DNA from: Eledone cirrhosa
Lineage: Eukaryota
DNA length: 64,000 nucleotides
Reading direction: 5' to 3'
NCBI GenBank assembly: GCA_964016885.1
Contig: OZ024742.1
Location: 315,456,001-315,520,000 of the forward strand
How positions within the stretch are numbered: position 1 is the stretch's first letter; every line of letters starts with the position of its first letter. The translations under genes were made by a program, and so were the position numbers. Of this stretch, positions 1 to 64,000 are shown in pieces. The notes below the pieces were generated by a model, which saw only the letters and a program-made list of their open reading frames with translations, was not told the origin of the DNA and ran no database searches.

Positions 1-246
1 GAGAGAGATGGAGAGCATGTTTCATTGGAATATGGAAAAACAAATCGCATTAGTTTTTTTTTTCTAATTTTTTCCATATTTTCTTATACAATTCTTATGC
101 ATTCACATATATAAGATTTATGGAGCTGTTATTGTGATGGTAGAGTGTTGTGCTAGATAAATGTATTAATCACTGTATTTCTAATGAAATACACTCTATT
201 TTAATTAGTTTGTGAAGAATTTTGAGAGATTTAGAATAATTATTAA

Positions 247-467
247 CCCTTTAGCATTTAAACCAGCCATACCCAGCCAGAATTCTCTCACCTCTTATTG
301 TTCAAACTGGATGTAACTGGCTGCCTATACCTAGATTAAGGTATTGTTCTGAAAATAAATAACATCAAAATCTCATAGATTCGATATCATATGAGATAAT
401 TATGTGAGGTAAAGCCTTTACGGCAAAAATACAACAGTAAATATAGAGTAATGTAAATGCTAAAGGG
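247..467 (+). mobile_element. piggyBac-type MITE family 1 (~220 bp)
   Basis: TTAA|CCCTTTAGCATTTA ... TAAATGCTAAAGGG|TTAA terminal inverted repeats with TTAA target site. Confidence 0.88.
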
Positions 468-502
468 TTAAATATTTCATTACTAAGATAGCAGTGACTT
501 AA

Positions 503-719
503 CCCTTTAGCATTCACATTACTCGATATTTACTATATTTTCATGGTAAAGGCTTTACCTCACATAATTATCTCACATAACATCGAATCTATGAAATTTT
601 GAAAGTATTTATTTTGAGAACAATACCTTAACATCAGTATCAGTGGCCAGTTACGGCCAGTTTCAACAGAAAGAGGTAGAGAATTCTGGCCGGTTTTGGC
701 CGGTTTGAACATTAAAGAG
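503..719 (-). mobile_element. piggyBac-type MITE family 1, inverted copy
   Basis: Same TIRs and TTAA flanks; internal sequence is the reverse complement of 247-467. Confidence 0.85.
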
Positions 720-1072
720 TTAACATGTTTCATTTATATAATCATGTTGGAACTGAAGACAACATAAAACTACTCAACCATCCCATACTATCTTTACTAC
801 TTTAAAACACTTCAAATAGATGTTCAAATGATTTCTTCCTTTGAAATATTTCAACTAAAGGTGTTCAAACAGTCAAATAATAAACATATAAATAAATCTC
901 AAATAACAAACAAAAAACAAAAACATAAACATGATCAATGTTTTGGTTAAAAAAAACCATAATCATAATTAATATATTTTTTTTAATTTCATCATTTTCT
1001 GCTTCTAAACAGATACTGAGTTTAAAGAAGTTTCTGAAATTAGATTTACATGTATGCGTGTGTAAATGTGCA

Positions 1073-1136
<64 letters not shown>

Positions 1137-2804
1137 TCAGTTGAAAAAATTCATTTTTTTTTCATTGTTTATTTTTTTTTGCATTTTCATTTTTTTCTTT
1201 TTTTATACTTTTTTTTAATTTTATCATTTTTTTTTCAGTTATTACTTTTTATTTTTGTTTTATTTCCTTTTTTTTATTTTTGCTTTTTTTTTTTGTTCTT
1301 TTGTATTGTATATATTTGTTGTTGTTTTATCAAAATTGAAAAGTTGAATAAAGCATAGGAATAAAGAGGAGAATTTGCTTTGTTACGAGTCATTTATCCA
1401 TACCATATCTGGAGAGAATTGTTCATAACTTCATCTGTGTAAGATATTATAGATACACTATATCCATGTGTATCATATGGATTGATACACTATATCCGTG
1501 TGTGACATCTGACAGTAAAACATTTCCTTAAAAAGGACTCCATGATGAGTATCAAGCCTGCAGGGAAAATTGGCTTAAAACACACCTTGTTGTTGTTGTT
1601 GTTGTTGTTGTATGAATTCCTAAAAAGGCAACATCAGTAAATGTCTATATGTATGAATGTAGATTATGTATGTATATATGTATATGTAGATTATGTATGT
1701 ATATATACATCGCTTGATATGTGACATTTATTTTGGGATGCATGGCATGGCTGGCCATGGGCAAGTCCATAGCAGGACTACAAAAGCCATGTCTGTGATG
1801 CTCATGCTTAAGTATCAAGCGATGGCATTACTCGAAATTGAGTTGCAGCCAACATCATGTATGTATGTTTATATGAATAAATGTAAGTATGTTTTCATGT
1901 ATATTTTATATATATATATGTATGTATGTATTCTTGTGCTGTAGCTGGTTTGAATGGTAAAAGCAGTTAGTTGGTGAATGAGATTATGGTAATTGTAGTG
2001 GTGTTTGTGATTAATGTTGGTCTTATTAGTGCCACTGGTGTTGGTAGTGATTATAGGGATGGTAACAAAAACATATTGACTACCAAATCTACCAACCATT
2101 CAATCAAACAACCATGACAACTAAGCCAACCGTGACAATCAATCAAACCACCAATCTAGACATATTTCATTCAAAAAATTACTCACTTAACTAATCAGTT
2201 ATACTTGGATGGTCATGTCTGAAATGTCTTTCATCATTGGTCTACTGATTGAGGCTGACCTGTGGCTAAACACCACCACCAACAACAACAACAACAACCA
2301 ATTAATCACCAATTTCTTCCTACACCGGATAATATCATTGTAAATAAATTAACCTTCTGCACACTCTAGGCACCGTATGTCGCCAATAGAGTAATCTCCC
2401 CTTAATACAATATGCAGTGTCAAGGCAAGTAATTCATAAACAAATTCAGCATGCTAATTGTTAATATTTCAATATTTGATGTAGATGTGTAATAGATGAA
2501 GTCAACAGCTCAATGCTCCAGTCATCTGAAAAGGCCATCAACAAGAGAGTAACTCAACTTCAAAAAAGAGGGTAAAATGTCTGTTGTCGTATTTTTTTCT
2601 TTTCCAAATGTGTACAGTGATCTAAAGGAAGTAAAAATATCAGCAAAGTATCAAAATAAGATTGTGAATTTATTTTACAAGATGCTTGCCATTAGATAGA
2701 AAACCCGAACTTTCACAATTGGTAATGTTATCTATTTAAAACATAAAAGAAATTATACATAAAATCTATAGAAGATGAATTTAAAATTGAATATCACACT
2801 ACAA

Positions 2805-4720
<1,916 letters not shown>

Positions 4721-5539
4721 ATATATAAACAACCTCTGGCTATTTGACATATTGAGTGTCAAACATTGATTAGATCCACCTCAAACAATGTTTGATAATA
4801 TTCAATTGAGACGTATAATTGTTCTAATGATAACGATGATACTGAAAGTAGTTATAGTTGTTGTTAGTGTTGGTAATTGTATTATCATTTACTTTTATAT
4901 TCAACATTCTGTTGCATATTTCCGCTCCATCATCTAATTCATATAAATCATACTTTAATGTTGCCACTTTTACATATTTATCAGTAATACACTGGGGTTG
5001 ATTTAATCAACTTTTCCCTTTTCAAAAATTGTTGGCCCTGTGCCTAAATCAGAAACCATCATGTATTATTGTTTTATATGATATTTTTATATGATATTTT
5101 ATATTATAGTTTACATATTCCTGGTAACGTGTTTATTTATATTTTTCATGTTTTATCTCTACTAGTGCAGACATGAACAGACTTTTCTTCTGGCCACAGC
5201 CCTTATAAGATATTCCTATATAAATTAGGCTTCACCATCATAATAAAAATCTAAATAGCTATCATATAAAGTCCATATTACACTAAGCAGATCATAAATA
5301 TTTCATTTAAAGAAAGTGTGAACAAACGAAAAAAAAAGAAACAGAATTATTGAATGCTTTTGAAATGAAACCACTTTTAACCATACTTGATTCTACACAA
5401 CAAAAATGTTTGTTTTAAAATGCTTATATCTATCAAAAAACTTTCCATTATGATTTTATATGAGATCCTTTTATGTTATGTTCCAAATCTCCAGGTTGAT
5501 AATGAGAAAGTTAGTTATATTATAAAATATTTCCAAATA

Positions 5540-6250
5540 CTTAGAAAGGAAGACTTTGTATGCACAGGAGTAATCAAAGGGGGAGATCATCAGTGATATA
5601 AATCTCTCCAAGTCACAGGAAGGATCCATAGAAGTGGTTGGTAGTTTCTGCTATCTGGGTGACTTAATTAGCAATGGAGGAAGGTGCTCTGAGAGCATAA
5701 TAGCTAGAATAAGGATAGGATGGAAGAAGTTTAGAGAGTTACTTCCATTGTTGACAACAAAAGGTTTCTCCCTATGTACAAAAGGACAACTGTATGACAC
5801 CTGTGTGCAAACTGCAATGCTGCATGGTAGTGAAACATGGACAGTGACTGCAGAGAAAGGAAGCAGCCATGCTTTGCTGGATGTGCAATCTAAATGTGAG
5901 AGAAAGGCAGAGTGTTGGGATGAACTGTGGGAGAAACTGAGTTTAAGTGGAATCTGAGGTAGTGTGCAGGAGAGATGACTGCATTGGTATGGACATGTGA
6001 TCTGCATGGATGATGATCAATGAGAGAAGAAATGCTAGGAAATGCCAGTGGAAGGAAGCCACAGTAGAGGACGAACGAGAAAGACTTGTGCTGAGGTGGT
6101 GAGAGCTGACCTCAAATTGCTAAGACTCATGGAGGAGATGACAAAGAAATGCAGAGAGTGGAAAGAGGCTGTACTGAGAAAGACCCATCCAACCCATGTG
6201 AGCATGGAAAAATGGATGTAAAAACGATGATGTGGATGATGATGATGATA
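5540..6250 (+). mobile_element. RTE LINE 3' fragment
   Basis: SFCYLGDLIS, GWKKFRELLPLL, MLHGSETW; (GAT)n tail. Confidence 0.9.
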
Positions 6251-7506
6251 ATATACATATTCTGTGTTGAGGCTGTTGGTGCAGTCAGATACTTTGCTAG
6301 AACTGTGTATCCTGAGATTACAGGGTCAATTATTTCTTCTATTTTTTATAGGTCAGTAAAATAAGTAGCAACCAGTTACTGAGGTTGATATAATCAAATG
6401 TTCCCTCCCAGAAAAATCTCTGACTATGTGCCTATGTAAGAAATAGTTATTTTCACTATTACTGGGTGACAGATTGTCAGATTTGTTACAATGTCAGACA
6501 AATGGCCTTGCAGCAATTAGTTATAGATTTTGAATTCAACTGCCATAGATGTCAACATGAACAATGATTATTCTGAGTTGATAGACTAAGTATCAGTCAC
6601 CTATACACACCCAAACTAAATCTCTGTTCTTGTCCCTATGTAAGAAATCCTCATTATCGTTATTCATATCATCATCATTGTCATTGCTGGTGTTATTGCA
6701 AATAATCCGCTTTAAAACTACAAGAAAATATTATCATTATCAGAACATCATCACTATCATCAATATATCCATTATTATGTTTGTTTGAGGGTGAAGGTTT
6801 GGCAGTATCGATAGATCATTGGACAACAAGCTTTGTGGCATGTAATTATTTATGGCCCTTTACATTCTGAGCTCAAATCCCACTGAGGTTAGCCTTGCCT
6901 TTCATCCTTACGGAGTCGATAATATGAAGTACCAGTAACACTCTGGGGTCGATTAATCAACTTTCCCTTTCCTTTCAAATTACTGCCCTTGTGTCAAATG
7001 GAAAAACAATTATTATAACATATTTTATTTTAGGGCAGTGGATTGGCAATATATTTAAAGCATCAGACAAAATTCTTTTCAATGTTTGTTCCAGCTCTAT
7101 ATATTCTGAGGTCAAAGCCTTTTGCCTAAGGCTCTAACACATCTGCCTCAATTTAATAAAGACTTAATAAGACATCAGGTTAATAATGAAAAAGTTATTT
7201 GTTCAAATTCTTCATTATTTTGAAAATTAATTGAAACAAATAAGCGATGGATTTCCTTTGAAATATGATAATTAAAGAATTAAAAAATGAGTTATTGTAA
7301 TTATGATGGTTATAAAATGATATGTCAATCAAATGATCAAAAGTAATTAGGAACTACTGAAATAAACTCGAAATGAAGTTAAAACAACTTTATAAATAAA
7401 CAGCTTGAGGCATAAAGCAATTTGTATGGTTTTTCAAAAAAAATTGTATGCAATAATTTCAATACCAAAGAGGTTGTTACAGGAATATCAGCGAAATGGA
7501 TGGTAA

Positions 7507-7725
7507 CCCTTTAGCATTTAAAGCAGACGTATCCGGCCATAATTCTCTCACCTCTTTCTGTTCAAACAGGCCATAACTGTCCACTCATACTGATGTTAAA
7601 ATATTTTTCTCAAAATAAATAACATAAAAATCTTGTAGATTCAATATTAAGAGATAATTATGTAAGATAAAGCCTTTACCACAAAAGTACAATCATATAT
7701 ATAGAGCAATGTAAATGTTAAAGGG
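7507..7725 (+). mobile_element. piggyBac-type MITE family 1
   Basis: Same TIRs and body. Confidence 0.85.
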
Positions 7726-8078
7726 TTAAATGATTATATATACACACAGGCAAGCACATACACACAGACATGCATATATATATATATTATATATGTGGGG
7801 GGGAGAATAATAATAAAGATTTGAAGACACATCTAATGCTTTTTTTATATATATACATGCACATTTACCGTACATAACTAAAAGTATTTAGTTCATACAA
7901 AATACAGTGTCTTTTTTTTTTATTTCCTTTTAATATAAGTTTGTTTTCAGAAATAGTCCTGTTTATCATTAGATAAGACTATTTCAGAAAAACTACACAT
8001 ATGAAATATATGCATATAAGTTATTTTTATGAATTAATTTCTTTTCGTTGTATACTGAAAATTTGCATGTATATACTC

Positions 8079-8156
8079 AGGGTATCCTCCAAAAATATAT
8101 ACATATATTTATTAGAATACTGTTGAAGTGTGTATAGATTTTTTGGAGACACCCTG
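8079..8156. mobile_element. Tc1/mariner-type palindromic MITE
   Basis: cagggtatcctccaaaaatatatacac ... gtgtatagattttttggagacaccctg; sibling at 51097-51175. Confidence 0.75.
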
Positions 8157-8257
8157 TATTTACATAGACAGAGATAGAATGTATGGAGGAAATACACAGA
8201 TACCACTACTAACTTTAAAGAGTAATGATATGAAGATGCACCAAGACACATACATAC

Positions 8258-8288
<31 letters not shown>

Positions 8289-8707
8289 TATCTGGGATCA
8301 TCTGTATGTTTTATAAGTTCAATGGATCTGAATCTAGAAAATTCCTCTCCAAGACAGATCAGAGCAGGCTTTTTTGTGAAAGACCAGCAGTTGCCTATAC
8401 ATTCAAGTCTACACTCTCCACACCACTAATGTGATCCAAGAGAATGACTGAGGGCATTACAGCCTAGAACAAATGATATTGCAAGAAAACTCAGAAAGTT
8501 AGGGATAAATGAGACGATTATACCAATCAACCACCCTGAACTGCTACTATATTTTTATTTATCAAACCCAAAAGAATGAAAAGCAAAGTTGACAGTGGTA
8601 TTCCTATAAAGCACAGAGGGTCAAAGCATCTGCCACAAGGCTTATAATATGCTGCTCTAATGAATCTGTCTATCTGCTGCCATATATATATATATACGAG
8701 AGAGAGA

Positions 8708-8880
8708 AGAAGACTACAGAAAACATGGGCAGAGGTGGTGAGAGCTGACCTCAGATCACTGAAGTTCACAGAGGAGATGATGAAGGACCGTGACGAGTGG
8801 AGGGATGCTGTGCTGAAGAGGACCCATCCCACCCTTGCAAGCAGGGAAAAAGCAGGCGTAAAATGATGATGATCATGATG
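8708..8880 (+). mobile_element. RTE LINE extreme 3' end
   Basis: KTWAEVVRADLRSLKFTEEMMKDRDEWRDAVL plus the acccttgcaagcagggaaaaagc tail. Confidence 0.88.
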
Positions 8881-10761
8881 ATATACACGTTGGGAAATAA
8901 AAATAGTGGTATTTGCAGAGACAAGAGCTTTCATAATTCCCCTAGTTGTAGTTGTTATTGTAAGAAATAACTGCATTAGTCTTGGTTGTTGTGAAAAAAT
9001 AATGATATAAGCAGAAGCATTAGCAACAGTAATAACAATGGGGATATTAATAGAAGTACTATTAGTTGATAGTAGAAGATGTTACAGGATTGGTAGAAGA
9101 AATACTAGTAGTGTAGGTATTGTGAATAGAATTTAAAATGTTGTAATGGTGGTGTTAATAGAAGTAGTAGTGGTGGTGGTAGCAGTGGTAATCGTAGTAG
9201 TAGTAGTAAATATTGGACTATCGCAATGTGTCTTGACAAATTTTCGCAAATCTATAATTATATTGATTTCTTACATCAGCACATTTTCAGATTTATATGA
9301 GAGAGGAAATGAAAATGTGTGACATTTGTAAAAATCTATTATCAACCTAAGTGCAGTCAAATGACTACTACTAGAATTTTATATGGGCCATAGATTCAGT
9401 TCTCTACAAATCTATAATTTTATTATGACATTCTATTGAAAATGCAGCTGACTTGGCACTTTATACCAAAATTATGTTATGGATACGAGACTGTGGAATT
9501 CTGAGCCACTGAAACATTAATTCTTGAGTGGAAAATTTAATTGATTGAACAAACTAAATGCTCATTGTTGAAACTAACAGAGGATCCATCATATATTTTT
9601 ATGGATAGGAAGCTAAACTATGAACAAGTCCATTAACATTTAGTAATAACTTTGTAACAGGCATCATATTTTTAGACACATTCTCTCTTATATACGCCAG
9701 GTCCAAATACAAAACAAAAGGACTAAACTCCCACTGTCACTGCCTCCGTCTCTCCCCATCTCCGACTATTGTGAACAAATGGGGGCTCATGCACTGGCGG
9801 AAAGAATAAAGGTGTAAAAGTTCCATTAACTAGAGACAAAAATAGCAGGATATGAAATCTCTTCAGCAACACAGTTGCTCTATCATCATTTCAATTTATG
9901 AACTTATGGTTAGGTGAGCCTAATAAATTGGGTTTTGATTTTCTTTATATATTCAATCTTAACACATGTTGGAAAGTATGAACATGTTTAGGTTTAGCAA
10001 CAACTACATCAGTGATTAAATGTGATGTAAATTCCTAGTAGTTGAACATGTGCAGTGCGCTATCAGAGGAAAATACCCATGGTTGAGGGAGGGCAAAGTG
10101 AACATAAAGGTGATGGAAGGGTCAGATCACATGATGCTGGCTCTTTGAGTTAAAAGAACAAATGCTAAAGACAACTGACAGCTGACTATATTGTAGATGT
10201 TTGCCACCCAAACCAGTATGGAAAATGGGCAAAGAATTATTATGGATGGCTCTTCTATATGGTAATTGTCCCTACTGATATGATATAGTATTTATAATCT
10301 ATTTTTTTCACATCATGCCATGATAAAAAGCACACTTTTTGCCCACCATGTAAAGTGATAGTGCTAGAGTCATGAGAAAATGCTCCAAGTATGTGTTTTA
10401 AAGGTGTTCAAGTTAAGAAAAGCATCTAGCTGTAGAAACCAAGCCAAAAACAGAGCATAAAAGCACGATGGGGGTCATATTGAGCGGTCTAGTCTCAATA
10501 TGTGACAATTTATCTAACCCATGCAAACATAGAAAATAGATGTTAAACAATGATGATGATATATATGACATGAGAAAAAGTACCTAGTCCACACTGTAAC
10601 ATGACTGATGTTAGGTAGGGCTTCCAGCAGCAGCAACCAAGCCAAGATACAGATCCATATGAGCATGCTGGTCTCCAGATCTGACCTATCTCATAACATG
10701 ACAGCCCATCTAATCGCTGCATGGAAAAATGGACGTCAAACAATAACGATGATGATGATGA

Positions 10762-11432
10762 TCATCATCATCATCATCATCATTTTACATCCGCTTTTTC
10801 CTGCTTGCAAGGGTGGGACGGGTTTTATTCAGCACAGCATCTCTCCACTTGTCACGGTCCTTCGTCATCTCCACCGTGAGCTTCAATGATCTGAGGTCTG
10901 TTCTCACCACCTCCGCCCATGTTTTTCGTGGTCTACCTCTACCATGTCTTCCTTCAACTGGCATTTCCTGGCACTTCTTCACCCATCGGTCATCCTCCAT
11001 GCGCACCACATCCATACCTCCTGTCTCCTCTCCCGTACACTACATTCTATCCCTCTCAGACACAGTTTCTCTCTCAACACATTTATGCTGGGTCGTTCAC
11101 GTACATTTACACTGCACATCCAATGGAGCATGCTTGCCTCATTTCTCTCCAGCCGTCACATATCCTCTGCAGTTGCTGCCCATGTCTCACTACCATGCAG
11201 CATCACGCTCCTCACACAGGCATCATACAACCGGCCTTTCGTACGCAGGGAGAAAACCTTCTTTGTCAACAGAGGAAGCAGCTCCCTAAACTTCTTCCAA
11301 CCCGTCCTTATTCTAGATACTATGGCCTCGGAACACCCTCCTCCCATGCTAATCTGATCTCCTAGGTACTGGAAGCTATCCACCACTTCTATAGCGCCCT
11401 CCTGCATTTGAAAAATGTGTCTATCAATGCGA
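10762..11432 (-). mobile_element. RTE LINE 3' fragment, same family as 49445-50777
   Basis: VVDSFQYLGDQIS, GWKKFRELLPLL, RGRPRKTWAEVVRTDL and the same tail. Confidence 0.92.
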
Positions 11433-11468
11433 TGATATATATATATATATATATGTCTATCAATGCGA

Positions 11469-11508
<40 letters not shown>

Positions 11509-11812
11509 CAAGGAAATGAAAAAACAGAGATACAAAAAGACTTATTAGTTTCACGCTTTATATGGGAAAGGGTAAAGAAAGTTCAATGAGTCAGTCTTTA
11601 GCTCTTCTTCAGGAGTTCAAAAAAATAGAGACAGGATCACAAAGAATAAATACAGAAAATAAAAGGTAGTCAATAGTAAAAAAAAATGAAAATAATGAGT
11701 ATATGCATACCCACACATATGTATATATATATATATATAACAAAGAGGGTGTGGTAAGATACCAGGGAACCATAACACACCGGAGCTCAGCTGTCACGGT
11801 CCCGACACTTTT

Positions 11813-11853
<41 letters not shown>

Positions 11854-13101
11854 TCATACATACATTTGTATATATATTTAAATCTATTGCTACTCAGTTT
11901 CTTATTGTGTTGATCCTTTATACATATTTTTGTCGCCTGAAGGAGCAAACACAAGAAACTCTGAGAATGACCTAGTGATCATCAGCTTCAAATAAATAAA
12001 CTGTTAAATATATAGTACACTTCGTAGTCATATTCTGTGTGTATCTGATTTTAAATATATACACCATACCCTTGCATGTTGTAAGAAGTAACTAAAATGA
12101 TTGCCACCAGAAAGGAAATCTAGTTGTAAAATATTGCCTAAAAAATGACCCCATGATGAGTATGAAGCATGACATGGGGACTAGCAAGGCTAACTTCTGT
12201 TGTACCACCCTATATTTTGTTTTTATATTCTGACTCATGGTTAAGACAAATACTGATAACACAGTCTACTAAGTTGTAAATATGTAGCATAAATTGTGTC
12301 CCTGTGTGTAGAGAAATGAGGAACATACTGTATTTTCTTAAGAGAACATTGCTGAGCTCAAATCTTAATCACAAGTATAATTTAGTGAAAGAAGACTCCA
12401 TGTAACATTTGATCTAGAAACACTACATGAAGACAAAGCCTTCAATTGCACTTCTATGACACATTATTCTTTGCAATAAAAATATGCATGCATACAGTCT
12501 TTGTCTGGTATAATGTATGGTTTTACTAATATAATACTGTGAATAGCTGGTTTAGAATATGTACACCATATCCCAGCATGTTGTAAGAGGTGATTAAAAG
12601 GGTTGATCATAAAACAACTTCATGGTGAGTAAGATTACGCCTCCAAATTAAGTAAGATTAATCATAGTACCTCCAAAGATAACCCCCTACATTAGCAGGG
12701 AAATTGGTCTTAAAACACTTAGTGGTGTGTTGTGTTTTCTTACATAATCAGCCTTCTTCAGAACATGCTTGAATTGTCAGTGTCCTGATTTAAATTGTCA
12801 TATTCCAATGAATATATTGCGCATTTCCAACTACATACGGTATAACACACAATATAAAGATTGTATGATATTAAGTTACTATACAATATTTATTTTCACA
12901 ATATTTTCAGTAATATGAAATCAGTTTTTTTTTCCCTTTTATCTATGCAATAATTCTATTATTGGTAATGTCATAGACACTGTAAAAACAGACAGCATCA
13001 CAAACAAAACAGTACAGTCCAAATAAAATAACTATTTTAGCTACTATGTATTCAAATATTGAATATTTGTATGCATAGAGTTTACTTATCTTATTTCACA
13101 G

Positions 13102-13160
13102 AGTCAGAACAATAAAAGTTGGATGCCATCTGATGACATCAACTCATCCTGATCAAGTAG
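13102..13160 (+). CDS. Candidate exon of an unidentified plus-strand gene
   Basis: Good acceptor (ttacttatcttatttcacag) and donors at 13157 (gtaggt) or 13161 (gtaaat). Open frame VRTIKVGCHLMTSTHPDQV. No family recognised. Confidence 0.35.
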
Positions 13161-13265
13161 GTAAATTAATGTATATATATATATATTTTATCCTATATAT
13201 TTTTAAAAAAATAATATATAAGAAAAACATACACCTTGAATTATTGTATTCTTTGACACCGATTC

Positions 13266-13443
13266 TTAATCTTCTGATGAGATACAAACATATTTAAACA
13301 CATACTAGTGTAAAGTATAAATATTGTTCCTCATGATTGTATTATTATAATTAATATTATTGCCATTACTATTATTATGGGTTACGATTTGCCTAGTTAT
13401 GTGTTTAATGAAAATTTTGTGTTGAAACAATTGTAAAGATTAA
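13266..13443 (+). ncRNA. Type I hammerhead ribozyme motif (Penelope/retrozyme type) with extended stem II
   Basis: Stem I ttaatctt (13266-73) pairs with aagattaa (13436-43). Core CTGATGA at 13274-80. Stem II gatacaaa pairs with tttgtgtt and extends through aaacacatactag/ctagttatgtgttt. GAAA at 13424-27, palindromic stem III caattg, GTA cleavage triplet at 13433-35. Confidence 0.8.
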
Positions 13444-13625
13444 ATGATTTAAGAACTTCTGTCATAATTTGTTGTGTGTATCATCATCATCATCATCATC
13501 ATCATCATTTTACGTCCGCTTTTCCCTGCTTGCCGTGACACCTCCACGACCACTTTGCAGTGGAATGATAGGGACCCCAGTCCCTATCATCTCATTTCTA
13601 CAGCTGAGTAAACTGAAGCAATGTG

Positions 13626-13658
<33 letters not shown>

Positions 13659-15267
13659 AAAGTGAGCAATTCCAATGGAACAAACACAATTTCAATCTTC
13701 AGCCATCCATTCTGGATCAACTTTCTTTAGCTGACATAACATCCAGATAACTGCTGCTGTGACCAGACAAGGTTGACTGGTGACTGCCTAAAAATGATGA
13801 GACATTATATATATATATATAGTGTGTGTGAGAGAGTATATATGTATATTGACCTTGCACAATTAATCCTTTCAAAGCTGATAACACAAGATCAAGACCT
13901 CTGCAGAAGACCAGCCATCCTTTGTGCATATAATGAAGCAAATATCTAGAGGGCATTGCCTTACACCAATCTTCCTCCTCTGTCACCCATACATGTTCAA
14001 CATCTTAATACTCACCCATCTCCAGCCTACATTCTAATTTTACTCTTAACTATTTCCACCCAACCCACCTGTCTAACTTGTGCATACAAGTATGGAAAGC
14101 TGGACACCTGCTCTTCCGCAGTCTTGTCTCCATGTAAGGTGGTTGTATTGATGACACAACAACAATTACCTAGTCTGCCCTAAAAGGTGGTCATGCTAGT
14201 GACATGACAAAAAGCCCCCAGTCCACCATGGAAGATAGACTTGCTAGTACCACAATAATAAAGCACCCAGTCACTCTCTAACATGGTTGTTTTGTTGCTA
14301 CATTAATTTGATATGAGAATCTTTTAATAATTGTTTCTACATTTGGCACAAGGCCAGCAATTACCCAGTACATTATTGGCACTTTATTTTATCGACCCCG
14401 TAAGGATGAAAGGCAAAGTTAACGTCGGCAGGATTTGAACTCAGATTGTAAGGGGACGTAACTGCTGGAAAGCATGTCCGACCCTCCAAATGAAATGATT
14501 AATAATTTAGTAAATGCCTCCAAATTTTTTTTTATAATTAATTTAAATACAGTACATTTCCTTAGGAATATGGTAATAAAAGTTTTAAGTCTCTGAACTG
14601 TAGCTACTCCTTAAAGGATCTTAGTTTATCATACATATTGCAGCATTTAATCTAGTCTCTGATAGTTATTTATCAATCTCTATTTGTCAAACTGCTAAGT
14701 TGTGAAAGAATATGTCCTAGTGGTTAGAGTCTTGAACTCAAGCATTAGGTCATGAGTTTGATTCCCAAACCAAGTAGCACACTGTAATCCTTAAGTAAAG
14801 CACTTCATTTCATGTTGCTCCAGTTCATTCAGTTGAAAATGAGTACCAGCGATGCACTGGTATTCCATTTCGTGCGCTCAGTTGCTTAATGCCTAAGGAA
14901 CTGGGGTAAACTTAAACTTTTGTCCAACGCATGCAAGCATGGAAGAACTGATGTAAAAACGAAAACAAAAAAAAAAAACTAAATTACAGGACACAAAAAA
15001 CACAACACTAATTAATTGGTGCAAACATATACACAAATATGGACATGAATATATATATTTAGTTGTATCTATATATCTGTGAAGCTGTATCTGATTTAGA
15101 ATAGGTACACTGTATTCCTCTGAATTGTAAGAGGCAACAAAAAGGTTGGAGTCAGGAAGGGCATCAGGCCATAAAACATTGCTTCAAAAAGAACCCGTTG
15201 ATGTGAATGAAGCCTGTCATGGCACCTATAATGCCAGCACCTGCTTTAGCAGGAAAGATAGCTCTAA

Positions 15268-15472
15268 CCCTTTAACATTTACATTGCTCTATATATATAT
15301 TATTATATTGTCACAGTAAAGGCTTTATCTCACATAATATCAAATCTATGAGATTTTGATATTATTTATTTTGAGAACAATACCTTAACATCAGTATTAG
15401 CAGCCAGTTACAGCCAGTTTTAACAGAAAGAGGTGAGAGAATTCTGGCTGGATACAACAGGTTTAAATGCTA
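15268..15472 (-). mobile_element. piggyBac-type MITE family 1
   Basis: Same body, one end eroded. Confidence 0.8.
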
Positions 15473-17339
15473 GTTGTTCTTCTAGCATTTATCAGGTAAT
15501 AGCTAATCAAGATGAGGTAGAAGATACTGAACTATCAAAAATATTTCATGAATTCACACTGCAAATAGTTTGTTCTAATTTTAGTAAAAAATAAAAATCT
15601 TTTAATACTAAACAATCTAAAACTGCCTCTGGTGCTATGATACAAAACTGCTTGTTTTAAAGTGCGTGTGATTATCAAAAAATTGTTCCATCATAAATTC
15701 ATGTAAGAACATTTTAATGTTATGTTCCAAACACCATCTTAATGTAAAAATTAGTTATATTACTAAATTCCCACAAATCTTGATTATTTTCAAAATTATT
15801 TGAAAAGAGTTAAAATACTCACAATGAGCCTGAGTAAATGTTTGTATATGTGTTCCCATAAACCTATAAATCATTCTGAGTTTTATGAAATAAGGTACCA
15901 CTGAAGTAATGAGTTCAATTGACTTGGCTATATACATCCCTTACACTTGAGGCCTTTTATTTAGAAATCTATACTACTGTTACTATGACACCATAAATTC
16001 TTTACTATTTTGAAAATTATTTGGAAATCATAGTATATTTCTACTAAAACAAGGTTAACTCAACTTTTCCAAGCAATGTATTACCTTCCATCTGCTTAAT
16101 GCAACAGAATTTAGAGTTGAGAGCTTGCTGTATTAGGTCTTTTGGTTCATAACAGGTCTAGTAATTAGGTTATGGATGCAGTATGGTAGAAAGGTTAAGA
16201 GGTTTACTTCACAATTACATGATCCTAAGTTCGATTCTACTATATCACATCTTCGGGAAGATTTTTACCATAACCTCACATGTTATGCTAATCCTGTCTG
16301 GGGATTATGTTAAAAGTACACATTTCTATGGAATACTCAACCATTTATAAGCTAATTCAATGAGCAAGTAGTTCAGTTGATCAGATAACTGAAATAATCA
16401 TAATTGAAACCAACAGAGATCTATTTACTTAGTAATATGTGTATGAAAGATATACAACTATAGTACTGGTGTATAAAGTGTACTAAGTACACTGTTAAGT
16501 TTTTGGCATTAGAAAAGGCATCCGATCACAGAAAGCATGTCAAACAAAGGGGTTAGAGGACTCTTCAGTTGTGTCAAGGACACAGCAACTTCTCTGGTGC
16601 CAGTACTATGATACAAAATGGTTGGTATTAGGTAGAGTATCCCACAGTAGAATCCATACCAAAAGGGAAGATATCTGAGTCAGGTATTGTTCTCTAACTT
16701 GTCTAGGACAGTAGTTCTGATTAAATACTGACACGGTATGTAACAACCCATTCTAGTATGGAAACATTGATATAAAATGATAATGAGCTTGATGGTGTGT
16801 GTGTGTGCATGTACATACAATTCATAATTTATATCTTAAAATAATTGAAGGTGCATGTTGTTGTTGTCGGGTTTTTTAAAGGGGAGGGGTGCAAACTACA
16901 AAATTTAAAAAAAAACAAAAAACAAATAAAAAAGAAAAAAGAAAAAAGAAAAAAGAAAAAGAAAACAAATTCAAAACAAAATAAAATAAAATAAAATAAA
17001 ATAAAATCATTCAAAAATAGATATTTTTTTGTTGCTTTTTTTTTTCTTTCAATTTTTTATTTAATAATTTGAACACTTGACAGAATATGAACTGACAACT
17101 CATGAAATAGAAAAAGAAAAGAATAACTGATGTCTTAGCAACTCAGCTTTGGCAACAATTGTTATATTATACCCAGTCTAATTAATTAGTTTGGTTTAGT
17201 TGTCACATATTGCGCACACACACACACACACTCACACTCACATATACACTCACGCAAACATACACACACACAGGTGCTGCAACCTCATATCTAAATTCAT
17301 TTTTTTTTTCTGTCCCTAAATTATTTTTTACTTCAACAG

Positions 17340-17429
17340 AACAGGCAGAGGGGACTCGGCTGGTTACTGAACCCAATAGTTAGACGTATTACTAAAATAG
17401 GGAAAAAATTTACGACTCTAGTTACATGA
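17340..17429 (+). CDS. Candidate terminal exon of the plus-strand gene
   Basis: Strong polypyrimidine acceptor (ttattttttacttcaacag). Phase 0 reads NRQRGLGWLLNPIVRRITKIGKKFTTLVT*; phase 1 reads EQAEGTRLVTEPNS*. Purine-rich UTR-like sequence follows. Confidence 0.3.
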   Translation, partial: NRQRGLGWLLNPIVRRITKIGKKFTTLVT

Positions 17430-20400
17430 AGTAATTGAAAAAAGAAGCAGAAGGAGGGGGGAGTAGAGAAAGAAAAGTGAATAAGTAAGACTGTAAATGG
17501 AGCGGGGCTGGAGATAGAAAAGACAAGAAGAAAAACAAGAAAAAGAGAAAAAAGAAGAGTAGAAAGAGAAAGAAAAAGTCAAAAAGAAAAAGAAATGTAA
17601 ATTTGAAAAAAAAATATAATTTTTACATAGGCTCATAGCCCAGAAATCGAGGGATGTTGAATAGTTGATAAAATCGACCCCAGTACTTGTTAACTGGTAC
17701 GTATATTGTCTTGACACCACCCCCTGAAAGATGAAAGGCAAAGATAACCGTAGTAGAAATTTGAACTCAGAATATAAAGAGACAGAACAAATGCTACAAA
17801 GCATTCTGCCATTCTGCCATCTTTGCCAATCAAATCTGTACAAAAAGGTGAAACAATTTTTATTAAAAATGTAAATTAAGAGTCACAAAAAAAAAAAAAG
17901 TTGAAGTTGATGAGACCGTCATTAGAATGTTAAGACTAGGGTACCATTTGCAGACAAATATTCTTTAAACCTTTTGGTACCAAACCATCCCTAGATCTAT
18001 ATATAACACTGTTTGTTTTAAAGAGTTTATATTCATCTAAAATCCTTCTATCATAATTTTATATAAGAACATTTGTTACATTATGCTGCAAACACCAGAT
18101 ATGGATAAGTTGCATTACTAAATTCCTCCAAATTCTTGATTATTAACACAATGACTTGAAAATCATAGGTAATGTCATTCATTAAAAATATGGTAACCAA
18201 AGGGCTAAATATACATTTAGTTTCACACCAAACCACAAAGATATAGTTATCAAAAAGCCCCAAAAGACTTTTCAAATGACATCAAAATATTGTAAAGTAA
18301 ATAATATCATTATCATCATCATCAAGACAGCATAAGTGAGACGAAATCTGAGACAGCAGAGAACTGGACTAATTAGTAACTTCTTCCTTGGTTCCAGTTT
18401 AAAAACAACCCCTCTGCCAGAGGCAATATGTACTGTAATCACATGACACCTTTTGCCCACCATATCCATAGCATCATTCATGCATAAAAGCTGATTCTTT
18501 CAATGATTAGTCACTATTTCAGGTCATGTATTCTATTTAAGCCTTTTGTGTAAACTAATCAATCATACCTAACTTCTTTCTATTCAACGTTTTAGGCCCC
18601 CTTTGGTCATGGTGACCATGAGTTTTGCACCTGGAAAATTCCTCAACAATGTGCAAGCCTGGGTAAAGTGTTTTGTGGAAGACCAGTAGTCACCCATGCA
18701 TGCATATCTCCTCTCCGCATGACCAATGTTGTCCAAGGGAAGGCAAAGGCCAAAACAGTTTGGTACCAGTGATATAACAAGTGAACTCAGACTGCAAATG
18801 CCTGCTTCAACAATTCAAACTATATATTACCATGCACTGATACTTTATTTATTACCTTGAAAGAAAGGATGAAAGACAAAGTTAACCTTGATGGAATCTG
18901 GTTTCAGAGTGTAGAAATCAGGAACAAATACTGCAAAGCATTTCAATCCAATGTTCAAACAACTTGCTGTCATTTTTCATTCAATACATTTACTATAGAG
19001 CATTATATTCTTTATACATGCTTCCTCACTGCCTTTTGCATATAAAGAGAAACTCTTTATTGCCAACAGAGAAAATAACTCACTGAATGTCATCCATCCT
19101 TTCATATATGAACTCCTATACTTTCAATAAAACAACTTCAAGTATTAAATAAGTCACCTAGTTTACAATTATTTGTAAACTTGGGGGAGGTGGGGGGGGG
19201 GGGGGGGGGGGGGGGGGCACCTCATTGATTATATTCTATGAGTGCTTCTATTGCTAACTATCTATGTACATATAGTGTACCTGCAATCCTAGTTCTCTAC
19301 CAGACTGCACCAGATTTCATTGCACCTTTAGTACATCCATGGGTTACACCGAGTGCAGAGTAACATGTTTATATGTATATACACATTCTCTCTCTCTCTC
19401 AATGTGTGTGTTTGTATATATACAATATATATACACACACATGCAAGTATATCTATATACACAGACATACATACAACCAAACAAATATATATACATACAT
19501 ATATATGTATACACATGCTCATATTAATATACTTATATAAACATATTATTTCTGCTGATTGTCAAATAAAAGCCATTAACCACACATTGGCCATCACACC
19601 AACATATCAAAGAAACATTAACATGATATGATGAAAATAGTTGAGGTAGTGGGGCATATCATGATGATGATGGTAATGAAACTATCTTGCTTAGGTCAGT
19701 TATCAAGCATCTTAATCCCCGAGACAGCGTCTTTTTATACTTCAAACCCCAACAGTGTTCAAATAAAAGAGATTATATACCTAAATAAGAAATATGTTAG
19801 AACTAAAGGAAAAACATGTGTCAACTGTTCCTATATAAGGTTAACAGTGTAAAATGTTTACATTAGTAAGGAAAAAACATTAATGAGTATCTTGAACAAG
19901 AAATATTATAAGTTGATATCAAAACACCTGAAACCACCCTAGGTTCTGTGATATATTGCTGTTTATTTTATTTGCATTTATCTGAAGATCTTCCATCATA
20001 ACTTTATGTTAGAAACTTTGTTAAGTTATGCTCCAACCACCAGATGAATAATATGAAAGTTAATTTCATTACTAAATTCCTCAAAATTTGTAATTTTCAA
20101 AATTATTTGAAAATTGTAGGTAGTATATTTCATTAGAAATATACTAATGACAGTATTAATGAGATAACACATTATACTTATTGTGATTTTATTATGATGT
20201 TCATTTCTGTCATTTATATAAAAGTGACTTCATGAAGAACACAACCTATAAGATGAAAGCAGTACCTGCAGACATTTCATTGGTTGTTGAAATTTGGCAA
20301 GTAACAAAATGACACACTACATAAAATATAGACATCACAATCATCACAAGCCAGATCTTTCAGATCATTTAAAATCTGCCTCAGGGATTTACACCTGGAA

Positions 20401-21129
20401 AATTCCTTTCCAATGCACAAACCTGTGCAAGATGTAATGCGGAATATCAGTATTCATCCTTGCATGTCAGGGATTGACTGAAAGTATTGGCACCAGAAGG
20501 GGCATCTAGTCATAAAACATTGACTCAAAAAGGACTCATGATAAGTTTAAAGCATACGTTTGTGCCTGCATGGTTAACCTGTTTTAACAGAGGAAAATAG
20601 CCTTAAAATGCTTGCTGTATACTTTGCATACCCAACTGTAAATATTAAATTGTTATATGAATTACTACAAACAGATTCTTGTCCTATTTTCTCTCTCTAC
20701 AAAAAAAGATAAGACAAAATGAGGAAAGGTTCAAGAAAATCCTTCATGGAGATGAGATGATGTGATAACACATGCAGTGTTCCAACATCTGAATAACTGA
20801 CCATTACATTAAACTGAACTAGTCTGTTAGTATTTAATATACAAATTATTTTATAAGATGTCTGCTTTTAGTACCATCAAGTTTCACATTCTAATCAGGT
20901 CCTCCAGTAAAGGCAACTTCTTAGGAAAAACATATTCGAAAAGTTTACTGCGATTGTACAAGGTTTCACTGTATATGCATTATGAATTTTACATATCTAT
21001 ATCCATTTGTTTGTACCAATAGAGTATTATATGCCAAGCATCCTTAAATAATCATTGATATCAAATCTTTAACTTTATATGAGATGATGATGGTAGATTA
21101 GCTGAAACTGGAACCTTAGCCCAAATGTG

Positions 21130-22250
<1,121 letters not shown>

Positions 22251-22261
22251 ATTTATTTTAT

Positions 22262-22465
22262 TATAGAAATGACTTCTACATGACTAGAGCTGTTTTATTT
22301 GTAAAAATTCATCAGGAAAGACTTTCCTGATGATTTCTGATGAATGAAACACTTCTAACTCTGTAGAAGTCATTTCTATAATAAAATGAATATGCCTATA
22401 CTCTATTAACGTATTGAGTACCTTTTTTAACAGTGATTGCTTCCCGATTTACATCGGGATTCTAT
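22262..22465. mobile_element. Fold-back Penelope-like remnant with paired inverted hammerhead motifs
   Basis: Inverted arms centred near 22320. The + arm reads gactttc-CTGATGA-tttctgatgaat-GAAA-cacttctaactctg-TA-gaagtc. Tail carries tattgagtacc; flanked by (TA)n. Confidence 0.65.
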
Positions 22466-22486
22466 ATATATATATAAAATCCTTAA

Positions 22487-22744
22487 CCCTTTCGATATCA
22501 ATCTGCCTGAGGCTGTCTCTGGCTCCATGATACAAATCAGTTTATTTTAAAGCCATTTTATTTAACTAAAAACTTTCCCTTAAGATTTTATGTTAGAGCC
22601 TTTATTAAGATAAGTCTCCAAACACCAAATTAATAATGAGAAAGCTAGTTATATTACTAAATACCTCCAAATTCTTGGTTATTTTCAAAATTGCTTGATT
22701 TTCATAGGCAGTGTATTTCATTATAAATATAGTAACGAAAATAT
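22487..22744 (+). mobile_element. TTAA MITE family 2 (older)
   Basis: TTAA|CCCTTTCGATATC terminus; related bodies near 17968, 19910, 26085-26316, 37665, 62200-62557 and 63330-63452. Confidence 0.65.
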
Positions 22745-23293
22745 TAATCCAATGTCTTAATCATTTAGATTGATATAACAAAAGACAAGATGTTTGATTC
22801 AAATGATAATAAAATAATAATGATGTTGAAGATGATAATAGTTTCTGAAATTTGCAGGTAAATATATCCTTCATTTTCCTCTTAAAAAATTAAAGTTATG
22901 AGTGTCTTGAACAGGTAAACAACAAAATGCTATTCATGCACCACCATGTCAAATTATTTGTTATACACATGGCCATTCTATCTAATAAAAACAGTAGTAG
23001 TAGTAGTAGTAACAGTAATAATAATAATGATTTTTAGTATAGGCACAAGGCCAGTAATTTGGCGGAGGGGAAAGTCGATTAGATCAACACCAGTGCATTA
23101 CTGGTGCTTTATTTTATCGATCTCATAAGGATAAAAGATAAAGTTAACCTCAGCGGGACTTGAACTCAGACCATAAAGGGCTGGCCATAACTCTATGCTG
23201 TAAAGCATGTTGTCCGACACTCTACCAATACTGCCAATCTACTGCTATATAATAATGATAATCCTTTTTTCTTCTGATATTAATTTTTTAGCT

Positions 23294-23345
<52 letters not shown>

Positions 23346-24999
23346 TTAATGATTTTTTACATAGACAAACCATAAAGATGATGATCAATATGAATTAAAA
23401 ACACCAGGTCTGATCATAATGATAAACGTGTGGTGATATTGTAATAATAAATATCTACAATGATAATGGCTTCTATTTGCCAAGATGGAAGGTAATTTGT
23501 TTGTAAGGGGAAGAAATGGAAGAGAATTTGTTATAGTCAATTAAATTAAACTCAGTATAATCAGTATATTATTGGTGCTCATTCATAAATTTATAAACAT
23601 CTCAATGAATCAACAGTGAAGTCGACAGGGAGCATGATATAAATATTTGAACACTACTATATTGTGTGTAAAGCAGCTAATCCAGCACTTTACTGCCACA
23701 TCAATTCCATCAACCAAATGATAATAATGATCAATAATAATCAATAATAATAATTGTTTCTACTTTTGGCACAAGGCAATTACCCCAGTACATTACTGGT
23801 GCTTTATTTTATCGATCCCGTAAGGATGAAAGGCAAAGTTAACCTCGGTGGGATTTTGAACTCAGAGCGTAAAGAGCCATAACTCTATGCTGCAAAGCAT
23901 GGTGTCTGACGCTCTACCGATACTGCTAATCCAATAATAATAATAATAAATGATTTCTCATATAATAATGATAACATTATCAGTTGTTAATATTACATAT
24001 ACTTTAACTCGTTTACAAGTTTTGGTCATTTGACCGAGACCATGCTGGTGCAAAAGACAGGTGTGTAGTAGAAATGTTAGAGTGCCAGACTAAATGCTTT
24101 GATCTATTTAGCTACATCTATTTACATGCTAAAATACCCTTATGGTTGCTGGAGTTTTTCATTCTGATTTGATCTAGAAAATACAATAACCTCTAAAGGA
24201 CTGTGGTCAATTTATACCATCTATACTCCATTCTTTGTCAAAGTTAGAAGTTAACATTTTAAATATTAATGTTGATAATAAGGATTTCTACTTAAAGGGA
24301 AAGGCCAGTTTTGGGGGGATTTTTTTAGGGGGTGTTCTTTACTGGTACTTTATTTTATCGACTCTAGAATGATGAAAAGCAAAGTTGACTATGGTAGTGT
24401 TTGAACTCAGAACATAAAGTGTCAGAAGAAATACCTTTAAACCATTTTGTTCATTGCTTTACCGATTCAACCATCGATAATAATAATGGTTTCAGATTTA
24501 GGCATGAGGCCAACAATTTGGGGGAAGGGCAAAGTTGATTAAATCAACCCCAATATTTGACTGCTACTTAATTTTATTGACCACAGAAGGAAAACCTAGC
24601 ATTAAAATTTAAAAAACTTAACTTAAAGTCAGAATAAGATAATTAGTTACTCATACACTAGTTTTAATATCATAAATTAGAAAGTAAATTATATGCAGAC
24701 CCTAGATAGGGAAACCAGAGAAATACTTAGAGATGAGAGCAAGTAGATGGGATTTGTATAAAATGAATCATCATTATCATCGTCTTCAATGCTTGATGTC
24801 TATTTTCTATGCTTCCCTGGGTTAGATGAGTTGTCAAGTATCGAGGCTTGACTGGTCAGGTGTCCACATCTTGCTTATATGTTCTATTTTGGGCTTGTTT
24901 TCTGTAACTGGATGCCCTTCTAAATTCCAACCATTTTACAGTATATACTAGGAGCATTTTATCATGATCCCAACACTACCACTTTACATATGAAAATCA

Positions 25000-25560
25000 A
25001 AACAAACTTTCCTCTAAGTATAAAGAAACAATAAAGTACAAACTAAGGAGAAATATTAAATAAGAACAAAACAACAGTAAAGGTAAAAATAAAAAAAGAT
25101 AGAATCATAGTGGAACTCCAGAAAGTTCTAATGAAAAATAAATTGAGAAAAACATCTCTATGGGAAATATTCTGCAAGATTTGAAACGAAACGAACTAAG
25201 CCTAAATTGAAACCCATTTGAGCTGGAAGCAGAAATAGAAATTCTGGTTTGAGATGAAAAGGGATCAATGCCTAGCCTTAAAAACCTATGATAAATGATA
25301 AAACAAGGGACTGATATATTAACTACAGACTAAACAATCAACATAAAACAACTGACCACATCGTTATTGGCTGCTCACTTCTCACAAAGACAGAATATAT
25401 CCACAGACATGACTGGGTAGGTAGCTGTATCCACTGAACATTATGTTGATACTTCCACATAAAAACTGAAAATAGATGGTATAAGCACTCACCAAATTCT
25501 CTGTGTGACACAGAGCTGCACAGTGAAAATACAGAATAAGACTACTGCAATAAAAACAAT
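25000..25560 (+). mobile_element. R4/Dong-like (REL-endonuclease) non-LTR retrotransposon remnant
   Basis: TDHIVIGCSLLTKTEYIHRHDWVGSCIH*TLC*...RWYKHSP, i.e. zinc knuckle plus RHD motif, with stops. Confidence 0.75.
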
Positions 25561-27099
25561 GATAACATTTCTAACTTTGGAATATGAGATGAAATGTGTT
25601 GAGAATTTGGTATAGTTGACGGAATTGACCTCAATATATAGCTGGTATATATTTTATTGGCTCAAGAGGAATGAAAATCAAAGCCCACCCTGTCAGAATC
25701 TGACCTCAGGTCATAAATGAGTATAACTAAATACTGCAAGACATCTAATCAGGCACTTTATCTTTTCTGCCACACTGCCACATTTAATAATAATTTAATT
25801 ATGATGATGATAATGATGACAACAACAACAACAAGGACAATGACAATATAGTGACAAGGACAATGATATTATCATTGAGAATAAAAGGGATATCATGAAA
25901 TAAAGAGTAGGGCACAAAGGCTCTCTTCCAGAAATTTTCTGAACATAATATCACATACACAAAAACAATATCAGTAATTTATAGAACTTCAAGACAAGGA
26001 GACAGTTACAGAGAAACACCTCAACTATGGTCAAGTCATGTTGGAGACTAACATAAACAAGAGGTAAATTCTTTCTCCCTTTTTTAACCATTTCATGATT
26101 GTATTTTTAATGAAATACACTCTATCTCAATTAATTTATGAAGAATTTTGAGAGATTTACTAAAATTATTAATTATTTCATTATAAAGATTAAAAACATA
26201 AAATATGGTTATATAAAATCATGTTGGAAGATTTTTTAATTCAAATAAGAACTCTTTAAATGAGTGTTTTGTTTTCTAAAAACAGAGCCAGTTGTAGCAG
26301 GTTGATATCAAAAGAGTTAATTTATAAGCATTTTGGGGGTAGGGAGCATGATGATGTGTGGCATGGGATCAGTATGGGTTATCTGCTGAATTATTGAAGT
26401 CACTTAAAATGGATATAATAGAAATAGCTAGGAAAAAATTGCTGTGAGTTGTTGTAGCTAATAAGTGTGACATTGACTTAGAGTTAAAAATAAAAATAGA
26501 ATTTGTTAGATTTTCAAAGCAGTTAAGGTCACAGAATAAAATGAGAGCTAAGTGAGACTAAATTAAGAATTTTTTTCAAAGATAACATCACGGCATCATG
26601 ATGATATTGAAAAAGGGTACATCAACAGCATTTTTATATTTTTTATTATTGAAGGATGTAAGTTAGTGTCAGTGGACTTGATCTGCACTGGCTTTCATTA
26701 CCAATTATGGAGTCTTGCAAAAGAGACACAGCATCTATAAAAAATGAAGTGTCTGTATGAAAGTCAGTTGAAGGCACTTGGCTTAGTGGTTAGAGTGTTG
26801 GGTTCACAATCATGAGGTTGTGAGTTTGATTCCTGGACCAAACAGCACATTGTATCTTTGAGTAAGACACTTTATTTCATATTGCTCCAGAGGGGAGACT
26901 GCCATACATGGACCACTGCTCGTCTTCTACAAAAAACACCTTGCCAGTCTTGTGCCTTGAAGGGGAACTTTCTAGGGGCAAAACCCATGGTCCTCTGGAA
27001 CCGAAGAAGGTCTTTACCCTTTTATGAAAGTCAGATTTCCAATATAATGTGTCATATGAATTCTATTTGAGCATGCAGGACTTGTTGATTCCAATCTAA

Positions 27100-27700
27100 G
27101 TTACAGTGAGAATATTGCTAGGTGTGTAGGGACTCAATTGCGAAAGGATGCCGACAAGGGAAATAGGGTTGAAAATATGAGGCCCATATCTCTGGTGAAC
27201 TACAAATCAATGATTTTGAGCTTGCAAAACAGTTATTGATTGCTCTCAGACACAAATTCCTGTAGTACCAGACACGGCTATTCAAGACATCTACCCTAGG
27301 TAAGCGATTGTGGATAGAGTTCGGTGAAGATATGGCTTTGGTGGGACTCATTAATTTAGACCAGTCAAAATTCTTTGACAAAATTGACCATTGGTACATG
27401 GAAGCAGTCCTGGAGGAAGCCAGAATTGCCTTCACTGTAGGTGTTATACTGCTACTTTGAACAATAGCATTTTTTTGGTGGTCAGAGAAAGCAACAAGCT
27501 TTGTGGGGATCAATTTGGTATCACATGATCAGTTTATTGTGAAAGTTAGATAACTTGAAAGGACATTTTGGTTGTGTGAGTTGTTAGGAATCCATTTACA
27601 CAGACAATGTGACAAGCATGTTATCTGATATCACTAGAGAAATAGATAAGTGATGGAGAGGTGTAAAGAACATCTATCCATTTTAGGTCACATTAACTGC
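27100..27700 (+). mobile_element. Tx1/L1-like reverse transcriptase remnant
   Basis: RPISLVNYK and LINLDQSKFFDKIDHWYMEAVL. Confidence 0.7.
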
Positions 27701-28460
27701 AACCCAGTTAAGTCCAGTCCATTTGATGAGTGAGAGTGGCTGGTAAGGGTGGGAAACTCTACACTTCAGTTTCACTTATGGGTTGCTGTATCAGGGACAA
27801 TATACTAGCCATAAATGGCAGGTGGCTGGTGATTTCGCGGTGCACTGAGTGACTATACCACTTTTCAGCTATTATTTTTTTACTATTTCATTTATTATTT
27901 CTATAACAGCATACACTATTTTGTTTTGGGTTCCATCTATGAAATGTTCTATTTCATGGGGTCATTATTTACATATAGGATGGCTATCTTTCTACATATA
28001 ATATTTGATAATATTACAACTATTATTATTATTACCTTTAGTAATATCATCATCAAAAACAACAGCATCATCATCATTATCATCATCAAAATTTAAACTA
28101 GCATTTAAAAAAGAAAAAAACATAATGTAAAATGAATCTCAGTTACATCAAATATCTGCATGCATTGAAGTGCACCTTACCACAAGTTTAGCTAAAGCAA
28201 TTTGTGCAACACTGCAAATGAAAACAGTATGTGAGCTTCCAATATATGCTGTGATATGCAATAAATTAATGATTGTACCTGCTATATATCATTCATGCTC
28301 TCACAGAGAATATAATATATATACACACACATATATGTGTATATGTACATATGTACACATATGTACACATATATATGTAATGTATATAATGTGTATATAT
28401 ATATATGTATATATATATATATACATATATATATTATATACATTACATATATATATATAC

Positions 28461-28491
<31 letters not shown>

Positions 28492-28516
28492 CACATTATA
28501 TACATTACATATATAC

Positions 28517-28579
<63 letters not shown>

Positions 28580-28687
28580 CGTATATACATACATATATAT
28601 ATATACACACACATATACTTATAACTCTATATACAGAAATATACATATGTGTATATACACAATAAACTATAATATTTATATATAAAA

Positions 28688-28900
28688 CATAGAAATGACT
28701 CCTACATGACTAGAACAGTTCCATTTATATGAAATCATTGAATCACTGACATCATAGAAATTTCAAATATATAAAACTGTTCTAATGCTGTAGAAATCAT
28801 TTTTATATTAAATAACTTATGTGCCTTCTCTATTTATTGTATTGAGTACTTTATTTAAACATGATCTTTTTCCATTCCATTTAGGAAAACTATTCTTAAT
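28688..28900. mobile_element. Degenerate copy of the same fold-back element
   Basis: atagaaatgactcctacatgactagaacag ... ctgttctaatgctgtagaaatcattttt, followed by tattgagtact; next to (TA)n. Confidence 0.55.
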
Positions 28901-29367
28901 CATATATGTGTGTGTTTGTGCATATATATGTGTTTAGATCACTAACTATATATATGAAGTAGCAAAGTACCATCTGCCACCCCTTTGTAAAGCTCTATGT
29001 GTTTATGTATCTGTAGTTATGTTTGATTCGTGTCAGCAACTTTACTATTGTACAGTGTGTCCTCATCATCACGAAGAATAGTAACAGCAGCAACATCAAC
29101 ACTGCCACCTTATATTATTAGTGAATTATAACATTTGGCAATCACCACCACCACCCACCCACAACAACTACACCAGCACCACAACTACCATTACTAGTAT
29201 CTCATCACTCATCGACATCATAATTATTATTATTATTATCATCATCATCGTCATCGTCATCATCATCATCATTATCATTATTATCACCATTTTCATCTTC
29301 ATCATCTTCACTAATTCTATGAAAATGTTGGTAGGGAGACAGGAATTAAGACGCTAATGTCTTATGT

Positions 29368-29505
29368 TTATATCCTTGTCTCCTGTGGATTACCAACTGT
29401 GAAATTTGGGTTTTCTATCGTCCTATTACGACTTTCTTCCTCTTCAGCTTTCTGAAACTTATTTGGACCCCATCCAGAAGTGTGTTTCAGCAGTTCTTTT
29501 ACTCT
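29368..29505 (-). CDS. SLC6 terminal coding exon 14 (C-terminus)
   Basis: ttcag|[48 protein letters not shown]; WGP motif typical of the SLC6 C-tail. Confidence 0.88.
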   Translation of the reverse strand, partial: RVKELLKHTSGWGPNKFQKAEEEESRNRTIENPNFTVGNPQETRI

Positions 29506-32500
29506 CTGAAAATAGATAAATAAATAAATAAATAGATAGATAAATGAATAAAACAAGAAAAATAAATCTTATAAATACCATATATACATTATAAACATAA
29601 ACTCATACATACATTCATACATACATATACCATGGAGGCACATGGCTTAGTGGTTAGAGCATTGGCCTTGCAATCGAAAGGTTGTGAGTTCAATTCTCAG
29701 ACCAGGTGATGTGTTGTTTCCTTGAGCAAGACACTTTATTTCACATTGCTCCAGTTTACTCAGCTGTAGAAACGAGATGATAGGGACTGGGGTCCCTATC
29801 ATTCCACTGCAAAGTGGTCGTGGAGGTGCCACGGCAAAAAAGCACCCAGTACTTGCTGTAAATGAGGTTGGTGTTAGTGCATCCAGCTATAGAAATCAAG
29901 CCAGAATCAGTTCCCGTCCCACCCTTGCAAGCAGGGAAAAAGCGGATGTAAAATGAAATGATGATAATGATGATGATACCACATATACATATAAACATAC
30001 ACTCATATATACATATATATATACCATATATTCAGATAAAGATAAACTCATATATACATATATATATATATAAACCATATATATACCATATATACAGATA
30101 AACAAAAACTCATATATACAAACAACATTCATTCCTCCATCCATGGGCCCTGAATTCCTGATGAAGTTGTAGGGGTGCCATTGTAATGTTTAGTGTGTGT
30201 GGGGCATTAAATTCTTAGGGAGATCATCTCTCTCCAGGTCTGACTAAAGCTGATTTCTTTCAGAAATATTTTTTCATGCCTAGAGTTGCTGAAGCATGGA
30301 ACAAACTACTTGCATTGCTTTCTGAAATTCGCCATCACTACACCTGATATTCCCCCTCCATACTCAAGCAACACATGTAACTGTGTATATATCATGACTC
30401 ATACACTGCTCACTTTCCTGACATCTGTACATTATTCTATGTACTATACATGCACCTTTGATGAGTTGTAGTGCACCTGAGCACTGTACATAATAATTTT
30501 CATTATTTTAAAGAGCGGTGGATTGGCAGTATCGGTAGAGGGTCGGACGCCATGCTTTGCCGCATAAAGTTACTGCCCTTGCCATTCTGAGTTCAAATCC
30601 CGCCGACGTTAAATTTGCCTTTCATCCTTACGAGGTCGATAAAATAAAGTACCAGTAATGCACTGGGTAATTTCTGGCCTTGTGCCAAAAAGTAGAAACA
30701 ATTATTTTAAAGAGAGGTGGAAAAAGAATTGACTACATTACGAAACTGGTATGTTATTTATCAACCTGGACAGGATGATAGACAAAGTTGATCTTGGAGA
30801 GATGTGATTTCAGAGCACAGAGACCTGAAACAAGTTAACAAGTTCTGCAAAGCATTGTATCCAACATTTTAATAACTCTGCCAACTTGCCACCTTATATA
30901 CAAACATATGTTCAAATATATATACATACACAGAGTCTATTTTCTAAAGTCGTTGGTGATAAGGGCATCAAGCTGTAAAAGCCATGGCAAAAACCAATAA
31001 GAAACAAATAGTTGGAAAGTAGAAGAGAGTGTTTAATCTCATCAGAAAAAACTTTTTTTTATCCCAGTGGCTTTAAAAATATACCTAATTCAGCCAATGG
31101 AAATAGAAAAAAAATATTCTCTGTGATTAAAACCCTACAAAATGCTATAGTTATTGTATTACAACCAGTTGTAACCATCATCATCGTCATCATTATCATC
31201 ACCAACATCATTTTCAATCTGTTTTTTTTTTTCATGCTAGCATGGTTTGGACAGGTTATTTATTACAGACTAAGTCATTACTCAATCAGAACTGCTGTCC
31301 TCCTAGTCTGACTGGAGGCAATACCCTGCTTTCAGTTTTTCTACAGGAGGATGCCCTTCCTAATGCCAACCAATTTATATGTGTAGTGAAACAGTTTGAA
31401 AGAAAGCTTACCTTTTTTAAAGGGAGGTCTCTGTGAGTTGTTAATAGTCTGAAAATAGCAATAATTACAATCATCATGATAGGTGTCATAGCCATTAGCC
31501 AACCTATAGCATTGGCCCAGCCAGGGTAGGTATATGTATCATATTTCAGAGGTTTATATTGGATAGCATTGAAGACCATCAAAAGCTGAAAAAAATATAG
31601 AGAAGAAATTTAGTTAAATACAATTTTAGAATTGTTTGTTTTCTGTCAAAACCTAACCCTAACTGTAATTTGTGATGATAACAAAATCACGGAATATTTT
31701 ATTAAGAAAATAGTGCTTTGTTTCAAAGCTACTACAATGTGAAATGGATCGTAAATGTTAAAAATATGATAACAATGACTTTGGTAGCTTTATAGATCCT
31801 TAAATTTCAGGATAAAATCCCTTAATCAAAATTTAATTAATAGAAGAAACTAGTTTCAGAGCTGTATACAGTTGTTAATTTGTTTTTGTAATTTTTTGTT
31901 AATATTTTTATTAATATTTTGGTCTAAGGGCAACACACATTAAAGCAATTAGAGTTACTAGAGATATCTCAGAAAAAAAATAGACATGAAACAATGTACA
32001 CTAATCAGATTAAATAAACTTTGTTGGTACTGTAAAGAATAGATATAATTGTTTCTACTTTTGGCATAAGGCCAGCAATTACCCAGTGCATTACTGGTAC
32101 TTTATTTTATCGACCCCGTAAGGATGAAAGGCAAAGTTAACCTTGGCGGGATTTGAACTCAGAATGGCAAGGGCCATAACTCTATGCGTCAAAGCATGGC
32201 GTCCGACCCTCTACCGATACTGCCAATCCACCGCCCTGTAAAGAATAGATATAATATTAACCCTTTAGCATTTAAACCAGCCATGTCCGGCCAGAATTAT
32301 CTCACGTTTTTCTGTTCAAACTGTCTTTAACTGGCCACTCATAGCGACGTTAAGATATTGTTCTCAAAATAAATTATGTCAAGATTCAATGTTATGTGGG
32401 ATAATTATGTAAGATAATGCCTTTACCATGAAGATACAATAGTAAATATAGAGTAATGTAAATGCTAAAGGGTTAAACAGTGATGATACGATTTCTATAG

Positions 32501-35500
32501 AGGCAAAGAAAAGCATACAAACCATCAATGTGGCTGGTGAGATATATTTCCAGAAGACGGTGAAATATTTATGGAAATTTCGGCTGCGTTGGCCAATCAT
32601 CAGTTCAACTTCAATGATAAACTCCTGAGCCCCTGTAAATGTAAAATCACAACCATGAGTATTGTCCTGATTGTATGATATATATTGGTGTATGTGGATG
32701 TGTTCATGTATGTGAATCTTCTATGTATACATCATCATCGTTTAACGTCCATCTTCCATGCTAGCATTGGTTTGGATGGTAATTTTCCCACTTGACGCAA
32801 GATTGGTTGTCTCGCTCGTATAGGACTGTCTGGCAGGTTTTCTACGGCTGGATGCCCTTTCTAACACCAATCACGTTTACAGTGTGGACTGGAAGGTTTT
32901 TACCGTGTTACCTACATGGCCACATGACATCGTGGACTGCGTGTTTTTTTGTCGTATGTGTGTATTCAGACTCAGGTGTACCAGGTGGCCGGGGATCTGA
33001 AAGATGACGATCCACGTCTGGTCGGGACAAAGCCAGAGGAAACTCTAGTGAAAGTCCATCATCATCATTTTACGTCCGCTTTTCCCTGCTTGCAAGGGTG
33101 GAGCGGGAACTGATTCTGGCTTGATTTCTACAGCTGGATGCCCTTCCTAACACCAACCTCATTTACACTAAGAGCTGGGTGCTTTTTTTTTTCCATGGCG
33201 CCTACATGTTCACTTTACAGTGGAATGATAGGGACCCCAGTCCTATCATATCATTTCTACAGCTGAGTAAACTGGAGCAATGTGAAATAAAGTGTCTTGC
33301 TCAAGGAAACAACACATCACCTGGTCTGAGAATTGAACTCACAACCTTTCGATTGCAAGGCCAATGCTCTAACCACTAAGCCATGTGCTTCCATCATATA
33401 TATATATACACACACACACACACCCTCACACACACATATATGAACAGGATGGGCCTTAAGTCGCGCACCAAAAGCATAAGCTGTTGTGCAAAATGTCAAC
33501 CTTTGGACTTCATCAATACATTAAACTTACAGATGATAGGATGATGAAAATGGTACATTGTTATTTCGATATAATGTTTGTTATTAATACAATACAATGT
33601 ACATGTATACTAAACTGTTTTCATTCATGCACAACTTACACCCCACCCTGTATATTGTTGGTAGGCTTGATATATAGAACAAGTAAACAAGTATTCAAAA
33701 AAAGCTCAATGCATGATGTGTAAATGATTTGAGACAAGAACACAGCAACCGAGTATAAATATTTGATTTCTTTATGAGTACTGTTCCATATGCTTGTTTC
33801 AATGTTAAACAATCTATGACTAGTGTATTTGCATACAAACGTGTGTGTGTGTGTATACAGGCATTTGGGCATGTATATATGACTGGTGCAATTGTAGAAC
33901 ACTATAAAGCTAAATCTACAGATAATTACCATGAACCCATCCAATGAGAATACATTCAATGATAGCCATTAGGAAAACAGCCCAACTGGCTGCATAAGAG
34001 TCCATCAACTGTAGAATATACATGCCACCCTAGAAGAGAAAAGAAGAAAAAATGTCTTTGTAATAAGGTTAAAGATAACATGTACAGGGGTTAATATCAG
34101 ATATTGTTATTAATGTTGAATAACCATCATTATTGGTGGTTTGGTAGTATCGGTAGAGAGTCGGACGCCATGCTTTGCAGCAAAGAGTTACGGCCCTTTA
34201 TGTTCAGAGTTCAAATCCCGCCGAGGTTAACTTTGCCTTTCATCCTTACGGGGTCGATAAAATAGTACCAGTAATACACTGGAATAATTGCTGGCCTTGT
34301 GCTAAAAGTAGAAACAATTATTATTTCTAACCAAAGGGCAGTGTATTGCCAGTATCGGTAGAGCGTCAGACAACATGCTTTGTGACATATAGTTATGTCA
34401 CTTTATGTTCTGAGTTCAAATCCCACTTTGCCTTTCATCCTTATGGGGGTCGTTAAAATAAAACACCAGTAATGCACTGGGGTCAATTTAATAAACTTTC
34501 CTCTCCCACAAAATTGTTGGCCTTGCACCTAAATCAAAAAACCATTATTTCTGATCAAATAATCTAAAGGCTTGGGAAAAAATAGACATAAAAATGGTAA
34601 TGATGATGATAATGACAGTGGTGGTCATAGTGATTGTGATGATATTAATCTAACAAAAGGTTACCTATTTCATGAGTCACAGGGATCCTTAAGAGTAGAA
34701 TGCAATTTCTACTTTCTGTAGCATTAAATAAACAAGAGACAAATCTTCCCTAATCCTCCAAAGAAAATACCTTCACCACTGCCACCACTATGCTAACCCA
34801 TTAACAATCCATTCATATCCAGTTTTTGGTCTTTAGGGTGCTGCGAGGTAGGCAACACCAGGCAATGTCTCACAGCCACTCTCCATGAATTTCTGTCCAT
34901 AGTATTGACATCGGCCAAGTTCCGTTTATACAAATCACTCTTCGCGCACTCCAACCACATCTTCCTTGGTCTGCTGTGATCTCTAGTGCCAGAGATTGCC
35001 AAGTGAGTGATTGAGTTGATGCATGACGTGGCTCGCTGTACATGTCCGTACCAACGGAGATGTTGTGTGCAAAGGACAACAGTGATCTCATCCACACCAG
35101 CTTCTGGTGGAGCACGGTCGAAGGGGCCTCATTTTTCAATTTAACACCACAGATCCACCTAACACCCCTTCCCCCCAAAAATAACCTACCTTCTACCAAA
35201 TCCCTACTGTTACATAAACAGATGATAGAATAAAGTAACCCATACAGAAATATAATCAAAGATTTGGAGCAGATTTCAACTCATTTTGCTTTAACAAAGT
35301 GTAAACCCCAAGAAAGATGGTTGGCTAACATCCATGAGCTGATTATGCTTGGGGATCCAGCCGGATCAGATGGAGACGGTTGCTTCTGACAGGACCCACT
35401 GGAAGGAGTGTTTGAAGACTTTGTCCCCACAACCCTCTTAGGAACAAGTGGGTGAAGAAAAAGAAGATGTAATAAAAGATTAAAACTTATAATTGATTTC

Positions 35501-38500
35501 TAATTTATACATAAGGCCAGCAAATTTGGGTGAAGTGCAAAATAGATTAAATCAAACTCTGTAATTACCAGGTAAATTATTTTATCGACCCCGGAAGGAT
35601 GAAAGGAAAAGTTGACCTTGGCAGGATTTGAACACTGAATGTCAAGTGCCAGAATAAATATCACAATATCACTTTATCCAAAGCTCTATTAATTCTGCCA
35701 AACCACCACCCTTAAAGCTTATAATTAAACACAAAAGCTTAAGAACAGAATAAATCCATTACTTACATCAGTACAAACTGTAAGACCAGATAAGAAACCA
35801 AGTATGCAGACTGTTAAAACAACCCATGTCTTTTTCTGCCGTAAAACTGGATACAGATCCTGTACAGCAGTCATAATAGTTTCCAAGAGAGCAAACTGAA
35901 AAACAGAGTATTAAAGAAATTAAAGAAACATTTACATATATACATATGCAAAATTGAGAATGTGTGTGCGTTTTAAAGTGCAAATGAGAAAAGGAGTGTT
36001 GAAGCCATAAAAACAATGCCAAAAGACAGAACACATGAGGAAGACTTGGTCATCTGACCAGTCTAGTCACAAAATGTGATGTCTAACCCAATGCATAGTC
36101 ATTTAGCAGTGATAGAGATGATATGCTCTCACCTACATCCCCAATTTACTTTCCATATCCAGCCTATGCCTGCATGGAAAGACAGGAATGCCCAACAATA
36201 CATTGCTAGACACCCTGATACAACTCCCTCTCTTCAAGGCCATCTCCATGACCCCAACACTTGCTCTTTGACTGTGGGATGACCTTCTTCCTTGGCAAGT
36301 AATATGTAACACCCCGCTCTTATTTTATACCTACATTCTCATCACTGCCTCCTCAGCCTTGGCCAAGGACACAACAAGCATCCTAATGATGTAACGAGGT
36401 AGTTCTGGTGCCATGATAAAATGCACTCAATCTATTCTGTAAAGTGGTAGTGCAGGTGTCTTGATAAAAAACACCTTGCCTACTCTGTTACCATAAAATG
36501 TACACAGCCTACTCTGTAAAGTGATATTGCTAGTACCATGACAAAACAGACGCAGACTACTCTGTAAAGTGATATTGCTGGTATTATGACAAAATATACC
36601 CGGACTATTTTATAATGATGTAGTACTAGTACCACAATAAAATACACCCAATCCACACTATAAGGTTGTAATGTTGATGCCTCAACAAAAAGCACCCAGT
36701 TTAATACTAAAAGAAATTGTTATGAAATTTAATTTAAAAAACATCCTTTTAAATTAATGAAATGTATTGTGACAAAACATATTTCTAAATAACATAATAA
36801 AAATCTAAGAGAAAATTACTCACTTCACTGCCCATTCCGAGAGTCAACAACATGAAGAAGAAGAGGAAAGACCATAAAGGAGATATAGGTAACCTGGTTA
36901 CAACATCAGGGTACACAATAAATGCTAGACCAGCACCTGGAAAGATTGAAAGTAGAAGTTTGAATAAATGAATAAAGAAAGATGAGATTTCTCCATTGAC
37001 ATGCATGTGTGTGTTAATATCTATGTTTACATGTCTTTGTGTGTTTAAGCATTTTAACCCTTTAGTATTTATATTACTCTGTGTTTACTATTGTATTTTC
37101 ACTGTAAAGGTTTTACTTACATAATTATCTCACATAATATCAAAGCTACAAGATTTTGATGATATTCTTTTGAGAACAATACCTTAACCCTTTAGCATTC
37201 AAACTGGCCGTATCCGGCCAGAATTCTCTCACCTCTTTCTTTTTCAAACTGACCATAACCAGCTGTTCATACTGATGTTAAGGTATGTTATTAAAATAAA
37301 TAATATCAAAATCTCATAGATTCGATATTATGTGAGATAATTAGGTGAGATAATTTATGTATATAAATCCAGCAAAAACCTATCTATTTAATCAGTCATC
37401 AGTGATTCATTGATTATATAAAAGTGAAAACACATAATATATTGCATCAGTATTTTTCTACATCCATATTGTTTAACCCTTTAGCATTTAAACCAGCTGT
37501 ATCCAGCCAGAATTCTCTCACCTCTTTCTGTTTAAACTGGCCATAACCAGCTGCTCATTCTTATGTATTGTTCTCAAAATAAATAATATCAAAATTGCAT
37601 AGATTCGATTTTATGTGAAAATATAATAGTATATATAGAGTAATGTAAATGCTAAAGGGTTTAACCCTTTTGATACTAAACTACCAGAAAAGACCTCTGG
37701 TTCTAAAATACAAAACTGTTTGCCAGAAGTCTTTATATTTATCTAAAACCATCCATCATAATTTTTTGTTAAGTTATGTTTCAAACACCAACTTAATAAT
37801 GGTAAAGTTTGTTATATTATTATACTAAATCCAAACAATTTCTTGGTTGTTTTCAAAATTATTTAATAATTAAAGGCAGTGCCTTTTACTAGGAAGCCAA
37901 CAAAAGAGTGAAATTTTTTGTTGGTTCATGGCCCTGATGGACATGATTTATGCCAACCATACCACACCCATTAGAATCCCATTCTCAAAGATACACAGTG
38001 CTTTCATCTAATACATTAGGTTTTGATAATCTCTTGACCTTTGATCACACAAAATAATACTTATGACAAAAACATGACAATCAACAGAAGTAACAATAAT
38101 AAATGAAGATATACTGACCCTGGTCAACAACTTTATTAACAGGCATATCCAGTTCATTTGCCATGTAACCAATAATGGCAAATATAACAAAACCAGCGAA
38201 AATGCTGGTACAGATGTTGCCAATTGATACAATCAATGCATCTCTGAAGGAAATAAAACAGAAAATGCCATTGTTAAATTCTGAATATTTGATACAGAGA
38301 TAAACAAGATACATTAGGTTTGTATAAGTACACATGCTTATGCACACACACATACACAAAGAAACACATGCAGGGTTGGATTAAGACCTTCAGGGGTCCA
38401 GGACACCTCATGTTTTTTTTTTCTTTTCTTTCTTTTTGGTGTGTGTGTGGGGGGGGGGGGGGGGGGTCTCTCTCATACACAGAAAGTTAGAATACACAGC

Positions 38501-41500
38501 AAACCTCCCCAATTTCACATATCAAAGTATCAAAGTTAGCTTGGAGCAAGTAATTAGAATTGAAAATGAATACTTGCTTCAAGTATTAAATTTAAAAATT
38601 TTAACTATCCTAAAATAAAAAACCCAGCTGAAAGCACATTGCTGATCGGGCCTCCACTTCAGAGGGCCTGAAACAATTGCAACCTTCCCCCCCCCCCTTA
38701 CATCTGCAACTACACACACATATACAAAACTCAAACCTATTCATAAACACAAACACATATTGAAACACACATACACAACACAAGGTAACTAATACACACC
38801 TTAGTATATAAAACCAATCAGGTTTGTATAAGCACATGTAAATACACACACACACACAATTCACTGAAATGATAACTGACACATACATATGTGCATGCAT
38901 ATATATACTAGATATACAATTATTTATGTACATGTATATGTGTGTACCTATGAAAAGTCATGAATTTGTGAAGAAAGACCAACACTTATAAATGGATATC
39001 TACAGTCATGCGTCTTCACAAAATACTTAGGTCTCACCAAGATATGAACTCGGATCACTGGATTCAAAGTTCAGAGTGTTAACCATTACACATACGGTAG
39101 TATACTTACTTATAACAGTTATTATGGAACTTGTTATAACTGGCAAGTGTTATCAGTCCACCCCAGGCTGGACTGAGTGAGAAAAATATTTGCACGGCTG
39201 CTTCTTTCCATACCTGTAATGCATAAAAAGTATATAATAGTTAAAAATGGTGTAACAGCATATTGTTTGGACTACAATACCAAAATCATTTACTTCATCC
39301 TTTCTTCTAACTTACTCCCCACAATAATACAACAATAACCCTTTAGCATTTAAACCGGCCGTATCCAGTCAGAATTCTCTCACCTTTTTCTGTTCAAACC
39401 AGCCATAACCGGCTGCTCATACTGTTGTTAAGGTATAGTTCTCAAAATGAATAATATCAAAATCTCGTACATTCTATATTATGTGAGATAAAGTGTTTAC
39501 CGTGAAAATACAATAGTAAATATAGAGTAACATAAATGCTAAAGATTTAAGGCCATTCCCTAGCTAAACCAGAGTTGGCCTCGAGGACACCATAACAAGC
39601 TTCTCTATTTTGCTCTTTACTTTAACCCCCCCCCACCTCCAAATTCAAAATAATAAGGCTCATCCCTCAGTCGTAATAAAGAATATATACATACATATAC
39701 TGTAGCCAAATGTGAATCATATATGCAAGGTTATACATTTGTGAAAATGCTAGAAATATAGGAAATGAAATTAAACTGACCTTGGCAGATTTTAATAAGT
39801 GGAACTCTGGCGTGACATAAAATATAATTCCTTCCAATGAACCAGGTAACGTCACACCACGGACAAACAAGATACAAAGTACAACATATGGGAACAATGC
39901 AGTAAAATACACCACCTGTGAAAGGAATTTAAAATAAAGATGATTTTCTTTTTTGTGTTATATGGCTATATATTCTGTATTATTTCAACAATAGAGCAAT
40001 TATTATTTTTATCAATTTGGCCCACATCATAATCATCTGTGCTGACTGGAAGACATAAAGGAAGTAAAGAAAGAAAGGATATAAAACAAAGAATTAAAAA
40101 TGATGAAGGAAAACAACAAGCATCTTAAGGATCCGATGATAAGCTTCTCCAATTTACCCTATTTTCTGCATTCTACCTCACCAAACTTCTGGCTTTCATT
40201 TCCTCATTTATCAATTTTAGCCATGTACTTCTTGGTCTTCACCTTCCTCTATTTCCTTCCACTTCACTCATCCTTCCTCAACACATGACCTAGTCATCTC
40301 ATTCCATTTATCATATAACATACATCACTATTTTTATTCCCATTATCCTTTACAATTCATTGTTTATCTACATCTCTCTGAACAATACTCCACTCATCCA
40401 CCAAACCATTTTCATTTCCATTCTTTCCATCCTTCTCTGCTGCTCCACATTCATCACCCATACCTTGCTCCCATAAAACATTACACTTCTCACACATGCA
40501 GCATATATATTCCCCCTCAGTTCCAGTGACAATTCCCTCTTAATTAGCACATCACTCAATTCCTGAACTTTTTCCCAGTGTGTATCACTCTAGTCACCAA
40601 TGCCAAGGTCCAAGTCACCTTCGTGTCTCCTAGGTACAAAACATTTTCTAAGAAAGAAAAATATATAAAAAAGACAGCAAGAAAAGTAGGAAGAAAAAGA
40701 AGAATTATATACACAGGGTGTTTAAAAAAAAAATTGGATATTATTTCAGGTGTAAATATCCCAGAAACTACCAAGTTTTAGTCAATGAGACTAAGCCAGC
40801 TTAATGTTGAGCAACATAAGATTTATTCCTCAAATTTTGTCAACATTATGACACTAATTCACAATATATATATAGTGGTAGTTTCTGGGGTATTTACATC
40901 TCAAATTATATCTAATTTTTTAAAACATTCTGTATATAAATAAAATGCAACACAAAAATAGTGAACCCAACTTACTTTTCCAGTTGATTTCACTCCTTTA
41001 CTGAGAGATAAAAATGTCAAAGTCCACGCACCGAAAAGAGACAGGACAACTCGCCATCTGATATCACCTAAGTGTTCAATACCAGAAGATATGTTTAAGA
41101 CATGGCGCCTGCAATTGCAATGTTAAGCATTAATAGTAAACATTCTCTATGTATATATGTATGTGGGTTGAATGGGTATGCATATGGAGTTTTTTAAACA
41201 GCAGAGAAATAAATAAAGTTAAACAGTGAGAGACAGAAGTATCTTGATTACATAGATTTTATTTATAGTACACCATATCTCTGCATGTCATCAAAGGCAA
41301 TTAAAAGGGTTGGCACCAGGAAGGGCATATAGATAAAAACATTGTCCCAAAAAGGACCTCATGATGAGTATGACATCTATCATGGGGCCTACAAAGCTAA
41401 CCTCTGCTTTATCAAGAAAAATGATCCTAAAACACTTCATGTTGTATAGTTCAATGAATAGCATGCACCCAACAAATCTTAATACACTACAAAACCCCAT

Positions 41501-42956
41501 AATCCTGTAACCCTCTCAAATGGAAACTCAAATTAGATGACAAATTGGCAGAGTTATTAGAGCAAAAGACAGAATGCCTTATGAATATCTGTCTGGCTCT
41601 TTGTTTATTCTTTTCACTGAGCAGTACTGAATGAAGGGGCAGTGCCCATGGTCTTCACATGCCCGCTAAGACAAGATAAATCAATCACATTGATGTTCTG
41701 TTTAAATTGTTACAGGGTTTCACATTTGAGGAAGACATGAGTAGGAATGAAGTTCCAGAAGGCCAAGGTTCTGAGAAGGAAGGACTGGGTATAGTGGTTA
41801 GTGCAGGGCTTACAGCTGGGAGACATGACATGGGTAATGGAAGGAGGAAAAGTGACTAAATTGGGAGAGCCTTATTAATGGCATAACTTCAGCAAGCCCT
41901 AAAGAGCAAAAACCATTGTAGTAACAATAGAAGGAGCAGGGGAAGGAGTCAATACATTTGAAGAGCGGAAGCTGGAGAATGTTTGGAATTTATGCCTGAA
42001 AACCTTGGTAAGTTGGTGTGAATGTGATTGGAGGAAAGAGCTGAAAAAGGAAAGAATTGAAAAAGGAATTTGTTAGAACTTGCTATACTTACTCGAAAAA
42101 GTCTTGCGCTGGAACGTGTCGTATAGATACATTTTTGGCGAGTTCTACTATGTTTTCTGATGCAGCGTACGTTGCATTATAGCATGTTTGATTGTAAAAT
42201 ACACTGCCATTAATTTTGGTACAAGCGTCTGCGTCTTTGTAAGAATAGCAGTCTGAGACAGAGAGAGATAGAGAAAATAATAATAACAGTAATGATTTCT
42301 GATTTAGACACAAAGCCAACAAGTTGGGGGAAAAGGAAAGTCGATTAAATCAACTCCAGTGCATTACTGGTACTTTATTTATCGACCCCGTAAGGATGAA
42401 AGGCAAAGCTAACCTTGGTGAGATTTGAACTCAGAACGTTAGGGCCCATCACTCTATGCCACTAAGCATACTCTACCAATTGACTAATGACAGAATGAGA
42501 GAGGACTGTCAGTGCTTCGTTCATTTTGCCATTGTCTTTTGCCCATATCTTTTATTTATTTTGTATGATTTAAGCCACCTAGGACTTTTTTTTTTTTTTT
42601 ATTTATATACAGTTTACCCTCGACATTCGCAGTTCCAGTTATTCGTGGGATTTTCCTTAGAACCTAACTAATAATTGTTTGTGGAATTCACTGTATATTC
42701 GCAGAATCATAAATATCTACTGCAATATTTTTATGGCTTTCTTCGTGACAATATACATTTTTTAATGCTAAATTATTAATAACAATTTACCATATTTGCC
42801 GGCCTATTGCACGCACCTTTTTTTAAATTTTTTTTTTATTTTTATTATATTTTGACATTTATAGGCATTTTTGTGGACCACATCAAATATTCGCAGTTTT
42901 GTACTCTTAGCAAGTACTCTAGGAATGTAACCTCTACAAATACCGGGGGACAAGTG

Positions 42957-42990
<34 letters not shown>

Positions 42991-45900
42991 CATGTGTATG
43001 AAAGATTCTTTCACTTACATTGTGTTTTCCATTCATCTCCACAAGTTTCCCAAGGTAGTTCCGATGTAAAAGACATAAACAGGTACAGAATAGTCCAGGC
43101 TATGATTACTGTGTAATAGACAGCTACTAGACTTGATACACATATCATGGCAATACCAAGACCTAGGCAATAGGAACAGTAGTAGTGGTGGTGGTGGTGG
43201 TGGTGGTGGTGGTGGTGGTAATGGTGGTGGTGATAGTGGTGGTAATGGTGGTGGTGGTAGTAGCAGTGGTAGTGGTGGTGGTGGTGGTAAGGATGTTGGT
43301 GATAGTGGTGGTAATGGTGGTGGTGGTAATGGTGGTAGTAGTAGTGGTGGTGGTGGTAGTAGTGGTGGTGGTGGTGGTGGTGGTGGTGGTGGTAAGGATG
43401 TTGGTGATAGTGGTGGTAATGGTGGTGGCGGTAATGGTGGTAGTAGTAGTGGTGGTGGTGGTAGTAGTGGTGGTGGTGGTGGTAAGGATGTTGGTGATAG
43501 TGGTGGTAATGGTGGTGGTGGTAGTAGTAGTGGTGGTGGTAAGGATGTTGGTGATAGTGGTGGTAATGGTGGTGGTAGTAGTAGTAGTGGTGGTGGTGGT
43601 AAGGATGTTGGTGATAGTGGTGGTAATGGTGGTGGTGGTAGTAGTAGTGGTGGTGGTGGTGGTGGTAAGGATGTGGGTGATAGTGGTGGTAGTAGTGGTG
43701 GTGGTGGTGGTGGTAAAGATGTTGGTGATAGTGGTGGTAATGGTGGTGGTAGTAGTGGTGGTGGTGGTGTGGTTAATGGTAAAGAATATATTTAATATCA
43801 TAGTAGTAACGATGGTGATGTTAATGATGGTGGCAGTGTTTATAATTATCAGTGTTGTGGTGGTAATGGTAGTGGTAGTGATGGCCATGATAGTTGTAGT
43901 TGCCACCACAGTTATGGTCATTGTTGTTAATGTTATTGTTGTTGTGATGTTGGTAGTGGCAGTGGTGGTGGTGGTGGTGGTGGTGGCAGTGGCAGGTAGT
44001 GGTTGTAATGATTGTGAAGACAGTGGTAATGGATGGTGGTGGTTATGGTGGTAGAGGTTATAATTGTTGTCATAATTTGTTTGTGACAAGGGTGTTGGTT
44101 AAAGTTTTTTCAGTTGGGAGGTGGTATTGATGGTGGGTGGAGTTGATTTTAATGTTGGGAACAGAGGTAAATAGGTAGAGAGGGAGAGAGAGAGAGAGAG
44201 AAAGAGAGAGAAAGAATGAATTAATAAAAGAATACAAATAGTAATACTTAATAACAATACAAGAGGTAATCAAAAAGCAGTAATGAGATCTAGATTCAAC
44301 AACACAATAACTAATCTTTTAACCCTTTAACATTTAAACCGGCCATATCTGGCCAGAATTCTCTCACCTCTTTCTGTTCAAACCAGCCGTAACTGGCAAC
44401 TCATACTGACATTAAGATATTGTTCTCAAAATAAATAATATCAAAATCTCGTAGATTCGATATTATGTGAGAATTAAATGTTTACCATGAAAATATAATA
44501 GTAAATATAGAGTAAAGGCCATTCCCTAGCTAAAGCCAGAGTTAGCCTTGAGGACACCATGACAAGCTTCTCTATTTTGCTCTTTACCTTACACACCCTC
44601 CCCCCATACTCAGCAATCCCTTGGCTTTCATTTCCAAGAAACAGAAAGAAGTGTTTTGACCTCCATCATTTTGGACACCAAATATGTCAGTTGTTTGAAC
44701 AACAAACAGCCAGCTCAGGAAATTAAGGCACAAATGGTTGAGCATTCTATAAACATATCTAGTCTTAACATAGTTCTCAGTGATATATGGTGGGACAAGG
44801 TTGGCCTTTTAAATTACAGGTACAACTCATTTTGCCAGCTGTGTTGACTGAAGCAACATGAAATAAAATGTCTTGCTCAAGGAGACAGGGCATCGTTGGG
44901 AATCAAAGTCACAACCTTACAATCATAGGCCAAATACCCTAACCACTAAGCCACAACGTTTCTGGAAAGATAAAACAGTAAACAAGCAGATGCTAACACA
45001 AACAGAAACACACACACACACATCCTATAGAGCATCCAGAGAAAGGTCACTTGAGACTGATATGTATCTTTATCCTCATTATACTTATTCCCATATACAC
45101 CAAACTTATCATACCATCATCATCATAATAACTGCAATAACAGTAACATCTTTATTGTGTAAAATTGTCAAAAGTTAGAATATAAAATGTACTTACCATG
45201 AAATAAAGGACAGAATCGGTCAAAGATGGCAGCTGGACCAAGGGATGCAAATTGACCAAAGGCAAGCTCCATGAACATTAATGGTGTTCCAATTAATATT
45301 AACATCAAAATAAAAGGAAAAAGGAAGGCCCCTAAAGAGAAGATACAGACACAGAATGAGATTGAGAAGAGAGAAAAGGTAAAAGAAAGAGGTGTAATAA
45401 GAAAAAGACTGATGGAAGTGATGATCAAAATGTGTTGTAAGGATTGTAATTTTAAACATTTCATAAAACAAATTATCATGACAAGAGAAGGGGTGAGTTC
45501 TGATATTTCAGCTTTTTTTTTTTTTTTGATAATTTGAAATGAAATGTGAATCAGTTGTGTGGCACCCTGGGCATGTGTCTTTTACTATAGCCTTAGATAG
45601 ACCAATGCAGATCTGCCAACCTCTAAAAACACAAACAGGGAATACCATGAAAAAAAAGTGCCCCAAAACGGAGATTTTACATAATTATTTCTACTTTTGG
45701 CACAGGGCCAGCAAATATCCCAGTGCATTACTGGTACTTCATTTTATCGACTCCGTAAGGATGAAAGGCAAAGTTCGTAAAGGGCCGTAACTCTATGAAG
45801 CAAAGCATGGCGTCCGACCCTCTACCGATACTGCCAATCCACCACCCTTGGGGAGATTTTACATAATCAAAGCTATACCCATTTTCACAAGAGAAGTCAT

Positions 45901-47292
45901 CTCTCACCCACCCTAAAAGTGGGTGGGGGATCTCCCCGTTGGACGGGGAGAGTTGACAGATCTACCAATGTGCTGTGAATGGAATTAGGTAGACAGAAAG
46001 TGCAGAAGTCTGTTGTGTGTGAAAGACCAATGTTAAACGATAAGTATGTGCATGTTCCTACCTATGTTTACATTTGTATTGTTTCTGTATTTATGTCCTG
46101 CAGGTCCAGAAAAAATGGATCACTAAAATAAGTACCAGATATTGCACAACTTAAATGGACCACTTTGGCTGTGTCCAATTTTGTATAATATATAAATAGG
46201 GGTATCATTTAATAATAGATATTGAAATAAGAAAATAAAAATATCTTATTTCACATTCTCTGCTCATATGTATCTATATGTAGCTATTTAACTATATACA
46301 TATTATCATCATCATCATCACTGTCTATTTTTCCAATGCATACATACTAGTCAATGAGAGAGCCCTAAAGCTAACCCTAACTCTAACATCAACCTTAATG
46401 AACTCTCGCTCTATCTATAAAAATAACCCTAACAAACACTAACTTTAAACCTTAAGTGTATATATATGCAATGAATCCAGTGAATCAGACAAGATATTTT
46501 CATTTTCTTATTTGAAGATATATTGTCAAAGATTCCCATAAATATATATAAGCTTTAATATCCGTGTGGAAAAAAATAGATAGTTATTCTTTCTCTAATG
46601 AAAGTCTAAGAAAACTAATCAAAATAATTCCAAATTTCCTGCCTGTGAAGAGATACATAAACCTCTGATCTAACCACTTTGCTTACTTTTCACAAGGCTA
46701 AAATAGAATGTTTCTAAAAAAAAAAAATATGAATACCTAACGTTACATTTCACGTGTATAAGCAGATATGTGCATGTTGTTTAGTCCCAGGTCAGTCCTG
46801 AATGAGCAAATCTAAGATCAAAGATCATGCCAGCCACGATCATCTTATCTTTTATTCAGACACATTTATCTATTATCCAATAATTCCTTGAGATTTTTAT
46901 AAAGATAGTAAGTTATGATTTGAGGGAAATTTAGCTGCTGTTTCTAATAATAGTTCGAACGACCAAGAAAGGCTCTTCGTTGGCGAATTGTGTATATACA
47001 TAGCCTATATGTAAATATCAATGCACAATACATATAAAGGGAAATAATAAAAAAGAGATAGAGTGGGAAATAAACTTGAGTCCAAGGGAGATAACTTACC
47101 ACCTCCATTGCTGTATGCTAGGTAGGGAAACCGCCATACGTTGCCGAGTCCAACTGAATAGCCCAATAGGGACATAAGGAAATCGAATCGTCCACTCCAG
47201 TTTCCCCGTTCCACGAGACCATCTCCACCATCATCGTCCAACTGCGTAAGAACTGCACTACTGGAAACATCTTCAGCAAGTGATGACGGCGT
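29368..47292 (-). CDS. SLC6 sodium- and chloride-dependent glycine transporter-like gene (GlyT1/GlyT2, SLC6A9/SLC6A5 group); 14 coding exons, 5' end not found
   Basis: Fourteen GT-AG exons with compatible phases (193+135+144+160+133+135+104+125+113+129+100+110+174+138 = 1893 nt) give one uninterrupted frame. It carries SLC6 motifs [76 protein letters not shown] and WGP. The TM6 W(GG) is typical of GlyTs. Confidence 0.95.
29632..29977 (+). mobile_element. tRNA-derived SINE family B with RTE-like tail
   Basis: A box tggcttagtggttagag, B box gagttcaattc, core ccttgagcaagacact; 3' end matches the RTE tail (acccttgcaagcagggaaaaagcggatgtaaaa...gat). Confidence 0.88.
30250..30505 (+). mobile_element. 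CR1-like LINE 3' end
   Basis: [13 protein letters not shown] followed by 3' UTR ...gttgtagtgcacctgagcactgtac. Confidence 0.7.
30514..30703 (+). mobile_element. tRNA-derived SINE family A (young copy)
   Basis: A box tggcagtatcggtagag, B box gagttcaaatccc, body tttgcctttcatccttac...gtcgataaaataaagtaccag; TSD-like attattttaaagag on both sides. More copies near 6790, 14330, 17600, 18840, 23030, 23750, 24290, 25600, 30720, 34132, 34335, 35490 and 42290. Confidence 0.9.
31412..31585 (-). CDS. SLC6 exon 13 (TM12)
   Basis: ttcag|[58 protein letters not shown]|gtaagc. Confidence 0.93.
32050..32235 (-). mobile_element. SINE family A with 20-bp TSD
   Basis: Direct repeat ctgtaaagaatagatataat at 32030-32049 and 32236-32255. 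Confidence 0.92.
32261..32472 (+). mobile_element. piggyBac-type MITE family 1
   Basis: TTAA-flanked with intact TIRs; 50 bp from the exon 12 donor. Confidence 0.88.
32523..32632 (-). CDS. SLC6 exon 12 (TM11)
   Basis: tacag|(G)[36 protein letters not shown]|gtttgt. Confidence 0.93.
33057..33394 (-). mobile_element. SINE family B, inverted near-identical copy
   Basis: Reverse complement of 29632-29977; a partial copy also lies at 13481-13630. Confidence 0.88.
33930..34029 (-). CDS. SLC6 exon 11 (TM10)
   Basis: tctag|[34 protein letters not shown]|gtaatt. Confidence 0.95.
34795..35160 (-). mobile_element. RTE-like LINE 3' fragment
   Basis: LRWYGHVQR...[10 protein letters not shown]...DRNSWRVAV. 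Confidence 0.8.
35767..35895 (-). CDS. SLC6 exon 10 (TM8 end, TM9)
   Basis: ttcag|[43 protein letters not shown]|gtaagt. Confidence 0.95.
36405..36700. repeat. ~52-bp degenerate tandem repeat
   Basis: About 5-6 copies of aaaatgcacccag...tactctgtaaagtgatattgctagtaccatgac, resembling an internal SINE segment. Confidence 0.6.
36824..36936 (-). CDS. SLC6 exon 9 (EL4, TM8)
   Basis: tccag|(G)[37 protein letters not shown]|gtgagt. Confidence 0.95.
37058..37908. mobile_element. Cluster of nested and tandem TTAA MITEs
   Basis: Family 1 copies at 37058 (-), 37188 (+, starting at an internal TTAA) and 37477-37659 (+), abutted by a family 2 copy (CCCTTTTGATAC) from 37665. Confidence 0.82.
38119..38243 (-). 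CDS. SLC6 exon 8 (TM7)
   Basis: ttcag|[42 protein letters not shown]|gtcagt; TM7 Asn and Ser of the Na1/Cl site retained. Confidence 0.95.
39110..39213 (-). CDS. SLC6 exon 7 (TM6)
   Basis: tacag|[34 protein letters not shown](K)|gtaagt. Confidence 0.95.
39339..39546 (+). mobile_element. piggyBac-type MITE family 1
   Basis: Same TIR and body. Confidence 0.82.
39781..39915 (-). CDS. SLC6 exon 6 (TM5)
   Basis: cacag|[45 protein letters not shown]|gtcagt. Confidence 0.95.
40200..40580 (-). mobile_element. Old RTE-like LINE fragment
   Basis: [17 protein letters not shown]...[11 protein letters not shown]. Confidence 0.75.
40713..40932. mobile_element. Tc1/mariner-type MITE
   Basis: ~60-bp imperfect TIRs cagggtgtttaaaaaa...cccagaaactacca / tggtagtttctgggg...aaacattctg. 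Confidence 0.72.
40976..41108 (-). CDS. SLC6 exon 5 (TM4)
   Basis: tgcag|[44 protein letters not shown]|gtaagt. Confidence 0.95.
41690..42070 (-). mobile_element. CR1/Jockey-like LINE 3' fragment
   Basis: [17 protein letters not shown], the C-terminal motif. Confidence 0.55.
42093..42252 (-). CDS. SLC6 exon 4 (EL2)
   Basis: ctcag|(Y)[52 protein letters not shown](E)|gtaagt; N-glycosylation sequons NGS, NQT, NAT, NVS. Confidence 0.92.
42610..42956. mobile_element. Tigger/pogo-like MITE
   Basis: TA|cagtttaccctcgacattcgcag ... ctacaaataccgggggacaagtg|TA, MER2/Tigger-like termini. Confidence 0.65.
43019..43162 (-). CDS. SLC6 exon 3 (TM3, start of EL2)
   Basis: cctag|(G)[47 protein letters not shown]|gtaagt, 144 nt; absent from the ORF track, read manually. 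Confidence 0.95.
43178..44060. repeat. (GGT)n-based G-rich minisatellite
   Basis: Recurring ~55-110-bp unit ggtaaggatgttggtgatagtggtggtaat(ggt)n(agt)n, decaying after about 43770. Confidence 0.95.
44323..44514 (+). mobile_element. piggyBac-type MITE family 1
   Basis: Same 5' TIR and body, 3' end lost. Confidence 0.8.
45197..45331 (-). CDS. SLC6 exon 2 (TM2)
   Basis: tttag|(G)[45 protein letters not shown]|gtaagt, 135 nt. Confidence 0.95.
45686..45851 (-). mobile_element. SINE family A (internally deleted) with TSD
   Basis: TSD ggagattttacataat at 45670-45685 and 45852-45867. Confidence 0.88.
47100..47292 (-). CDS. SLC6 exon 1 of those found (N-terminus, TM1)
   Basis: ctaacag|[65 protein letters not shown]|gtaagt; acceptor position inferred. 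Confidence 0.9.
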
Positions 47293-49202
47293 CTGTTAGC
47301 GACAATGAAATACAAAATAACACTTAGACAATTCGAAATATATGTAAATATAATTTATCTGAATTTCTGTAATGAGGAATTATTATAAAAACAATTCATT
47401 CTTACTAGTATTCTCCCTTGGTTATTATAATCAAACTATTTTAGATGGTGCACTGGGAGAAAGCCAGAAAGTACAGTGTCCAAAACGTAATTATATTAAA
47501 CTAGGTGACGATACTAAAACGAATAAATCAGCGTGTATGTATATATATATATATAGTAATAATAAATACAAAAACCCAAATCCGAAGAGGGCTCGATGAG
47601 GATTGAATATAAAAAATATATATAGGTCCGTAGAGCAAATATTTATTATTCGTACAGGTTTTAAAGTTTAAACAACGAATTTCTGCTTTCACCCAAAACA
47701 GGATCTTCTGAAACTTTAATCTGTACTAATAATAAATATATATATATATATATAAGTTCTACAACAAAAAGCCACTACAATGTGGTAGAAATATATAAAG
47801 AGCAAACGATGACAAATAAAACAAAACAAAGTAATGTTTCGACCAGTATATTTCAACCCTTACAGGGTGAGCCAGGTGCTACCAATACGACCACCTCATA
47901 GTGTGGGCTGGGTGCGTTTTGTTGTGCATGTTCAAGATGCTATATATGTCGATGTTTTGCACAAGGCATACATAAAATTCGCTAGAGGTTGTAAAAACTC
48001 AGAAAAAAAATAACTGAAGAGGTCAGTTAGTTTTATTCTTTACATTAAATGATGTAGTTTCATGTGGTACAGGACATTAAAAGTTTTGCAGCTTTTTTTT
48101 GTAATTTTTAAAACCGCATACTTTCAGAACTGCACTATTTGGAAATGTGTAAGATGGCATATGGTGTTTATGTTGCATGTAAATAATGTATGTGTGCATA
48201 AAGTTAATGAGAGTGAAAGTTAATATCTGCAGAGGAGCATCTGTTGTTGAAACTGAGAGCAAGTATGTTCTTCATGTAAAGCAGAACTGGAGGGGATGGG
48301 GAAGGATATAAATAAACCTTGGGGTAGACCAGATTTGATAGAAAGAGCTCCATCAGCACATGCTGAAATACTGTAGTCTGAGAAGAAACTACTGAAGCAA
48401 AGGAATTGAAAGAAAGAAGGAAATCACATAACTAGTTTGATTCCTTGTAGCAGCCACCGCTAGCAACATCTTTTTCTGTCTCTAAGGGTCTTCACGTGAT
48501 GTAAGCTATTTTATAGCAACTGACTGTAATAGTAGTTATTTTATTTTATATATATATATGAATAAAGTTAGTCAGTGATCTTCCAACCTTCATTGGTATT
48601 TCATTGTTTTGAAATACCAATGAAGGTTGGAAGATCACTGATGAAGGACTAACTTTATTCATATGTAACCCATTTGCAACCACGCAGCACGTTTGTTTTT
48701 ATATATATATATATATATAATGAAGGAATTGTGGTAAGGAACCAGATGGACCATAATGCACCAAAGTACTCAATACTTAAGGTACTAGAGTGGGTAATAG
48801 GAACAAGTATGACTCCGACGACCGAGCTCAAGCCGTTTCTGGACTAAATAAGAATTTTTAGCCTGGTAAATAAATAGCCGAATTTCTCAGGGGGTATTTC
48901 CTTATATGGGAAGATAGTAATTGTCAAAAGGATTGGTCAAACATTTGTTGTAAAGACTGATGAATCTATCATGGCATTTGGTGGAAGGTAGGGGTGGCTG
49001 AACTTGCATAGAACAAGGAGGCAGTGGGGGAAACCCAGTCAAGCGTTGAAAGTGAAATCTATACAGCAGATTCTAAGGATAGTGTATAAAAGGTCGAAAA
49101 AAGTGTACTGGAGAAGAGGAGGGGGGTGAAAGAATAGGTAAATCGAAAGGGAGTAAAAAAAAAACCATTATAAAAATAAGGAAATAAATATATTAAAAAA
49201 TT

Positions 49203-49444
49203 TAGTTCTTTAGAAGCTATTTTTATATTAAATTTATATATATATATATATATAAATTTAATATAAAAATAGCTTCTAAAGAACTAGAACTGTTTCATTC
49301 AGGAGAAATCATCAGGAAGCCCTGATTTCTCCCGAATAAAACAGTTCTAGTCCTGTAGAAGCTATGATATTTCTATATTAAATATTTATACTCTGCTATG
49401 TATTGAGTACCTTACTTACTGTGGTTACCCTCGATTGAACCCAG
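49203..49444. mobile_element. Third copy of the fold-back hammerhead element, with an extra palindrome
   Basis: Minus strand 49320-49272 reads gcttc-CTGATGA-tttctcctgaat-GAAA-cagttctagttctt-TA-gaagc. An inverted degenerate partner lies at 49321-49362, followed by the tattgagtacc tail. Confidence 0.65.
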
Positions 49445-50777
49445 GTACAACAGATGCCCTTTTCTTAGTGAGGCAACTACAAGAGAGGTTCTTAGAGAAG
49501 AATAAGCAACTATACTTAGCTTTTGTTGACCTAGCGAAGGCCTTTGATAGGATACTCTGATCTGTCATCTGGTGGTCCCTAAGGAAACTAGGTGTAGACG
49601 AATGGCTTGTGAGGACAGTGCAAGCTATGTGCAGGGGGTGCTGTCAGTAAAGTGAGAATGGGAATGGAGTTTAGTGAGGAATTGCAGATACAAGTAGGTG
49701 TACATCAAGGTTCGGTCCTCAGCCCGCTCTTGTTCATTATAGTCCACCAAGCCATAACAGAGGAGTTTAAGACTGGATGCCCATGGGAACTTCTCTATGC
49801 TGATGATCTGGTTCTTATAGCAGAATCAGTAGAGGAGCTAGAGAATAAATTATGGCTATGGAAACAGCAGTTGGAATCAAGAGGCCTGAGAGTGAACATA
49901 GCTAAGACAAAAGTGTTGATAAGTAGAAGAGAGGACAATACTCTGATTCCATCAGGGAAATGGCCATGCTCAATATGTAGGAAAGGAACTTGCATAAATT
50001 CCATAAAATGTACACAATGCAGATCTTGGGTACACAAGAGATGTAGTGGGATAGCAGGCAAACTAACAGGTAGGGAAAACTACATATGCAGTAGATGTAC
50101 AGGGAAAGTTGGCAGTAGTAATCGCTGTGATAGACTCATTTTTCCAATGCAGGTGGGTTCTATAGAAGTGCTTGATAGCTTCCGGTACCTAGGTGATCAG
50201 ATTAGCATGGGAGGGGGTGTTCCGAGGCCATAGTATCTAGAATAAGGATGGGTTGGAAGAAGTTTAGGGAGCTGCTTCCTCTATTAACAAAGAAGGGTAC
50301 AAAAGGACAGTTATATGATGCCTGTGTGAGATGCGTGATACTGCATGGTAGTGAGACATGGGCAGCAACTGTAGAAGATATGCGATAGCTGGAGAGAAAT
50401 GAAGCAAGTATGCTCCGTTGGATGTGCAACGTCAATGTGTGTGAACGACCAAGCATAGATGAGTTGAGAAAGAAACTGGGTATAAGAGGGATAAGTTGTG
50501 GTATGCAGGAGAGAAGGCTGAGATGGTATGGACATGTTATGCGCATGGAGGGTGACCGCTGGGTAAAGTGCCAAGAAATGCCAGTAGAAGGAAGATGCAG
50601 TAGAGGTAGACCAGGAAAAACATGGGCGGAGGTGGTGAGAGAAGACCTCAGATCATTGAAACTCACTGAGGAGATGACGAAGGACTGTGACAAGTGGAGA
50701 GATGCTGTGCTGAATGGGACCCGTCCAACCCTTGCAAGCAGAGAAAGGCGGATATAAAATGATGATGATGATGATGA
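49445..50777 (+). mobile_element. RTE-clade LINE, 5'-truncated and frameshifted
   Basis: GTTDALFLVRQLQE...AFVDLAKAFDR, GVHQGSVLSPLLF, LYADD, PHD-like Cys cluster, RRLRWYGHVMR, RGRPGKTW; 3' tail acccttgcaagc...(GAT)n. Confidence 0.93.
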
Positions 50778-50995
50778 TATATATATATATATAGTTCACT
50801 CAGCTGTAGAAATGAGTTTACCCAGCTATGGGTTAAATAGTCTCACCAACCTGCAATTGGCCAGGCGTGGTAAGTATGGCTACAACCTTACAACCTTGAC
50901 ATGACCAAAACCAAAATAGAAAAATGGTGGAGGTCAATCAGGGAGGGGTTCCTCCGGGAGGAGTGAAAAGGCCCTGGATTGAATATATATATATA

Positions 50996-51175
50996 TATTG
51001 GGTCGTCAAGTATGAAATGTGTGGAAATTTGTTTGTTTGTTTTTTCTAAGAATTTCTACACATTTCATACTTGACGACCCAATATATATATATAGATAGG
51101 GTGTCCCAAAAAATGTATACACACTTCAACAGTAATATAATCAAAGTGTGTATACATATTTTGGGGACACCCTGT
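50996..51175. mobile_element. Two adjacent mariner/Tc1 MITEs
   Basis: tattgggtcgtcaagtatgaaatgtgt/acacatttcatacttgacgacccaata (about 50996-51084) and agggtgtcccaaaa/ttttggggacaccct (about 51097-51175). Confidence 0.8.
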
Positions 51176-51461
51176 GTGTATATATATATATATAAACATG
51201 CATGTATGTACCTACTGTATCTAAGAACATGCATGTTTGTGCACATATGCAAGCGTGTGTTTTGTATGTTTCATTGTCTCTGGAGATGATATGTGATGGG
51301 TCAGAAATCTCCAGTTATGATAATGAAATGCCAGCTTATCTAAAGTAATAAATAATAGAAATCTACTGCACATTTCCACTACGCTCATTCATACGTTTAT
51401 AGGTACCGTATAAACAATTATGTATGTATGTATGTGTATGTATATAATATACATATATATA

Positions 51462-51554
<93 letters not shown>

Positions 51555-51906
51555 GTATATTATGTACATACACAAATATGTACATATTTACATGTATATA
51601 GGCACACACACACACACATATATATATAGAGAGAGAGAGGGAGAGAGAGATATGCATGTGTGTATGCACACACATTCACAACTAAATACTTAAAAATTCA
51701 TATAATTCCATACAACATATACACACATTCATACATTTATAATGTTTGGACTGGAAATGAAATACAAATACTAAAAAAAAAGACATAACAATAGAAATTA
51801 TGTAACTTGTGAAATAACCATAAAACAAATATGTGTATGTATATTTTATATATACACACACACACACACATATATATCATCATCATCATGGACGTTAAAC
51901 GATGAT

Positions 51907-54900
51907 GTTAGAGTGTGTGTGACTGTCTGTGTTACAGTGTGTGTGACTGTCTATGTTAGAGTGTGTGACTGTCTGTGTTAGAGTGTGTGTGACTGTCTGA
52001 GTTAGAGTGTGTGTAACTGTCTGTGTTAGAGTGTGTGTGACTGTTTGTGTTAGAATGTGTGTGACTGTCTATGTTAGAGTGTGTGACTGTCTGTGTTAGA
52101 GTGTGTGACTGTCTATGTTAGAGTGTGTGTGACTGTCTATGTTAGAGTGTGTGACTGTCTATGTTAGAGTGTGTGTGACTGTCTGTGTTAGAATGTGTGT
52201 GACTATCTATGTTAGAGTGTGTGTGACTGTCTGTGTTAGAGTGTGTGTGACTGTCTATGTTAGAGTGTGACTGTCTATGTTAGAGTGTGTGTGACTGTCT
52301 GTGTTAGAATGTGTGTGACTGTCTATGTTAGAGTGTGTGTGACTGTCTATGTTAGAGTGTGTGACTGTCTATGTTAGAGTGTGTGTGACTGTCTGTGTTA
52401 GAGTGTGTGTGACTGTCTGTGTTAGAGTGTGTGACTGTCTATGTTAGAGTGTGTGTGACTGTCTGTGTTAGAGTGTGTGTAACTGTCTGTGTTAGAGTGT
52501 GTGTGACTGTCTGTGTTAGAGTGTGTGACTGTCTATGTTAGAGTGTGTGTGACTGTCTATGTTGGAGTGTGTGTGACTGTCTATGTTAGAGTGTGACTGT
52601 CTATGTTAGAGTGTGTGTGACTGTCTGTGTTAGAATGTGTGTGACTGTCTATGTTAGAGTGTGTGTGACTGTCTATGTTAGAGTGTGTGTGACTGTCTGT
52701 GTTAGAATGTGTGTGACTGTCTATGTTAGAGTGTGTGTGACTGTCTGTGTTAGAGTGTGTGTGACTGTCTGTGTTAGAGTGTGTGACTGTCTATGTTAGA
52801 GTGTGTGTGACTGTCTATGTTTGAGTGTGTGTGACTGTCTGTGTTAGAGTGTGTGACTGTCTGTGTTAGAATGTGTGTGACTGTCTATGTCAGAGTGTGT
52901 GTGACTGTCTGTGTTAGAGTGTGTGTGACTGTCTGTGTTAGAGTGTGTGTGACTGTCTGTGTTAGAGTGTGTGTGACTGTCTGTGTTAGAGTGTGTGACT
53001 GTCTATGTTAGAGTGTGTGTGACTGTCTATGTTAGAGTGTGTGTGACTGTCTATGTTAGAGTGTGTGACTGTCTATGTTAGAGTGTGTGTGACTGTCTGT
53101 GTTAGAATGTGTGTGACTGTCTATGTTAGAGTGTGTGACTGTCTGTGTTAGAATGTGTGTGACTGTCTATGTTAGAGTGTGTGTGACTGTCTGTGTTAGA
53201 GTGTGTGTGACTGTCTGTGTTAGAGTGTGTGTGACTGTCTGTGTTAGAGTGTGTGTGACTGTCTGTGTTAGAGTGTGTGTGACTGTCTGTGTTAGAGTGT
53301 GTGTGACTGTCTATGTTAGAGTGTGTGACTGTCTGTGTTAGAGTGTGTGTGATTGTCTGTATTAGAGTGTGTGACTGTCTGTGTTGGAGTGTGTGTGACT
53401 GTCTGTGTTAGAGTGTGTGTGACTGTCTGTGTTAGAGTGTGTGTGACTGTCTGTGTTAGAGTGTGTGACTGTCTATGTTAGAGTGTGTGACTGTCTGTGT
53501 TAGAGTGTGTGTGACTGTCTGTGTTAGAGTGTGTGTGACTGTCTATGTTAGAGTGTGTGACTGTCTGTGTTAGAGTGTGTGTAACTGTCTGTGTTAGAGT
53601 GTGTGTGACTGTCTGTGTTAGAGTGTGTGTGACTGTCTGTGTTAGAGTGTGTGTGACTGTCTATGTTAGAGTGTGTGACTGTCTGTGTTAGAGTGTGTGT
53701 GATTGTCTGTATTAGAGTGTGTGACTGTCTGTGTTAGAGTGTGTGTGACTGTCTGTATTAGAGTGTGTGACTGTCTATGTTAGAGTGTGTGACTGTCTGA
53801 GTTAGAGTGTGTGTAACTGTCTATGTTAGAGTGTGTGACTGTCTGTGTTAGAGTGTGTGACTGTCTGTGTTAGAGTGTGTGACTGTCTATGTTAGAGTGT
53901 GTGTGACTGTCTGTGTTAGAGTGTGTGACTGTCTGTGTTAGAGTGTGTGACTGTCTATGTTAGAGTGTGTGTGACTGTCTATGTTAGAGTGTGTGTGACT
54001 GTCTGTGTTAGAGTGTGTGTAACTGTCTGTGTTAGAGTGTGTGTGACTGTCTGTGTTAGAGTGTGTGTGACTGTCTGTGTTAGAGTGTGTGTGACTGTCT
54101 ATGTTAGAGTGTGTGACTGTCTGTGTTAGAGTGTGTGTGACTGTCTGTGTTAGAGTGTGTGACTGTCTATGTTAGAGTGTGTGACTGTCTGTGTTAGAAT
54201 GTGTGTGACTGTCTATGTTAGAGTGTGTGTGACTGTCTATGTTAGAGTGTGACTGTCTATGTTAGAGTGTGTGTGACTGTCTGTGTTAGAATGTGTGTGA
54301 CTGTCTATGTTAGAGTGTGTGTGACTGTCTATGTTAGAGTGTGTGTGACTGTCTGTGTTAGAATGTGTGTGACTGTCTATGTTAGAGTGTGTGTGACTGT
54401 CTGTGTTAGAGTGTGTGTGACTGTCTGTGTTAGAGTGTGTGACTGTCTATGTTAGAGTGTGTGTGACTGTCTATGTTTGAGTGTGTGTGACTGTCTGTGT
54501 TAGAGTGTGTGACTGTCTGTGTTAGAATGTGTGTGACTGTCTATGTTAGAGTGTGTGTGACTGTCTGTGTTAGAGTGTGTGTGACTGTCTGTGTTAGAGT
54601 GTGTGTGACTGTCTATGTTAGAGTGTGTGTGACTGTCTGTGTTAGAGTGTGTGTGACTGTCTGTGTTAGAGTGTGTGACTGTCTATGTTAGAGTGTGTGT
54701 GACTGTCTATGTTAGAGTGTGTGTGACTGTCTATGTTAGAGTGTGTGACTGTCTATGTTAGAGTGTGTGTGACTGTCTGTGTTAGAATGTGTGTGACTGT
54801 CTATGTTAGAGTGTGTGACTGTCTGTGTTAGAATGTGTGTGACTGTCTATGTTAGAGTGTGTGTGACTGTCTGTGTTAGAGTGTGTGTGACTGTCTGTGT

Positions 54901-57900
54901 TAGAGTGTGTGTGACTGTCTGTGTTAGAGTGTGTGTGACTGTCTGTGTTAGAGTGTGTGTGACTGTCTGTGTTAGAGTGTGTGTGACTGTCTGTGTTAGA
55001 GTGTGTGTGACTGTCTATGTTAGAGTGTGTGACTGTCTGTGTTAGAGTGTGTGTGATTGTCTGTATTAGAGTGTGTGACTGTCTGTGTTGGAGTGTGTGT
55101 GACTGTCTGTGTTAGAGTGTGTGTGACTGTCTATGTTAGAGTGTGTGACTGTCTGTGTTAGAGTGTGTGTAACTGTCTGTGTTAGAGTGTGTGTGACTGT
55201 CTGTGTTAGAGTGTGTGTGACTGTCTGTGTTAGAGTGTGTGTGACTGTCTATGTTAGAGTGTGTGACTGTCTGTGTTAGAGTGTGTGTGATTGTCTGTAT
55301 TAGAGTGTGTGACTGTCTGTGTTAGAGTGTGTGTGACTGTCTGTATTAGAGTGTGTGACTGTCTATGTTAGAGTGTGTGACTGTCTGAGTTAGAGTGTGT
55401 GTAACTGTCTATGTTAGAGTGTGTGACTGTCTGTGTTAGAGTGTGTGACTGTCTGTGTTAGAGTGTGTGACTGTCTATGTTAGAGTGTGTGTGACTGTCT
55501 GTGTTAGAGTGTGTGACTGTCTGTGTTAGAGTGTGTGACTGTCTATGTTAGAGTGTGTGTGACTGTCTATGTTAGAGTGTGTGTGACTGTCTGTGTTAGA
55601 GTGTGTGTAACTGTCTGTGTTAGAGTGTGTGTGACTGTCTGTGTGAGAGTGTGTGTGACTGTCTATGTTAGAGTGTGTGTGACTGTCTGTGTTAGAGTGT
55701 GTGTAACTGTCTGTGTTAGAGTGTGTGTGACTGTCTATGTTAGAGTGTGTGACTGTCTGAGTTAGAGTGTGTGTAACTGTCTATGTTAGAGTGTGTGACT
55801 GTCTGTGTTAGAGTGTGTGTGACTGTCTGTGTTAGAGTGTGTGTGACTGTCTGTGTTAGAGTGTGTGTGACTGTCTGTGTTAGAGTGTGTGTGACTGTCT
55901 ATGTTAGAGTGTGTGACTGTCTGTGTTAGAGTGTGTGTGACTGTCTATGTTATAGTGTGTGTGACTGTCTGTGTTAGTGTGTGTGACTGTCTGTGTTAGA
56001 GTGTGTGTGACTGTCTGTGTTAGAGTGTGTGTGACTGTCTATGTTAGAGTGTGTGACTGTCTGTGTTAGAGTGTGTGTGACTGTCTGTGTGAGAGTGTGT
56101 GTGACTGTCTATGTTAGAGTGTGTGTGACTGTCTGTGTTAGAGTGTGTGTAACTGTCTGTGTTAGAGTGTGTGTGACTGTCTATGTTAGAGTGTGTGACT
56201 GTCTGAGTTAGAGTGTGTGTAACTGTCTATGTTAGAGTGTGTGACTGTCTGTGTTAGAGTGTGTGTGACTGTCTGTGTTAGAGTGTGTGTGACTGTCTGT
56301 GTTAGAGTGTGTGTGACTGTCTGTGTTAGAGTGTGTGTGACTGTCTATGTTAGAGTGTGTGACTGTCTGTGTTAGAGTGTGTGACTGTCTGTGTTAGAGT
56401 GTGTGTCTGTCTATGTTAGAGTGTGTATGACTGTCTATGTTAGAGTGTGTGACTGTCTGTGTTAGAGTGTGTGACTGTCTGTGTTAGAGTGTGTAACTGT
56501 CTATGTTAGAGTGTGTGTCACTGTCTGTGTTAGAGTGTGTGTGACTGTCTATGTTAGAGTGTGTGTGACTGTCTATGTTAGAGAGTGTGTGACTGTCTGT
56601 GTTAGAGTGTGTGTGACTGTCTGTGTTAGAGTGTGTGTGACTGTCTATGTTAGAGTGTGTGTGACTGTCTATGTTAGAGTGTGTGTGACTGTCTATGTTA
56701 GAGTGTGTGTGACTGTCTGTGTTAGAGTGTGTGTGACTGTCTATGTTAGAGTGTGTGACTGTCTGTGTTAGAGTGTGTGTGACTGTCTGTATTAGAGTGT
56801 GTGACTGTCTATGTTAGAGTGTGTGACTGTCTGAGTTAGAGTGTGTGACTGTCTGAGTTAGAGTGTGTGTAACTGTCTATGCTAGAGTGTGTGTGACTGT
56901 CTGTGTTAGAGTGTGTGTGACTGTCTATGTTAGAGTGTGTGTGACTGTCTGTGTTAGAGTGTGTGACTGTCTATGTTAGAGTGTGTGTGACTGTCTATGT
57001 TAGAGTGTGTGTGACTGTCTATGTTAGAGTGTGTGTGACTGTCTATGTTAGAGAGTGTGTGACTGTCTGTGTTAGAGTGTGTGTGACTGTCTGTGTTAGA
57101 GTGTGTGTGACTGTCTATGTTAGAGTGTGTGTGACTGTCTATGTTAGAGTGTGTGTGACTGTCTATGTTAGAGTGTGTGTGACTGTCTGTGTTAGAGTGT
57201 GTGTGACTGTCTATGTTAGAGTGTGTGACTGTCTGTGTTAGAGTGTGTGTGACTGTCTGTATTAGAGTGTGTGACTGTCTATGTTAGAGTGTGTGACTGT
57301 CTGAGTTAGAGTGTGTGACTGTCTGAGTTAGAGTGTGTGTAACTGTCTATGCTAGAGTGTGTGTGACTGTCTGTGTTAGAGTGTGTGTGACTGTCTATGT
57401 TAGAGTGTGTGTGACTGTCTGTGTTAGAGTGTGTGACTGTCTATGTTAGAGTGTGTGTGACTGTCTATGTTAGAGTGTGTGTGACTGTCTATGTTAGAGA
57501 GTGTGTGACTGTCTGTGTTAGAGTGTGTGTGACTGTCTGTGTTAGAGTGTGTGTGACTGTCTGTGTTAGAGTGTGTGTGACTGTCTATGTTAGAGTGTGT
57601 GACTGTCTGTGTTAGAGTGTGTGTGACTGTCTGTGTTAGAGTGTGTGACTGTCTATGTTAGAGTGTGTGTGACTGTCTGTGTTAGAGTGTGTGACTGTCT
57701 GTGTTAGAGTGTGTGTGACTGTCTGTGTTAGAGTGTGTGTGACTGTCTGTGTTAGAGTGTGTGTGACTGTCTATGTTAGAGTGTGTGTGACTGTCTGTGT
57801 TAGAGTGTGTGTGACTGTCTGTGTTAGAGTGTGTGACTGTCTATGTTAGAGTGTGTGTGACTGTCTATGTTAGAGTGTGTGTGACTGTCTATGTTAGAGT

Positions 57901-60900
57901 GTGTGACTGTCTATGTTAGAGTGTGTGTGACTGTCTGTGTTAGAATGTGTGTGACTGTCTATGTTAGAGTGTGTGACTGTCTGTGTTAGAATGTGTGTGA
58001 CTGTCTATGTTAGAGTGTGTGTGACTGTCTGTGTTAGAGTGTGTGTGACTGTCTGTGTTAGAGTGTGTGTGACTGTCTGTGTTAGAGTGTGTGTGACTGT
58101 CTGTGTTAGAGTGTGTGTGACTGTCTGTGTTAGAGTGTGTGTGACTGTCTATGTTAGAGTGTGTGACTGTCTGTGTTAGAGTGTGTGTGATTGTCTGTAT
58201 TAGAGTGTGTGACTGTCTGTGTTGGAGTGTGTGTGACTGTCTGTGTTAGAGTGTGTGTGACTGTCTATGTTAGAGTGTGTGACTGTCTGTGTTAGAGTGT
58301 GTGTAACTGTCTGTGTTAGAGTGTGTGTGACTGTCTGTGTTAGAGTGTGTGTGACTGTCTGTGTTAGAGTGTGTGTGACTGTCTATGTTAGAGTGTGTGA
58401 CTGTCTGTGTTAGAGTGTGTGTGATTGTCTGTATTAGAGTGTGTGACTGTCTGTGTTAGAGTGTGTGTGACTGTCTGTATTAGAGTGTGTGACTGTCTAT
58501 GTTAGAGTGTGTGACTGTCTGAGTTAGAGTGTGTGTAACTGTCTATGTTAGAGTGTGTGACTGTCTGTGTTAGAGTGTGTGACTGTCTGTGTTAGAGTGT
58601 GTGACTGTCTATGTTAGAGTGTGTGTGACTGTCTGTGTTAGAGTGTGTGACTGTCTGTGTTAGAGTGTGTGACTGTCTATGTTAGAGTGTGTGTGACTGT
58701 CTATGTTAGAGTGTGTGTGACTGTCTGTGTTAGAGTGTGTGTAACTGTCTGTGTTAGAGTGTGTGTGACTGTCTGTGTTAGAGTGTGTGTGACTGTCTGT
58801 GTTAGAGTGTGTGTGACTGTCTATGTTAGAGTGTGTGACTGTCTGTGTTAGAGTGTGTGTGACTGTCTGTGTGAGAGTGTGTGTGACTGTCTATGTTAGA
58901 GTGTGTGTGACTGTCTGTGTTAGAGTGTGTGTAACTGTCTGTGTTAGAGTGTGTGTGACTGTCTATGTTAGAGTGTGTGACTGTCTGAGTTAGAGTGTGT
59001 GTAACTGTCTATGTTAGAGTGTGTGACTGTCTATGTTAGAGTGTGTGACTGTCTGAGTTAGAGTGTGTGACTGTCTGAGTTAGAGTGTGTGTAACTGTCT
59101 ATGCTAGAGTGTGTGTGACTGTCTGTGTTAGAGTGTGTGTGACTGTCTATGTTAGAGTGTGTGTGACTGTCTGTGTTAGAGTGTGTGACTGTCTATGTTA
59201 GAGTGTGTGTGACTGTCTATGTTAGAGTGTGTGTGACTGTCTACGTTAGAGTGTGTGTGACTGTCTATGTTAGAGAGTGTGTGACTGTCTGTGTTAGAGT
59301 GTGTGTGACTGTCTGTGTTAGAGTGTGTGTGACTGTCTGTGTTAGAGTGTGTGTGACTGTCTATGTTAGAGTGTGTGACTGTCTGTGTTAGAGTGTGTGT
59401 GACTGTCTGTGTTAGAGTGTGTGACTGTCTATGTTAGAGTGTGTGTGACTGTCTGTGTTAGAGTGTGTGACTGTCTGTGTTAGAGTGTGTGACTGTCTAT
59501 GTTAGAGTGTGTGACTGTCTATGTTAGAGTGTGTGTGACTGTCTGTGTTAGAGTGTGTGTGACTGTCTATGTTAGAGTGTGTGTGACTGTCTATGTTAGA
59601 GTGTGTGACTGTCTATGTTAGAGTGTGTGTGACTGTCTATGTTAGAGTGTGTGACTGTCTATGTTAGAGTGTGTGTGACTGTCTGTGTTAGAATGTGTGT
59701 GACTGTCTATGTTAGAGTGTGTGTGACTGTCTGTGTTAGAATGTGTGTGACTGTCTATGTTAGAGTGTGTGTGACTGTCTGTGTTAGAGTGTGTGACTGT
59801 CTGTGTTAGAGTGTGTGACTGTCTATGTTAGAGTGTGTGTGACTGTCTGTGTTAGAGTGTGTGTGACTGTCTATGTTAGAGTGTGTGACTGTCTGTGTTA
59901 GAGTGTGTGACTGTCTATGTTAGAGTGTGTGTGACTGTCTATGTTAGAGTGTGTGACTGTCTGTGTTAGAGTGTGTGTGACTGTCTATGTTAGAGTGTGT
60001 GACTGTCTGTGTTTGAGTGTGTGTGACTGTCAATGTTAGAGTGTGTGTGACTGTCTATGTTAGAGTGTGTGTGACTGTCTATGTTAGAGTGTGTGACTGT
60101 CTGTGTTTGAGTGTGTGTGACTGTCTATGTTAGAATGTGTGACTGTCTGTGTTAGAGTGTGTGTGACTGTCTGTGTTAGAGTGTGTGTGACTGTCTGTGT
60201 TAGAGTGTGTGTGACTGTCTGTGTTAGAGTGTGTGTGACTGTCTGTGTTAGAGTGTGTGTGACTGTCTGTGTTAGAGTGTGTGTGACTGTCTGTGTTAGA
60301 GTGTGTGTGACTGTCTGTGTTTGAGTGTGTGTGACTGTCAATGTTAGAGTGTGTGTGACTGTCTATGTTAGAGTGTGTGACTGTCTGTGTTTGAGTGTGT
60401 GTGACTGTCTGTGTTAGAGTGTGTGTGACTGTCAATGTTAGAGTGTGTGTGACTGTCTATGTTAGAGTGTGTGTGACTGTCTATGTTAGAGTGTGTGTGA
60501 CTGTCTATGTTAGAGTGTGTGTGACTGTCTATGTTAGAGTGTGTGTGACTGTCTATGTTAGAGAGTGTGTGACTGTCTATGTTAGAGTGTGTGTGACTGT
60601 CTGTGTTAGAGTGTGTGTAACTGTCTATGTTAGAGTGTGTGACTATCTGTGTTAGAGTGTGTGTGACTGTCTGTGTTAGAGTGTGTGTGACTGTCTGTGT
60701 TAGAGTGTGTGTGACTGTCTGTGTTAGAGTGTGTGTGATTGTCTGTATTAGAGTGTGTGACTGTCTGTGTTAGAGTGTGTGACTGTCTGTGTTAGAGTGT
60801 GTGTGACTGTCTGTGTTAGAGTGTGTGTGACTGTCTGTGTTAGAGTGTGTGTGACTGTCTGTGTTAGAGTGTGTGTGACTGTCTGTGTTAGAGTGTGTGT

Positions 60901-60993
60901 GACTGTCTGTGTTAGAGTGTGTGTGACTGTCTGTATTAGAGTGTGTGTGACTGTCTGTGTTAGTGTGTGTGACTGTCTATATTAGAGAGTGTG
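51907..60993. repeat. ~9.1-kb minisatellite array, unit GTTAGAGTGTGT(GT)GACTGTCTRT (24/22 bp)
   Basis: Directly visible tandem repeat, roughly 380-400 units by length, with recurring variant units. Confidence 0.99.
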
Positions 60994-61629
60994 AATGTGT
61001 GTTTGTTTGAAAGCTACAAACAAATATAAAACAAAACATAAAGGTTTTGAAATAACAAAAGATAACATCTATATGTGAGCAAAGACAATTGATATTACAG
61101 CAACACCACCAGCAGGGGTCTGCTGAATGTGATGCAATGCAATTCAGTGAGAAGAAATGCAACAGCTCAAGCAAAATTCATGCATTATTCAAGCTTCACA
61201 GAGACTTGTACAATGGACGGCTAGCTGTGAGGATGTATATGCAGCATTTTAATGCTGAAGTACATGTGCAGGATTCCTTTTTTTTATTTTATTTAGAGGC
61301 ACATGCTGCATTTTACTGTCTAGCAATAGATGAACACTTTTCATTGGCTAGGATAATAAAAAATATCCATTTGAATACACTAGGATCTTACATAGTGTTA
61401 ATAGTGACTACTTCTAGATAGGTACCCAAATCCAAATGTTTGTAGTGGGAAGTTAACTAATTTTTCTGATGCTAAATCACATTAATTTCATTATTATTAT
61501 TATTATTATATGAAACCACCCCTGGTTCTATGATAAAAAGCTGTTTATTTTAAAGTGTTTGGATTTATAATGAAATGTTTTAGTTTACTTGAATCATTGT
61601 ATATAATATATAGTGTGGGAAGTAATATA

Positions 61630-61860
61630 TGTAATAAGCCTCTCCAAGTATCGGTCGCTCTCCGACAGGTTTGTGGTTGTGCAGTGGAGAGTTCTGGTGT
61701 CCTTGACCCTAGGGCTACCTCCCTACTTACCACCATAGGTGCTGAGCTGGCTAGCCACAGGTGTGAGCCTCACGAGATGGAATGGCTCTTCCAGCGGATC
61801 TCCCTTACTATCCTCCGGAGAAACGCCATCTCCATTCTGTTCACCGGGGCCATGGGGTGG
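61630..61860 (+). mobile_element. CRE/R2-type REL endonuclease C-terminal remnant
   Basis: AVESSGVL...IGAELAS...EMEWLFQRISLTILRRNAISIL resembles the LFQRISIAIQRGNA end of CRE-clade ORFs. Confidence 0.65.
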
Positions 61861-62849
61861 CCAGCATGTGGGACCCCATTTGCTCATAATACAGAGAGAT
61901 AGAGTCAATGACTGCGGGAGTTTGGCTCTTCAGTGTTCGATCCTGGTGTACAGCATCAGTTGTCAGTAGGGAGGTTGTAAACAAATACATGACTATATTA
62001 TCAACAATTGATAAAGGCTAAACTATGCAAAATGGACAGTAAGATGAAGTCAACGAAAAAGTTAGCTACCTGGTAATTGTTTTTTTTTGTTTTATTTTTT
62101 GTTTCATCCTAGGACAAAAGAAACAAAAAAAAATTACCAGGTAACTAACTTTTTCATTACCTTCATCTTACTGTCTATTTTACATTGTTTGGCCTTATTA
62201 CATATATCACTTTCCACGTTTGAATTTATCTAAAAACTTTCCACCATATTTTTTGTAAAATACCAGCTTAATAATGGAAAAGTTAGTTATATTACTAAAT
62301 CCCTCCCTATTCGTCATTATTTTAAAAACAATTTGAAAATTTTAGCGAATATCTTTCAAGCAACACCGTATTATGAAAGCAGGGAAAGTTTCAGGTGGTT
62401 TAGTATCAAAAGAGTTACATTTGTGATTGGAACATAACTTATAAGTTTTTCACCTGAAATTATGGTGGAATGTTAATTTAGATATGAACATTTTAAAACT
62501 GTCATTTTTGTATCTTAAAACCAGAGGCAATCTTAGGTAGGTTTGTATCAAAAGGGCTATGTTCTGGAATAATCACACACACTTAAAAAATAAAATTCTT
62601 AAAAGCTTAAAACAGCTTAATCTAAATGGTGTATGACATATACATGATTGTCTAATTTATTAAGTACATTACTGAAGAAATACATCCCTGAATTATTCTC
62701 CTCTACTGGAACCTTCTAGGTGCAAACCCATGATCCGTCTTGACCAAAAGGGAACTTTTTCCTAATAATTTATTCTGTATCATTTTTATTTTTCAATGTC
62801 CTCAATATTTTGTCAATTTACAGGATAGTAAGATTAACGTGAGAGCATC

Positions 62850-63270
62850 ACACTAGAAAACCTTACAGTATCTAGTTTTGTCCTTATAAAGGTATATGTA
62901 GCTGAAATGGGTACCTCTGAATGCTTTTGGAGTAACATTACTAAGTAGAGTGTGTAGCTCAGAGATCAGTGAGTCACTACTTCTCCAAATTGAGAGATCA
63001 CAGTTCCGATACCATGGACGTGTGATCATAATGTCTAAGAAAAGAATCGACATGAAACGAACTGACATGAAAGCCAGGGGTAGATCCCAAGAAAGATGGT
63101 GGGCTAGCATCCATGACTTCGGCTGGTCTTGCTTGGAGATCTGCCAGATCAACTGGAGACTGTTGCTTCTGAGAGGACCCGTTGGAAGGCATGCTTGAGG
63201 ACTGCCCTCACAACACTCACAGAAATAAGTGGGTGGCAAAGGAGGAGGAGGAGCAGAAAATCATGATGAA
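62850..63270 (+). mobile_element. RTE-like LINE 3' fragment
   Basis: LLLQIERSQFRYHGRV...KARGRSQERW. Confidence 0.7.
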
Positions 63271-64000
63271 TTTGGAGGGATTTAGTAATATAACTTTCTC
63301 ATTATCAAGCGGGTATTTGGAGCAAAACTTAACAAAGTTTTTTTTACATAAAATTATGATTAAAGGGTTTTAGATAAATATAATCACTTTAAAGTAAATG
63401 GTTTTGTATAATAGAAAAAGGGGTAATTTCAGGCAGTTTGATATCAAAAGGGTTAATTTTGTATCGTCATTATCATCATACGCATTTTACATGTTTTCCA
63501 TACTGGCATGGCTTAGACAGGTCATTACAGACTAAGTCAATACATAATTGGAGTTACTGTCCTCACAGAGAGATCAAGGAACCACATGTCACCCAGTTAT
63601 GTTACATTTTGACAAGGTTTCTATATATGGATGCCAGTCCTATCACCAGCCACTTTACAGAGTGTACTGGTGTGTATTTTATCATGGTACCAGTACTAGA
63701 AAGTCTGTCAAGTCTTCTTTATCCATTGTTAGAATGATTTTTATGGCCAAATATCCTTTCTAACACTAACCACTTTGCAGAGTTTACTGAGTGCATTTTC
63801 TTTATTGTATCACTACTAGGGAAGTTGTCATGTCCTTGAAGTGACTGAAGGGTCCTTTCAACCCTATGCTGTTACTATTCAATCCCTACCATGTTATTTT
63901 AGTTGTTTTTCTTTTTCTTTGTTTTGTTTTGTTTTTTGCATTTGTTACTGTTTAGGTGCCCAGCTAGTGGGCTCCCATTTGTTCACAATAGTGAGAGATA

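Follow-up and report, generated by a model that had tools for sequence, protein, structure and literature searches.

A type I hammerhead motif with an unusually long stem II in Eledone cirrhosa, probably carried by the 3' end of an old Penelope-like element

We found that the motif at positions 13266-13443 of a 64,000-nt stretch of Eledone cirrhosa DNA (contig OZ024742.1, positions 315,456,001 to 315,520,000; hereafter the window) is, as judged from its sequence, a genuine type I hammerhead with an unusually long stem II, for which cleavage is predicted. Very probably, it is a copy of an old repeat of about 480 bp, likely the 3' end (pseudo-LTR, pLTR, plus tail) of a Penelope-like element (PLE) or a non-autonomous derivative of one, in which a 143-nt stem II is family-wide and the ribozyme is a passenger. 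It is the architecture of the family that makes its PLE membership likely, the search for a linked ORF having been negative (see below). The parts of the motif are as follows.

13266-13273 and 13436-13443, plus strand: stem I, 8 Watson-Crick pairs, with 89% of cells paired across 22 copies
13274-13280, plus strand: core C3-A9 (CUGAUGA), in which N7 varies between subfamilies and U4C occurs in one
13281-13423, plus strand: extended stem II and distal loop, a span of 143 nt between the core halves, (ATT)n-rich in its distal part
13281-13288 and 13416-13423, plus strand: stem IIa, 8 pairs, 2 of them wobble, including the first pair G10.1.U11.1
13294-13308 and 13393-13408, plus strand: stem IIb, a second helix of 15 pairs
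13424-13427, plus strand: GAAA, the 3' half of the core
C13428-G13433 around AAUU, plus strand: palindromic stem III, only 1-2 bp as a monomer
13434 (U16.1) and 13435 (A17), plus strand: GUA site, with predicted cleavage after 13435

The core parts, stem I and cleavage site listed in a preliminary description of this DNA were thus confirmed by the sequence and by an RNA descriptor, and its estimate of about 140 nt for stem II compares well with the measured 143 nt. The conserved core (C3-A9, G12-A14, A15.1-U16.1 and H17) is complete and in order, and it is surrounded by three helices with an open stem I. When the motif was folded in isolation, stems I and II were favored, with a predicted pair probability of 0.95. 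The first pair of stem II is G.U in the window copy and G-C in 8 of the 22 copies, G10.1-C11.1 being the conserved pair at this place according to the structural descriptions in PMC4209133 and PMC3088659.

A type I descriptor allowing spacings of up to 200 nt, applied to both strands, matched only this motif in the window, leaving the minus strand without a hammerhead, and gave no match at three stringencies in 100 dinucleotide shuffles of positions 1-42000. Furthermore, the folding stability of the motif had a z score of -2.70, with only 2 of 200 shuffles equally stable. Because of these results, we do not regard the motif as a product of chance. The Rfam hammerhead models matched neither the window motif nor the compact relative described below. 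Additionally, contigs from three runs of one sample, possibly the assembled one, did not differ by a single letter over 12900-13436. The stem III palindrome has a computed self-duplex energy of -8.4 kcal/mol, and the assignment to a Penelope-type hammerhead whose palindromic stem III is suited to dimers was upheld.

The layout around the motif is that of a head-to-head insertion.

13172-13187, no strand: (TA)n tract, the insertion target as read from the sequence
13188-13243, minus strand: inverted arm, made up of the final ~56 nt of the 3' tail of the element itself, directed away from the forward copy and aligning to the tails of L004, L005, L013 and L024
about 13249-13475, plus strand: forward arm, a copy of the ~480-bp repeat that is truncated at its 5' side and stops near the shorter of the two 3' ends (+50)
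13480-13630, no strand: (CAT)n tract together with a short repeat of very high copy number, adjoining the 3' end of the element

The forward arm lacks the long tail found in other copies. It had been supposed that relatives near the motif had decayed, but a covariance model of the family detected no second copy in the window, and the other CUGAUGA motifs there are parts of other remnants. Among these, a small head-to-head CUGAUGA pair at 22307-22350 is likely the decayed inverted end of another PLE.

A search of the E. cirrhosa genome with the window copy returned at least 45 matches with 74-92% identity (the best 40 of 145 candidates were scored), and further searches brought the number to 97 loci, which collapse to 64 distinct places with 74-88% identity. 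The repeat is about 480 bp long and low in GC (24%). In a set picked for reaching the 5' end, 16 copies start within about 15 nt of one point. The repeat has two 3' ends, roughly 50 and 215 nt past the cleavage site, which usually abut (TA)n; in a set biased by tail queries, 16 of 31 copies continue into a tail of ~165 nt and most others stop near +50. Head-to-head inverted arms were found by script at 9 of 64 places, or at 8 of 64, the window copy included, after dropping L029/L146, whose inverted-arm match lies in another element. The family thus combines dispersed, 5'-truncated copies having fixed 3' ends with a 5'-truncated inverted arm and an optional tail, as expected of a PLE end. Inverted arms, optional tails and (TA)n targets are given as marks of PLEs in sections 6 and 11 of PMC8557442, and hammerheads in pLTRs and in opposite-strand pairs are attributed to PLEs in the relevant part of PMC4209133. 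The ~165-nt tail is longer than the 30-40 bp described for PLE tails.

We found neither a linked reverse transcriptase and GIY-YIG ORF nor a partial tandem for the long-stem family, and seven PLE proteins compared with all element loci and with 20 longer flanks revealed no parent ORF upstream of any copy. Similarly, only simple-repeat matches linked the family to the top 30 GIY-YIG loci among the matches listed. Several other candidates were discarded. An ORF stopping inside the core has a frame of about 30 codons that is not conserved in all copies and has no protein match. A Naiad origin was rejected since three motif words are absent from the sequences in the PMC8557442 supplement, as far as these go, the cephalopod Naiads having been compared by their displayed ends. 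A fixed 5' boundary of a second PLE family proved to be a query artifact. As a separate observation, the 5' start of the repeat and the 3' end of another, highly abundant PLE with a GIY-YIG remnant meet head to head at L205:802-1265 and L215:4587-4838, that is, in 2 of 20 longer flanks; none of 24 other copies of the abundant PLE adjoins the ~480-bp repeat. These joins could reflect co-insertion of two RNAs or nested insertion.

The genome is rich in PLEs. A first look for GIY-YIG domains gave 10,596 candidates, of which 150 were scored, and the top 30 were mostly Neptune-like. Protein P0001 had no Pfam or PDB match. When 20 PLE-rich stretches and 30 GIY-YIG loci were scanned, hammerhead-like motifs with stem II spans of 13-91 nt were recovered. 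One of the elements, L192 (G000:C2:338109000-338116000), is a young full-length PLE. Copies of its family, including L191, are 97-100% identical, and the family has therefore been recently active. L192 consists of a pLTR, an intact ORF of 832 amino acids that links reverse transcriptase and GIY-YIG, a 1.45-kb 3' UTR, a second pLTR with tail and an inverted pLTR. The ORF carries the motifs RWR, DKT, CxCX5C and CxxC/CxH, as does the Hydra clade in section 11 of PMC8557442, and the Atlas clusters closest to it consist of cnidarian PLE-type proteins. By its sequence, L192 is thus likely a Hydra-clade PLE. The (TA)n target of this clade is also seen in the long-stem family, and its ORF motifs (RWK, DKT, CxCX5C) were seen only in L192.

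The hammerhead of L192 is compact: stem II measures 20 nt, the core is of the U4C type and stem III is palindromic. The element terminates either at +50 or at about +205, and its tail corresponds to the 5' UTR of the ORF. L192 and the long-stem family have the same two ends and the same inverted arm. We next compared their sequences by shuffling, leaving out the window row, whose anchor was unchecked and whose copy has no tail. For four of five long-stem copies, only 0-2 of 300 shuffles equaled the alignment with the downstream part of L192, as against 43 of 300 for the fifth, L035. Upstream of the core, 259 and 197 of 300 shuffles were as good as the alignments to long-stem copies. From this layout and the weak, AT-rich similarity, we infer that the long-stem family may be the end of an older L192-type element in which loop II expanded.

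It is possible, though we consider it clearly less probable, that the repeat is instead of retrozyme type, i.e., a non-coding unit of ~480 nt processed by its ribozyme into circular RNA and borrowing PLE enzymes. This would account for the defined 5' start of the 16 copies and for the failure to find an ORF, and the unit length is near the 170-400 nt given for animal retrozymes in the part of PMC7229834 that describes them. The short non-coding repeat, type I hammerhead and low GC are likewise shared with the animal non-LTR retrozymes of that account. However, at none of the 30 places that reach the tail end does another unit follow, and the one apparent tandem, a repeat on C12, was rejected because it is a local duplication containing other sequence; circular units were not found either. 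Moreover, the usual contact between loops 1 and 2, which belongs to the geometry of the retrozymes as described there, is impossible in the long-stem family, and both its PLE-style inverted arms and its layout match a true PLE end, that of L192.

For a PLE end, the proposed mechanism is as follows. The PLE protein would nick a (TA)n tract and prime reverse transcription on both strands. Reverse transcription from two internal start sites of an uncleaved RNA would then produce the two arms, in the window an inverted arm with its end at the tail and a forward arm that stops about 50 nt beyond the ribozyme. The two 3' ends would follow from two internal starts, as for Poseidon PAc of Anolis, for which the experiments in PMC11167929 that concern us report two internal starts giving two 3' ends, an uncleaved template and a protein-assisted hammerhead, and in which cleavage was dispensable for insertion in vitro. 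In Poseidon PAc, according to the same account, the ORF begins inside the hammerhead and the tail is short, in contrast to the ~165-nt tail of the long-stem family, for which no ORF was found. Active ancestors may have maintained an intact ribozyme, which likely cut element RNA with the help of dimerization or of a protein, and loop II could have grown by AT-rich expansion on a rigid hairpin that holds the core halves together. The window copy would then most likely be a neutrally decaying passenger, causing little or no cleavage of host RNA.

The history of stem II was followed in 22 aligned copies out of 31 with both halves, the other 9 being omitted because they have large insertions or deletions or lack the 5' core. 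Across these copies 86.5% of the stem cells pair, as against 30-46% for slid-partner controls, in a test that used the structure taken from the window copy. The long stem II is therefore, on sequence grounds, ancestral and common to the whole family and not special to the window site. Divergence from the majority was 10.6% in the core and 11.3% in the stems, compared with 20.3% at other positions, and the changes fixed in subfamilies sit on N7, loops, an internal mismatch and one compensatory pair. This last change, C-G to U-A at 13299/13403, is present in 7 of the 22 copies as one inherited event. In shuffle control (a), most measures were reached by 36-382 of 500 shuffles, i.e., were not exceeded, and cells with a change on both sides, taken by themselves, by 3 of 500. 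RNAalifold did not recover the structure from the decayed copies and gave no consensus. Because of both results, the support from covariation is thin. Of the check suggested earlier, copy number was thus borne out, the family being multi-copy, and covariation came down to the one inherited event.

Position 11.1-12 reads CG, TG or CA depending on the copy, a pattern typical of CpG decay; the ancestral pair was therefore likely G10.1-C11.1, and the window copy likely lost C11.1 in this way. One subfamily likely had a U4C core ancestrally. The core is intact in 6 of the 22 aligned copies. In insertion L004, G5A is found in both arms, which suggests that loss of core function did not prevent copying and agrees with the dispensability of cleavage for insertion in vitro (PMC11167929). 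Repeated insertion of a common short repeat into the (ATT)n loop of stem II has split the ribozyme in L033, L037, L081, L101 and L115.

We further weighed the idea that the window copy was domesticated and now cuts an unannotated plus-strand RNA including an upstream exon, or defines the 3' end of this RNA, an idea that we regard as very improbable. Just as improbable is its extended form, in which the copy is kept by selection, the upstream pairing described below serves as an off-switch and very-long-stem-II PLE hammerheads are more broadly active and missed by screens. In their favor, the window copy is among the best kept of the 22, and arguably the best. Compared with the majority of the others, it differs at 0 of 69 core and stem sites and at 10 of 91 elsewhere (naive p = 0.005), as selection would also produce, but it was the query, was chosen for intactness and had the stems defined on it, and its loss of C11.1 is masked by a tie. 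About 6 of the 10 loop differences are subfamily polymorphisms and only about 4 are private. Counted by hand, one change (C11.1 to U) was inferred against about 3 expected in 69 sites, which is unremarkable (Poisson p ~0.2), and L008 and L032 are about as complete. The statement that this copy had kept its pairing therefore stands insofar as it is well preserved, with the reservations that it lost C11.1, that its intact core is shared with other copies and that it was selected for study.

The upstream exon is the following candidate.

13102-13160, plus strand: candidate exon of the preliminary description, 59 nt, bounded by AG and GT, with one frame open by eye

Its canonical-looking AG|GT donor at 13161 indeed lies 105 nt upstream of the motif, as had been noted. 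However, the candidate exon has a 58-nt match (81% identity, E = 2.6e-6) to G000:C1:126017777-126017838, which follows a broken frame without a Pfam match that resembles a non-LTR restriction-like endonuclease, the motif in this frame being one that we take to be of this type. The candidate is thus likely a 3'-end fragment of an unrelated non-LTR retroelement. Crude scans of the window and of the 100 kb upstream, one heuristic of which missed the candidate exon itself, revealed no plus-strand host gene among the output listed. The exons of an SLC6 (Pfam SNF) neurotransmitter transporter lie at 29368-42252 on the minus strand, about 16 kb from the motif, and the last one found stops near 29370. 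The part of the window at 42000-62000 is a long, strongly skewed tract of 43% GC, probably a satellite array.

The predicted fold was also analyzed in its flanks. There, the active fold lay 2.4-3.8 kcal/mol above the MFE, and with at least 36 nt of upstream flank the probability of stem I fell to 0.01 or less in one folding analysis and to 0.01-0.45 in another, as the strand with the cleavage site paired with 13245-13258 instead. The same competition is predicted in L002, L008 and L011 and is absent in L032 and L003. Of the possibility that a more stable fold disrupts the stems, it can be said that the isolated motif favors stems I and II but that in its flanks stem I is predicted to be outcompeted and the active fold disfavored. 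Additionally, no second copy lies nearby in the window for a dimer, and monomeric PLE hammerheads show no or low cleavage in the assays of PMC4209133 considered here. The proposal that the motif cuts a pre-mRNA or affects the choice of last exon thus received no support, with a retroelement match for an exon, no plus-strand gene found and a disfavored flanked fold. Regulation of a neighboring gene is not supported, and the window hammerhead is probably not such a device because its long arm is common to a whole family of old, scattered fragments. A role as a host regulator would be important but is not what the evidence indicates; among transposon features, the motif is a modest addition.

Finally, it is most improbable that the motif is a fold-back or chance artifact of an AT-rich repeat that never was a ribozyme: the GC content of 24%, the missing Rfam match and the missing RNAalifold consensus would fit, but the shuffles gave no descriptor matches, the variable core position is N7, 8 of 22 copies have a CpG at 11.1-12 and with it the canonical pair, and position and stem III palindrome are as in the compact hammerhead of an intact PLE.

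Taken as a PLE hammerhead, the motif resembles the minimal pLTR hammerheads described for metazoan PLEs in PMC4209133 in its core, short palindromic stem III and long proximal helix II, as well as in its single dispersed copies, opposite-strand pairs and ancestral G10.1-C11.1. Unlike those treated in that account, it has a 143-nt stem II with a second 15-bp helix, a stem I of 8 bp rather than 4-5 bp and no extra nucleotide between A9 and G10.1. It shares with the Hydra-clade PLE hammerheads, as presented in the pertinent sections of PMC8557442, the (TA)n target, a position near the 3' end, a G.U in helix II and the palindromic stem III. In the Hydra rows of File S2 of that paper, by contrast, loop 2 measures 3-10 nt, the longest in the table being ~35 nt (PLE-X1), and the long-stem family is without a linked ORF.

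The Clec2 hammerhead is a split form. Hammerheads of host genes (in the Clec2 3' UTR and in introns of RECK and C10orf118) are alike in having core halves far apart or residing in host transcripts, but in the descriptions drawn from PMC2837043 and PMC3088659 they are low-copy, conserved and in known transcripts, whereas the window copy belongs to a decaying repeat and has no known host RNA.

Our search of the open literature turned up no account of a stem II as long as this one. The stem II of PLE hammerheads can exceed the tabulated lengths several-fold, and such forms are missed by Rfam models and by descriptors with short spacers; no fully canonical copy with a spacing of 110-140 nt was recovered by exact pattern. 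If long-stem PLE hammerheads were active, some elements scored as lacking a hammerhead may carry one. The compact young family and the elongated old one offer a natural test of how much loop II length is tolerated in PLE hammerheads. In the scan of PLE-rich loci, candidate hammerhead-like motifs with a palindromic stem III were seen at L122:7589(-), L138:2697(-) and L124:6200 and 6659(+), with stem II spans of 91, 81 and 50 nt. Since such spans occur in these loci, hammerhead counts are likely underestimates in such genomes.

Follow-up and report, generated by a model that had tools for sequence, protein, structure and literature searches.

Fold-back repeats of Eledone cirrhosa as probable twin-primed ends of a hammerhead-bearing Penelope-like element

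Inverted 5′ copies, a tail at one end only and a preference for (TA)n have been described for Penelope-like elements (PLEs; Craig et al., 2021, PMC8557442). The Hydra clade of PLEs, of which Hydra-1_Obim and Penelope-13_HM are members, has features that include RWK, DKT, a CxCX5C linker, CxxC and CxH flanking the conserved E and N, absence of CCHH, and GIY-YIG (PMC8557442). How PLEs come by head-to-head inverted ends with a one-sided tail is debated, both sense and antisense templates having been considered. For the head-to-head palindromes of Adineta, an antisense template was argued for and left open by the authors, who called for experiments (PMC3846280). In PAc/Poseidon of Anolis, both target strands are extended, two internal reverse transcriptase (RT) start sites define the tail and uncleaved RNA is the main substrate; as far as the accessible part of that study goes, the later insertion steps are left unvalidated (Frangieh et al., 2024, PMC11167929). 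Pairs of min-HHRs linked to truncated PLEs lie close together on opposite strands in Schistosoma, with a palindromic loop III and a dimer model (Cervera and De la Pena, 2014, PMC4209133), the latter also covered by a review (PMC6765202); no mechanism for the pairs is given in the portion of PMC4209133 used here.

Here we describe fold-back repeats found in a 64,000-nt stretch of the Eledone cirrhosa genome (hereafter the window; GCA_964016885.1, contig OZ024742.1, positions 315,456,001–315,520,000, forward strand) and followed through the 3.0-Gb genome, where the family numbers at least about a thousand copies. Throughout, +1 is the first base of stem I of the hammerhead. The Schistosoma pairs lie 100–700 bp apart and have a long helix II with a G10.1-C11.1 pair (PMC4209133), whereas here the arms abut and stem II is 3 bp plus U·U. 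The two extended target strands and two start sites of PAc have their likely counterpart here, but the PAc ORF starts within the hammerhead and its AC-rich priming site has no homology to the target (PMC11167929), whereas the present ATG lies at about +181 and the arms end in UA-rich sites matching the flanking repeat. With L1 (PMC11702581), the family would share second priming from the other DNA end, a microhomology join and an extra G on full-length 5′ ends; L1 twin priming, however, gives an inversion without a long duplication, while here both cDNAs would span the same 5′ segment and yield a palindrome. Non-LTR retrozymes (bioRxiv 10.64898/2026.07.22.740005) are likewise ORF-less, carry a type I hammerhead and originate from PLE pLTRs, but they form head-to-tail tandems, and the head-to-head pairs seen here cannot release a circular monomer. 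We rejected a retrozyme reading since the family consists of head-to-head pairs with a few one-off mini-tandems, and head-to-tail units with complete hammerheads are not its structure.

By eye, the hammerhead (gagaaa/ctgaagag...) and N terminus of Hydra-1_Obim, in the form in which they are accessible, differ from ours, and since its published hammerhead is different, the present family is another one. The tail here is about 70 bp, against 30–40 in the Hydra clade, and the motif RWR stands where the clade has RWK. A recent octopus repeat annotation lists Penelope families and, in its accessible portion, mentions neither hammerheads nor Hydra (PMC13282606). In the literature covered, which took in few subscription journals and had Repbase and Dfam outside its scope, we found no description of this family, or of a cap-derived G or the present junction rule in PLEs.

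Fold-back elements of the window

An initial annotation reported three related elements (at 22262, 28688 and 49261), each an inverted duplication with a tail containing TATTGAGTAC and each at a (TA)n tract. All three are present at those places, and (TA)n adjoins the left side of each. The parts are as follows.

21882–22256, no strand: (TA)n tract left of element 1, the likely target
22250–22319, minus strand: inverted short arm of element 1, of the older GACTTTC/GAAGTC subfamily; core decayed, GAAA to AAAA
22320–22371, plus strand: sense hammerhead of element 1; stem I GACTTTC/GAAGTC, core CTGATGA at 22327–22333, U·U, GAAA at 22346–22349
After GTA at 22365, plus strand: predicted cut of this hammerhead; loop III palindrome lost
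22372–22462, plus strand: remainder of the long arm and tail of element 1, with TATTGAGTAC at 22412; then (TA)n
28310–28684, no strand: (TA)n tract left of element 2
28689–28741, minus strand: inverted short arm of element 2; strong decay, core not intact
28752–28890, plus strand: long arm and tail of element 2, with TATTGAGTAC at 28840; CTGATGA lost; right end approximate
49203–49239, plus strand: secondary inverted copy of the outer end of the element 3 short arm; 37 bp, 100% identical, tail to tail around (TA)n
About 49237–49254: (TA)n left of element 3
49256–49322, minus strand: inverted short arm of element 3, with complete stem I and +1 at 49321; stem III broken by substitutions
49322, minus strand: extra G of the element 3 short arm, likely cap-derived
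49321–49445, plus strand: long arm and tail of element 3, from +6 and without the 5′ strand of stem I; TATTGAGTAC at 49401

The elements are mutually similar by BLAST (E 4e-20 to 6e-6); in each, two arms of about 60–70 bp form an inverted pair, with the tail at the right. Arms are about 81% alike in element 1 and about 72% in element 2. On folding, the three hairpins reach z scores of -5.8 to -15.7, with none of 200 dinucleotide shuffles as good; those of elements 1 and 3 have energies of -56 to -73 kcal/mol. Element 3 has no (TA)n on its right side because the copy stops at 49445, where an RT-bearing LINE fragment begins. The 37-bp secondary copy postdates insertion of element 3, since it is 100% identical to the short arm including the private mutations of that arm.

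Only one of the six arms in the window, 22320–22371 on the plus strand, has an intact core with pairable helices; the other five are broken. The long arm of element 3 has lost 3 nt of its core, GAAA has become AAAA and its tail is cut off by the LINE fragment. The earlier observation that one arm keeps GAAA while the other has AAAA in the 22.3- and 49.3-kb copies is correct, and the AAAA variant is decay, G26 being kept in more than 90% of 90 family copies. The window contains no remnant of the parent ORF. The fold-backs here are likely inactive, dead scars.

Several other features lie nearby. Exons of an SNF/SLC6 sodium:neurotransmitter symporter gene occupy about 31286–47185 on the minus strand; element 3 is about 2 kb upstream of the first conserved SLC6 exon found, and elements 1 and 2 are downstream of the last. 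A GTG-rich repeat expansion (43011–43795) adjoins an SLC6 exon, and a partial tRNA-like match of 32 bits (39037–39091, minus strand) is possibly a SINE head or pseudogene. The decayed LINE fragment (49446–50800, plus strand) has RVT_1 and PHD matches, and its 5′ end is joined directly to the element 3 tail; comparable LINE fragments lie near 5.6–6.0 kb and 10.8–11.4 kb. A 9-kb satellite at 51906–60993 consists of about 389 copies of a 24-bp unit with 91% matches and a strong strand skew. An unrelated second fold-back (about 48560–48670, minus strand) has arms of about 50 bp and CTGATGA but lacks a GAAA further downstream. Its neighbour (about 48700–48800, minus strand) is the end of another repeat, which has TATTGAGTAC and sits at (TA)n. 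Since the ends of these two repeats recur at four other loci (L029, L079, L105 and L138), TATTGAGTAC is common to several repeat families.

A Hydra-clade parent and its hammerhead

The initial annotation had thought of Penelope-like elements and proposed a search for linkage to GIY-YIG/RT ORFs. This link exists: the tail reads on into the RT/GIY-YIG ORF of a Hydra-clade PLE. A minority of copies continue past the usual end at +138 into the ORF, whose ATG lies at about +181. Extending the tail in this way with an exact 26-nt pattern gave one place, and a shorter pattern with mismatches succeeded. In five copies, +1 to the stop codon spans about 2.3 kb, with a single ORF for RT plus GIY-YIG at the C terminus in an element of <3 kb.

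The ORF is broken by stops or frameshifts in all 12 longer copies fetched, none of which retains it intact, and was read frame by frame. RWR is present in 10 of the 12 (RIRWR in 9, RISWR in 1), DKT (as DKTK, replacing DKG) in 9, and both CNCxNKxAC, the CxCX5C linker, and CxLC(I) in 10. In the VYKC..YIG motif, YIG is found in 12/12; YRDD/YGDD is readable in several copies. A C-terminal CMH/CKH is seen in several ORF copies, and CCHH is absent as judged by eye and with a crude pattern. A database search with the parent ORF yielded 914 homologues (E≤0.001), of which the best 120 show 38–55% identity; three that were read have the same motifs, with RWK or RWR. Pfam gave a weak GIY-YIG match under the cut-off (E 8e-4) and no RVT_1 match, and a sequence-profile search for a relative of solved structure found none. 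From these motifs, we conclude that the fold-backs are almost certainly ends of a Hydra-clade PLE. A hammerhead in the pLTR, an inverted 5′ copy and a tail at one end are all found in the parent family. The proposed targeting of microsatellites likewise extends beyond the window, (TA)n insertion being seen across family copies.

Within the 7 kb fetched, none of the 12 ORF-bearing copies shows a pLTR on the 3′ side, and the classical pLTR-ORF-pLTR unit was therefore not seen. ORF copies end in a TG/TA tract about 200 bp after the stop, and promoter-bearing solos start in such a tract; the element may therefore be divided at a target-like sequence of its own. At L185–L196 and L091–L120, the parent seems to hold an internal TG/TA tract between the 3′ UTR and the promoter.

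Two sets of candidates for the parent were rejected. The top 30 GIY-YIG loci, from 10,596 first-look candidates genome-wide, belong to other PLE families, and an RT/EN fragment near the tail at L149/L152 lies beyond a (TA)n and is a separate insertion. Other hammerhead families with G10.1-C11.1 lie in the same (TA)n tracts as the present family, for example at L053, L055, L057 and L092.

The consensus arm is a type I hammerhead with a 6-bp stem I, CUGAUGA, a stem II of U·U plus 3 bp, GAAA, and a 4-bp stem III closed by the 8-nt loop UUCUAGUC, with GUA at the predicted cut; the core CUGANGA...GAAA...UH and all three helices are present. With its 4-bp stem III and 8-nt loop, it is not a helix-III-less min-HHR; in that class, as Cervera and De la Pena describe it, helix II is long and helix III tiny or missing, whereas stem II of the present arm has 3 bp. 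The arm consensus of the initial annotation stands as regards the core, which is conserved with compensatory changes in stem I, but not as regards a complete stem I on each arm, since in the dominant junction only one arm has it. A G10.1-C11.1 pair is missing, and U·U takes its place in 180 of 185 arms. Similar U·U variants may already be described in the work of Lunse et al. on small PLE hammerheads. The U·U at the base of stem II had been suspected of making the ribozyme inactive, a suspicion that loses its ground with U·U as the family consensus and with a U before and after stem II in many Hydra-clade hammerheads of Craig's File S2 (PMC8557442); Perreault et al. describe U·U as a tolerated mismatch that occurs naturally (PMC3088659).

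Stem I covaries across subfamilies (GGCTTC/GAAGCC, AGCTTC/GAAGCT, AGATTC/GAATCT and GACTTTC/GAAGTC), while loop II varies freely. Two stem I pairs have changes on both sides among 14 hand-picked arms, and these compensatory pairs reflect a small number of inherited events and not a large number of independent changes. Rfam gave no hammerhead match in the 64,000-nt window or in two loci at E≤10.

For a lone arm, predicted pair probabilities are 0.92–1.0 for stem I, 0.39–0.46 for stem III and a weak 0.07–0.10 for stem II, and two arms can pair through the CUAG loop in a predicted duplex of -12.8 kcal/mol. Within the whole element, every ribozyme helix has a predicted probability of 0.0 on both strands. 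The outward orientation of the arms means that, whichever strand is transcribed, the antisense arm comes ahead of the sense arm. The notion that such elements cut transcripts from either strand is not supported by these predictions. The companion notion of dsRNA fares better, a long hairpin of about 60 bp being predicted to form; in a transcript across a scar, RNA editing or silencing might follow.

Arms, joins and 5′ ends across the family

Exact patterns for the younger subfamily alone match 1,074 arms with a tail and 936 short junctions of the head-to-head type, against 0 for reversed controls. First-look searches gave 2,886 candidates with element 3 as query and 4,407 with element 1, of which 40 each were scored. 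The samples below are exact-pattern matches on contig C1 and are biased towards well-kept copies of one subfamily. Copies with an ORF are far fewer than the ORF-less 200-bp fold-backs and solos; a set of 88 tail-bearing arms, taken in positional order on that contig (90 fetched, 2 duplicates dropped), contains 42 short fold-backs and 31 solos.

The 5′ ends point to a transcription start at +1, which would make the hammerhead the 5′ end of the mRNA. In the set of 88, 72 arms begin within +1 to +12 and 15 reach upstream. Copies that do so carry TATAAATA at -30 to -23, with TATA at -30, and the TATA spacing is 21–22 nt in most promoter-bearing copies, across three subfamilies. At 90 distinct places where (TA)n directly abuts a solo (91 rows less one duplicate), an extra G precedes +1 in 62 and a C in 2; the 28 of 90 counted as lacking the extra G include the latter. 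The parent base at this position is C: promoter-bearing copies have C 14 times, T 4 times and G never at -1 (18 of 30 readable), apart from one such copy with G (L068/L238). Among 36 copies truncated further in, no more than 1 shows an unexplained G on inspection by eye. In L1, the extra G on full-length 5′ ends is read as a copied cap (PMC11702581), and the same reading is likely here, judging from the genomic copies; alternatively, a strong stop at stem I could have led to non-templated C addition. For the parent RNA, the start site, the cap and cleavage are all read from DNA.

The predicted cleavage site at +46 coincides with the 5′ end of a copy exactly in 3 and ambiguously in at most 4 of 36 places, without a clear peak, which would be in line with uncleaved RNA as the main template, as reported for PAc (PMC11167929). 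At L124/L125 and L137, joins resume at +45/+46, a weak hint that cleaved RNA served as template.

Most arms end at +68 or +138, where the sequence is UA-rich and matches the microsatellite alongside (..ATAT before (TA)n, ..TTTCT before (CT)n). The arm end follows the target, since five short arms stop at +57 (..TTTCT) beside (CT)n. Among 48 elements selected by their junction (50 rows less 2 duplicates), 42 pair a long arm (about +138) with a short one (mostly +57 to +73), compared with 24 expected if the arms were independent (p=5e-8). The complete stem I belongs to the long arm 16 times and to the short arm 11 times (p=0.44), and the arm starting at +6 bears the tail in 11 of the 27 long-plus-short elements.

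The dominant join runs from CATCAGGAAGCCC directly into TGATG. In the first 50 of the 936 junctions, 30 joins are of 34 nt, 4 of 33 nt and 16 of neither length. Arms of one element agree in subfamily variant: at A52T, both arms have T in 6 elements and A in 55, with 2 discordant (p=7e-7), and 21 non-consensus bases are common to both arms, compared with 8.6 in permutations, none of 2000 being as high; both arms therefore come from one source, perhaps one RNA. Among the 67 arm pairs are 30 loci selected by query, and one element is represented twice.

Reading 30 of the 233 exact matches with complete stem I and tail gave a continuum of 5′ sides, from direct (TA)n abutment through inversions from many points to up to about 250 bp of shared upstream sequence. 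Mini-tandems also occur, in which one copy begins at +1 or close by, in many cases with the extra G, and adjoins a second copy that is cut at about +170 to +185 (L122, L123, L126, L128, L129, L138, L142, L145, L148 and L151). This cut near the ORF start is a preferred template-jump site.

Probable twin priming and its rivals

How did the fold-backs arise? Each consists of two copies, head to head, of the first 70 and the first 138 bases below the promoter, and we consider it probable that they were made anew at each insertion by twin priming on capped sense RNA. Transcription would start at +1, and the endonuclease would nick both (TA)n strands. One 3′ end would then prime at +138 and the other at about +68, both cDNAs would reach the cap and copy it as an extra C, and the terminal CC of one cDNA would pair with the GG of the other's CAGG and be extended. 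A cDNA ending in ..CAGGAAGCCC with this CC/GG match would give a join of exactly 34 nt; one lacking the cap base would give 33 nt.

Palindrome formation by self-priming with antisense RNA as template, the proposal made for Adineta Penelopes (PMC3846280), or by snap-back of a single cDNA, as known for R2 (PMC11371274), appears unlikely. The CC/GG rule is compatible with an intramolecular hairpin with a 4-nt loop, and the agreement in subfamily variant between arms fits such a hairpin too. A snap-back copy, however, cannot exceed its cDNA, yet the tail is often on the arm that starts at +6. As the copy cannot outgrow its template and the complete stem I may be on either arm, two cDNAs are needed. 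An antisense template is also opposed by the extra G at the sense 5′ end, 30 nt below the sense TATA box. Within the twin-priming reading, the sequence would fit equally one RNA primed twice and two RNAs of one source.

We regard as improbable the view that one or a few non-autonomous master palindromes were amplified in trans as units, a self-propagating form of the non-autonomous family that the initial annotation suggested. The prevalence of one join, the near-constant pairing of long with short and the uniform look of 30 loci fetched for element 3 would suit it, but this uniformity reflects query bias. The junctions also vary, with many one-off joins; both polarities are equally common; the fold-backs grade into solos, mini-tandems and longer inversions; four subfamilies make this structure, with arm variants that match; and the unit has no internal promoter.

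That the fold-backs serve the host, as ribozymes cutting its transcripts on either strand or as regulated dsRNA switches, is very doubtful. Although the hairpins are strong and the three elements lie around a neurotransmitter-transporter gene, arms differ at 231 of 3,522 sites (6.6%) even in well-kept copies of the young subfamily, core damage is scattered, nearly all arms in the window are broken and the ribozyme helices are predicted not to form in context. A DNA-transposon MITE with a chance likeness to a hammerhead is hardly credible: the repeats are short, AT-rich, palindromic and flanked by TA (a TA duplication being unreadable inside (TA)n), but their ends differ (+68 versus +138), so that there are no terminal inverted repeats, stem I covaries and continuity with the RT/GIY-YIG ORF already refutes this reading.

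If twin priming on sense RNA is right, the joins would run against the antisense-template reading for Adineta (PMC3846280) and fit the two start sites of PAc (PMC11167929), as far as the accessible parts of these studies allow the analogy. The fold-back itself would be a dead end, since it has no promoter, no ORF and a ribozyme predicted to be locked in the hairpin. The hammerhead likely works in the parent mRNA and not in the scars, and there it probably acts as a dimer through the CUAG loop. Its place at the first base of the transcript suggests a role in decapping, not in monomer release.

More tentatively, and with somewhat more doubt than confidence in the combination, the scars may be a genome-wide record of a single complex that takes capped sense RNA, primes both target ends at two fixed UA-rich sites shortly below the cap and uses the cap G as joining microhomology, with a hammerhead at the mRNA 5′ end that decaps the RNA to switch it off. 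Repeats of this kind are easily mislabelled as MITEs or active ribozymes. The reading makes a sharp prediction, namely that 34-nt joins would be cap-dependent and 33-nt joins cap-independent. With about a thousand natural replicates at single-base resolution, the family bears on the origin of the head-to-head ends and one-sided tails of Penelope-like elements.
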